Source: Sporopachydermia quercuum (taxonomy: Eukaryota). Taken from it: a stretch of 59,343 nucleotides of DNA. The notes beneath the pieces are model-generated. The model had not been told where the DNA came from. It did not search any database and worked only from the letters and a program-made list of their open reading frames with translations. The DNA lies in NCBI GenBank assembly GCA_001599295.1, contig BCGN01000003.1, positions 1,984,001-2,043,343 on the forward strand, read 5' to 3'. Shown one piece after another: positions 1-59,343 of this stretch. Position numbers and translations under genes: made by a program. Positions within the stretch are counted from its first letter, which is position 1. Each line of letters opens with the position of its first letter.

Positions 1-2610
1 CTTTTACGAGAGGAAGGATTCTAAGTAATTTAACGATCTAATTATGTAATTAAAAAACAATTGTTTATTCTCTTTCCTTTTGCTGTGGTCATAATATTAC
101 AGTGATATCCTAAAAAAGCAAATAATAAAATGTACCTCTGATCATCAAAAGCTTTAACTGGCTTCGGATCTGCTTATTACCAAAAGCTTATATTTTTAAT
201 TGCCGCAATAGCATCTTAAGATTTGAACGAAATAAAAGTACAAATTATTTTGCAACTTATGATGAAACCTGATAACTTATTATTCACCTTCTATTGTTCC
301 AGAGTAGGACAATATTTCATCCGACAAATGCTAAATCTGCATCATATGGAAGCTGAGTACCGGAAGGTAAACGTATAAGTTTAATGCTTTCTTTATAAAT
401 TCCAATAAAGATATATCATTGAAATAATTGGCATTGCAAATGAGAAAGCGAGGATCTCAATCTTATATCAAAAAGGAAAGATCACTGCCACTGAGAACGT
501 AAGAATTCACGGAGTTTTAGGGTCTAGGGTTTTCAATCTTCTCAACAGGTTTAATATTTGACTGATGGAAGTATATATTTTATCGATTGTGATGCAGTGT
601 CACATGTAGTAATTAAAGTGATGACCTTCGCCTAGTAAACTAGCCGGTCTTTTGTTCGATTTGGACTTAAAGAGGAACTTATCGATATAAAGTTACTCCT
701 GTTGTCATGGAAAAACTTGTTTCTTCACTAATCTCAAGTGTTAGGGCAAGTTATGTGCTAAGTATAAAACAAAGGCCCAATTATTTAAGCTGGAAACCCA
801 GAGGAGTGAATCAAAGAAAATGGTATTCTTTGAAGACAGGAGATGAAGCATGTTGACCACCTTCATTAGCGGTTAGCTGTTGTCTTAAAAATTAACTGCC
901 TCCATAATGGAAATGATCTCCATTACCGCTTCTGAATGTTAAACGAAATAATATGTTAAAACATAGGAACTCAAGATAACTGATTGTTCTTTGTTACAGA
1001 AAAAGGGGAAAAGACCAATCATTCCTCAAGAGACATTCTTGAGTAAGTAAAGCCATATCCATTACAGGCCATGCAATATCCAGATACTTAAATAAAGAAC
1101 AGATAGAAAGTCGTAGTGGTTATTAAATGAAGTATATAGGTTGATTGACTAGATGTTCAGATCTAAAGAAAAAGGTTTGAAGTACGTCATAGCAGCTTGT
1201 CTGAACAATGGCTATTATAAATATCATTACTAATCTTGTCAGCTTTGTTTCCTCCATGCAATGATCGTACAAATGGTGCGTCTATACTAAAATGACTATT
1301 TAGAAGCAATACATTACTTTAAGCATAAATAACATATTATTTGAGCCTGGCAGGGGTTATTTCACCTTTAGTTCCGAAATGAATGAGTAGATACCTTACA
1401 GTTGAAATAAGGCAAAAGGAGCTTTCTGCATCCTATCGAAAGCGTTTATGAGAGCCAGAACAGGAAGTATTAGAAAGGAGATAGATATTAATATTCTTGT
1501 TTATGAAGACCTAGGTGTAGATCCGGCTTTGAAATTTATCTTGGAATTGCTACTGATTTGAATTGCAAGTACCCTGGAACATTATTACCTGAACAATGGT
1601 ATTAACAGGTCTCTGACTTGACTTTTAATTAGGTGATTTTCGGCCCCATTCTTGAATTAAGTAATTGCATGATACTACAATGCTGTCAATATTTCAGTAG
1701 TATGCTCTACAATAGTTAGTTGACTGAAATATCTCAATCTGAAGTTAACAAACTATTTCATGCATCAATCTCTAGAACAGGAGAAATCAGAACTCAGCAT
1801 TATTAAAGAATAATACGACACCTTCACTTTATGATTATAAAAAAGAGAAGCTGCTTATATTCTTATATATTATCCTACAAGTTTAAGAAGGAAGCCAAAC
1901 CAAATCATTGTTGGCCTTCCTATTATTCTCTTACATTTTCAACGTCTAAGGCTTTGAAATGTTGATAATCCAGCTGGCCATATATGGTAAAATCACTACC
2001 CAGAAAGGAATAATTTCCTGCTATTAGATATACGGACATAATTCAGTCTAGAGTAGTTTGATATATATATTCTTATGACTTCTCGATATAATAAATATAG
2101 TTAATAATAATGAATAAATCGATCGAGTAACGACTGATGATTGGAACAGTACTTCGAATTTTAGTTTCCAAACATTAAGATAAAGTTTATTTTAAGTTGG
2201 ATCTTAATTATACTTTGTATTAAACTGCATTACTTGTATTTGAACTTTTTCCGAAATCTAATGTAAGGTTTAGGCTTTTGGAGTATGCCTTTATTAGCTC
2301 ATGCAAGGTAGAGACTAAACCCAGCCGTACAGAACTTTAACTCACCGCCATCTTTCGTTCTCGTATAACCTACTCTGGTACTGACTGACTCGCCGACTAA
2401 GTGTAGGTTTCGCGTATCATATGAAGTTGTATAATGTCAATTGCAATTAACTAGCGATCAGTGAATTACAGAAAAAGGCTTAATGCAAGGTGTTTGTTGC
2501 CTCCAGAAAGGCTTATAGTAGTAAACTAAGTAGGTTACATTTGATAGTGAAAGGATTCATCTTTCCGCGAAACAAAACACGTAGAAAGTACGTGTTTTTC
2601 AAGTTCCAGA

Positions 2611-3567
2611 ATGGTTATTCATAATGTTAGATTCAAATCACTACTATTGACCATATCCATTTTTATCCTACTATACATAGTTTTGTATCTATCTCTTGGA
2701 GGCAGTGATCTATCACAGCCAAATATTGTATCAGCGGCTTCACTACCATCTGCTCCTGATTCTCTGAACGCATTATCGCATTTAGTCATTGTTCCTTGTC
2801 ATGCTGTTTGGCTAGGAACTGATGATGGATCTTCAGCACCAGATTGGGCTCTGAAAGATTTCCAACGGGGAGATCAAAATGCCTTTCTTCAGCAGATCAA
2901 TCATGGAGTTTTAGTGGCGAACGAGGATCCTTTTAGCTTACTCATATTCTCTGGAACTCAGACCTTAGAAGGATATGCCATTTCAGAGGCTCAGTCTTAC
3001 TGGAGCTTACTATATCAATCAATCTCAGAATCATCTAACAAGTATTTATTGAATCGAGTATCAACAGAAGAGTTTGCAAGAGATTCCTATGAGAATTTAC
3101 TATTTTCTATTGCAAGATTCAAAGAATTGACATCTAGATATCCTAGAAAGATAACTATAATCGGATTTGATTTCAAACAAGCACGATTTACTAATTTACA
3201 CCGGGCTGCTATTGGGTATCCACAAGATGATTTTAGATACGTTGGAATTGCACCTACACCACAAGGTATTGATTTAACAAACGTAGATGATGCTGGTGTT
3301 AGAACTTATATAGATGACTTAAGGAAAAGCGAACAGAATAATGCATATAAAAAGTATGAAAAAGATCCCTATGGTTGCTTAATAGGCAAAGGGGAGCTTA
3401 TGACCAAAAAATGGACTAGAAATATTTCTAGGAGAGCCCATGGATATGCGTCATCATGTCCTGAATTAGCTGAGCTGCTGGCAGTGTGCAATTCAAAAAA
3501 CTACAGATTCTCAGAGTCTCGAATCAAAAAAATGCCTTGGTATCAACCTAAAAAAGTACAATTGTAA
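2611..3567 (+). CDS. DUF218-family protein (YOR238W-like) with N-terminal signal anchor
   Basis: 318-aa ORF with a hydrophobic N-terminus and motifs HLVIVPCHAVW, LLIFSG.QT, SEAQSY, TEEFARDSYENLLFSIARF, YPRKITIIGFDFK..RF, typical of fungal YOR238W/DUF218 proteins. Confidence 0.8.
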   Translation: MVIHNVRFKSLLLTISIFILLYIVLYLSLGGSDLSQPNIVSAASLPSAPDSLNALSHLVIVPCHAVWLGTDDGSSAPDWALKDFQRGDQNAFLQQINHGVLVANEDPFSLLIFSGTQTLEGYAISEAQSYWSLLYQSISESSNKYLLNRVSTEEFARDSYENLLFSIARFKELTSRYPRKITIIGFDFKQARFTNLHRAAIGYPQDDFRYVGIAPTPQGIDLTNVDDAGVRTYIDDLRKSEQNNAYKKYEKDPYGCLIGKGELMTKKWTRNISRRAHGYASSCPELAELLAVCNSKNYRFSESRIKKMPWYQPKKVQL

Positions 3568-3703
3568 AGCTGTCAAGCTCTCAACCTATCGAGCCCCTAG
3601 CAAGATAAAACAAACACCATAAAGAAATGAATATAGACATTATACGTTTAATCAAATAAAAATAAGTCTGATAATGATGATCAAAACAAAGTCTTACTCC
3701 TAT

Positions 3704-6331
3704 TTAATCTATTGGTATATGGCCTTTCATCATATCTTCAATCAAAGCCCTTCTTTTTTCATACTCTTCCACATGACTTAGTTTCTCTTCAATCTCTTTT
3801 ATTTCTTCTGAAACATTCTGTCTCTTCCTATTAACATCTGTCACCTCATATAAATCTTGCCATTCCCATTGTTTGCCATCTTCTCCTGTGCCTAGGATAA
3901 TCATAAACCTATGATACTTCACTAGGTTTTGACGATGACTTAATGTTATAAACGTTACACCTTGCTTTTTCAGTAAATCGAAAAGAATTATTTCATAATC
4001 GCTGCTGATTGCGCTGGTTGCTTCGTCTAAAATGACAAACTTAGCCCTGTGATAGAAGATTCGGGCAAATGCTATTTTCTGTCTTTCTCCTCCACTCATA
4101 ACATCTTTCCATTCTTTTTGACTATCTAAACCGCCTTCTCGGGCTGGTAAATAATCTAATCCAACCATCCTCAAAATTTTCATCAAATCTTCATCTTTCA
4201 GCCTTCTATACTCAACCATTTCACTATGGGAATCGGGGTAGATTATCTGGTCACGTAAGGTACCATTACTTAGATATGCCCTCTGAGGGATGAACATGAT
4301 TTTATCTCGGGATGGTGTTGACACCAATCCGCGATAAACCGGCCAAAGACCTGCTAGAATCCTGGAAACTGAACTTTTACCTACTCCATTAGCACCATAG
4401 ATAAGTACATTATCGCCAGCATCTATAGTAAACGTCATATCATTGATGAGAAGAGTTCCTGGTGTTTCTTTTCGTGTTATTTTCGATCTTGAGCCTGGAA
4501 CGACAATGGGGACTCTTTCCAGACGAATACCGTTATAATTACTTTGAATGGTTCCTTGAATGTCGTTGATCTCGAACTCTTCAGAACTTTCTCCATTTGG
4601 TCCCAATGATGATCTAGAAGAAGAAGAAAAAGACATTCCTTGTTCTGATTGTATTGTTTCCATTGGTACAGATTTAAGCTTGGAAGTAGCTCCAAGGGTA
4701 TTCAATCCTGAGAAAGAGCTCAATGAGGATAAAAATGATATTGGAGGTTTTGAAGCAGCAGTACGAACACTCTTGGACCTATTTCTGTTCATTAGTACAG
4801 AATAAATCATACTACCGGAATGAACTTCATGAAGCGTCCGTAAGAGTAAAAACACTCTTGAAGTGTACCCTGCAAGTTCTGATAAGTCTTTGATTGAATA
4901 CATCATACGACTTCCAGCATCAGCCAACGATAGCATCAGACGTTTATTAACAATGAATTGTTTCATTCTAAGTCTCTCACGAGTTTGCTTTGAAGAGTGT
5001 TCCGGTTGCCCCTCAATCAATCCATCAGTACCAGCCCATTGCGGTAAGAAAACAGGCAATGCAGAAAATACGTAACCCAATGCAGACCAAGTGTACTTTA
5101 CAATAAAATCTTCAAGAATGTTGTATGAGAATCTAAGTCTTGCAACATAATTCAGATGGTTGAGAAGATGTCCAAAAGATTTATCCAAGATTAATTTTTC
5201 AATTTTCGATCCATTATAAAAAGCAATCTCTTCATTGTTGGTGATAATACGCGAATGCAGTGCTCGATATTCACCATCATTCTTGGCCTGTATAGCTGTG
5301 AGTTTGCCAAAAGACGGTGATACTTTCTTTAAAATCATAGCAGTAAGAAAGTAGTTACCAAAAATTCCAAGATATGACAAAGGCCCTAGCGATTTCTGCA
5401 ACTGGTAACTGAATAAAATGAAATCAATTGCTGGTTTACCTAAGCTGGAGTATAACGAAGCTGTAGAAGAGCAGAAGTTAGAAATGTCCGTAGTGATGTA
5501 TTGATCGATATGTTCGAGATTATCATATCCGAGATTAGAAATCTTGTAGAAAGTATAAGAAGAGTCCAGATAAATGTCATGGACGTATCTCACAAGCTTT
5601 GTTCTGAAATCAATAGAGATCTTCCTTTGTAAATATTTGATAGCTGAGTTCGTATAGGAAGCCGGAAATGCCATTAGTAACCAGTAACTTATTCCCAATA
5701 GAAACTGTTTACCATTTCTACCAACTAGATCTCTGACAATTCTGCCATCTAGTCTAGCAATGATTAAAGAGAGCCAGGTTCTTATGATTAAAAAGAAGGC
5801 ATGTAGTAAGAGTAGTAATGATGTTTTTGATGTCACTGAGGGAAGTAATATTTGCCAAATAGCATAGAATTGCCTGATAAACTTTGAATCGAATAAACTC
5901 TTTGACTTTATATCTCTTGCTTTCTGATAATTGAGAGGATCTAATGTTGGGTCAAGGAAGAACCCTTTATGTGATTCTAATATCAAAGATTTTGTTGGTT
6001 TAATAATTACTCTTGATAAAGATGGTGCCTCTTTCTTATCATTGCTGCTGCTACCCGCTTTACTATCGATATTGTCAACAAATGATGTCGAGACCATGAT
6101 TTGTTTGCTCCAGCCGTCATTGAGGACAAAAGAAGAATTCTGCCTATGTAATGGTCTTGATGCATGTCTGTCCTTTCTCGAGTTAATGAAACTTCTGACC
6201 TTTGAGATCGTACTGTAAGATGATGCAGTGATTAAAGTAAAAAGAAATAACAGCACTGGTGTTGGGTATGATCCTTTTCGCATTTTCATCAAGGCACTAA
6301 ACAATGCCTTGAGACTATTGCTACCTCTCAT
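3704..6331 (-). CDS. PXA1: Peroxisomal long-chain acyl-CoA ABC half-transporter (ABCD family), Pxa1 type
   Basis: ABC_membrane_2 segment RTWLSLIIARLDGRIV...PASYTNSAIKYLQRKISIDFR resembles Pxa1. Also an EAA-like NEEIAFY, Walker A GANGVGKS, signature MSGGERQ and Walker B VILDEATSA. The ORF track starts at a GTG (6349); first ATG is 6331. Confidence 0.88.
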   Translation of the reverse strand: MRGSNSLKALFSALMKMRKGSYPTPVLLFLFTLITASSYSTISKVRSFINSRKDRHASRPLHRQNSSFVLNDGWSKQIMVSTSFVDNIDSKAGSSSNDKKEAPSLSRVIIKPTKSLILESHKGFFLDPTLDPLNYQKARDIKSKSLFDSKFIRQFYAIWQILLPSVTSKTSLLLLLHAFFLIIRTWLSLIIARLDGRIVRDLVGRNGKQFLLGISYWLLMAFPASYTNSAIKYLQRKISIDFRTKLVRYVHDIYLDSSYTFYKISNLGYDNLEHIDQYITTDISNFCSSTASLYSSLGKPAIDFILFSYQLQKSLGPLSYLGIFGNYFLTAMILKKVSPSFGKLTAIQAKNDGEYRALHSRIITNNEEIAFYNGSKIEKLILDKSFGHLLNHLNYVARLRFSYNILEDFIVKYTWSALGYVFSALPVFLPQWAGTDGLIEGQPEHSSKQTRERLRMKQFIVNKRLMLSLADAGSRMMYSIKDLSELAGYTSRVFLLLRTLHEVHSGSMIYSVLMNRNRSKSVRTAASKPPISFLSSLSSFSGLNTLGATSKLKSVPMETIQSEQGMSFSSSSRSSLGPNGESSEEFEINDIQGTIQSNYNGIRLERVPIVVPGSRSKITRKETPGTLLINDMTFTIDAGDNVLIYGANGVGKSSVSRILAGLWPVYRGLVSTPSRDKIMFIPQRAYLSNGTLRDQIIYPDSHSEMVEYRRLKDEDLMKILRMVGLDYLPAREGGLDSQKEWKDVMSGGERQKIAFARIFYHRAKFVILDEATSAISSDYEIILFDLLKKQGVTFITLSHRQNLVKYHRFMIILGTGEDGKQWEWQDLYEVTDVNRKRQNVSEEIKEIEEKLSHVEEYEKRRALIEDMMKGHIPID

Positions 6332-6602
6332 AGTAGAAGCCTCAAACACGATGACGATGGATCCTTTATGATTCTTTTTGTAGATTGTTTCTACTCAACT
6401 TATGACCTATAATCAATAGTCAACATTAATCTTAACGTGACAAAAGAATTTCTATCTCGTACATTCCTTTGCTCTTTTAAAATCCTTATAACCACTCTAT
6501 GCTCATCGTGACAGTAAATACGAATCCTAAATATTTTTGTTGCTGCTTTGCTGACTTGATTTAAGCACCAGTTCCAACAAGTTTGCTGACTCCCATGCAT
6601 TT

Positions 6603-6639
6603 AATCTTTAGCCAATCTTTAGCCAATCTTTGGTCAATC
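6603..6639. repeat. Short tandem 11-mer (AATCTTTAGCC, ~3 copies, third imperfect) upstream of PXA1
   Basis: aatctttagcc aatctttagcc aatctttggtc aatc read directly; creates two CCAAT boxes. Confidence 0.6.
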
Positions 6640-8287
6640 CTTCTCACAGCCAGTATTCTTATGTTAGTCGTGTCCAATATTTAACAACACAAGCCTATCA
6701 TTCAAATAATCAACAACAAATAAAGTGTTACCAATTAAATGTCATCAACATGCTAAGCAAATAACAGTTGATGAAGAAAAGCTTGATAGAATATCAAAAG
6801 AGACACACTGTGACGATATGTGATCACAGATTGGGCTTAGTTTCGTGGTTCGGATTTGTGAAAATAAAGTTTAGTCCCCACTTTTCGTCAATAAACCTTA
6901 ATATTTTTCACATGATACTGACGATAAATACGAGCTTCAGATGTGCCCCCCTCACAGGATAAGATGAACACCGAGAGCCGAAGAGTAAAGAATAAAGGAT
7001 AGAATGATTGAGTGAACGATAGGGAACAGCAGATCAAGATGTCATGGTAAATTTAGAACGAGCATGATAAGGGTATTGCGTGGATTGAAACAGTCAGTTT
7101 GGAACAGAGATGAAGTCAAATTGAGAAAATTGGGTTGAATATGAGCACCTCAACGGACTGGACTTTAGCTGTTGTGATAGTGGTAAGAATCAAATAAACA
7201 ACCGACGAATCAGGTTACATAATTTGCTAGGATAACTTCCAGTGTAGACGTTTGTCGAATGTATTTAGTTATTTTGGTAATAAACTGTTTTTATGGATGT
7301 TTAAGCTGATCAGTTGAAAATCTTCACTTTCCAAGTCACGTGATAACTTCTTATTGGAAGGTGTTGACCAATAATCTTCCATGGTTTCTATTCTACTTCA
7401 TTGCAGCATGAACAAATTACCTAGTTCCGATGTAAATAGTTATTCTCTGTAACATATAACTAGCTTCACTCACCAATTCCTCTTCGCACGAGGATGAACT
7501 TGAGTATACATGCTTATCTGCCCTGCCAAACTCCGGAAGAGACTCTGCAGAGATACTTTGGACTTTGTCTGGTCGTACCATCAATCAACCCCATTAACAT
7601 GTAAGTATACTGAAATTGAACATTTTATCAACACCTTAGTACTGAAGTAAGCTTCAAATTCAATATATCAAATGCTTGCAACAACACTTATTATATTTAC
7701 CACCTTTAACTCCAAGCATCAGCAAATATCTACAGTATTATACATGTACATAGTATTAAACTTTCTCCTTTGGAAAGCATTTTTCACTATCAAGAAAATT
7801 TTACAACCAATACAAACAGAAGAGCTCAACAAGCTCATGTACTTATTAATCAGCGTATAACTGAATATAGTACAGCAACAAGCAACTTGTTTTGTTGACA
7901 AGTGTGTTTATTCTGCTATATTGCATATATCTTGNCTCCTTATGTTCACTATAAGTTGCCTTTCAGTGCTTCAACTATCTACAACAAGTTTTTCTGTTAG
8001 AATTCAGTGGAAGAGTATTTGTTTAAAACAAGAATGTAGCAACAAGACATTAAGCCAAACAAAACAATATTTCTGCTTATCCCAACATTAAATAAGACAC
8101 TCACGGCCTTGGATGGTCTTGCTTTAGCACAAAATTTGTCTATGTATATATTCTAGGAAATACATCGCAAGACTGCATTAGGTTGAACAGGATATATGAC
8201 ATAGATAAGATAAGTATACTAACGAATCTCATTATACATATACTCACTATTCATTACATTATCAACAGCACTTGCATACACACCATA

Positions 8288-9349
8288 ATGCATCCGACAA
8301 TGGAACCAGAAAGAGCAAAATCTCCGGTAAGACCAAAATGCTATTATTGCCCTGTAACCCATTGCAATAAAGCATATTCCCGTCCAAGTTTACTTGAACA
8401 ACATCTCAAATCACACATCGACGAAAGATCCTTCAAGTGTGACCATGAGAACTGCCAACAAGCATTTTTGAGAAAATCCCATTTAGACGCCCATAAATTA
8501 TCACATTTACCGCCTGAAGAAAAACCTTTCCACTGCGCAAACTGCTCTAAGGGTTTCAACACTATTCAACATTTACGACGCCATGTAAGAACCCATGAAG
8601 CTTCTAACGTTTGTCCTTATGAAGGATGCTCTGAAGCTTTCTATAGGAAAAATCAACTGGCAAACCACATAATGATTGCCCATAGAAATGAGAAAAGACA
8701 TAAATGTCCACATGAAAATTGCGGGGCTCAATTCATGAAAAGGAACCGTTTAGTGAACCATATGACGAAGATGCATTCATCTACCCCACAATATATTTGT
8801 GCAAGCGCTGAATGTACCCAAGGGTTTTTCACGTGGTCTCAGCTGCAAGTGCATGTGAAAAAGGACCATCCGAGAGTGAAATGTCCAATCTGTTCGCGTT
8901 CGACTGCTGGAAGGAAAGCTTTGCTTGAACATATTGCTATTCATGATGATTTATGTGGTGGAATTGACGGAAGGTATGGGCAAACACTTGATGGAACACC
9001 TAAGACTTCTTGCCAACTATGCTCAGCTGAATTCCGCTCTTTTTTACATTATTTACGTCATTTTCTCACTTGCCATATCGATCACGAAATCCCTGGCGAA
9101 TTGTATAAATCTCTTAAGCCTCCTAAGCTTCTACATGATGTATCTGAATCGCCAGCAAGTGTTGATACTCCTAAGGAAACGTCAGTTATCGACAAGCTCA
9201 CAGGCATTGATTATGACCTAGGAAGACCAATTGAATGTCCTGTCGATGGATGCAAGTTCAGGTACGCTCGGAAGTACGATTTAGATAGACATGTGGTTAG
9301 TTACCATGAAGGTGAACGAGATCAACAGGGACAAGTTGTGATAGTGTAA
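8288..9349 (+). CDS. PZF1: Transcription factor IIIA (nine C2H2 zinc fingers)
   Basis: Nine C2H2 fingers with a long spacer between fingers 8 and 9, as in yeast TFIIIA; finger 1 CNKAYSRPSLLEQH and finger 2 FLRKSHL are TFIIIA-like. First ATG is 8288 (ORF track starts at a TTG); a possible upstream intron is described in findings. Confidence 0.88.
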   Translation: MHPTMEPERAKSPVRPKCYYCPVTHCNKAYSRPSLLEQHLKSHIDERSFKCDHENCQQAFLRKSHLDAHKLSHLPPEEKPFHCANCSKGFNTIQHLRRHVRTHEASNVCPYEGCSEAFYRKNQLANHIMIAHRNEKRHKCPHENCGAQFMKRNRLVNHMTKMHSSTPQYICASAECTQGFFTWSQLQVHVKKDHPRVKCPICSRSTAGRKALLEHIAIHDDLCGGIDGRYGQTLDGTPKTSCQLCSAEFRSFLHYLRHFLTCHIDHEIPGELYKSLKPPKLLHDVSESPASVDTPKETSVIDKLTGIDYDLGRPIECPVDGCKFRYARKYDLDRHVVSYHEGERDQQGQVVIV

Positions 9350-10270
9350 TATAGGATTTGCTAGGGAAGGAAAAGCATAAAACTTGTAAGAGGTATAAAA
9401 GAATTAACAATAACAGGGATAACAGGAAAATGGGAACCGGAAAGGCGCTGGTAACTGGGAGATTATAATTTTGGTACTACATAGTATTGGAGGTTAGATC
9501 AACGTGATTATATTATATACCATGTTATATTATTATCATATTATATTATATTTTATTAGATTAAGTGTTATAGAATAAACAATAGTAAGCATTGTTTGAT
9601 TTTATTCCCAAGAATACTTGATTGAATCGATGACGCAATGTGCAAATACTGAGCTGCTGAATTGATAATGAGATAAACATATATCCATACTAATAATAAT
9701 AAGAACGTGTCAACAGTTCATTGGATTGTAACTATCAAAATAAGAAGTCATAAAACACGCAAGATTTCCATCCACTGTTAGTGTTGATAATACGTTAATA
9801 ACGCTAATAACCACAAGAACCCAACTATACGAACACTTTGCTTATAGAACTCAATGTATAGTAATAATATCAGTCATAAAACATCAATGACCTTCTAGAG
9901 ACCTAATGAGCCATTAATAGTGATAGCCTGATAGTACTCCAAGGATAAAAAAGAAAAACGAGCAGGCAGATATGAAAATTATGGTATATTGTAGTGCAAT
10001 TTGAGCGGAATGTTAAACGGTTAACTGAATGACGAGTGATGTGTGATTTCTATCCTTGAAAGCAGAGGTATATTAACCATCAGCTTGAGCATTAATAGAA
10101 CATTCAATATAAATCCATGAGAACGTCTGATACGGTCATTCTACTGATACCATTGTTACTTATTCCATGCTTGCTCTACGCAGCTGATAATGACCACTCA
10201 TACTGCAGGATCTCCATATTGAAAGAAACAATCACTCAACATCTCTATATAAACCATTCTACCATCTAGT

Positions 10271-12508
10271 TCAATGCCTAGAATCACAGACATTCATGTC
10301 GCTCATAGCAAACACCAAATCATCATCATCGTCAACAATTCCTACGCCATAACCTCCAAGCTCGTTCATATGTTCATTACGTTCATTACGGTGACTAACA
10401 TTATCCTCATGTCTGTTGATGTCATCAATCCTGTCACTAATCCTATTATTGATCCTATCAATGTTACCACTACCACTGCCACTATCATCATTACCATTGC
10501 CATTACCAACATCACCACCATCGCCATTATCACCGTCACTATTCTTATCATTATCATCACCAACATTAGCACTACCACTACCACTACCGTTACCATCACC
10601 ATTATCACCACCCTCATTCTTCTTATCTCCACTTACAACTTCTGATAAATGCGATTTGACTAATGGCGCATGTGAACTCCTTCTTACATATATACTATTA
10701 GCCATACTCTCACTCAGAACACCATTCCCACTTTTCATATATACATATTTTGATAGATCCTTATTCTCAGCACCAATAAGCTTAAGGCTAGGCCTAGAAT
10801 CAACCATTTTAACAAAATCACCTATATCGTCATCGTCAAGGTATAATCCTGGTCCTGGTGAAGAGGAGATGGAGCTTGACGTAGAAGGATATCGTTTTCT
10901 TCTTGCGCTGAAGGAAGAGAGTCGTGAGAACACTGAGTTTGGCGATGTAGGAGAAGTAGACGTGTAAGAAGGTATGCGGAGAGCAGCCAAGGACGTCGAC
11001 GATAAATTTCTGGTTGAAGTTCGTGAGGAGGCCAAGGAGTAGTTGAGAGGATCAGTATTAATAGGGCTGGACGCAGTGACGGCGCTCGTAGTAGTAGGAG
11101 TAGCTGTGGGAGTAGTTGTCGGGAAGCTTCCAGTGCTAACAATACTGTTTATAACAGGAACAGAAGGATTTGAGAGGGAAGAAGCTTTGAAAGGTTGGAT
11201 GAAAGCAACAGAAGGTCGTGTGATGCTACGAGGGCTGCTGCTATTCCCTGTTGATCCTGTGACTGCAGGAGTTGCAGTAGCTGCTGTACCTCCTGTGCAA
11301 ATTCCTGGCACTGCTGTTCCAATTTCTGTGCCAACCTCATTAGGAGGTGTGTACGACAGAGAATGTAGCGAGAATCTCCGCAAGGCATCTGAGTCAGAAG
11401 TACCCCACGAGCCATTCGAAGGTCTTCTTTTTATCTGATCCAAGTTATTGAAATGACTGGAGAGCAATGCTTCCGAATCATCTATTTGAAACTGAGTGCT
11501 CAAACGGTACGACAATGAAATCCGAAATTCTCCCGCTGGAGTTTCGATCGACTGGAACTTATACTGTCCGAGATGAGAGGTTGTTCCTCTAATATTTCCT
11601 GCAAGAGAAGGTTCGTTGATCAAGGCTTTTGACAGTCCTATTCTGCCTCTGGACACGATTGGTTGACTGCCATCGAGGATCCTACAGCCGATTTTCAGCG
11701 GGGACACGTTGAGTTTCGCTTTAGACAGGTTTCGCAGCAGCGAATGACTTGGGAGCAGCCGGCAGTACGTGTATAGCGTGCGGAATAACATGATAGCTCT
11801 CTTGTATACAGCAGGCAAATCCTCCTGGAGATAATCACCTGTGTGTTGTAAGCCTGCCATTAATTTCTCTTCGTTAGGAACAAAATCTATCAGCCATCGT
11901 TCAAGCACAACTTCCGTTTTCTTATTATGGTTTGTTCCTGTCGCTACGTGATAACTTTTATTGGTTTCCTGGTTGATCAATGCTAATGTTTGCTTGTTGT
12001 TGATGTCACGGATATCCAAATACGTTTCTAGCACCAAAGGTCTCAGTTCAGCCAGCGTGCCGTCAAAGGTTCTCCATGGTTTGAGGTCATCGCGATATAA
12101 GCCGAAATCCTCTATCTGCAGGTTAAACCATTTATTTGTTTTGCTGTTGCTCAAGTTCGCCTGGTGACCCCCACCTTGCTTGCCAATGGTAGAATGAATG
12201 TTAGAGGCATGTTTGGCAGAGGTAAAGCAGTAATTGGAAGCATTGTTCGTTCGAGAATCAATAATCACTTGACAAGACTTCACGAAGAAGTTTTGCAGGA
12301 TCTGCAGAAGTTTGTCTGGTTTATAGTTGATAGAAGAGGAAGAGTTCCGGTGAGTTGTAAAGACTGTATTAGTGTTTGATATAGGAGGAGAAGGTTTAGA
12401 GGAGCTCATGGTAGAAGAGTTGTGTGAGTAATAGTGTTGGTTTGAAGAGAGTAAGATATTTTCTTGGTTTGCTTTGAATGATGATGATGAGTAATCATTG
12501 TTAGCCAT
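10271..12508 (-). CDS. ATG13: Autophagy protein Atg13
   Basis: HORMA domain (QILQNFFVKSCQVIIDSR, NKWFNL, VVLERWLI, LFRTLYTYCRLLPS), Ser/Thr-rich disordered middle, DDIGDFVKMVDS segment and C-terminal DDDLVFAMSDM Atg1-binding-type motif. Confidence 0.9.
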   Translation of the reverse strand: MANNDYSSSSFKANQENILLSSNQHYYSHNSSTMSSSKPSPPISNTNTVFTTHRNSSSSINYKPDKLLQILQNFFVKSCQVIIDSRTNNASNYCFTSAKHASNIHSTIGKQGGGHQANLSNSKTNKWFNLQIEDFGLYRDDLKPWRTFDGTLAELRPLVLETYLDIRDINNKQTLALINQETNKSYHVATGTNHNKKTEVVLERWLIDFVPNEEKLMAGLQHTGDYLQEDLPAVYKRAIMLFRTLYTYCRLLPSHSLLRNLSKAKLNVSPLKIGCRILDGSQPIVSRGRIGLSKALINEPSLAGNIRGTTSHLGQYKFQSIETPAGEFRISLSYRLSTQFQIDDSEALLSSHFNNLDQIKRRPSNGSWGTSDSDALRRFSLHSLSYTPPNEVGTEIGTAVPGICTGGTAATATPAVTGSTGNSSSPRSITRPSVAFIQPFKASSLSNPSVPVINSIVSTGSFPTTTPTATPTTTSAVTASSPINTDPLNYSLASSRTSTRNLSSTSLAALRIPSYTSTSPTSPNSVFSRLSSFSARRKRYPSTSSSISSSPGPGLYLDDDDIGDFVKMVDSRPSLKLIGAENKDLSKYVYMKSGNGVLSESMANSIYVRRSSHAPLVKSHLSEVVSGDKKNEGGDNGDGNGSGSGSANVGDDNDKNSDGDNGDGGDVGNGNGNDDSGSGSGNIDRINNRISDRIDDINRHEDNVSHRNERNEHMNELGGYGVGIVDDDDDLVFAMSDMNVCDSRH
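10440..10620 (-). repeat. Low-complexity Gly/Asn/Asp/Ser coding repeat within the ATG13 C-terminus
   Basis: Imperfect GGT/AAT/GAT/AGT triplet repeats encoding GGDNGDGNGSGSGS...GDNGDGGDVGNGNGNDDSGSGSGN; the source of several spurious overlapping ORFs. Confidence 0.8.
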
Positions 12509-15500
12509 TTGAGGTTTGAATGAGCTTATATGGTGTTGTGTAGGTGAATTATGTGGATTAGATATAGAAGAGTCAGCTTTGAGTTATTTTTCTGTTGCTA
12601 TTGATAAGCCTTATTAATAGTGTGAGTTCAATGTGAGTTCAATGTCAGTTTACGACTGATCACACGTGTGTAAGCAACCTCTGAATCGTACGCTGTAATT
12701 AGCTACCTGTAAAGACAGCAGTCTGTTGATGTGAACGACCGAGAGGACAGTACCGTTGCTAATTAACATCAGTATTAACACCAGAAACCCAGTTATGGAG
12801 TTCGAGTTTCAATTTGCACTGACGGCTTATAAAATGACTAGAAATCGTTCCCGTGGCACTGGGATGAATGGGACTGTTACGAAATAACAGATCAATCAAC
12901 CAACAGTAACCAGTTTAGCACAGTAGTAGATACTTTATACTAGTATCTATGGCAATAGTAATATAACAGAAAAACAGTTATAATACTGCTTAAACTGATT
13001 ATTTTAATATAATTCTGTTGCTTCAGTCCTACTAAAATCTGTTTGATACCTTCTTTCCTTGTATGCCCAACAGAGAGATACAGGACAGAATGGTATGCAG
13101 AGATAATAAAGAGATAACCAAGATCACGTAGAGCTAACGGCTAATAGCAATCAACCTGTGTTAGTTGATCGGACAAATTCTCTACTTTCTGCCAGTTGAA
13201 TTCAACTGAAAAGATTTCCAACCAATGCAAAGAAGGACAAATTGTTTCTGCCAGTAATTAATTAATAGATCTTCTATTATAACCAGTAATAGCCAGTAAT
13301 AACCTTCAGTATGAGTAGAGTATAATTAGAGATAAGAACGTAAGAACCAAACTGATAGAGGTTATAACCTTAGTGTATACTTATGAAAACAGAGAGAAGG
13401 GTCTTAGTTGATTTTTAAGTATTTATATTGAAGAAAACAAGCAATTTGATAAACAATATAACAGTAAATAGCTGTTATTTATGAAGAAGACGAGTGAATA
13501 TAAGAAGAATAAAGAGATAATAAACCCAGAAGAGTTGTTTAGTATGTGTTTGCGTAAGTGTGACTGATCTGACAAATACGGTTTTGGAGGCGGAAAGGTT
13601 GGAATGAAGGACATGACATGTCAGGAGAACAAACAGGACAAAGAGAAAGGGAAAAGCGACTTTTCCATTACATAATCGAAAATAGAAACATTGGGGACTG
13701 AGATGGATGGTATAGCAATAACAGGAATTGTATTGCATAGTTACTGCAAGCATGCGACTAACTACTCTTTATTAACTTGGTTTTAAAGAGTTTTATTAAC
13801 ACTGATAAGATAGGTGCAGTTTAAAACTGATGCATTTAATGGTGTATTAAGGATTACATAATCTACAAAAAGCTCTAGCCAACTATGAGTCAGCGACTGG
13901 GAGCAAAAAGCAACCATTCGTTCGGAAACCTCTCTTAAATATCAGGTTTTGGCTTAAACTCCTTAAAATACCTCGAAAAGTATTCTAGTTATTACAATCT
14001 CCATCCATGAAACTCCAGCTCCAGTCACCCCATTCCATTAATTACACTAATTACACCCTCATAACCACCATTAAGCCAAATAATAATTATGTGACATTTT
14101 GTATGACATTTCTTATCTTGTGATGATATGGCATCGATAACGCAAGTAAATCGTGACATACCCGATTAAGGTGGTGTTCGCTTGCAAAAGCCTGAGTTAA
14201 GGTTCCCCAACTAATATGCAATTGTCTATGAGATATGCACAAGAGTGCATAAATATACATATAGAGCATACAAGAATGGTAATTAGAGCTGCTATGACGA
14301 AATGATTATTGACAAAGGTGTGTCAATTAATGAAGAAATAACGAAACAGTCAAAAGTAATGAGAGAAATTTAGTGAATTAGAAGCTGCAATTGAGTTTAA
14401 AAGAGTTTCATTGTCTGTGGTTTGGGCGAAAGAATTCGAAAAGTCTACATTGCCGGAGCACCAAGAGAAGTGACAGTAGATGCATACGTTGGGACACAGT
14501 ATGGGGTAAGTTTGTAAAATGGTACTAGAGATAAGTACGAAGTTTGCCGATTAGTTTTGGAGCTAAATCAATATTATAACGCAATTTCTGCACGTATCGA
14601 AGAAAGACAGAGAAAGTCCTGAAGACGAAGAAAGCTCTCGCGCGCTTATAAATAATGGGAACTAAATGATGACATAATCATTAAACATATTTATTTGAAC
14701 CAGTATAAAGGTGAAGAAGGATCTATTTAAGAGGCAGTGAGTAATTGACATACACAGACAGGAAAACAACGATCATTCACACTTAGACTAAACCAGTGTG
14801 ACATATAGCTAAAAATCTAGTTGATTGGAATATTCCCCAAGAAGATTAGGGCAGCTATGAAGGTACTAAGGTCATATTCTTACTGTGTTATATATGAGCC
14901 ATCAAACAGCTGCTGTTAATAGAAAGTACTGGGCCCTACTAAATAGTCTTCATGATTTCTTTTTTTATCTCATTATTTACAAGTCATTGTCATATATTCG
15001 TTCTGTATATGGTATAGCAGAAACATAGAGAGGTCAAAATGATTACTAATCACGTGATCACTCCTAGTCTATGTCTCATAATAATTTGACCAGGCGTTTC
15101 TCCATGCTTCATCTTATCAGGAACACTCAGAAACAGTACTAAAAATACAATTATAATTAGAAATCGCTTCATCTCATAGGCGCCATTGCAGGAATTAGTC
15201 TTTTTTTACTATTTTTTATCATCTTACCTCACAATTCTCCGTATCTTTCCACAGCTTTTCACCATTACTTCTGATTTCCCCTTTTCTCATATCATGCATA
15301 ATCATGCGACAATACAGAACCATACATAATCCCAAATTTAGTCGCTAACATAACATCTCACTCCATCGTTACATCGCACAAATAACAACTACTATGAAAG
15401 AAAATCATCAAAACATCATACGGCTTTCTGTTCGATCTATCGTGAAAATCAACAGTAAAACGTCCATATCATTTTCCAAACTGCATAGATAACACTTTGA

Positions 15501-15610
15501 ATCATCTTGGGTTTATATTTAACTCTTTGGTTTGTATTGTTGAGCTCCCTAAACACCTTTTAGATACCTCAAATTAACTGCCAGCAGCGAAACAGAGATC
15601 ATCCGCTAGA

Positions 15611-18600
15611 ATGGTGTCCAAGGAGGTGAAAAGGCAGTTAGAAGCTGCTCGTGATGCAATCAACAAAAAGCAGTTTGACACAGCAGTTACCATCACGGAT
15701 GATCTCATTGAAGATGGCGAAGGAAGTTTTAACTGTTGGGTTTTACGTGGTAAGGCTCAACTGTCTCTTAGACAATATGATGCATCAATCGAGTCGTTAA
15801 AGAAAGCTACAGAGGTTGAACCTGAAAAAGTGATTGGATGGCAAGGATTATTCTCTTCTATGATTAAAAAGGCTGTTTTAACAGAAGAGCTACTTGGATG
15901 CTGTGAAAAGCTGATTTCTATGCTATCAACAGATTCCTATGCCAATAAAGTAGTTATTATGGAGAGTATACGTAATCTATCAACAGTCGTGGGAAATAGT
16001 CAGAACAACGAGCTGAAAAAGCAATTTTATATACTAATATTACCAGGGTCGAGTATATTTGACTCTATAGAAGCGTTTATGCCTCCGGCGTATGTTTCTT
16101 ACGAACGGTTGATAGAATTGACTGAACGAGAGGAAGCTGCTACTTTGAAGTCTAGAACAAGTGTAGCTTTACTGAAAGCCCCATTGAAAAACAAGAAAGC
16201 CAAACAACTGTTGATTGATCAATTGACGTATGAAACAAGCAAAGGGTCTCCACTACCAGAACTGTACAAAGCATATAATGATTGGTGCAATGATACATAT
16301 AAACGAAGAAGTATGGAAGCTAAGCTATTTGAGTTTAAGTATACGTTGTTCCGAGGTTGTCCGGATACGGAGAAACCAAAGAGACTTTCGGAGTTACTAG
16401 ACTTAGCCGAAAACCTTATAACTGTGCAAAATACCCAATGCTTGAACGCTTGGGCTTTGTACATAGAAACTAGAGATCCGGTGTCCTTATTTGAAAAGTC
16501 CAATGAGCTAGATTTGAACCTTATTGATAAGTTTATTGAACTATATCCGGTTTCGAACCTTGCTTTTGCGCTCTCAGCTTACCTGGACTCCGATATTTGT
16601 CCCTATCCGCGGGAGGAGGTCCTGAAACGGAAAAAAGCCAGAGCTGTTGCCGCCCGGCAAAAATCAACCGAGAGATCAGCTCCGCTTACGAGTTCCAGCG
16701 ATCCGAATCTATCCGAAGCTTCAAGCCAAGCCACTGATTCCGAAGACGATCTGGCTATTGAAATTGACTCCGATGTTGAATCCACAGCTGCCGGTTATAC
16801 CGCAGATGATCTAATAGCAATTATTGTTGAGTCTATCGACCGTCAGCCATATGTGCTGTCATACAGAATTCTCATCAGGCTTTTGTTACAGGAAAAACAC
16901 TACGAAACAGGGTTGAAAGATGCGGAAGCTGGCTTGAGACTCGTGGAATTCAACCAAAATCTTGGTATTAATTTGCCAAATGATAAGCAAGATCTACAGG
17001 TTTGCATGGGTACTTGTTATACTAACTTCCAGCCGCCTAGGCACTTTGATAAAGCTTTTGCTCTATTCAATAAGGTACTGGAACTATCGCCTAATAACAC
17101 GGAAGCCTTAATTGGCAAAGGTTTAGTGCTGGTAGAGAAAAGACAGCTTCCAGAAGCTGAGGAATTACTACTAGCATTAGTAGATGCCAATCCTAGTAGT
17201 ATTCAGTCTAAGCTTGAGTTGGGATGGTGTCAAATACTACTTGGAAAGTACAGCGAGGGACGTACATGTTTGCTGGGTGGTTTAGAAGCTTTAAAGGCTT
17301 CTAATGATGGTTCTGGCCATACATTTGCTGTAATATCTATGACGTTTTACCGTTTGGCATTAAGCTTTTGGCGTGAATATGCAGACTCTGCAGAATATGC
17401 GTTGAACCTGCAGCAAACACACGCAAACCTTATGCAAGCCCTGCAGTTCAACCAGAACAATGCATCAGCATTCACTTTACTGGGAGATTTCCTTCTAGGC
17501 ATTAATAACGACGAAGCAAGAGCTCTCAGATGCTACAATAAAGCTTTTGAACTAGATGGAACACAGCTATCAGCTGCCAAATATCTCCTGGCCCATTTCG
17601 CGGAAAGCAACCAGTGGTCTCTAGTTGATGTGATAGTTCAGAAGCTTGAGAAATCGCTAGGAACTGATACTTCAGCATCGGCTACCCATGCCTGGATTTA
17701 CCGCGTAGCAGGACTTTCCGCATTGAACAAAGACGATCTCGACGGCGCCATCGCCGCCTTCCAAGCAGGAATCAGAGTAGCTCCTACCGACTCTGCTATG
17801 TGGTTTGGTCTAGGAGAAGCATATTTCCAGTACGGAAGATATGATGCCAGTTTGAAGGTTTTTCTGAAAGCTGGCGAGATTTCTCCTAGTAAATTCATTA
17901 CCTTCCGCGTAGCAAACGTCCATTGCTACATGGGAGAATACGAAGAAGCCAAAGATCTATTTGAATCTCTGTTGGAAGAAGAAGACCCTACGCCGGAATT
18001 CCTGTTTGGCTATGCAAACTGTGTAAAGCTTTATGGCCAATGGCTTGTGGAGAATCGAAATATCTCCTCTGGGGTTGCCATGCTGCGGGAGCTTATAGAA
18101 TTGCTTAGTGAGTACGATGAACTAGACAAATACGTGCATGTTTCACTATGGACCATGCTCCAGGACATATGCCGGACGTTTTTCGGTGTGAAAAGCCGAA
18201 TTGGGGAATTCCCGTTCGAGAATATGGCTGGGATATTCTCTAAAGTGGAAGCGGCANTGGATGTTGTTGGCGAAAAGAGANCTGTGGCGTCAACACTACT
18301 TTCCCCTTCGCTGATTAAAGACTATTGGGCTTTGCTAGTCGAAATTGAGGCTCATGATAGCATTTCTATAACTGCGCCACTGAAAAAAGTTTCCTCCGAT
18401 GGGCAGGACGCCGAAAAACTCCAGGAAAAGGCTTTAATTGAATGCTCAATAAGAACATGCAAACTAGCAGTAGTCTCCTCTTTCCAATCCACTCAAAAGG
18501 CCGTTGTTTCCGATGCTTGGTACAATTTGGCTATGGCGTATTTATACGCCTGTGCTCACACTGACACTCACTGCGAATCTGTCCAGTTCAAAAACTACCG

Positions 18601-20059
18601 AACTTTGGCTGAATGGTGTTTGAAAAAAGCTCTGAAACTGGTAAACTCTGTTCCTGAATACTGGAATGGATTAGGTTTGGCTGTTATGCATTCTAATGCA
18701 CGAGTAGCGCAACACTGCTTTATTAAATGCCTGAGTCTAAACTCTATGCAGTTTGACTGCTGGTTAAATCTTGCCCTGCTTTATATTCAAGAGGGAGATA
18801 TTCAGCTTGCAGAAGAAGTTATTGATAAAGCGAAAACACAACAGCCAACTTCTGGGCATTTATGGGTCATTGAAGGCTTTTTATCTCTATCAAAGCAAGG
18901 AATCAGTGATAATGTGAGTAAAAACTTGTTTGCTTTGGCGTACAATCTGTCAGGAGGTAAAAACGCTCTGTCTAGGTTTTTCTTCGGTCATTCAGTGGCT
19001 AAATTCAATATTAATTCTCTGGAGAACGTGAATGCAAGACATGAGTATATTTACGCAGTTGACGCTCTCCTGGGCTTTTTACAGCATGTTCTGCCTAATG
19101 GTGAGCCTGCCTCGCCTTTTATTATTGCTTCCAGATTGATTGTAGCTCAAGCAGAGAAGATAGGAGACTATGAATTGGCCTTTGAGCTGCTGACGGAAGT
19201 TTGTTCGCGTGTTGAAGTTGAGTATGAAGAAAACGAGACAAACGAAGTTCTTTGGTGTTTTGCTTGGGCCAAGAGTACTTTGGCAAGGCTTTATTTAGCT
19301 AATGGAAAGTACCCTGAATCCATAGAGGCAGCAGGGGTTGCTAATGACATATTAGAAGCGTCTATTAACGAAGCCAATAACATAAAAGATCAAGGAAATG
19401 ACAAACCATTTGTTAGAACACTGGAAAAACTGCAATTAGCTATTCAAATCACCATTGGCCTTGCATATTATTTGAATAATGACATGGAATCCGCGTTAGA
19501 GCCGTTTCAGAAGATTTTGGAATCACGTGACACATCACGTGATCTTGTGGCATTCATATCGCGTGCTCTTTGGGCAAACTCCGAATCAGAAGAGCAAAGT
19601 GAAGTCGCTTTAGAGCAATTAATTGAAGACGAGGAAACAAATGGCGTTAGCTATATTGGGACGATTTTACAAACTGCTATCGCGCTAGCTGATGACCATG
19701 AGATGCTGATTGATAATTGTTATGGAGAGCTATCTGATTTGTCATTAAGTAAGTGTTTGGACGCTGAAAACCACAACAAGGATATTGAATATCTTCTATC
19801 TAAAATAAAAGCGTTAAAAGGTGAAGATAAACTTGAACCGTATAGAAAAGGAATCATGAATGATCCTACGTCTATTTTACTATGGAGTGAGGTTGATTCG
19901 TCAATGGCGCTTGAGGTAGCCCTTGTAGCAGGAACCGAAACTGCTGAAAGTATGAGCAGATTGTATATAAAAGGAAGTGATAAGCACGATAGGCGTATTC
20001 ACCAGAGAGCAGTGATGCTTGCACCCTGGCGACTTTCAAGCTGGCAAGCGTTGAAATGA
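15611..20059 (+). CDS. SKI3: Superkiller complex TPR subunit Ski3
   Basis: 1482-aa TPR-rich ORF. N-terminal KRQLEAARDAI...GWQGL, internal W.GLGEAY...GRY, 'ARVAQHCFIKCL' and C-terminal 'QRAVMLAPW....WQAL' are characteristic of Ski3/TTC37. Confidence 0.88.
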   Translation: MVSKEVKRQLEAARDAINKKQFDTAVTITDDLIEDGEGSFNCWVLRGKAQLSLRQYDASIESLKKATEVEPEKVIGWQGLFSSMIKKAVLTEELLGCCEKLISMLSTDSYANKVVIMESIRNLSTVVGNSQNNELKKQFYILILPGSSIFDSIEAFMPPAYVSYERLIELTEREEAATLKSRTSVALLKAPLKNKKAKQLLIDQLTYETSKGSPLPELYKAYNDWCNDTYKRRSMEAKLFEFKYTLFRGCPDTEKPKRLSELLDLAENLITVQNTQCLNAWALYIETRDPVSLFEKSNELDLNLIDKFIELYPVSNLAFALSAYLDSDICPYPREEVLKRKKARAVAARQKSTERSAPLTSSSDPNLSEASSQATDSEDDLAIEIDSDVESTAAGYTADDLIAIIVESIDRQPYVLSYRILIRLLLQEKHYETGLKDAEAGLRLVEFNQNLGINLPNDKQDLQVCMGTCYTNFQPPRHFDKAFALFNKVLELSPNNTEALIGKGLVLVEKRQLPEAEELLLALVDANPSSIQSKLELGWCQILLGKYSEGRTCLLGGLEALKASNDGSGHTFAVISMTFYRLALSFWREYADSAEYALNLQQTHANLMQALQFNQNNASAFTLLGDFLLGINNDEARALRCYNKAFELDGTQLSAAKYLLAHFAESNQWSLVDVIVQKLEKSLGTDTSASATHAWIYRVAGLSALNKDDLDGAIAAFQAGIRVAPTDSAMWFGLGEAYFQYGRYDASLKVFLKAGEISPSKFITFRVANVHCYMGEYEEAKDLFESLLEEEDPTPEFLFGYANCVKLYGQWLVENRNISSGVAMLRELIELLSEYDELDKYVHVSLWTMLQDICRTFFGVKSRIGEFPFENMAGIFSKVEAAXDVVGEKRXVASTLLSPSLIKDYWALLVEIEAHDSISITAPLKKVSSDGQDAEKLQEKALIECSIRTCKLAVVSSFQSTQKAVVSDAWYNLAMAYLYACAHTDTHCESVQFKNYRTLAEWCLKKALKLVNSVPEYWNGLGLAVMHSNARVAQHCFIKCLSLNSMQFDCWLNLALLYIQEGDIQLAEEVIDKAKTQQPTSGHLWVIEGFLSLSKQGISDNVSKNLFALAYNLSGGKNALSRFFFGHSVAKFNINSLENVNARHEYIYAVDALLGFLQHVLPNGEPASPFIIASRLIVAQAEKIGDYELAFELLTEVCSRVEVEYEENETNEVLWCFAWAKSTLARLYLANGKYPESIEAAGVANDILEASINEANNIKDQGNDKPFVRTLEKLQLAIQITIGLAYYLNNDMESALEPFQKILESRDTSRDLVAFISRALWANSESEEQSEVALEQLIEDEETNGVSYIGTILQTAIALADDHEMLIDNCYGELSDLSLSKCLDAENHNKDIEYLLSKIKALKGEDKLEPYRKGIMNDPTSILLWSEVDSSMALEVALVAGTETAESMSRLYIKGSDKHDRRIHQRAVMLAPWRLSSWQALK

Positions 20060-20308
20060 GTGAGCCTGATTTGGATGATTGATGATTATGTAATCAAATT
20101 ATGGATTATATGACACATTTGCCCGAGTATATAATACTCACTCTCAAAATCGGATTACGTAATCTAAAAATTCATGTTAACTATTAGTGTCTGTCTTATC
20201 TTATGATATCATCACTTTCATCTCCGTTAAACTACATAAAATACAGAGTTTAACAGTATATCATATCACCAGCTTCTTAACTTATATTTACATACCCATT
20301 TATCCGTA

Positions 20309-22342
20309 CTAAAACTGGGCAAAAACATCCCACAGTCTGGTCAACCGGGCAACTTGGGTCATCAATCCAACTTCCTTACTACGTAATTTTCTCAAATCTT
20401 CTAACTCCATCGCACTCAGCATTGTTTCTTCGTGCCCTTTAACATCTTCTCGCTCGCATTTTGCCAATAATTGACCCAAATTCTGTCTTTCATCGTCACA
20501 TCTTTCATACAGTTCAGTAATACATGTGAGCAGGCATTGGGCCATCACTTCATACGCAATGTTGCTTCTAAGCCGATAGAAGAAAAGGGATCGCATAGGA
20601 TTCCTGTCGTTTGTTCTTGGTACTTCCTGTATTTCTATAGCATTCCACCGTACGAGCTCTAGAATAACAGATCTCGCATCCGCTCCTCTGATCAAAGCCA
20701 GATTGGCAAGCATTTTCTCATCAATCAGAGACTCCTCGCGCACAATTCGTAGAACTCGAAATGCCAAAGGTGAAATACACGTTTTCATTATCGTTTCGTA
20801 CGTATGTCTCTGTAAATGGGGCACCAGTTTGCTGAATTCTATATGGAAGGTTGTTCCCAGGATAGACGTAGTAGTGAGAAACGGCACTGAGCTTGTAGCT
20901 AGGAGTTTCAAATGATCAGTGACCAAATCAACCGTTATTCCAGGATTTGATGAGCCAATTTGGTTATCACATTCATCCTCAATATCATCAGGATGTGGCG
21001 TGAATTTGGTTCTACCATTGCGATGCTCAGAATCTTCTGGCACAGTGAAGTCTCCAATATCAAATGGTACACTTTTCAGTTTTTTGGAAGGCCTGGGATC
21101 TTGGGAAGCTGCAGCACCCCCGTTTTCTGGACGGCCTCTTTTCCGGCTTGAGGGCAGAGTATACGTTTCAAAAAACTTCATACCATCACGAGCATTCAGA
21201 ACAATTGTATTCCGGAGATCTAAATCAGGGTATAGTTCCTGTAGCTTATCAGCCACAGCAGCAGCTCTGATCATCATACTATCACTTAATTCTGCTTTAG
21301 ACAGATCTTCTCGAAGTTGTTGTACCACAGTTTGATCTGTTTTTTCGTTTCCCAGTCCTGCCAAAGGGTCCCGTGATGCAAATGCTTTAGGTTCGATTAC
21401 TTTTAATGCTGCATAGTACACTTTAGCAGTCACAGGGCCAAACTGATGGCATGCGAAGTCTCGGAGTGCCTGAGACTTTAAATGGGAAATAAACCTGTCG
21501 TAATTGAATTTCAAGGGGATTGAATCGTTTAGAACTACATTGGCTTTGTTATGGTTCAATCCTGGTAGCACAGCCCCTATGCCCAATCCGCCAGAAACGC
21601 TATTGTCGGATTTTCCAATAAGCTTGTTACGTGATTCCTGGGATTCAAACATGCTGGTGATCTCGAATTTCGCATGATGCACAGCTTCGTCGTTTCTTTT
21701 CTTTTCGGAGGTTGCAGAGTCTCTAGGAATCTTTCTCAGCGCTGTTTGCAGCTCTCGTTCGTATAGATCGTCTAAAGGATGGAACTCGTATTTCTCCACT
21801 GGAACAAGGAACTTATCCTCTACCAGCCTATAGAACGTTTCATTGATGATTTTGAGCTTTTCTGCGTCTTCTGCTACGTCCTTAGGCAAGGCGTTAATGT
21901 AGTCGGATATTCGAAGGATATGGTAAAGCAGAATAGTCTTCACTATTTCTGGCGCATATTCCAGGCCGGGATAGGTTTCTGAAATCACCGTGAGAATGTC
22001 TCCTGGATATAGCAAATTGTATATCGCTTTGTCGTTAACAGAATAGTAAGTCACAAGGTCTTTTGAGGTCAGCGATGGAGCTTCAGTCCAATGCAGAACT
22101 ATTTGATGTTGAATAAGAGAAACGAGGGTTTGGGAGATGATTAGTTCAGGGATTTTAGAAAAATGAGCCAATTGAGGAATTGTGAGCCTTCCGTGAGCAA
22201 GAAGTGTACCTACTACAACAGCTGCTAGTTCGCCAAAGGTGTCTTTGAGGAGAATGTATGCTAATGCTGATAAGCTTGATTGGTCCTTCAAGGCCGTTGT
22301 TTGACTGATTGCTGCTGACAAGCCAGGACGAGTTTGTTTCAT
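20309..22342 (-). CDS. RPC82: RNA polymerase III subunit C82 (RPC3)
   Basis: FGELAAVVVGTLLAHGRLT, LVSLIQH, and C-terminal IEIQEVPRTNDRNPMRSLFFY...LLAKCEREDVKGHE. First ATG is 22342 (track begins at GTG 22351). Confidence 0.9.
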   Translation of the reverse strand: MKQTRPGLSAAISQTTALKDQSSLSALAYILLKDTFGELAAVVVGTLLAHGRLTIPQLAHFSKIPELIISQTLVSLIQHQIVLHWTEAPSLTSKDLVTYYSVNDKAIYNLLYPGDILTVISETYPGLEYAPEIVKTILLYHILRISDYINALPKDVAEDAEKLKIINETFYRLVEDKFLVPVEKYEFHPLDDLYERELQTALRKIPRDSATSEKKRNDEAVHHAKFEITSMFESQESRNKLIGKSDNSVSGGLGIGAVLPGLNHNKANVVLNDSIPLKFNYDRFISHLKSQALRDFACHQFGPVTAKVYYAALKVIEPKAFASRDPLAGLGNEKTDQTVVQQLREDLSKAELSDSMMIRAAAVADKLQELYPDLDLRNTIVLNARDGMKFFETYTLPSSRKRGRPENGGAAASQDPRPSKKLKSVPFDIGDFTVPEDSEHRNGRTKFTPHPDDIEDECDNQIGSSNPGITVDLVTDHLKLLATSSVPFLTTTSILGTTFHIEFSKLVPHLQRHTYETIMKTCISPLAFRVLRIVREESLIDEKMLANLALIRGADARSVILELVRWNAIEIQEVPRTNDRNPMRSLFFYRLRSNIAYEVMAQCLLTCITELYERCDDERQNLGQLLAKCEREDVKGHEETMLSAMELEDLRKLRSKEVGLMTQVARLTRLWDVFAQF

Positions 22343-22668
22343 GGTGACCACAGCTTTCAGTCAGATCGTATGAAAACTGATGATCTTATAGATGTAAGTT
22401 ATTATGATACCATGTAGATGAAATGAAGCTGCTGAGAGGCTGAGAAGTTGGGAAGATGAAGATGAGTTTTAATAGCAAAAATCTGATTCACTTTGGTCCG
22501 ATCTGCTTCAGTCTGCTTCCACACACAATATATTCCGTCTTCTGCATTTCTTGGGCATGAAACAGTGATTTCAATAACGTCAAACCTAAAATTTCCCATA
22601 ATTGTATGATATATTCACAGTCATAAAGATCAATAAAGCATCAATGAATATTTCACCTCTCTCATAGT

Positions 22669-22679
22669 AAATTTTTTCA
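22669..22679 (-). promoter_or_regulatory. RRPE-like element upstream of RPC82
   Basis: Reverse strand reads TGAAAAAATTT, ~330 bp upstream of a Pol III subunit gene (ribosome-biogenesis regulon member in yeasts). Confidence 0.4.
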
Positions 22680-23218
22680 ATGCTAGAGTAAACCCTTCTG
22701 AGAGGATACGTGATGTTATTAATGGTATACGTGACAAACAAGGTTTGACAATGAGGATAAAAGGTTTTCGGGTGTGGGGGGTTTACAGGAGAGCAAAAGT
22801 ATGCAAGAGCTGATTTCAGTTATAGAGGGCGAGTCGCAAGACTGGAGTGGTTTGCGCATTACTATTGTGTTCTAGTAATTTGGTTCTCATCATACACATA
22901 CATTTTCACTATTGGAGAAGAAAATGCGTGAAAAAAGTTTTGATTAGTGTTTGAGAAATTGTGGATAGAATAGAGGATACTAGGATATTATAAGGTGAAG
23001 AACAGNGAATTTGCGGGAAAACTCTTTTTGTTGGTTTTAGTAGTTCAGGGTTATATTTCATTGAAAAGCGCTTGTAATAGGGCAACCAGTGTGAAGAACA
23101 TCAGTAGTTTGATACCTTGCCAGAGAGAAACTGTTAAAGCGCAGGAGACTTAAATTGAAGATACTTGTTAGGAAAATCATCAATTTAAGGCTTCAATTAA
23201 TCTCACCTAATATACGTT

Positions 23219-23659
23219 ATGTCAGTAAGTATTCCGAGACTGCACAATCATAAGTTAACAAGTTCACAATCAAATATTAACAATTGCAGTTCGTACCTAT
23301 TAATCCTAAGCCATTTCTTTTCGACTTAACTGGAAAACCAGTAAGCGTGAGACTAAAATGGGGAAATACTGAATATAGAGGCTTGCTTGTCTCTGTAGAC
23401 TCTTACATGAACATTCAATTAGATGATGCTGTGGAATATATAAACGGAGACAATAAGGGAATGTTGGGGGAATTGTTTATACGGTAAGTGTATCTTTGAG
23501 AATATGCGCTCCTTAAAACATTTTTTGCAGGATATAAAAGAAGAAAATGATATTTTTTGCATTTAATTGAGTACTAACGTTTTTAGATGTAACAATGTAC
23601 TATGGATTCGTGGAATTGAACCAGAAACCAAGGAGGAGGAAGATACGAAGATGGAATAA
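23219..23659 (+). CDS. SMX3: Sm core protein F, 3 exons, ~90 aa
   Basis: Exons 23219-23224 (ATGTCA), 23290-23483, 23587-23659. Introns GTAAGT...TATTAAC...CAG and GTAAGT...TACTAAC...TAG. Spliced product [43 protein letters not shown]...[14 protein letters not shown] is SmF. Confidence 0.93.
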
Positions 23660-24364
23660 TCGAGTAGAGTTCCTGAATGATTACATAGGAGAAGTTCGTG
23701 TACTATAGTGCGTGTATGATTAACTAATACAGCGACAACTGAAAAAATGAGATAACCATTAGATAATAATTATCAAAGCTTCATGTATAATCTATAAAAA
23801 AGAAATGAATGGCCTTTGATGGTACCTAACTATCTTACACGGTATCTACTTTGCCCTATCTACCAAACTAAATCAAAAAAGTCTTCCAAAAAATGCATTT
23901 AATACTTGATAATTTTGGCCCAACGACCTCTTCTATTACTTATTATCAATAAACATTCGTTCTTCTGTAGAATAAAACAAATATTCCATAGCAAATCTCA
24001 CATACCGATTCTATATTTTTTTCCACCATCCCATAACAGGTTATTTTGTTATAAATATGAGGAGACCCAATGTTGGTTTGACCCATTTTCTGTTATTGTT
24101 CACTCTGTTTTTCAATCACAAGGATCAGATAAATAAGGTAGATTCTCTTGTCCCTCTTTTCCTTTCTAAACTATTATTGAATAAACCGTTTGCCAGCGGT
24201 GATCAATGGTATGAGGAGATTATCATTGCAAATGATACTAGACTATTTTTTCTTGTAACAGCTTGACATTCTATTCAAATCTCTGGTCCAAAATAGCCAT
24301 CATTTACAATTAACAATACTGGCGATTACNTTATAAACTGAGTTGAAGTGTCTATTGATTCATA

Positions 24365-25727
24365 ATGGCTGACAGCGAGATAATAAATCAGCCCGCAGTC
24401 CAGAACGAGATTGATTTTGGTGAAGATGATGAAATGATGGATATTGAGCCACCAGAGGCAGCACTTGAGGAATCAGCTTATCCATCTGACGCTTTCCATA
24501 CTACTTCTAATGCTACTGCTGATATCAAACCCGAAGAAGGAGACAATGTGGTACGTTAAGTCATTCGCCTTGTTTAATGATAGTTGGAGATGGAGCTATT
24601 CATATTAATTTGATACTGAAAACACTGCTTGCAGTATCAACGTGTTATTTATATTCTAAATACTAACAAACAAGCAGGATAAAACATTACGTGAAGAAGC
24701 ATTAAACTTACAAGGAGTTGACGACTTATCAACAAAGGATGTGAAAAACTATGTCAAAGAAATTCTGGGACAAAAATCCCTTTTCAGTTTAGAATGGGTG
24801 AACGATACTTCTATCAACATTGTATTTGATACTATCAGCGATGCCAGTGATGCATTAAACCGGTTAACATCTGAAGCTGTATATTACGATGCAGAAGCAT
24901 CAGATCTCACTCAAAGTTCTTTGAGACCAGCTAAACCTATTCCCGAGCATCTGAATAACCAATTATTTATACGAACTGCTTTTATTTCTGACAAAAAAGT
25001 GCCACGTGCCCGGGAAAGATCGCGATACTATTTATTGCATGGGGAGCCTAAAGAACCTCATATCGACAGAAGCTTGCGGAGACCAGATACGCGAGCACCA
25101 AAGAGGGTAGCCGACTCAATAGATGATTCTATTGACCTCTTCCCCGCGCTAGCTGAAAACAAAGGTAAAGGCAGTAGCAATGGTGATGATAACAATGACG
25201 ATGACTTGTTTCCAGAGCTAGCTGGTAAGTCAAAGGAGAAAAGCAATAGTAATGGTGTATCAGGATTAAAGTCCGAGTCGTTAGCTGATCGTGTTGATAC
25301 TACCCTGTCATCTCGTATCAAACTGAACTCTTCAGGCAAGTGGAAATCGGATTTTGATTCCCTAGCTGCTGATGATAAAAAAAGCACTGCATCTAGTTAC
25401 CGTGGTACCAATAGAGGTAATGACGATGATGATGATGATGATGATGATGATGATCTGTTTCCTAATATTAGGGACAGAAATACAAGAAGAAATCTCGCTG
25501 AGATAATTGATAACCCAAGAAGAGAGCGTTCAAGGTCTCCTGAAAGTAATGAAAGAGCATCTTTGGCCGATAGAATCAGTCGCAATAGAGATGATAGTCA
25601 CGGCCAAGGAGGTCGACGTCTAGAAGATTTGTTTGGTAAAGGATTCACCAATGATAAGTCTAGAAATGATGGATCTGCAGGTAGAAGAAGAAGGAGAAAA
25701 AACAAAGCTCATGAGCTATTTAATTAA
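24365..25727 (+). CDS. NCBP3/DUF2414-family RRM-like protein, 2 exons, ~411 aa
   Basis: Exons 24365-24550 and 24678-25727; intron GTACGT...TACTAAC...AAGCAG. The join gives EALNLQGVDDLSTKDVKNYV...LEWVNDTSINIVF...SDKKVPRARERSRYYLLH, the fungal NCBP3 pattern; DLFP repeats and a poly-Asp tract follow. Confidence 0.82.
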
Positions 25728-26381
25728 TGTGAGTTTTGATATAATGCTATGTGGGGGAGATGGTGAATAGCAGTAAAAATGTTTCTATAATGTGTACAAT
25801 AAATGAAGAATTGAGTTTTTGTAAGAGCACTAAGGTTACTGGTACATGTAAGAATCGTATAAGTTGTGTGCTTATACATGAGACTGCAGGAAGAAATAGA
25901 AGTTCTCCAGAGACTATACCACTCAGCAATAGTACGAATCTAGTTTTAAATACAGAATATTTATTTTTAGTGATACATTTCAAAACAAATGTCATACCAT
26001 TTTGTTCTTAACTTCTTATTGCTTTTCTTTGTTGCCGTATATCCCTTCAAACTTCCAAGTTTTTCGAACAACAGGCCAACCGTTTATGCAAGAGTATGCA
26101 AATCCCTGCAGCTTTGAAATCTCCTTCCCATGAACCAAGGCATCTCCTACTTCATTTTCTGCCTTTCTGTCATTATTTTCCAACTCTCCAAAAATTGAAC
26201 TCTGCACCATAATGTCTGAAATAACTATATAGAAAGCTATATTCTTCTAATCATGCCATTTCCTTCATAAATCCATAGCCTCAAATCCCCTTCTTTTGCT
26301 CATATTTCCCTTGTATTTCTCTTCCCTTTTAGTCTCTTGAATCGTACCCCATAATTTCCTTTTCCAGAAATACCAGTAAAG

Positions 26382-26391
26382 TGAAAAATTT
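26382..26391 (+). promoter_or_regulatory. RRPE element upstream of NOC3
   Basis: TGAAAAATTT ~160 bp upstream of a ribosome-biogenesis gene. Confidence 0.6.
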
Positions 26392-26551
26392 CTTGAAAAT
26401 CCAGCTAATTTTCTTTTGTGTGGGAAAAATATCAATTATCTAAGTATCAACAGATTTATGCCATATAATTCAGCTCCTGAACTCGTTTGAACGCATATTA
26501 CGTGTTAGAATATACGTAGAAACACTCTATTGCTTTCAGGTTTTCTTCGCG

Positions 26552-28690
26552 ATGGGTAATGCCAACAAAGCAGCTAAATCTAAGAAACAGCAGCTGAAGC
26601 TGAAAGCCCTAGAAGCTCAGGATCGGGAGCTTCTCGGATCGGGATTTTCACATCTTGGAGACGTTTCAAAGCTTGCCGAGCTTGCAGATATTGGTCCGGA
26701 AAAAGAAGTCAATGACTGGGACAACGCAGAACAGGATTATGAATTGCGGCCTCGGAAAGCGAAAAGAACCCGAGATGACGACAAGGAAGATGTGACGGAA
26801 GGTTTACCTATCATCACCAAAGATGGGATCAGAAGAACAGTGAAAAGAGTAGAGAAAAAAGCTAAAATCGAAAAGGAGGAAGAAAATGCGGAGAAGGATA
26901 GTAAAAGCGAAAATTATGATGATGATTCTGCTGAGAATGGGTCTTTAGCAGAAGACCAATCTGCTTCTGCTTCTGCTTCAGTCACCCTTGAAGATGATGA
27001 TGTGAAACACAGTTTATCGTTAGAGGAAAGAATCTTCAAAACCAAAGAAGAGATTGCAGTAATAGTTGAGAAATTGAACGAAAATCCAGAGGAAAATATA
27101 TCCCAGCTGACCAAATTGCTTCGTATGACGGACATTTCTACTTTTTCCATCAAAAAGCTTGTTATTCTATCGTTGGTACCAGTACTCAAAAGCTTGATTC
27201 CTGGGTACTGGATTAGACCTCTGACAGAGCAAGAAATGAAGGAAAAAGTGTCTAAAGATGTAAAAGTACTTAGAAACTTTGAAAACGTGCTGGTGAGAAA
27301 TTATAAAGAGTATATAACACTTCTCTCCCAGATTATATCAACAGCTCATCGTATGAAGAGCCAAAAGATCATCAGGCCTGCAGACGATCTTAAGAGACAA
27401 AGAATGGTTGTTTTAATGAATATAAGTATTGCATCAGCTTGTGAGCTTCTATCGCAGTTCTATTATTTTAATTATAATACCGAGTTAATTCAAATCCTCG
27501 TGAGAAAAATTGATCGCGGTAAGTCAAATATTGATAAATTCTACTGGAAGTGTATTGAGACTTTGGAAGAGCTGTTACAAGCTGATGTAGATCGTGGTGG
27601 AGAAGTTAGCAAGGAAATCCTACGTCAAATAGCGAAAATGCTCAAGCAGCGGAAATACCTTGTTGATGAAAGTGTGATCAATCTATTCCTTTCATTGGCT
27701 GTGCTGTATGACTACGATCCCGAATCATCGGGCAAAGAAGACGAAGCCTCCAAAGTGAAGTTGAAGAAGAAAGACCGAGTACATTTAAGCAAAAAGGAAA
27801 GGAAAAATAGAAAGGAAGTAAAGCTGATTGAAGAAGAGTATCGGAAAGCAGAAACGGCTGTTTCAATAGAACAAACAATCCGAAACCAAGCCGAGATTTT
27901 GAAAACGCTATTGGTTACTTATTTGAACATATTGAAAGATGGCAACACAAACCTTTTAGCTGCTGTTTTGGAAGGATTAGCAAGATTCGGCCATTTGGCA
28001 AATGCTGAACTTCTGGGTGATTTCTTGGCTATTCTGAAAGAGCTTATTGATCAGTCGACTGTTGAAGAGAATATATCTGGTGATGCGTTAAAGAGGACAA
28101 TGCTGTGTATTGTTACTGCTTGTTCTATAATGGTGAAACAGACTCAGTTCAAGATTCCTATTGATCTCACTTTGTTTATCAACAAGCTCTATTCTATAAT
28201 ATACTATATATCTCTTGATGCTGAGATTGAATTGTCTAATAAGACTCTTCGGTTGGCTGACCCTCTAACAGAATCAACTACGAGATCTCTGATGAAGGAG
28301 TCAATGGTTAACAAGAGCACCAAAATAGAAGTGTTTATTCGTTCCTTGGATCATATATTCTTTGTTTTAACTAGGGGAAACCAGTCAACTGTTCGTGTTG
28401 AAGCTTTCACGAAGTGTCTGGCAACAGCAGTGCTGCAACTGCCTGAGAAATCGGCAATAGTTATTCTACGATTTATAGAGAAGCTGCAGAACAGATATTC
28501 TGCTATTAATGGGTTGTTTTCTACCGAAGATCGAGTTATGAATGGAGTTTTCAATCCTGAGGCAGATACACCAGAAAGCAGCAATGCATCTGCTGCTACT
28601 TTATGGGAAATGGTTGTATTGACCAAGCATTATTCGCCGGCGGTGATGAAATCTGTGACAGGGCTTGTTTCGAGGTCAAAGCAAACTTAG
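26552..28690 (+). CDS. NOC3: Nucleolar complex protein Noc3 (60S biogenesis, CBF/Mak21 domain)
   Basis: EQDYELRPRK, GLPI, KEEIA...ENPEENI, LIPGYWIRPLTEQE..EKVSKDV, KKKDRVHLSKKERK, LEGLARFGHLANAELLGDFL, ATLWE..L.KHY. Confidence 0.93.
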   Translation: MGNANKAAKSKKQQLKLKALEAQDRELLGSGFSHLGDVSKLAELADIGPEKEVNDWDNAEQDYELRPRKAKRTRDDDKEDVTEGLPIITKDGIRRTVKRVEKKAKIEKEEENAEKDSKSENYDDDSAENGSLAEDQSASASASVTLEDDDVKHSLSLEERIFKTKEEIAVIVEKLNENPEENISQLTKLLRMTDISTFSIKKLVILSLVPVLKSLIPGYWIRPLTEQEMKEKVSKDVKVLRNFENVLVRNYKEYITLLSQIISTAHRMKSQKIIRPADDLKRQRMVVLMNISIASACELLSQFYYFNYNTELIQILVRKIDRGKSNIDKFYWKCIETLEELLQADVDRGGEVSKEILRQIAKMLKQRKYLVDESVINLFLSLAVLYDYDPESSGKEDEASKVKLKKKDRVHLSKKERKNRKEVKLIEEEYRKAETAVSIEQTIRNQAEILKTLLVTYLNILKDGNTNLLAAVLEGLARFGHLANAELLGDFLAILKELIDQSTVEENISGDALKRTMLCIVTACSIMVKQTQFKIPIDLTLFINKLYSIIYYISLDAEIELSNKTLRLADPLTESTTRSLMKESMVNKSTKIEVFIRSLDHIFFVLTRGNQSTVRVEAFTKCLATAVLQLPEKSAIVILRFIEKLQNRYSAINGLFSTEDRVMNGVFNPEADTPESSNASAATLWEMVVLTKHYSPAVMKSVTGLVSRSKQT

Positions 28691-29567
28691 GAAAATAAGA
28701 GAAAGAGAATAATACAGTATATGTGATATGTATATATAGAACCAGAAGAGATGGAAAAGATGGAATAGATGGTATACTGCTTTTTGTAAGGTTACATAAC
28801 ATCGATATTATTATATATCACAGAGTATCATAATAGTGTAATATTATAAGAGCACTCGTATTCATTCAATGTTCATTTAATGTTAATTCATGTATATTTA
28901 ATATTCATTTAATTGATATTCATTCAATAATACTCAACTGTAATCCATAATAGATAAGTAATATCATTTAGTAATTACGAAAGATCGCAGGAAATATGTC
29001 ATATAATGCATTATCTGTCAGTCAACTTACTATTCAGTTTGTATAATAATTCATTAGAAACCCGAAAAGCAGCAAGAATATTTGGATCTCCTTATAGTTG
29101 GATTGCTTATACGTACGAATAAGCTTGATGATATTAATAAAGTATGTTCTAATACATTGTATTCATTTCTCAAAATACTCTCGATTCCGCAAGCACATCC
29201 ATCAATGAAAAATATTATTGCCATCGTTATTGATATAGGTAATACAACAAATACTATTGGCTAATTTGCACTAGGGAGCACATAGCAAACAGTAATGAAA
29301 TTCTACTTACGCATATAGGTAGTTTTTCCCATGAAGGGAAGAGAAAGCTATTCATTATATTCATACCTTCTGTTATGCTCTCTCTTAATTTTTCAGGTTC
29401 TTCATATTTTTACCTATTCTTACCTAGCAGTAAAGGTAGTATAATCTTAGTATTTCCACTACCCTTGATTCATTGGACTATTTTCTATATACATTTTCCC
29501 CATTCTCCAAGATTTCTCCTCCACAATCCTTTGTTTCCTCAACTTCCTTGATTTCCTCTTTCTCCAC

Positions 29568-30251
29568 TTATTTGAAATCAACACTAGAGAAATCCATCTC
29601 AGGATGTTGTTCCTTGAACTTCTCAAACATCTTCATCCGGTTTATCTCTTCTGACGTTGGGAGTCCTGCTTGTTTTTGCCTCTGATCAAACATCATTTTT
29701 TCTACCATAGCACGAGTTTCGCCGTCCAAATCGCTCAGTTTGGAGTTCTCAGGCTCTAGATTCTGAACATTGATCTTCGGTGCTGATGTGACTATATGAG
29801 GCCACCATTGAGGAGATGTGGCTTTAAGTAAGGTGATGGATAGCTCTTTGGTATCGATGATACTCCATGTGGAATCGTCTGTGATGATTGGAGCAAACAG
29901 TGGGCCCTCAATTACTGGTAGGGAAGCCTTTATACCAGCTTTTATGCTGTCTGAAGATATGGTGATGTCCATTTGTTTGGCTCGCGTGCCTTCAGGCACG
30001 GGGAACGTGATTGTAATCTCTTCCAGAGTTTGAGACCATTTGTAAGGTAAAGCTGAATTGTTAGTATGAAAAGGTAGAGTAAATGGCTATAAAAAGGAAT
30101 TTTTCATTGGTAGAAAAACAATCATGTGGTAGCTGTTTGATAGATGCGTTGCAGCTTTGTAGATGATATAGGTATACAATCAGTACATACCTTCTTGTTC
30201 GGCAGCTTCTTTTGCCTTTTCTTCAGCAGTAGGAACATGTGGTTCGGACAT
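29568..30251 (-). CDS. nudC: Nuclear movement protein NudC (CS/p23 domain co-chaperone), 2 exons, ~181 aa
   Basis: Exons 30251-30191 and 30052-29568; intron GTATGT...TACTAAC...CAG (30190-30053). Product ...EQEALPYKWSQTLEE...WWPHIVTSAPKI...PENSKLSDLDGETRAMVEKMMFDQRQK...FKEQHPEMDFS. Confidence 0.92.
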
Positions 30252-30797
30252 CTTGTAAATATTATGCTGATGATTTGATGATGTTATTGATTGGATTGAT
30301 TGTTTCTAACACGAAGTTGTACTTCATAATTAAAATAGTAGGAGAAATCGCAGAGCAGAAGAGAAAGAATCGATTAGAAGGCCAAAAATATTCCGGAGAT
30401 TATGATATAATATCGGATATTATAACGGGAAAATTTGGGTTTTCCGGAAATATTGGAACAATGTCGGATAATATAGTATTTACGGAAATAATGATCAAAA
30501 TTCAACACAGAGTCCAAACACTATGTCAAGCTACAAAGAGCGATGAAATAAGACACTCATAAATATATAAAACGTCAATTATACCTATAAACTCAAGGAG
30601 TACTCGAATCAACATATAGTGTGTGTTTCCTACTAGCTATTGCTAGCCATCAAGTGGAATATCAATTGTTTAACACTCTTATTCCTAGGAAACACTTCCC
30701 CACTTTCTAACATTTCCGTAAAACAAAAAAAATCCCCCAAATATTTCTTAATCAAAAGTGTTTCCCTCATGCTTTGGATTCCATAGAAACGATACTT

Positions 30798-31319
30798 TTA
30801 AACTGAAATGCTCTTCAAATACTCTTGACGGTATTTATTCTCGTCATTTGGCCTATTAAAGGCAACCCACTTAGGTTCGTCTTTGAAGAGTCTCAAAGCT
30901 TTAACGTAGTTTTCACTCGTTAGTGTAAAACGATGATAGATTCCTGCAGGTAAAATAAGTAAATCTCCCTTTTCGACTTTGCATCTTATCCATTTATCGT
31001 TCTTATCTCTGACATCAAAGAATCCTTCACCGTCAAGAATGTATCTGATTTCCTCATCTTCATGTAAATGTTCTTCGAAGAAAACCTCAAGCTTCTCTTT
31101 CAATGCCTGTTCTGATGGGAATGTTTCATTGCTTAAAACAATGACATCTCTGTGCTTATAATGACGTTCAACGGCAACAGTTTCAACCTCTTTTTGATCT
31201 GGGAAGTGAAAGGCCAAAACTCCAATTTTACCTAACTCTGCGTGATCAACGTCTTCTCCAGAATTGTGATCCAATCGGAAGTCAGTGGAGTAATCGTCGT
31301 CGTGATAATAAACATGCAT
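30798..31319 (-). CDS. ADI1: Acireductone dioxygenase (methionine salvage)
   Basis: FFEEHLHEDEEIRYILDGEGFFDVR, GDLLILPAGIYHRFT, ALRLFKDEPKWVAFNR. Confidence 0.95.
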   Translation of the reverse strand: MHVYYHDDDYSTDFRLDHNSGEDVDHAELGKIGVLAFHFPDQKEVETVAVERHYKHRDVIVLSNETFPSEQALKEKLEVFFEEHLHEDEEIRYILDGEGFFDVRDKNDKWIRCKVEKGDLLILPAGIYHRFTLTSENYVKALRLFKDEPKWVAFNRPNDENKYRQEYLKSISV

Positions 31320-31518
31320 TTTGTTGATATCTTAGCTGTGGCTGATGATAGATAGATAGCAAAAATTGAAACGCTCAATAGTAAATCTACTGATTGCCTT
31401 GTACCAATTTTCTCATAAGCGTAAATTGTTGGTTAAAGTAGCTGATATTGAGGGCAAGAAAGTAAAACAAATCAGCCCAAATGCAAGAAGTTTTCAAATA
31501 TCTTTGGTAGATAGCGTA

Positions 31519-31552
31519 TCACGTGAATTTGATTAATTCTGCGCCACAGTTT
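31519..31552 (-). promoter_or_regulatory. Cbf1-type E-box plus Met31/Met32-type site upstream of ADI1
   Basis: TCACGTGA at 31519-31526 and CCACAGTTT at 31544-31552 (reverse strand AAACTGTGGC). Confidence 0.65.
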
Positions 31553-32417
31553 GATATTCCTGAGCACATGGTGTGGCTTAGGAAAACAGTCAAAGGGTAT
31601 CATCTTGATTAAAGATTACCCGGAGAGACATAGGTATCGAGACTGAAAACATGTATGCATATTCATGCATAATTAGAAACTCAAACATAAAGCTGTTTGT
31701 GGTCACAGCCAATCACGGCTTATATTTATAAGATTAATGAAGAGAAGCAATGTAGTGACATGCATAGTAGTGTACTGACATAGGATGTGAGTGAACATTG
31801 TATGGAACAATTGTGCAAGAGTATTATGATATAAGTGACTGAAACTAGGGCGTACTTGGGCTGAAAACAATAAAAACATAGACAAAATTTGCAATTAATA
31901 TAAGTAACAATAAACATACACCCTTTTTTCTAGAATTCCTCAAAATATCACACTTTTTCAGCTGAGGTACTTCAATTTCGCATTCTCACCGTCATGCAGT
32001 TTGAATGCACTATCCTCTCAACTTGCATGAANACATCTACTCCATCCTGCGATCTCTAAGCATCATTACTTCCACATTTCATCCAATTTTCAGCTAATTT
32101 CCACATTTTTTTCAATCCCCAAGTATCATTCTGTTATTACCTATCAAAATACCAATTCCTCTTCTCCAGGTTTACCTGCTTTCTCCCAAATTTGCCTCAT
32201 CTTCCTCTTTTCCATCATCTCCGGAACACCCCACTAGAATCTTTCCACTTCCCCTTGACAAAACCGTTTGCCTAAATTCTTGCCTAGCTTTAAACCTTAT
32301 TTCAAGTGGTCCGTTTCTTTCCTCTTTCCTCGTTTGTTCATTGGCTTTCGCTTTGGAAACTTTTACACCCGACAGCAATTTGTCTTCCTTGACAGAAAGA
32401 TGGACTGAAAGAAGCAT

Positions 32418-32456
32418 TATATATATATATACATTTATTTATTTATTTATTTATTT
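32418..32456. repeat. (TA)n followed by (TTTA)n microsatellite upstream of QCR2
   Basis: tatatatatatatacatttatttatttatttatttattt read directly. Confidence 0.75.
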
Positions 32457-32753
32457 GGATGTGAATATTTGTATATAACAACGGAGAAATTAATAGCTGT
32501 AACTAAGGGTAGAAAGGGCTAATAAGCAGTTTTATCTGTTAGATTGAAATTATTTCTTTTGATTGTTTTCGCTTTCGCACTCGCATTCGCATTAGTTGAA
32601 ATCAAAAACAGTATAGAATATTTAATTATTATTCTTTATTGGCCAAAAGATCATCGACATCAAGATAAAGATAAAGAAAGGACTAGAAAAGCAATAGTTT
32701 TCAAAGTATGTTAAAATGAGTAGTAGATTTTTGTTTAGTTAATGGTTGATGAT

Positions 32754-32793
32754 TGATATGTGATATGTGATATGTGATATGTGATACGTGATA
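32754..32793. repeat. Heptamer tandem repeat (TGATATG) x~5
   Basis: Four perfect TGATATG copies plus TGATACG and a partial copy; lies inside the putative QCR2 5'-UTR intron. Confidence 0.8.
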
Positions 32794-33835
32794 ATTGATA
32801 GTTGATATGGCATGTGAATGAGATGATTGATGAATTGATGATGTGTTGATTGAGAGAGAGGAGGAGGATGAAAACGAAGAAGAAAAGAGGGAAAGAAGAA
32901 ACAGAGCAACAAATGATTGTTGACAGTAAATTTGATATTGGAGAACAAGAGAGTAGAATGTGTCGAGCTGCTGAAGGAACGAAACAACTGGAAACTGAAA
33001 GTAGAAGTGGAAGTAAAATGTGGGAAACGGAAAGTGAAAATGAGATTAAGCTAGTAGCTTTTGGTACAAGCTGTCAGAAGTTGTCAGAAGCCTTTGGTAT
33101 CGAATGAATTAGAATTATCGACAGTGAATGATAGAATCTATGAAACATCTTTCCTGAATATCAAAGGATCACAGGATATCAAAGGGTCAAAGGATTCATA
33201 GGATTATGGACGCAGGTATTGAACACGGGTTAATCATATGGAAGATAGTATACCAATGGTTATCTCATTAATCATATCAGCTGCTTCAAATGAATATCCC
33301 AAAAATGTTAATGATCTGTCGATTAATATTATATGCCATAACATATGAACTGTGACCTATTTTGAAGCCTTACTCGAGAGCTTTGTTCTACATTAAAATG
33401 ACTCAACCAAAGCAAAGAAGCGTCATTTCTGCTTGTCAAACAATAATGAGATAGCTGTGAAAGTCATCTATGTCGATAATGACACTGTTTTTATTTGAAT
33501 AGTGGACTTATCTTCGTTCCTGTTCATTCTATTCATAGTGTTGACCAGCGATAATCATAACTCCTAATGACACTTGAATCACCACTCCAGTAGCTTAGTT
33601 TTCACGATGATATCTGAAATATACAGACTATAGACTGTATGAAGTATGGCACATGTGTTAGTTATTCGCTCAAAATATTTCCATCATATTGTCTCTTATG
33701 CAATATAACACTGTCATTCACCAAATCGATCAATCAATCGTCAATCATCTCATCTGAATTATTCACTAAACACTATTCTCTATTTTCTATTTTCTAATCC
33801 CTAATCATTATCCTTATGATACTAACAGTTAATAG

Positions 33836-35382
33836 ATGCTCCAATCAGGTTTCAAAATCACTCGATCAATCGGATCAAAGATCTCTATTAGATCAATGGC
33901 CAGCGAGGCTTCTGCCATCAAGGTGTCAGTTGTTGAGTCAAATATTCCGGTCTCAACTCTGTCAGTTGTTGTCAATGCTGGTTCAAAATTATCACCTACT
34001 CCTGGTGCTTCTCATGCTTTAGAGAAATTTGGTTTCAGAGTAAGTTGAAATATATTAGGAAGCAGAGGAAATGGAAGAAGGAGAAGAAATGAACAGGAAA
34101 GAGCAGGAGAAGAATGTGAATTCTCGGGATTGGCTTATTAGGTAAACAGTAGCTGTATAGTACTTGCTGTCAAAGTGTGAAATGGTAGTTGGATTGCGTT
34201 ATAAGGTAATCTAGGTAAAGCGCCTTCTTATTCTATCTGAGAACTACCAGGAAAACTCAGTACTCTCTGCTTGTCTATTACAAACTAGCTATTTGCCTAT
34301 CTTGGCTCTTCCTGTTCCTGTTCTTCTTCAATTGTCATATCCTTTCCTTATCTCTAGCATCATTAACTCCCATTTATTCCTATTTTTCATACTAACAGTA
34401 TCAGAATAACGCCGCTAGATCAGCTCTCAGACTCGTCCGTGAATCAGAACTCTTAGGCGCCTCCCTATCAAGCAAACTTACTAGAGACAGTATCGTCCTC
34501 TCGGCCACTTTCCTCCCTGAAGAATTACCTTACTTTGTCAACGCTTTGGGCGATGCCATTTCTTCCCCACTCTTCAGACCCCACGAACTCCCGGAAAACG
34601 TCTTGCCAGTTGCTAAGTACGAAGCAGATGCTGCCGCTGCCGACAGCTTCTTCGTTGCTACCGAAGCTTTACATGCTTCTTCCTTCAGAACAGGCTACGG
34701 TAACCAATTATACGTTGACCAATACACTCCAGTTGAATTAGACACTCTGAAGGAATTCGCTAAGGCTGTCTACACCAGCTCCAATGTTTCTATTGTTGCC
34801 TCTGGTGTTGATAAGGAAAACTTGGCTAAGTTCCTTGCTGAAAGCTCTTTCTCTGCCTTGTCTGTTGGTTCTCCTTTATCATTAGAATCCAAGGCAGTTT
34901 TCAGCGGAGAAACCAGAATCAAGTCTGCCTCAGGAAACACTGTTGCCTTTGCTATTCCTGTCACCGATGCTTCTAAATTTTCTGCTTTCAAGGTCTTGGC
35001 TTCCACTTTAGGATCTACTCCCACTGTTGCATATGCTAACTTGACACCTTTAGGATTAATTGGAGCCAAGGCTACGTTCTTTGAATATGCCGAAGCCGGA
35101 TTGTTTGTTGTCTCTGCTGAGTCAGGAGACGCTGCTGTTGTTTCCAAGGCTATTAAAGATGCTTATAATGCCGTGAAGAGCGTTGCAGGAGGATCTATTG
35201 ATGTCAGTGCTGGACTTGCTAAGGCCAAGCTTTCCCAGGTTCTAGCTGGCGAAGGAGTCAGTGTTGCTGATGTTTCTGCCTCATCTGTCGCTGCTGCTGC
35301 TAAGGAGGTTGTTTCAGGAGCCAAGAGCTTTGCTGCTGTTGGCAAGATTTCTGCTTTGCCTTATGCTGATGCTGTTTTCTAA
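33836..35382 (+). CDS. QCR2: Ubiquinol-cytochrome c reductase core subunit 2, 2 coding exons, ~393 aa
   Basis: Exons 33836-34039 and 34405-35382; intron GTAAGT...TACTAAC...CAG. Product has a mitochondrial presequence, STLSVVVNAGS..GASHALEKFGFR|NNAARSALRLVRESELLG, FRPHELPENVLP and C-terminal GKISALPYAD; strong high-expression codon bias. Confidence 0.92.
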
Positions 35383-38294
35383 TCAACGAGGAACTCACTG
35401 CACTGCACCTCTTGAAGCTGCATTTTGTTGTATAGCATACCTTCAGAAGAGAAAATAGGTTAGGGATAGGAAGTTTACTTAGCAGAGAGGAGTATTGTAA
35501 AGTGAATTAAAGTGAAAGTGGAGTGTATAGGAGAAGACGGGAAGAGAAAAGATGGTTAAAAACTGTTGATTATTGAATGTTTGGAGGAAGGATTTGTTTG
35601 ATAATGAAGTTTCGTAGTGGAATTCAGTAGAATTGAAGCAGAATTGAAGCAGTAGTTGGGTAATTTGAACTACCTAAATGCTGTAATTCTACTTGTTTTC
35701 TGTTTATAAGTGATTGAAAAGTTCATTACTTTCCATTGCTTTATTGCTTTATTACTTTCATTCTTTTCTGTTCTATGAATTGTCAACGATAAATTCCAAC
35801 ACTTTTTTTTCTTCATTTGTTTCTTTTGTTCTTTTCTTTCTTTTCTTTTCTACATTTGACTATAATACTAGTTGGAGATAAACATAGCATTTCTTATATT
35901 ATGTTAACTTGTGATGGTTTGAGCGAGACTTCTGTAGAGTGTAAAGGGAATAGGTAAAAGGAGTAGATAAAAGAAGATGTAAAAGAAATAGGTAATAGGT
36001 GACAGGCATTAGGTAATATGCCCTGAGTTGTTATTTCTATAAATGGCATTGATTTTGTTAATGCATAGAACATGGATAGGTTTTTTTGTTTATATTTACA
36101 CATTATTCTTTACTATGAATAATGAGTATTATGTTAAACGAAAGTTGACAATAGTCTTTCTAACGTTTCGTTCTAGTATTTCTTTTTGTTTCCTTACGGT
36201 AATTCCCTATAATAGTCCCTTACGGTATTTCCTTTTAGTAATTGCTAGAAGAATAAAATAACGGCTAAACAATTAATGATCAGAAGCCTTCAATAATATT
36301 TACCACATTGCCTTGGTGAATAATGTACTACCTTCTTTCTTCCTTCCTTTCTAATAAAAACCAATAACCTTTCCAATCCACCAATAATGAGCCTAGTCTG
36401 CTTTCTGCAAGAAAAGAGTTTTGACCACCTTTACATTCCTGAATCAAAAGTAACATCAGGCTGATCAGCAGTTTTGAAGAAAGCTGAAAGATATGATTTA
36501 TACAAGAAACTTCAACTAGTCTAGGGCTTTGATAGTCTAGTTGTTCAGACAAAGGAACAGATGGAAGCTCGATGGAGAAGCTCAATAGCGACTCTTCAAT
36601 TCACTGATTGATCCTTCATGACGGTTTATCTGGTGAAGACGACCACATTTCAATATTTGAATTGAACTATCAACATTTTCTCTGAATAGTGAAAAATTCT
36701 ACCGGTTACTGCTTACATTATTGTATACGATGCATATGTTGCTTGACAGTGTTACTATTGATTTTATTTACATCCATATCAAGAGATATATTACATTCAT
36801 GAGGTCAAGAATAAAGGACGTTATTTAATCTTCATTTAATCAGTCAATCGGACACTTCTACTAATTACCCTCAGATAGTTGGTCATGATAGATAGTAATA
36901 GCAATGTACTTGATAGTCGAATGCAGGATACATAGAATGTGGATTGAAGTAGTTGGCTGCTACATTAATTTATTTATCCTGTTGCTTAGTACTTAGAAAA
37001 CATCCAATTCTCATTCATCCACATCATTTCTACTCGCTGTATTTACCAATCAATCGCTTGATCAGTGCTTTTGATTCTCGATCTAACTACTAAGCCTACA
37101 GATCCTACAGATCCTAGATCATCCATCAACTACCAGTATGTTAGTAACACTCCAAACACATACAAGAAAACAACACAAATTGAAATCTGCTTATTATCGA
37201 AATCAGATAGGAGCGAAAGACGTTTGATGGTATTTTTGTCATCAAGAACTATTTATAGTCTCAGGTGAACTATGCTTTGTTACTGGAATCATCAGTTAAA
37301 TCAAGATATAATGCAGCCTCACTGGTCTGTGTATATGTAACTATCAATTGACGAGATAGTAAACAATACATGGAAAATACATACAAGGATAACATTACGA
37401 ACACAGCAATGTTGTTGGTTCACATTGCTACGCACATATTCATAATGAACGACATACATTGTGAATCAATTAACCAGAAAACGTGGAATCTACAAGGAGC
37501 CGAGACGAACTTCACTAAAGAACAGTAAAAAAGAAGATGAAAGAAGAAAGAAAATTTTTCATTATACAAGCAAAGACGTTTGTGCTAGGTAATTCATAGT
37601 GAGAATTACCCCCGTAAAATTGTAGATCTCCAGAACCACCTAAGGAGAACAATCACATTTTCGGACATTCGTAGGCGAGACTTGAAGTGGAACTAAGGTT
37701 TTTAATTAGAGTTTACGCAATGTCTCAAAACCTTGTGAATAAAGTGTGTAGTGTGATGTATATGGCTGCCATGAGATAATAAAGGTTCATCGCCGAAGAA
37801 TCAAACAAAAAGCATGGGAGAGGAAGGATGATAATAATAGGACAATGAACTAACAAGAATTAGACTCGCAATTGATTCATTTATTCGACGCTTGCTAGCT
37901 CGAGTTTTTCTGTACTAGAATAGCAATTAAAGAACTGGAATCATCGTATGATCAAGGGTCATCTGACGAAATAGAAATCATCAACTTCTTGCAGTATTCT
38001 CGGGATTATAGAGCACCTGATAAAGGAGAGAACTAAAAACAAGGAAGGAAATTGTGAGCTTCCATTCCTATTATTGTACATCAACGTTTAAGTTTGCTTG
38101 GTGCTGCTTTATCTTTAACGATCATACAAGCCTACCACCACATTCTCCAACATACAGCTCGTTGATGATAGCTATACCATATGAACTTATTTGACTACCT
38201 GGACACTCAATTACCTCCAGATAATTTCGAATTAACATCAGAGTTTGCATTTGAATTCCCGTTTACAATCCCATTTTTCAGCAAGCAGAACACA

Positions 38295-38972
38295 ATGAGT
38301 TTTAAAAGCATTCTTATTATCAATCCTAACTCATCACCATCCATTACTGAATCTCTTGAGAAAATACTGAGATCACCTGATGGATTCAAGTATGAATACT
38401 TCACTGGTCCTAAAGGCGGACCTCTGCAGATTGACAATGTAACAACAGAAATTACATCAGCTGCCAATTGTTTACCAGCTCTAGAGCCTTTGTTGGAGAA
38501 ACATGATGGATTCCTAGTTGCTTGCTATTCAGATCATCCACTAGTTCATATACTTAAAGAAAAGACTGATAAACCAGTATTAGGCATTTTCCAAGCAAGT
38601 GTCCTCCACTCATTGGCATTGGGTAAAGGTAAATTTGGCATAGTTACAACAGCTAGGATATGGGAGAAGTTGTTGGATGAAGCAGTTCACGCATATTTGG
38701 GTACTGAGTTCAATTTTGCTGGTACATTTACTACGGGCTTAGGAGTGTTAGAACTTCATGATTTACCTCCTGAGATCGTCCATAAGAAAATTGGAGAGGC
38801 AGCGAAAGCTGCTGTTGCAAATGGGGCCAAAGTCATCTGCTTGGGATGCGCAGGAATGGCAGGAATGGAAGAAGCTGTTAATGATGCTGTTGGTAAAGAG
38901 ATTCTCGTCGTTGATGGTGTTGTGGCCGGTGTTTCTTTACTCGCTGGGATGATTGATGCTTATTATTCTTAG
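38295..38972 (+). CDS. DCG1: Asp/Glu/hydantoin racemase family protein (Dcg1-like, allantoin/hydantoin racemase)
   Basis: ILIINPNSS..IT, FLVACYSDHPLV, PVLGIFQAS, ICLGCAGMAGME, VVDGV; both family Cys residues present. Likely start is ATG 38295 (MSFKSILIINPNS). Confidence 0.85.
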   Translation: MSFKSILIINPNSSPSITESLEKILRSPDGFKYEYFTGPKGGPLQIDNVTTEITSAANCLPALEPLLEKHDGFLVACYSDHPLVHILKEKTDKPVLGIFQASVLHSLALGKGKFGIVTTARIWEKLLDEAVHAYLGTEFNFAGTFTTGLGVLELHDLPPEIVHKKIGEAAKAAVANGAKVICLGCAGMAGMEEAVNDAVGKEILVVDGVVAGVSLLAGMIDAYYS

Positions 38973-41362
38973 TGTATTTGGTCTGAATATGGTGCAAGTA
39001 ATTCTTGATGAAATGTGATGTTGACCTGGAGTTTGCATGCTAGACATGAATAGTTATTCAATAAATTTGATTATAGAAGTGGACCCAAGGGCAAGTTATT
39101 TTGTAAATAATTAGAAGGGCAGAAATTGTGAACATGTCGTAAAGACAATAATTTCTCAGGATAGTTGTTCTAGTTGTTCTCATACAATCTGCCAGAACTA
39201 TGATAGGGTTTTTACTGNGAAAGCTCATTGATACTCTACTTCTCCCTTAATCGATGTAGGTTGCAAGAACTAAAACATAACTCTCTGTTGAATTCTTACA
39301 ACTTTAACACTTTTTTTTAATTCTTTTGAACCGTATTGCTATCACCGTCGTAATAATTTATCTTACATCATCGATATTAGATAAATCCTAGCTAGATGAC
39401 AATTAGGTAGCCAGTCATTTTTTCACAGAAGTATCTCATCAAACTGAAGGCCATACCGAATACTTGACTATTACTAATAAAACGCTTGCTCCCAATTAAT
39501 TCGATGTTGTAAAAATGAGTCCTTCTTTCGATCTCAACTACTTTCTAACTCATCACTCAAATTTTGACTCATATTTGACAAACTCGACACTTCAACCTAC
39601 AAACGAAGTATCAAGACATAGTTTCGATGTAACTACAAGATAGGCATTTCCCTGCTAGGAAATCAGCTTTGGAGCAAACTTTCCTCAGGTTTAGCCAATC
39701 ATAGTATATATTTTTATGAACAGTGGATATTTTGATGATAATCTGGGTCCAAACAAAGATAAACAAAAACATTAAGCATTGACTTGGTTTGGTGTGATTC
39801 AGTTCTGACGAATTTAAGGATTCACATGCATCGTAAATTTTTAAGTTCATTTGCCAAAGGTTTAGGTTTTGATTTCCTTTGAATTGTTAGTAGTGAAGCT
39901 CACATAAGAGGCCCTGGTGTCCTGATGAAGAACGGGGATATGTTCGCATTAACGAGAAAGTAAAACTTTCTTGTACATGAATCTATAATAAGTACACAGA
40001 AAATCTTTCATATAATACAATTAAAATTTAAATACTATTCCTGTATAGTAGAGATAATTAGAAGTATAATATGCTAAGCTTCGGTGTTGGATGACTCTGT
40101 AGCTCAAGCTCGAGTACTGATCGTAGGCTGTATTTTTTTCCGATCACAACACACAACCTATTAACGGAAACTTTAGTTCCCTTGCTCATTTATTTGGATT
40201 CTTCAATATAATTAGATAGATTCTCATTAGTTGATTATATAAATAGTTAGTATACTTCTGTTAAGAGAATCGTATACTGAATCGAGAGATTTAGTCAATT
40301 ACAGTACAATGAACTTTATTTGTATAAGAGATCTGACATACAGTTAAGAATCATTACATAGTACCCACAGCTGATACAACTGACACAAGAACCACAAGAA
40401 TTGAAATAGGTTAAATACAATCATAATATTTACCAGAATAAGCTTGTCCTGATAGACTTGAATACTATTAATTGCCGTTAGCTGTTCGTTGATATGTGAG
40501 AGGTCTTGATATTTGTATGATACTCAGTAATTATGTGGATGGTCCCCAATAATGAGAAGAGGTTAGAAACTATAAATCCAAAAGATGCAGTCAATAGTGT
40601 ATAAATTCAAATGAATGGTGAATACATGGTTGGTAATGTAGGGACAATAGTTCACCTATCATTCATAAATCCTGGCTATGGAATGAGAACAGCACTGGGA
40701 ATATTTCTAACGGGATAAATAAGGATTCTTATATACAAGTAAGAACCTTATGTTGGTATCTTTCTTCTGTAGAATCGTTCAAAAAACAAACTCATATTAG
40801 ACATATTAGACATTTCATTTGAAATATAAGGTTGTTCACTTTCAAACCTTATTTTACTTCAATGCAGTTCCATTTTTCTAACAGGCATAACAAACGCTTC
40901 TTCTCGTACTAGTTAATCCACTATACAAACAATTGATTTATATTCCCACAGCTACCCACTATAATCTGCAATAGAATTTAGATTGGTACCTACTTATTTG
41001 AAGACTTTATTAGGGTATTTTAGATCATACCCATTATTTATTTCCACCTAATCACTCTATGTTTTGTGCTTATCTAATCAGAATATAAACTCAAATTCAT
41101 CTACCTTTCTTATCTATCTCTATCTTTGTAGTTAACCCTCCAGTTTTCAGATCCTATTCATATTGCTATGAATTACTCAATCTTCATCTTCAGTGTTATA
41201 TGCAATCAATAGACCCATTGAAAACGCTACACTTCCAAAGATTTGATACCTGATAAGCAGAATATATCTGACTCCATCAGTATTTCCAGTCTTGCAACAT
41301 GTGGAACCAATTTCTCCCGCCTATTCGCTATTATTGCCATTTTCAATTCTATTAAAAGCAGA

Positions 41363-43699
41363 ATGACAAATAAACGGGTGCCTATTGCCTGTGCAGGCTG
41401 CAGAAACAGGAAGAAAAAGGTATGAAACAGCTTAGGGTGTCATTTACTGAAAAAATTATTAACCATTTTTCTTATTATTAAAATCAGTGTGACGGAAGAT
41501 TACCGCAATGTTCAGGTTGTTTAGAACGAGGTAAGACATGCGTGTATTCCTATGACGTGGATCGCAGGAAGTATGTAAAGAACTTTTCATTTTATGCTTT
41601 AATAATTACGATACTGACGATTGTTTGAAGACCCCCAAATAAACAATATGTCCAATCATTAACTGATCGAATCAAACAACTGGAACAAGAAGTAGCAATT
41701 CTGCGGCAAGAGAAACTGACAGCTAAAACAGATTCAATATCAGGAAGCAAAATAACCGATGAAATTTCTGAGTCTCAAAATGTTTCTATTATTTCTGACA
41801 GTATTTCAATTAATACAATCGATTCTTCCGAGCCTTCAAAAAGTGCAATCTCTGAAGTTAAAGGAAAACTTATAGTCACTGATGATGGACAAGTTCATTA
41901 TTTTGGATCTCGAAGTAATTTCCATTTACTGTCAGTACAAGTAGACAAGAAATCAAATACTTCTGTTTCATCTTTGAGGTCAAACGCAACATTAGCTGCC
42001 GAAAGATTAAACGGTCCTTTATCAGTACCACCTGATTTATTAGATCATTTATTAGGCTTGTTCTGGAAATGGCAGAATCCATGGCCCCAGATTGTTTCCA
42101 AATCTCATTTTCACAAAGCATTAAGAACCAAGGATCAGAGTTATTATTCCGAAACACTGTTATATTCAATCTTAGCTATAGCCTCTAGATATTCCGATGA
42201 TATAAGAACTCGATCTCATATCGATGATCCTANTAGTGCAGGTAGAAGCTACTTTGAATTTGCTAGAACATTGCTTATGTATGAAATTGAAGCTCCGTCT
42301 ATCACTTCAGTTCAATCAGCAGCTATGTTATCTCTATGGGCTAATGCTATCGATCATGAAGCTTCTGGCTGGCAATACTGTGGGATGGCTGTTCGGATGG
42401 CATTTGTTCTGGGACTTCATACTGANTGTGCACAGTCTCGAGCTCTTAATCTGATATCTGAGGAAGAAGAAGAGCTGAGATCAATTGTTTGGTGGGGTGT
42501 ATTCAATTTAGAAACGTATGTTAATGATCGATGCTATACTTGATTGATTTATAAGTGCTGTGTTAACAAGGTTAGCTTATTTAATTTGGGATTAGGAAGA
42601 ACTTTCTCATTACATGTTAAGGAAATAACGGCTCAAATGAGAACAGTGTCTTCATCTGGCATTGAATTTGAAAGCTGGGAAGACGGAGAAACAGGAATTA
42701 GATTTGAACACTCTTTTGTCGAATCTGCTAATATATATCTTTCTAAAATGTTCTTCAGTGTGTGCGATAATTTAGATCGTTTATATATGGAAGGATCCAA
42801 GCTATCAGCTAGTGAAATGAAAAGTATTTTCACTGATACCTATCTTCGTCTTACCACTTTTTATAAGGACTTACCTTCTTTTTTGCGGGTGTCTATTGGA
42901 TCTACTCCTTCTCCGCCACATGTTTATCATTTACAGTAAGTATTTTAGNTAGCATTTATGATTGTCATTATGCTATTTGTTTTTCTTTTCTTTTTCTTTT
43001 TCTTCTTTTTCTTCTTCTTCTTATTCAACTTTCTGACCAGTCAGTTTACAATATCATATATGCACCATTTTGGTTTCAAGACTGTTTCTGAAACCTTCTA
43101 GTGAAAGCCAGCTCAAAATGAAAAGCGATGGTTCCTTAGCTTTGTTAGAAACGTGTAAAAAATCTGCAGAATCAGTTGCTAATATTCTTCGACTTTATAA
43201 GCTACATTATACATTGGTAAGTTTATTATTTACAAAGTGAGTTTCATTGCAGTTTTTCTAACATTATCAGCGACATATTCCCGTCTGTTCCGTTCATTGT
43301 GCATTTACTGCTGCTGTTGTACATTTATATCTATTGATATCTGACGATTATGACGTTTTAAGGAGAGCCCTGCACAATTTTAAAATTTGCGTCAGTGCTT
43401 TACAGGATATGACTATTGCTTGGATGTGGAGTGAACGAGCATTAAAAACACTAGGTTTACTNGTATATGAATGGAATGTACTAGATAAATTAGATGATGA
43501 GTTGCGGTCAACACTTAAAATTGATCTAGTCTCCCAACCTGGGTTTGGCCTGGGTGAATCTGCTGAAGGAGAAATGGCAGGCAACGAAGCTCCTTCGGAT
43601 ATAAGCGACGCGTGGCAAAGATTTTTTGACTATCAAAGTGTTGACAATGAGTTCTTAGCGTTTTACAGATATTTCCTCGATGTACCCAGTGATTTCTGA
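41363..43699 (+). CDS. Zn(II)2Cys6 transcription factor with Fungal_trans domain (NirA/Nit-4-like), 6 exons, ~661 aa
   Basis: Exons 41363-41419, 41488-41570, 41631-42515, 42576-42935, 43045-43216, 43271-43699 join in frame. Product has CAGCRNRKKK|CDGRLPQCSGCLERGKTCVY, DRRK|PPNKQYVQSL, GQVHYFGSRSNF, GWQYCGMAVRMAFVLGLH, PHVYHLH|LQYH. Confidence 0.88.
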
Positions 43700-44188
43700 T
43701 GAAAATAGAGAATATATAGTAGAACAATGAAATAATTATTATAGAATAACCCAATAAAGTTTAGAATTGTAGTTTCAATATACAACTTAAAGGTTGATAC
43801 TAAATGAGTTCAAACTCTAATATTAACTAATGATAACTATAATCTAAAAATATAGCGTTGGATCATTCTCAAATACCAACCTCTATTTCTAATTCCTTAA
43901 CATAACATAAACAGTGGAACCAACAGGAGCTTTTATGTGTATTCCCTAATGGTGTTATGTTTCAGCGGCCAACTGCTTCCATTATTTCGGCCACTTATTA
44001 TNTCGGATGACTTAGTATGGTGAGCCACACCATCATGCACTAATTGGTATATGCCCATAAACATTAAACCTTAAAAGTTTTTGAGGTTTTAGCTAGCAAA
44101 ATACGAACGAACTTTAGATTGAGTTGAGAGCTAATTGGGATTTCGAGGTTAATTTGAAAAATAGAATAAAGCAAGTATATTATATCTA

Positions 44189-45235
44189 TTATTCATTACC
44201 ATTTGCAACAATCGTTTCAATTGGCTGATGTCTAGACAACAGAGTCTTACCGTTATCACCCTCGTTTACATCAGTAACATAGTTTTTAGGCTTGGTATCA
44301 ACAACCAGTCTTAGTAAATCAGGTCGGGAATAATGTCCAACAGGATCAGCTACTGCTTTAGCAAAAGCAATCTGATCTAAGTCGATGTCGCCGTAAACTA
44401 TACCTTGAAATGACTGATCAACGTCATCAGTTAATTGTCGTCCATCGGGTCCGAAAATCCTACAAGCTCCTCCACCTTCTAAATGGATGAAATGAGTTTC
44501 AGCTGGTTTCTGATCAGCAGTATTAGCTTCAATACCTTTTGCGGTTACTACTTGATTAGCTACCAAAACAAAAGCTCCTCCTTCCAGAGCATACATTCTA
44601 CTAGCAGTAATTTCATTGGCTTCCTGGGTAAATGACCAAGGCTCGTTACCAATGAATGGGCCGTTGAAAGGCCAGCATGCAATATGCACCTCTTCATTTT
44701 GACTATAAGAGTGATACTTAAGCAGAGGCTGATAATGTTCCCAGCAGTTCAGCATACCAATGCGACCAAGTTTTGTCTGAACAACGTTATTCAAAGAGTC
44801 TCCTGTTGACTCACCAAAGATAGTTCTCTCTAAACCAGTAGGTTTGATTTTTCTTCGATGCATGAGAACTTGTCCTTCGTCGGAAATAAGAACTTGAGCC
44901 ATGAAAAGACTGCTGTTATCTTTTTCACTGAATCCCAACGCAACAAAAATCTTGTTTTTCTNCGCTGCTTTTCTAATACTAAGAAATTCAGGACTGTCAA
45001 TGCTCATACTGTTTCTAAAGTACTTGTTTGTAGTAATAAAATTTTCCGGAAAACTCCCAGACCAGGCATAGTTAGGATATCCAGGAATCCATACTTCAGA
45101 GAATGCTATTAATGAGGCTCCATGGATAGCTGCTTCCTCAATATATGCAATTGTGGCCTCAGCTCCCTTTTGAATATCAAACCATTTGGGTTCAGCTTGT
45201 ACTATCGCAGCTTTCCATTGTCTGATTTCTGTCAT
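44189..45235 (-). CDS. Nitrilase (branch 1; arylaceto-/aliphatic nitrilase-like), ~348 aa
   Basis: Catalytic triad motifs FSEVWIPGYP (Glu), RRKIKPT (Lys), LNCWEHYQPLLK (Cys); C-terminal DPVGHYSRPDL. Likely start is ATG 45235 (track starts at an upstream TTG). Confidence 0.92.
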   Translation of the reverse strand: MTEIRQWKAAIVQAEPKWFDIQKGAEATIAYIEEAAIHGASLIAFSEVWIPGYPNYAWSGSFPENFITTNKYFRNSMSIDSPEFLSIRKAAXKNKIFVALGFSEKDNSSLFMAQVLISDEGQVLMHRRKIKPTGLERTIFGESTGDSLNNVVQTKLGRIGMLNCWEHYQPLLKYHSYSQNEEVHIACWPFNGPFIGNEPWSFTQEANEITASRMYALEGGAFVLVANQVVTAKGIEANTADQKPAETHFIHLEGGGACRIFGPDGRQLTDDVDQSFQGIVYGDIDLDQIAFAKAVADPVGHYSRPDLLRLVVDTKPKNYVTDVNEGDNGKTLLSRHQPIETIVANGNE

Positions 45236-45293
45236 TGTAGTGTAGTTTGTGATGTGAGCAGTAGGTAGTAATTTGAAGCAACTTAATATAAAA

Positions 45294-45628
45294 CTTATCG
45301 CTGAATCAGTGATTTTCAATCCGTGATGAATGGAAAAGTTGTGCTATAATTTCTGTAAAGTTGGTAGATAGCTATTAGGATTTCGAGATTTATATATCGC
45401 TGAATATACATTTTAATCAGACTATCTCTTATCTTCTCCTAGTCGGCTTTGCATTTCCCGCATTGTTTGTTCTTTATTTCCCGATGTGTATTTGCCGTTC
45501 GAGAGATAACAATTTAGTATCATAATTTTAGCTGCTTTAAAATTTATGGCTTATCTAGTTACTGTTGTCTAAGATATCTTATCTGATATACCTCCTCTCA
45601 CTTTTTATTGTCAGATCGGCCTGATAAG
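45294..45628. promoter_or_regulatory. Cluster of five GATAAG (GATA-factor/NCR-type) sites upstream of the nitrilase
   Basis: CTTATC at 45294, 45428, 45550, 45578 and GATAAG at 45623. Confidence 0.6.
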
Positions 45629-46283
45629 TATTGTAGGACGAGAAACCAAAATAGAGTTTATGGCATTCGAAATTAAGTATCAGAACCGTTCTCCGTTCCT
45701 ATCGAATAAAAAGCTAGCAGGTAATTACTAAAAGCTTGTCATTTTTTTATTTCTTATTTTTTATTTTTTTGTCTCATAATGCTGGCCCACCATTGAAAAT
45801 TGTAGTGATAGCCGTTGTCAGTAGAATATATCTCAGATGCTTGTCAAACTTGGATAGATGCTCATCGGCTAAGGGAAAAAAATTAATTTATGACTGTTTC
45901 CCTGTTTCTACTCATAAGAGATAAATATAAATGGAATAGTCTTTCAATATATCTTACACAAGACTATTTGTCTATATAGTTACTTTACTTAATTATAATA
46001 AGATACATAGATCAAGAGATCTAGATATTATACAGGTTAGAAGAATTTAAGTAAGTTGCCGCATGAATCGGATCCAATATTATAAACCATTTATCAAATG
46101 ACTTTCATGAAAAAAAGGTATAAACAAAATGCCTCTAAATCTATTGCGAGGTATAGGGCTTACATATATGTTGGTGTTGAGCGCAATTGAGATTAGAAAC
46201 TACAAAAAAAAGCACTAGAAGATAGATGAAAGCAACGAAATCTTGTAACCATTCAATGTCACTCTATAACAAAAAATCCGTAG

Positions 46284-47795
46284 TTAACTTTTTTCTGGCA
46301 GATTTTCAGCTTCAATACACTCAACATTTACGCTAGTAGAAGATTCTGAATCATGAATACTGACATCACCGAATAAGTATCCGATTTCTTCTAAAGCCAG
46401 ACCTTTAGTTTCAGGAAAAAACCAAAAGATACCCATAGAAACAATTGTAAGCACTATAAAAACAATGTAGTATCTCCAGCCTATGTTATTAAAAGCAGTC
46501 ACTGCAGGAGTTGTGAACAATAAAGACCCAACAAACATTCCACTAACTGACAAAGAGGCACCCTTAGATCGAATATGAGTAGGCCAAATCTCTGAAGTAT
46601 AGACATAACTGGAAGCGTCAATACATGAAGCAAAAAACAACAAATGAAAATAGATGAAGAAAACACCAGCACGATTTCCAGCAAGATTATCAGTGCCAGC
46701 AAACAAAGCTACCATTAACAATTCTCCCAAAATNGCTATCATTGTAAAGAACAACCCTGTAAGCAATAACTTCTTTCGTCCTACTTTGTCAAGCAGAAAC
46801 GCATTAATGGCATTGCCAAATATTCCCAGTGTAATGTAACCTGCCTGGAAAAACAATTGATCCAACGAACCGAATCCCAAAGATGCATATATAACAGGGC
46901 CATAATTTCCCACCACTTGAGTACCAGTACATTGAGCACAGAACATAGTCAGGAACCCAATCAGAGCCCGCTTGCGGTGGGGTTTCTGTTTGAATATACT
47001 CACCCAACTAGTTTGTTGGTTTTCGCTCCCAATCTTAGCCTTTAGATCTTCAAATTCAGATTCATAGTCAATGCGCAGCCTTTTCAAAGATGCAAGTGCC
47101 TGATCTTCTCTTTCTTTTTCTATAAGCCATCTAGGTGATTCTGGTAAGTACCAAATACAGCAGCATAAGATAATAGGAGCAGGTAGGAATAAAAATAAAG
47201 GAACTCGCCATTGTGCTTGATCATTGGATACAAAATAGAATCCTACATCAATCCAATTCACAAGTGTATAGCCAGTCATAATAAACACTCCATGAAGACC
47301 AACCAGAAGACCTCTAGTATTAGTAGGAGCAATTTCTGTTTGCCATAATGGTACCAGCATTACCAAGGCCCCAATACCCATTCCTGTAATAACTCTAGAT
47401 ACTAAAAGCATGGCAATGTGAACTGAAGCTCCCATCAATATCCCTCCAACAATACAAACTCCGCAGGCCAAAGAAATAGCCATTCTTCTTCCAAACTTCT
47501 CAGTGACCATTCCAGATGCAAGTGTGCCTATTAANCCCCCAGCTTGAAAAACACCATTAAATGCTCCAACAAGCTGACTAGCATTAGATCTGGTATCTAA
47601 ACCAAAATAACTGATGAAACTTGGTTGACCTGTTATAGTTCCCGATACACCAGAAGCGTATCCGTAAGTAATACTGCCCAAGCCGGCAAATATAATTATC
47701 TGAGCAGCAGTTAGTATGTGTTCTACAAGCTAAAATGACTGGAGTAACCAATATCTGCTGAAACATACCAACACTGTATATGTAGAAGCTTTCAT
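46284..47795 (-). CDS. MFS sugar-porter family transporter, 2 exons, ~480 aa
   Basis: Exon 1 47795-47769 (MKASTYTVL); intron 47768-47700 GTATGT...TACTAAC...CAG; exon 2 47699-46284. Motifs EKFGRR, EIAPTNTRG, PESPRWL, DKVGRK, SEIWPTHIRSKG, PETKGLALEEI. Confidence 0.9.
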
Positions 47796-49166
47796 TGTTA
47801 CTGATGTTTAACTCTGAAATGCCAATAGACTGATTCTCTGATTTAGCTATTCACTAGGATGTCTAGAAGGTGCACACCTCTGGTCTGATTATCAGATAGA
47901 AAAAAAATTATATTGTCTGAATATAGTAGCGGTTTTTCCAGCAAATGTCTTCTATTTAAATACTCTAAACAGCTTAACTGTTTTATAAATCAATGCAAGT
48001 AGACCATGCTATCCTTNCTCCAAATGAGATAGCTATCCATTCATCATAGTTATCTTTTTCCTCTTCTACACGTCTTATCGCTGTGTCAATTGTAATGCTC
48101 TCCATAATTTCTACTACTTCCAAACTACTAAAAGAACTCCTTGATCTATGAACATGTTTTCGAATCTGCTGATAAGCCATGTTCTAGCACTTATTGCTTC
48201 ACTCTGATAACTCATTTCATTGCGCTAAATACAATTCCGCAAAGGATAGGTTCGCTTAATGTTAAGCCGACATTTAAGGTTTTATATTGGTTCTGGGATA
48301 GGAACAACTAAGGAGAAGCGGTGGTAACGAAGAGTTGTAGCGGACCTTNATATTTNATCCCGCAAATGTCCTAGAGTAAGATACTAAATTCATCAAAATC
48401 TCCTGATTTCAAATTATCTGATTATATGCTTATTCATATTGTTCTAGCTATTGAGTGATATATAAGTATCTTCCCGTACTACTTATGTACATTTAAGATT
48501 GAGTAGTTCCACAGTTTGCATAACATTTGTGTGGACATAGACCTACCATGCATCTACGTACATCAAACTCAAAGTCTATTTTCTCACCGGAGTCTTTTAT
48601 ACTTAAGGTGTAGTAGATGGTCTTCTANAAAGCATAGGTAATACATATAAATATCTACTAATAAGCGCACATTTTCACACCGTAGGAAGATCTGAATATC
48701 GAATCAAGGATAAAAATAAGGTTGATTGAACTGAATTGCCAATAATGCTGGTGGATTGATTAGAAGTTCAGGTCTATTTCAATATATCTTCATCTCTACA
48801 GCGTCAATAATAACATGAAGGGATAACTTTATTGCCGTGGAAGTTGAATATCTAGCGATAGTGGTTTCAGTACAGTAGACTGTATAAAATGTTAAATCTT
48901 GAATCTATTGAAGTTTCTAAGTAGCTATTGAAAATAAATTTCTATTGGATGTTGAGTACTAAGAGCGCAGTTGGAAACAAGGCAAAAGAACTATTCAGTA
49001 GTTAATATTACCGATAGACAGGCCAACCAATAGGAGCTACCCAGTCCGATTGCGTCCTGTTGGAAACGGTACAACGCCTACGCCCTAGTTAAGGAAAAGA
49101 GCTTGATGAATGTACTTAGTTTTTGAGATACCTTAAGGTTGAAATGTAGAAATATCGCTGTTAAAT

Positions 49167-50252
49167 CTAAAATGCAATTTCACCAGGAAGATCCTTCAAC
49201 CTCGCAGCAGCTTGTTCTGCAGTAAAATCTCTTTGGGTCTCACAAAGAAGTTCAAAGCCGACCAAGAACTTTCTGACAGAAGCACTTCTTAATAATGGTG
49301 GGTAGAAGTGGATATGGAAATAAGAAACGTCGTACTCTTCATCGGAGCATTTGAAAGGACTCTGATGTATGCCCATTGAATAAGGAAAAGAGCATTTGAA
49401 TAGATTGTCATATTTAGCTGTCAATTTTCTCAAGATCTCAGCCAAATCTTCCTTCTGTTTCTCAGTAAATTCGCTGAGTGAATGTGTTTTGGATTTTGAT
49501 AGTAGCAAGGTCTCGAAAGGCCAGACTGCCCAGTAAGGAACTACCACCACGAATGAGTCGTTCTCTATAACCACTCGCTCATGTTTCTTGAGTTCCAATT
49601 TCAGGTAATCCTCCAGAAGATGGGCCCCATTATTCTTCTTAGAGTATGCAATTAGGNGATCTAGCTCAGTTCTTATCTCATTAGGTACAAAGTCTACAGC
49701 CCATACCTGACAATGAACATGAGGGTTTGAACATCCCATTGCTGCTCCTTTGTTTTCAAATATTTGGACATACTTGTAGGCAAATTCGGTGTCATCCCTC
49801 AATCGGTTGTAGGTCTCTTGCCAAGTATCAACTACATTTTTGACATCTCTTATAGGTAGAGAAGATAAAGTGAGATTATGTTTCGGAGAAAAACAAATAA
49901 CGAAGCATTTCCCTCGTGCTCCCTCTATTCTAAAAAGTTGACTCTCGACTGAGCTAGCTTCCTCCTCAACGTGATATTCTGGTTGATCTTGCCTAACCGC
50001 TGGAAAATCGTTCGGAAAGACATACGTAGATTTGTAGTTGGGGTTTACATCACCAGTGATTCTTTTATTTCCAGGACACAGGAAACATTTGGGATCATAT
50101 TCTGGAATGTCTTGTTTGGAGATTTCCTCCTGTTGTCCTAGCCAGGGTCTTTTGGTTCTGCGGGGAGAAACCAAAACAAATAGTCCAGTCAAAGGGTTAA
50201 ACCTTCGATGCGAGTAATCAGTCAGATCAAATGTTTGAGCCATAATGGTCAT
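49167..50252 (-). CDS. GAL7: Galactose-1-phosphate uridylyltransferase
   Basis: SHRRFNPL, RPWLGQQE, YDPKCFLCPGN.R, FENKGAAMGCSNPH.HCQ, VPYWAVWPFET, YDNLFKCSFPYSMGIHQ, FYPPLLRSASVRKFLVGFE. Start may be 50243. Active-site motif reads HVH. Confidence 0.93.
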   Translation of the reverse strand: MTIMAQTFDLTDYSHRRFNPLTGLFVLVSPRRTKRPWLGQQEEISKQDIPEYDPKCFLCPGNKRITGDVNPNYKSTYVFPNDFPAVRQDQPEYHVEEEASSVESQLFRIEGARGKCFVICFSPKHNLTLSSLPIRDVKNVVDTWQETYNRLRDDTEFAYKYVQIFENKGAAMGCSNPHVHCQVWAVDFVPNEIRTELDXLIAYSKKNNGAHLLEDYLKLELKKHERVVIENDSFVVVVPYWAVWPFETLLLSKSKTHSLSEFTEKQKEDLAEILRKLTAKYDNLFKCSFPYSMGIHQSPFKCSDEEYDVSYFHIHFYPPLLRSASVRKFLVGFELLCETQRDFTAEQAAARLKDLPGEIAF

Positions 50253-52930
50253 GCTAAATAAGTTGCTTCTTTATCTTTTGAATTCGCTGAGTCTAAGATT
50301 ACTATTTATGAANCTCGATTCCGAAAACTGGTTGAGCTGCCATACATCTATGATGCATTTTAACTGGAGAACATTATGTCATGCATATAATACAATACAG
50401 ACAAAACAAAGGGCACACAACCTAGTATGGCTGGCACATCTTGGAACTCGAAGACTTGAAAATAAGAACGGGCGATAGCCATGACTTGTTTCTCCATCCA
50501 CCGCACAACCACTCACTGTGATCAAGAACTGTAAAAGTTCATTATTACCGCCAGTTTCTTTCGGGAAGCTGAACTACCCGAACCGTAGGACACAACAAAG
50601 AATAAATCTCATTCCAAGCACGATTAGAGTTTTATGGGTACATGTAAGGCTCGATATTTAGAGTGATGTTTGGAACACTCAAATTGAAACGTGAAATATC
50701 AGGATCCAGACAGAATTTTGGAACTGACACATGTTATTAGAGTCTGAANTTAACAAAAACTGAAGCATTGTGTTGAACTTCTTGTTAGATGAAAGTACTA
50801 GATTAGTGTCCATTGGAGACAGAGGGCCTGGCTCCTCACCTTTATGGATCTAGTATGAGGTTGGGTTAGGTATGGGGAGGCAGTACCAAACCCAGTTATC
50901 GTAAGTGCTTCGTAACACTCGCAATACAATTCTAGTCACTTATTAAGTTTGAACTAATTTTAAACATAAGCCTTAGAATATAAGGCTTTTATGGTATATA
51001 AAGTTGGTACTCTNATTCCGAGAAGACTATAAAACTAAACCTTCCACNAGAAGTCTCGAACTGTTACATGGTTCAAATCAAGGTACCGTATACCTTACCG
51101 ATAAGAATATGCCAATCTTTAACAAGAAAAGAGATCTGGCAAAATTGAAACTGCTTTTACAGTTCACCCCAAAAACCGTTTCAAACGCTTGCGTACATTC
51201 TAAGATATACTCAAGAGAGATTGGCATCTTTAGCTACTTCTTTTACGTCTAAATCTCAACTATACTTCGTAAAGTAAAAATCTGAAATAAAACTTGTTTT
51301 GTCCTTGTCAACCTACATTCTTTGCAAGTTTAAGGTAAGCAGAAGGAGCGCAAAATAATCATAAGTATTTGATCGTATCTGCTATTGAAATTTGCAGAAA
51401 AATACGGCTGAAAATTACGAATTTGTGTATCTGCTACTGTTATGGAGAAAAGTAGGACTAGCAAGAGGTAAGATGAGTAGTCATTGCTTTCGGGTACGGC
51501 TACCATCTGTTGGCAACTCTCGAATGTGAAGAAATTATTTGAACGAGAACTCCAGTTTTTCATATGCTGGCCATTAATGATCTCTTTAGGATCTGTGATT
51601 TCTTTATTTTCAGGATTAACTTCTGAATAATACTAAAGCTTCAGAACGAAAAGTGAGACTTCCGACGTTTAGTTTGAAGAAGGNAACTAGCATCAGAAGT
51701 GAAGTCAAATGTTTCTGNCCTGCAAGAGATTTGGTGTNTCTCAACATTTCTTGTATGAAATAATTTAAATTTGAATAAGAATATAGTTGGAATCGTGCTT
51801 GGACTTGCCATTTCATCTATCCGGAACAACATGAGAACGGAAGCCTTACATTTTNATGCTTCTCAGCATTTGAAGTAATTTACCCTTAANTAGATTAGTA
51901 TGTAATAAACACACTTGTGAATACAATGATATTCCACTCTCATGATGCACCAAAAGTCAGCATAAATTACCATAATTGAGAGTGTGTGAGATGGTTGAGG
52001 AAAGAAAAAACTGCTCATCGTCTTTTGCAAATTGGAATAGGCATCCGGGTCTTTCCAGATGAGGGCNATAGCAGTTGGAAGGTTAGTAGGATATTTTATG
52101 ACTGCTTTTTGATTGACAAGATAGTAAAGTTCTTGCTCATCTACTTTTCACCTATTGCTAACTGTGAATGACTGAGCACCCACCTTCAAGAAAGAAGGAA
52201 AGTAGAAATCCGAATAACAAATTTTTGACTAATTGATTGCATCTACAGGAAACCTCATCAAGGCGACGGACGCTCTTATCTCTTTTCAGTTGAACTTTTG
52301 TTCGTATATGTTGGTAAACCTAATTGAGAATTTTCTAGTTAGCAAGTTAGCACATTGGGATTTCTTTCCTTGTAAATTGACCTGTCAAAAGACCAGCTAC
52401 AGCTCAGTATGATGCGAGCAAAAATACTGAGATGAANATATATGTAGATTCAGGCAATAGGTCCCAAAATAGATAGGCCCCTGTAAAAGGATTACCTTTG
52501 TTCGATGTCCTGGAGCCCCAGGGGATTGTCTGAAGGGATNAAATTAGATATTAATTTAACCGATTTCCTATTTCTGTTTGACAGAACTTTAGTTTGATGT
52601 GACACAAGCTGTTACACATCTGACATCTGTTGGTTCAACAGTTCTAATGTTTCAAATCTATTTCATTTTGTTATCCTTTCAATTATTAGTAAGGCTTATA
52701 GTTTCAGAATACCACAATAACTCAAATAACTGTAAAATCTGTTAAAGTTATCCGAAGTAAGAGGCAGTGATAGTTTTCCAGAAAAGAGCTAGAAAAATGA
52801 TGTGCTCAGATTGTACGAAGAATATAGATCGGAGCGGTAGGGAGAAGTCCGGAAGCGAACCTAGCTATTTTGAGATAAACATGANATCTGAATCTCGGTA
52901 TTTTTGGTCTACCAGAGAACAGAAAACTAA

Positions 52931-54493
52931 TCAGGTCTCTGAAATGTTTGAATATACATAGCTTCCATTTCCGGGAGGTGAGACAATAATCGCATTATCA
53001 ATCTCTTCCATGGTTATATTGGGGTAGTGCTTTCTATAATACTTCTCCACCAATACATCTTTCAAATGTTGAACTTCATCTTCCGNGATCAAATGAATAG
53101 TGCAACCTCCCCAACCTGCTCCAGTTAACCTTGATCCATAGCTGCCATTTTCTTCAGCTAAATCACACAGCTCCTCGATTTCAGGGCAAGAACAATCAAA
53201 TAAGCTAGAGCAGGCATCTTGAGATTGACGCAAAATGATTCCTAACTTTGTCAAGACATCAATAGCTGATCCAGAAGATTGCAGCTTTTCAGCTTCACTC
53301 AACGTATCAAGGAACTCTAGGACTCGAAGACTCTCGGAGTATACATGTCTTGCTCTTTTGAACAATTGGAATATAGAGAATCTAATTGGAAACTTCGATA
53401 GGAAGATTTGTTTGGTTTCTTCTTCAGTCTTTCCAAGAGCTTCAGCTATTTGATCCAAAGTGTACCCGCTTTTATATTGAAAGCATTCTCCGGTTAATTC
53501 CAGCATTTTATTCAATCTTCTCTTTCCCTGAAAAATTGAGCCATCCCATCTTTCTTCCCCTTGAGTTATGTAATATTCATCCATAAAGTTTCTTAAAGTG
53601 CCAGTGTTTAAATTACCATCTTTTGGCAATGTCAGATCAAACTTCTTGGCCAAAACCTCTGCGGCCATGCTAACTTCTGTCACTCTCAGATTNTATCTAA
53701 CTGGAGCAGTCTCATGTTTATTAGAGGTAATCAATGTATTTGCAATCAAAAATGTAATTTGAGGGTTTAGTTTCGGGAACNTGAAGGCCTCACTAGCTAG
53801 CTTTGGCTTGAAATGAACATATAAAGCACTTCCTTTTTCACCACAAATTGAAGCAGATTGATCTAAACCTCCGGTGCTCACTCCGACATAACTTTCCGAG
53901 ACAACTGCCATTTCCACCAGCTCATCACGATTGATGTTTTNGATGCCATTGCTTTTTAAGATCGCAACGATACCACAACAAACAAAAGCGGCACTAGAGC
54001 TTAGTCCTCCCCCTGTAGGAACAACACCATCGGCCAGCACCTTCATTCCGCAGCATTTCTTGATGCCGAACCTTTGGCCTTTCTTTTGAAAATACTCCTG
54101 GGCTACAATAAGGGCACATTTGAAATAGTTAGACCAATCAGACTTGGTTTGATCAATGGTAATCAATGATCCATCTTGTGGAACTTCAATCACACGAGAA
54201 GGAAAATTTGGACTTGTATTTGTCAATTCAATGGTCGTACCTTCCTGTAGTGTCTCTACTGCCATAATCACATCATTCTCAATGGCCATTGGCACAACTG
54301 AGAAATGAGAGTAGTCAACATGCTCTCCAATGATATTGACTCGGCCAGGACTTCTTGATACAAATTCAGGCTCTTTGTGATAAATGTCCTTGAATTTACT
54401 AAGTAAAGCTTTGTACCTTGGGATTTGATGGTTCGAATTGGAATATATCTCCTCCAACGAGNTGGAGGTTGGAACATAGACCTCCTTTTCCAT
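52931..54493 (-). CDS. GAL1: Galactokinase
   Basis: RSPGRVNIIGEHVDY, PTGGGLSSSAAF (retains the Ser-Ala pair that non-catalytic Gal3 lacks), GG.DQ, SNKHETAP..NLRV, RARHVYSESLRV, GSRLTGAGWGGC. Confidence 0.93.
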   Translation of the reverse strand: MEKEVYVPTSXSLEEIYSNSNHQIPRYKALLSKFKDIYHKEPEFVSRSPGRVNIIGEHVDYSHFSVVPMAIENDVIMAVETLQEGTTIELTNTSPNFPSRVIEVPQDGSLITIDQTKSDWSNYFKCALIVAQEYFQKKGQRFGIKKCCGMKVLADGVVPTGGGLSSSAAFVCCGIVAILKSNGIXNINRDELVEMAVVSESYVGVSTGGLDQSASICGEKGSALYVHFKPKLASEAFXFPKLNPQITFLIANTLITSNKHETAPVRXNLRVTEVSMAAEVLAKKFDLTLPKDGNLNTGTLRNFMDEYYITQGEERWDGSIFQGKRRLNKMLELTGECFQYKSGYTLDQIAEALGKTEEETKQIFLSKFPIRFSIFQLFKRARHVYSESLRVLEFLDTLSEAEKLQSSGSAIDVLTKLGIILRQSQDACSSLFDCSCPEIEELCDLAEENGSYGSRLTGAGWGGCTIHLIXEDEVQHLKDVLVEKYYRKHYPNITMEEIDNAIIVSPPGNGSYVYSNISET

Positions 54494-55129
54494 ATTACAG
54501 TATCTCCTCTAATCTATGCTTAATATAAACAGATCTTTTTTTTCTTCCGTTGTTTCCATATCCCTAACTCACTTCAGGTATTCTAAGTCTAGAAAAAGCN
54601 TTTGGGGAAAGTGATAATCNTACTGACCTTTTCAATCTTTATGTTTTAGTCGAAACTACAACGTCTTCACTCAGCTGCAAGGTATATAAAATCATAAAAA
54701 GATCCNTTGAGTACAAAGTTTCCAGTGACGCTCTGGATGGCGGTTTAGCTTTTTGCAATCCCTTGGGTATACATCTAAATCCTGTCATATTCATAAGGTT
54801 TCGAGCTAATATTTAATTTAACTTCTATTAACTTTTGAATTAAGCGAAGATAGTATTAGAGTTATGTGCGGATGATACCGCGAAANCTGACAATTTTTGT
54901 AGAAATTTCTNCAAGTTAGGNTGTGATAGGTNTTACATTAACTTGTTTAAAGAGAAATTGAAAAGTGAATGATAACAGAAGTGCGGTTAGGACCCATCAA
55001 AAGAGAAACATTCAAAAGTTGCTATAAATAGAGAGCCCTAGTTCCAGAGAGCTGCTAGATTCAGACTTGAAAATAGGTTGATCATCTTTACATATGGTTT
55101 CAAGAATAGTCAATGTTACAATAGACGGC

Positions 55130-56595
55130 TTTGAAATTCTAAGTCAGGAGTTTTTCCGAGAAGCCCCATACTGAAACTAGAGACTACTAGTGGGAGATAT
55201 ATACGCATACTTTNTTTCGTACGTCAAACACTTCATTCTGATGCGGACAGAAAGTGTGTCTGATTTCTCCACACTTCAACCCCTATGAGAAAATTGATCT
55301 GANTACTTTTTTCTTTCCTTTTCTTATTTTGCTGCCAGCAATGGTCCCGATATGTTTGTTACTGGATCTGTTTTATTCCAAATTGGTTATGAGGCAACTA
55401 ATGTTCTTCTCAGTATGGTTATTGCTGATGCTTCTGGATTGCAAAATAAAGCTGACCCCTTGGGGGTTTATTGGTTTTCCTTCTCTCTGAAATGCGTTTT
55501 GCTGCTCTTTGGCAGGTAATTGTGGAGATGGATATTTGGATTTGCTTATATTGAAACAGTAGTACTTTTTTCCATTGCAGGAATACTCAAATGCAACAAG
55601 CGGAAGTCTGTGAAGGCTGGGTTCTTGGAGATTGATCNTTCTGGAAAAGCATTCTGGTAGTCCATTGTTTACTANGTTCAATAATTTGATATTGTTGGAG
55701 TTTTTCTTTTGATAGGTTGCTCTCCTAGTATGTTTCTTGCCGTTCAGCCCAGACACATATAGCAGAGCAACCTATCAAAGAACTACTTTATTGCAATGAT
55801 AGTAAGAATTTTTCTGTTCCCGATCTTTGCGCTATGGAAAGAACACTGGTAANAGAAACATTTTGTGGAGTCTCATCTTTTCAAAGATAAAACTGTGGTA
55901 GAAGTTTGTCTTCCATCAGCAGTTATATTCTTCTACTACCATTTATGAGAATCTTAATTTTATNATTTTGTCATGGTGGTTTACCTCTAAGCTTCATAAA
56001 TGCTNGGAATACAAACTAGACATATTCTGTTAGATCTGTAATCAGTGCTTCACTGGTTGGGGGTTATATTCGCAAGTTCTCTTGGTTTAAGTGGAATTGA
56101 TTNGGTTTCTGAATGCACTTATACATGATTGGTACAGGACTGACATATTTCCAGAGAGGAAATAAGACATTCAGTATGATGTGATATATCAAATATTTTT
56201 GGAGTTACCGTTGACGTTGCATTTTTGCATGCTGCTAATATGACTGATGTTGCGATGATGATCGCACTTTTAGAGCCGTGGGAGGAATTACGGTAGCTAT
56301 TGAAGCAGCTTTATCTGGTGCTATTTATTGCAATCCGTTTCCTATTGGTTTGTAGGGAAATCTACCTGATGACGTAAAGCTATACTATTTTTATATTTAT
56401 GCTGGAGGATATGTTGTTCAGATAGACTATCTAGGTGGCAGCGATACCAGAAATTCTATTAATTATTTCGGGAGCCAAGCGCANAAATGTTCTTACATTA
56501 CGGCTTATGCATCTTGATGTTAGGAATTTTTGGTATCATAGTTTAGAAGGACTATAATATTCTGGATACGAAGCGTAAAGGGATAATTTTATTGT
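55130..56595 (+). pseudogene. Degraded siderophore-iron MFS transporter (ARN/SIT1/MirB family)
   Basis: Collinear fragments in shifting frames with stops: AASNGPDMFVTGSVLFQIGYEATNVLLSMVIADASGLQNK (from 55331), WRWIFGFAYI (55523), AFW*SIVY*VQ*FDIVGVFLL (~55640-55711), FIAMIV, GTGL, VAMMIALL, IEAALSGAIY, IYAGGYVVQIDYLGGSDTRNSI (~56395), KDYNILDTKRKG (~56550). The 5' boundary is approximate. Confidence 0.72.
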
Positions 56596-57793
56596 CCAAG
56601 TCTACAATGTAGAATTGAGTTATTGGATTAATATCAATGGTAGATTGATATTGATAGCACATGAAATAAATAGTGAAATATTAGAGTTCGTATGATCTGG
56701 AACTATTAGCATTCCTAATATTCCAATAACTTGGTTTGATTCTCAACTGATAGATCCTAAAGCATGAACGTTTAGAGCCTGAAACATATTATATGGCTTT
56801 TTCTTTTGGGTACAGAGTTTCGAATAGAAAAATGAAAGATGGTGGAGAAGTTGCCCACTTCTGGGTAGTATGAACTGGATGAGGTGGCACCGTTTGGAGT
56901 GATTTTGGGATATAACATTATTATTACTTGGAGTAAATTTAAAAAGAAACAGAAATGAGAGAATCAGATATGTTCAAAGTTGAAACTATGTTTTAATCTA
57001 TTCATCAGAATAGTTAGATTATTAAATATATTTGGTTGAATGAAATCTTTAAAGATAATGTTGAAATAGAAGAGACTGTGCCCCGATGATATATAACAAT
57101 ATATTTAATTTTAGCTCGCAGAAACTTTACATGTTTGAAAACCCTAAAAGCTTAATTAAGTATCACTAAATCTAAAGTGTCTATATTCATCGAAACAACG
57201 TACATAAAGCTTTAAAATATAGCAGAGATCGATTAGAACAAATAAGAAAATAAATCGCTGAAATATTTATATATTCATATATCTAGATATCAATAGATAT
57301 CGTGCAATGAGANGAGAAGACCACAGATGCAGTGGTAGTTTNAGGTTACGTATAAACTTTCACATTCATGTTGAACCTTATATCAATAACTTTATCCGGA
57401 ACGGAAGCAAAAAATGCATTTTCGATCCGAAATTTATTACGGTTCGGAGGTAAATTCAACCTTTATGAATGATAATTCATATATCAAACGCAATTTGAAA
57501 GATAAAACTCCTTATTCCAATAATTTCACTCTATTTTTAGATTTTAATGCTGTCTAGCAGTAGGCAATGANAATAGCAAGTTGACATGGCATTGCTTGAA
57601 ATGATGAACTCGAAAATACTGCTTCTAAAGATTGCAATAAACTATTAAGAGATTTGGAAAGGATTGTGNAGTATAAATTAAAGGTCGCTGAATCCTGGAT
57701 TACTCTGAGGATCATCATCTCTTCAGATAATCAACGGAACGCTTATAAACCATCTATCTAGCTATACAAGGATTCCAGTAAATTACCTTTACA

Positions 57794-58753
57794 ATGTCAG
57801 AAACCATCTCCTGGACTGCTTACGAGTACACTCCAAATCTTGGAGCAAATGCATTTTTCATTGGGGTATTTGCCGTCGGGTCCATTTATCTATCAGCCTA
57901 TTTGGCATATGTTCATCGAAGCCATTGGACGAGACTAACGGTCTTCAATGAAGAAAAAATCAGAAACAGTCAATTGCTCAAGAAAAGATATNTCAAAGTG
58001 CANATTCCGTTTCTCATTGGTTTAATCTTAGAAGTCATTGGATACATTGGCCGAGTTGCTTCTCATTATAACAAAACCTCCATAGGTCCTTACATCATTC
58101 AGTCGATTACCCTACTGGTAGCTCCTTCGTTGTTGGCAGCAACAATTTACATGATATTTGGTGAGATTCTCAAGGCTTATGACGCTGGGAATGCTTCATT
58201 TGTGAGATTAAAATATCTTACAAAGGNCTTTGTTCTTGGAGACTGTATTTCTATCTTTCTGCAATTTGCTGGCGGAGGGCTCATGTCTGTTAGATCTTCG
58301 ACGAATTTTAGAACCATTGGGCGATATGTTGTTTTGGTTGGCCTTATAGTGCAAGTGATCTTTTTCACTTTTTTTCTAATCAATGAAGTGAAGGTGCTTT
58401 ACGTCCTTTCGCAACCTAATGAGAAGTTCAGCAATAGACATCCTCCGAAACATTCCATGCGGGATTCTATGTCTTGGAAGTTTATGATTGGCTCTTTATT
58501 TGTTGTGGGAATCCTAATTTTGATTCGATCTATTTTCAGAGTTATTGAATATGCTGAAGGATACGATGGAGTTTTAATGAGCAGTGAAATTTATTTATTG
58601 GTTCTTGACAGTGCAATGATAACTACTGCTTGCATAGTTTTCCTGGGATCAAATTATTCTTATAGGTTGATTCGAAGGTTCAACTCAAGAGATGATAGTA
58701 CATCTTTATCAATGAGTTCTGTTGAAAGTTTCACGAATGGAGGCTTAGCTTAA
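57794..58753 (+). CDS. RTA1/Rsb1-like lipid-translocating exporter family membrane protein
   Basis: YEYTPNL, LEVIGYIGR, PYIIQSITLLVAPSLLAATIYM, FVLGD.ISIFLQFAGGGL, LILIRSIFRVIEYAEG.DG.L...E....LD. Confidence 0.9.
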   Translation: MSETISWTAYEYTPNLGANAFFIGVFAVGSIYLSAYLAYVHRSHWTRLTVFNEEKIRNSQLLKKRYXKVXIPFLIGLILEVIGYIGRVASHYNKTSIGPYIIQSITLLVAPSLLAATIYMIFGEILKAYDAGNASFVRLKYLTKXFVLGDCISIFLQFAGGGLMSVRSSTNFRTIGRYVVLVGLIVQVIFFTFFLINEVKVLYVLSQPNEKFSNRHPPKHSMRDSMSWKFMIGSLFVVGILILIRSIFRVIEYAEGYDGVLMSSEIYLLVLDSAMITTACIVFLGSNYSYRLIRRFNSRDDSTSLSMSSVESFTNGGLA

Positions 58754-58811
58754 CTAGGCTGTAGAGTACATATTGAAACAATTCTAACTTCTATAATAAA
58801 TTTCATGGCTC

Positions 58812-59342
58812 TCAAATNGTCCCATCTAAGTTTCCAAAAAATGCCTCTCCAAAAATATCTGGAAGTAGAATCATTTCTCCATTGATATTTCTGGGTTCAT
58901 TGTTCTTGAAAAGAACTAATTCAGTGTCGATACTTCCTTCTGCTTCAATGTTATTGTTTCCATCAATCGAGCAGTTTCTGTTTCTTAATTCTTCTTCATA
59001 TAGAATTCTGATATGATCGACCATCAAATAGAAACTGTTGATATCCTCCAACCCTGTGAATGGTTTCAACACGCATAGAAGGTTATTTATACGTCCTGAA
59101 TCTAAATGATCAATGTTCCATTTTCTCGGATATTGAAACAGACTCATAAAAGCAGAAAAAGCATCAAAAAATATACCCAAATATTGAATTAAATCCGCCT
59201 CTGAGAAAGAAGATATGAAGCNAGCAAAGTCCAAAATACGTCTCGCAGAATCGATATAGCGTTCAAAGTAGCTCAAAACTTCTAATCGGTCGAAATTGCT
59301 TTTGTAAAGATGAAATCCACATCTGTATGAAAGCAGTTTATA
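58812..59342 (-). CDS. 3' end of a gene running off the window; probable fungal Zn-cluster transcription factor C-terminus
   Basis: Frame is open from the window edge (YKLLSYRCGF...FERYIDSARRILDFA...) to the stop at 58812. The Y..LL.R...A..I pattern and acidic tail resemble fungal TF C-termini, but no DNA-binding domain is visible. Confidence 0.4.
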   Translation of the reverse strand, partial: YKLLSYRCGFHLYKSNFDRLEVLSYFERYIDSARRILDFAXFISSFSEADLIQYLGIFFDAFSAFMSLFQYPRKWNIDHLDSGRINNLLCVLKPFTGLEDINSFYLMVDHIRILYEEELRNRNCSIDGNNNIEAEGSIDTELVLFKNNEPRNINGEMILLPDIFGEAFFGNLDGXI

Positions 59343-59343
59343 G

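Follow-up and report, generated by a model that had tools for sequence, protein, structure and literature searches.

What is known of fungal nitrilases comes mostly from synthetic substrates, and the natural ones remain largely open. The quinate cluster is one of the fungal catabolic clusters that combine a transcription factor (TF), an enzyme and a transporter. Others are the DAL allantoin cluster (accessible text of PMC3419248) and the nitrate cluster crnA/niaD/niiA, which Kuraishia and Ogataea possess along with the respective TFs and whose yeast copy has been described as acquired from filamentous fungi (accessible text of PMC3879985). As far as nitriles are concerned, Exophiala oligosperma R1 grows on them as a nitrogen source, with a limitation of uptake (accessible text of PMC2610300).

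In the genome of Sporopachydermia quercuum a Zn2Cys6 TF, a branch-1 nitrilase and a sugar-porter-family transporter are encoded inside 6.4 kb. The window, i.e. the whole stretch of DNA analyzed, comprises 59,343 nucleotides of contig BCGN01000003.1, and the features relevant to this work are as follows:

38295..38972, plus strand: Dcg1/allantoin-racemase-like gene, 225 aa, PF01177, both catalytic Cys residues present
41069..41257: TF promoter with three GATAAG sites (41069-41074, 41109-41114, 41252-41257)
41363..43699, plus strand: Zn2Cys6 and Fungal_trans TF, 661 aa, PF00172 and PF04082; exons 41363-41419, 41488-41570, 41631-42515, 42576-42935, 43045-43216 and 43271-43699 (plus strand) splice to an open frame
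44189..45235, minus strand: branch-1 nitrilase, 348 aa, intronless, PF00795 at 159.6 bits, E47/K129/C164, CWEHYQPL
45294..45628: nitrilase promoter with five GATAAG sites (45294-45299, 45428-45433, 45550-45555, 45578-45583, 45623-45628), one ATCWGATAA site (45579-45587) and several CGG triplets, including CGG-N11-CCG (45444-45460)
46284..47795, minus strand: sugar-porter-family MFS transporter, 480 aa, one intron at 47700-47768 (69 nt)
47889..48422: transporter promoter with two GATAAG sites (48074-48079, 48171-48176) and two ATCWGATAA sites (47889-47897, 48414-48422)

All four genes are intact, and the distances between them agree with the first-pass annotation of this DNA: 6,433 bp separate the TF start from the transporter start, 2,391 bp lie between the racemase and TF genes, and the TF and nitrilase genes are arranged tail to tail with 490 bp in between. 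The locus is subtelomeric, with the telomere 17-23 kb from the trio; the end of GAL7 lies 1.4 kb from the transporter start, and GAL1 follows. The TF possesses the six-Cys binuclear cluster and the PF04082 region of Zn2Cys6/Fungal_trans regulators. A Penicillium protein that is 36% identical over 598 aa supports its gene model, and its introns 2, 3 and 4 are the same in position and phase as those of an orthologue from a metagenomic fungus (locus L002, see below). The possibility that the TF or the transporter gene is broken was ruled out: the stops of the former fall in introns, and the in-frame stop of the unspliced transporter frame is removed with the 69-nt intron.

The Glu-Lys-Cys triad of the nitrilase, reported as intact in the first-pass annotation, can indeed be read as E47, K129 and C164, with the last followed by Trp and Glu. 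The CN_hydrolase domain, the triad and the Cys-Trp-Glu sequence place the protein in branch 1 of the nitrilase superfamily, and its nearest solved relatives are nitrilases and cyanide hydratases rather than amidases. The best matches in the PDB are almost equal in score (E-value of 2.5e-80 for a fungal cyanide hydratase versus 5.9e-80 for bacterial nitrilases), and the cut-off of TIGR04048 (Nit6803/NitC nitrilase) is not reached (202.7 bits versus 502.6). Judged from its sequence, the enzyme belongs to a fungal subfamily of about 55 proteins with 50-64% identity, set off from a plateau near 45-49%, among which no characterized member was identified. The CWEHxQP motif occurs in 55 of the 55 best-scoring matches; at position 134, where His is found in 30 of 33 aligned sequences, the S. 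quercuum protein has Gly. The previously suggested distinction from cyanide hydratases holds, as the Gloeocercospora enzyme has CWENMNP. Based on CWEH instead of CWEN and on the identity of only 38-40% to the Gloeocercospora sorghi structure (9OFA), we ruled out that the protein is a cyanide hydratase.

The transporter exceeds the cut-off of TIGR00879 (245.5 bits versus 237.8), matches PF00083 with 293.3 bits and has the MFS fold (TM-score of 0.85 to GLUT3), as expected for a member of TC 2.A.1.1, the sugar porter family. In hexose porters, the residues that contact the sugar sit in TM5, TM7, TM8, TM10 and TM11. In 49 homologues, with the columns mapped through alignment to known porters, only the second Gln of TM7 is kept (46/49). 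The TM5 Gln is replaced by Gly in all 49 sequences and the TM10 Trp by Tyr in 45; no sequence retains the first TM7 Gln, the TM8 Asn or the TM11 Asn, and the TM1 Asp and the TM7 Asn are also replaced. At the same time, the clade exhibits a conserved set of its own, namely His145 (48 of the 49), Asn274 (45), His361 (42) and Asp/Glu370 (49). As most of the hexose-binding residues are lost and a different polar set is kept, the protein does not appear to be an ordinary sugar carrier, in agreement with the earlier view of a repurposed sugar porter. The accessible text of PMC8955749 contains nothing on this clade.

In 20 of the 24 assemblies that show both, orthologues of the nitrilase and the transporter are encoded no more than two positions apart, counted by accession or locus tag. 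Twelve of the 20 are Fusarium strains; the pair is also found in the yeast Kuraishia capsulata (KUCA_T00003132/3133 with 3134), in the black yeasts Exophiala bonariae, E. mesophila, E. oligosperma (PV06_01746/01747), Rhinocladiella similis, Knufia peltigerae and one more Chaetothyriales assembly, and in the basidiomycete Acaromyces ingoldii (PWN92434/PWN92433), and altogether the adjacency spans three ascomycete classes and one basidiomycete. It is absent from three of the 24 assemblies (Colletotrichum gloeosporioides, LTR10 and one of F. lateritium) and ambiguous in one (CVL06347/CVL06341). The search with the TF returned a single match among 1173 candidates at E<=1e-15, Penicillium N7465_002517, located two tags from the subfamily nitrilase N7465_002519; in P. 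viridicatum, the homologues of the TF and of the nitrilase are each on a contig of 126,470, i.e. of equal size. Genes situated between the paired members include N7465_002518 and EWZ81045. Among the best 80 of 575 metagenome loci (L002-L081), a subfamily nitrilase occurs only in L002 (57% identity, compared to 40-47% in the others), tail to tail with an orthologue of the TF (E-value of 2e-65); this locus starts inside the nitrilase gene and covers nothing beyond it on the upstream side. These 80 loci contain no match to the transporter or the racemase at E<1e-4.

Linkage kept across distant genomes, as expected of a catabolic cluster, is thus observed for pairs of genes, and the complete trio was seen in no genome examined other than that of S. 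quercuum. The co-occurrence anticipated in the first-pass annotation is confirmed pairwise, not for the three genes together; it is not the case that they never co-occur, since both the nitrilase-transporter and the TF-nitrilase pairs recur. The module is not special to budding yeasts, and most of the copies seen are from filamentous fungi and black yeasts. Orthologues of the transporter exist also in Hyphopichia, Pichia, Saccharomycopsis and the Aspergillus niger group, with no subfamily nitrilase among the matches listed there; hence, the transporter may work without the nitrilase. The best matches of the nitrilase (60% identity to Pezizomycotina and 54-55% to Kuraishia) hint at a recent horizontal transfer from filamentous fungi, which is unsupported by the trees. 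In a FastTree phylogeny of 49 sequences the transporter clusters with the other yeast orthologues (support 1.0), and in that of 51 sequences the nitrilase forms the basal branch of its subfamily, followed by Kuraishia (support 0.70 and 0.89). These trees, calculated without a topology test and potentially biased by long branches, favour vertical inheritance.

GATAAG sites, reported previously upstream of the TF, nitrilase and transporter genes, are present at all three, and their enrichment is clear at the nitrilase only. We analyzed 600 bp upstream of 16 genes with 1000 dinucleotide shuffles each: the nitrilase promoter has five sites, compared to the shuffle mean of 0.48, and none of the 1000 shuffles reached five. 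The three sites of the TF (p 0.016) and the two of the transporter (p 0.096) are not significant over 16 genes. As an unrelated TFIIIA-like gene also has three (p 0.004), the count at the nitrilase alone is clearly beyond chance. The racemase has no GATAAG in 600 bp, and the TF of L002 has one in 465 bp. Within 700 bp, GATAA occurs seven times upstream of the nitrilase and six times upstream of the transporter, and 2, 8, 3, 3, 5 and 3 times at six of the seven ammonium-transporter genes. Within 1 kb, the NirA site pattern occurs upstream of neither the three genes of the trio nor the racemase gene.

We propose, with a probability of roughly 0.6, that the TF, the nitrilase and the transporter form an old three-gene catabolic module, which is nitrogen-repressed and serves to import and hydrolyse a polar nitrile. 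Under shortage of preferred nitrogen, the promoters would be opened by a GATA activator of the AreA/Gat1 type, and the Zn2Cys6 factor, probably sensing the substrate or a product, would turn on the nitrilase and the transporter. The transporter would then import a polar, membrane-impermeant nitrile, which the nitrilase would hydrolyse to an acid and ammonia, the latter used as a nitrogen source. It is very probable that the nitrilase and the transporter share a compound, and quite likely that the TF controls both; nitrogen gain is somewhat favoured as the purpose of the module. Given the sugar-porter scaffold and the lesser need of small lipophilic nitriles for a carrier, one may tentatively guess that the natural compound is a nitrile with hydroxyl groups or a sugar moiety, e.g. 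a cyanohydrin or a nitrile glycoside. It is more doubtful, but tantalizing to consider, that this is an ancient pathway that arose before budding yeasts and filamentous ascomycetes diverged, in which the rebuilt sugar porter imports nitriles carrying a sugar (cyanide-sugar cyanohydrins or cyanogenic/hydroxynitrile glycosides) in intact form and the nitrile is converted directly to ammonia, with no release of HCN.

The same module could, alternatively, detoxify cyanide adducts or plant and microbial nitriles, or supply the acid as carbon, and its transporter may export the acid. The nearly tied PDB matches, the automatic annotation of several subfamily members as 'cyanide hydratase' and the association of many carrier fungi with plants would agree with such a role. 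Moreover, the TM1 Asp is the residue of proton symporters, and as it is missing here, the transporter may be a facilitator running either way. We nonetheless regard a purpose other than nitrogen gain as unlikely, given the CWEHxQP motif, the identity to the Gloeocercospora enzyme below the >60% that predicted cyanide hydratases show to a characterized one (accessible text of PMC6928751), and the dense GATAAG array, which fits nitrogen control. The GATA sites might also be read by an iron-responsive repressor of the SreA/Fep1 type, in which case the module would handle iron-cyanide complexes or respond to iron starvation. ATCWGATAA is the motif of the SreA regulon (accessible text of PMC2610380), and three of its five sites in the window are in the nitrilase and transporter promoters, where 0.08 would be expected in 1.4 kb from the genome rate (923 in 16.4 Mb). 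However, this motif was chosen after the promoters had been inspected, it is frequent across the genome, at about 2.4 times the rate of its reversed control, and in S. quercuum neither FTR1 iron-permease gene has it within 700 bp upstream, and one of six ammonium transporters does. With no support from the calibration on the FTR1 promoters, iron control appears very unlikely.

Participation of the Dcg1-like racemase as a fourth member, racemising a chiral compound that the nitrilase uses or produces, is rather improbable, even though a mere 2.4 kb separate it from the TF, both catalytic Cys residues are in place and the 600 bp upstream contain five GATAA sites (p 0.041). No other Dcg1 match was found in the S. 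quercuum genome, its closest solved relatives are allantoin racemases, and DCG1 of Saccharomyces cerevisiae is part of the DAL cluster (accessible text of PMC3419248). As weak tests, two of the five relatives looked up (the best of 150 listed) are from basidiomycetes absent among the nitrilase matches, and L002-L081 lack the racemase. Being the sole Dcg1 copy in the genome, with no linkage seen elsewhere, the racemase is probably a bystander outside the module. Of the earlier interpretation, its membership and a specific kinship of the TF to NirA find no support, and the gene co-occurrence, the repurposed transporter and the CWEH/CWEN split are retained. Finally, it is hardly credible that the genes are chance neighbours at a subtelomeric locus, where unrelated catabolic genes gather, and that the transporter serves the adjacent GAL7-GAL1 pair as its galactose permease. 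The CGG-N11-CCG at 45444, a Gal4-type pattern, would suit such a permease, but most of the hexose-contact residues of the transporter are replaced, and chance is largely refuted by the nitrilase-transporter adjacency in distant fungi.

The presence of the nitrilase beside one or the other of its partners in very distant fungi points to a putative route of nitrile uptake and breakdown; in the literature searched, which included few subscription journals and no supplements, the cluster is undescribed and six locus tags of its members are unmentioned. A conserved transporter and regulator next to one nitrilase clade offer three handles on the natural substrate: the inducer of the TF, the uptake by the transporter and the activity of the enzyme. 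A sugar-porter clade annotated by pipelines as glucose or inositol transporters also gains a probable role through the proposed module. Furthermore, about 55 proteins whose labels read 'cyanide hydratase' or 'arylacetonitrilase' emerge as a separate subfamily of possible biocatalytic use. If the pathway for sugar-bearing nitriles were true, the natural substrate of a fungal nitrilase clade would be at hand, along with an importer dedicated to nitriles.

With respect to known enzymes, the S. quercuum nitrilase resembles the G. sorghi cyanide hydratase in fold (TM-score of 0.83, Foldseek), in the triad and in the E-value, and differs from it in identity, in the CWEHxQP motif and in its linkage to a transporter and a TF. 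It shares the fold and 42% identity with bacterial arylacetonitrilases and aromatic nitrilases (Pseudomonas fluorescens EBC191 NitA, 6ZBY; 8UXU; 22SF), of which 22SF carries CWEHVQP, and differs from them in belonging to a separate fungal subfamily. The transporter resembles GlcP (4LDS), STP10, GLUT3 and XylE in its TIGR00879 match and fold, but has other residues in place of their TM1 Asp, TM5 Gln, first TM7 Gln, TM7 and TM8 Asn, TM10 Trp and TM11 Asn, and its clade conserves two His, Asn and Asp/Glu instead. Another strain of E. oligosperma carries the nitrilase-transporter pair; the nitrile use of strain R1 is not tied to the CWEHxQP subfamily, as the accessible text of PMC2610300 names no gene. 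Like the nitrate, DAL and quinate clusters, the module brings together a Zn2Cys6 regulator, an enzyme and a dedicated carrier with GATA sites upstream, and it shares the subtelomeric position with the DAL cluster. Unlike in these clusters, its enzyme is a nitrilase and its carrier is a sugar porter whose site is not of the hexose type, and in contrast to the yeast nitrate cluster, acquired from filamentous fungi according to the accessible text of PMC3879985, the trees favour its vertical descent.

All four genes that the first-pass annotation had clustered as a candidate nitrile- or organic-nitrogen-scavenging group are intact, and the Glu-Lys-Cys triad of the nitrilase is confirmed:

38295-38972, plus strand: Dcg1-like racemase, intact
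41363-43699, plus strand: Zn2Cys6/Fungal_trans regulator, intact, 661 aa, five GT-AG introns
44189-45235, minus strand: nitrilase, intact; E47, K129, C164, CWEHYQPL
46284-47795, minus strand: sugar-porter transporter, intact, one 69-nt intron
49167-54493, minus strand: GAL7 and GAL1 in tandem, beyond the transporter

Splicing of its five introns turns the regulator into an open 661-residue frame, which aligns with Penicillium protein P0240 at 36% identity across 598 residues, and the single intron of the transporter removes its apparent stop. Gene content and the transporter tree point to a budding yeast. In searches of the own genome (16.4 Mb, 15 contigs) the nitrilase and the racemase had one match each, the other matches of the transporter were 23-33% identical, and those of the regulator had E values of at least 2.6e-7. 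The window covers 1984001-2043343 of contig C3 (G000:C3). This contig terminates at 2,048,561 with an 11-bp repeat, which is found again at the beginning of contig C7; the trio of regulator, nitrilase and transporter therefore lies 17-23 kb from a telomere. The repeat unit, AGTTGGGAGGT, occupies positions 5124-5218 of L083 (the C3 end) and the start of L087 (the C7 subtelomere).

Judged from gene order and sequence conservation, the module is real and conserved. Adjacency in other genomes was read from accession numbers and locus tags among the matches listed (up to 15 members per cluster and four accessions per member), with transporters counted at 46% identity or more. Among these, 24 assemblies showed such a transporter and a nitrilase of the window gene's subfamily, and in 20 of them, representing about five lineages, the two genes are at most two positions apart.

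Assemblies with a nitrilase-transporter pair
Kuraishia capsulata: tandem nitrilases KUCA_T00003132/3133, transporter 3134
Acaromyces ingoldii: PWN92434/92433
Fusarium, 12 strains: oxysporum 3, proliferatum, mexicanum, avenaceum 2, sp. VM40, lateritium 4
Exophiala bonariae: LTR84_011651/2
E. mesophila: B0A52_05935/4
E. oligosperma: PV06_01746/7
Rhinocladiella similis: RBB50_002963/2
Knufia peltigerae: KAJ9625454/5
One further assembly: KAK6369913/2

One of the 24 is ambiguous (CVL06347/06341), and adjacency is absent in three (Colletotrichum gloeosporioides, LTR10, F. lateritium ACHAQD). Four transporter matches at 33-40% identity (three Fonsecaea species, Aspergillus californicus) were excluded from this tally, and none of the four adjoins a nitrilase. 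The regulator had a sole match among 1173 candidates in a low-sensitivity search, Penicillium N7465_002517, two tags away from the subfamily nitrilase N7465_002519. In the metagenome locus L002 the nitrilase and a regulator orthologue stand tail to tail, as in the window, and introns 2, 3 and 4 of the window gene recur in that orthologue at identical codon and phase. The synteny anticipated by the first-pass annotation thus holds for pairs of its genes and not for the trio, which among the matches listed, L002 included, was seen complete nowhere outside the window. A short-chain dehydrogenase lies two positions off the nitrilase in F. avenaceum and Fusarium sp. VM40, and in L002 (4342-7229) the regulator is followed by genes for an arginase-family protein and a zinc alcohol dehydrogenase; none of these neighbours recurs among the neighbourhoods visible.

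According to FastTree, the transporter groups with those of Kuraishia, Hyphopichia, Saccharomycopsis, Pichia and six further sequences (support 1.0), and the nitrilase is the first branch of its subfamily, followed by Kuraishia (0.70, 0.89). Together with the adjacency in Kuraishia, these trees favour an old, vertically inherited pair that would have been patchily lost. The Acaromyces nitrilase is nested, with weak support, among ascomycete sequences. The transporter clade reaches beyond the fungi listed for the nitrilase, being present also in Hyphopichia, Pichia, Saccharomycopsis and the A. niger group.

The nitrilase subfamily comprises about 55 proteins of 50-64% identity, above a plateau of 45-49% (best 120 of 1723 matches listed); no characterised member was identified among them. 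All 55 top matches carry CWEHxQP, whereas the Gloeocercospora cyanide hydratase has CWENMNP, which upholds the motif distinction drawn initially. This hydratase is 38-40% identical to the window protein and bacterial nitrilases 42%, and the two match its structure model (pLDDT 84) about equally well. Predicted cyanide hydratases share more than 60% identity with a characterised enzyme (PMC6928751); on motif and identity we therefore reject that assignment, and the protein is a branch-1 nitrilase. At position 134 (window 44834-44836), within the loop that follows the catalytic Lys, it has Gly, whereas His stands there in 30 of the 33 subfamily sequences aligned, a change that may affect specificity or activity.

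The transporter scores above the sugar-porter family cut-off in a profile search, and its predicted fold resembles those of GLUT3 and STP10. Its site was read from an alignment to GlcP and STP10 and from column counts in 49 homologues, against the canonical residue roles (TM1 Asp, TM5/TM7 Gln, TM10 Trp and others). The TM1 Asp and the TM7 Asn are each retained in at most one homologue, the first TM7 Gln, TM8 Asn and TM11 Asn in none; the TM5 Gln is replaced by Gly in all 49 and the TM10 Trp by Tyr in 45, leaving the second TM7 Gln (46/49) as the sole canonical residue. A polar set of its own is conserved instead: His145 (48), Asn274 (45), Asn305 (44), His361 (42) and Asp/Glu370 (49). The earlier idea of a repurposed sugar porter gains from this, and from the altered site we infer a carrier that takes a polar solute other than a hexose and may run without proton coupling.

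The racemase, tentatively included at first, fares worse. It has both catalytic cysteines, is the only Dcg1 match of the genome, and has allantoin racemases as its closest solved relatives; S. cerevisiae DCG1 is located in the allantoin cluster (PMC3419248). None of five relatives examined among 150 listed, a small sample and a weak test, showed a link to the nitrilase, and we consider its membership unlikely.

GATAAG sites upstream of 16 genes were compared with 1000 shuffles each. The nitrilase has five within 400 bp of its start, a number reached by 0/1000 shuffles, the regulator three (p 0.016), the transporter two (p 0.096) and the racemase none. The sites first noted upstream of the trio are therefore present, but over 16 genes the counts of the regulator and the transporter are not significant, and an unrelated gene also has three (p 0.004). 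CGG triplets upstream of the nitrilase are mildly enriched (9 vs 4.9 expected, p 0.031). Per 700 bp, GATAA occurs 7 times before the nitrilase and 6 before the transporter, compared with 2-8 at six of the seven genes for ammonium transporters and with 2 at each of the two iron permeases. The seven ammonium-transporter matches, on several contigs, are many for a yeast.

We propose, with a probability of roughly 0.6, that, when nitrogen is limiting, transporter and nitrilase would be turned on by a GATA activator together with the resident Zn2Cys6 factor, that a polar nitrile would enter the cell, and that the nitrilase would cleave it to ammonia and an acid; a hydroxylated or sugar-bearing nitrile is a possible, still tentative, substrate. 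Iron control could be read from three ATCWGATAA sites in the nitrilase and transporter promoters, this being the SreA motif (PMC2610380). However, the match was picked out post hoc and both iron-permease promoters lack the motif within 700 bp, so that iron control appears improbable and nitrogen control the better reading of these promoters. A role in detoxification or carbon use is rather doubtful, and that the genes are chance neighbours beside the GAL genes is the least credible of these explanations.

The 2.7 kb between GAL7 and GAL1 holds no GAL10-like frame, GAL1 is present once, and an aldose 1-epimerase stands alone at G000:C3:1726940 of the same genome; the missing frame and this epimerase suggest an unfused GAL10. 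Single-base Ns, possibly heterozygous sites, climb telomere-ward from 0.16 per kb (1-38000) to 1.2 (38001-49000) and 4.3 (49001-59343). At 57794-59343 an RTA1-like gene precedes a second Zn2Cys6 gene, of which the window has the 3' part; a 99.9%-identical copy of 58004-59343 closer to the contig end (L083), accompanied by the 5' part of that gene, may be an assembly duplication. A further subtelomeric group, at L087 509-9047, includes by its translations an aldo-keto (xylose-type) reductase, a cytochrome P450, a Zn2Cys6 factor and an aldose-epimerase match that is partial and contains a stop. Window positions 1-36000 hold housekeeping genes identified by translation or Pfam: a peroxisomal ABC transporter, TFIIIA-like, ATG13, SKI3, RPC82, NOC3, NudC-like, ADI1 and QCR2.

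The module is apparently undescribed: we found no description of the regulator-nitrilase-transporter combination in the literature searched; subscription journals and supplements outside it may bear on this. The string "nitril" occurs nowhere in the main text of the Kuraishia genome paper (PMC3879985), and a yeast nitrilase survey, in the parts at hand, covers presence or absence and not neighbours (PMC12506670). The layout is nonetheless of a known kind, that of the fungal catabolic cluster. Exophiala oligosperma R1 grows with nitriles as nitrogen source, in an uptake-limited manner, and in the portions of that report at hand this use is known as an activity without a named gene (PMC2610300).
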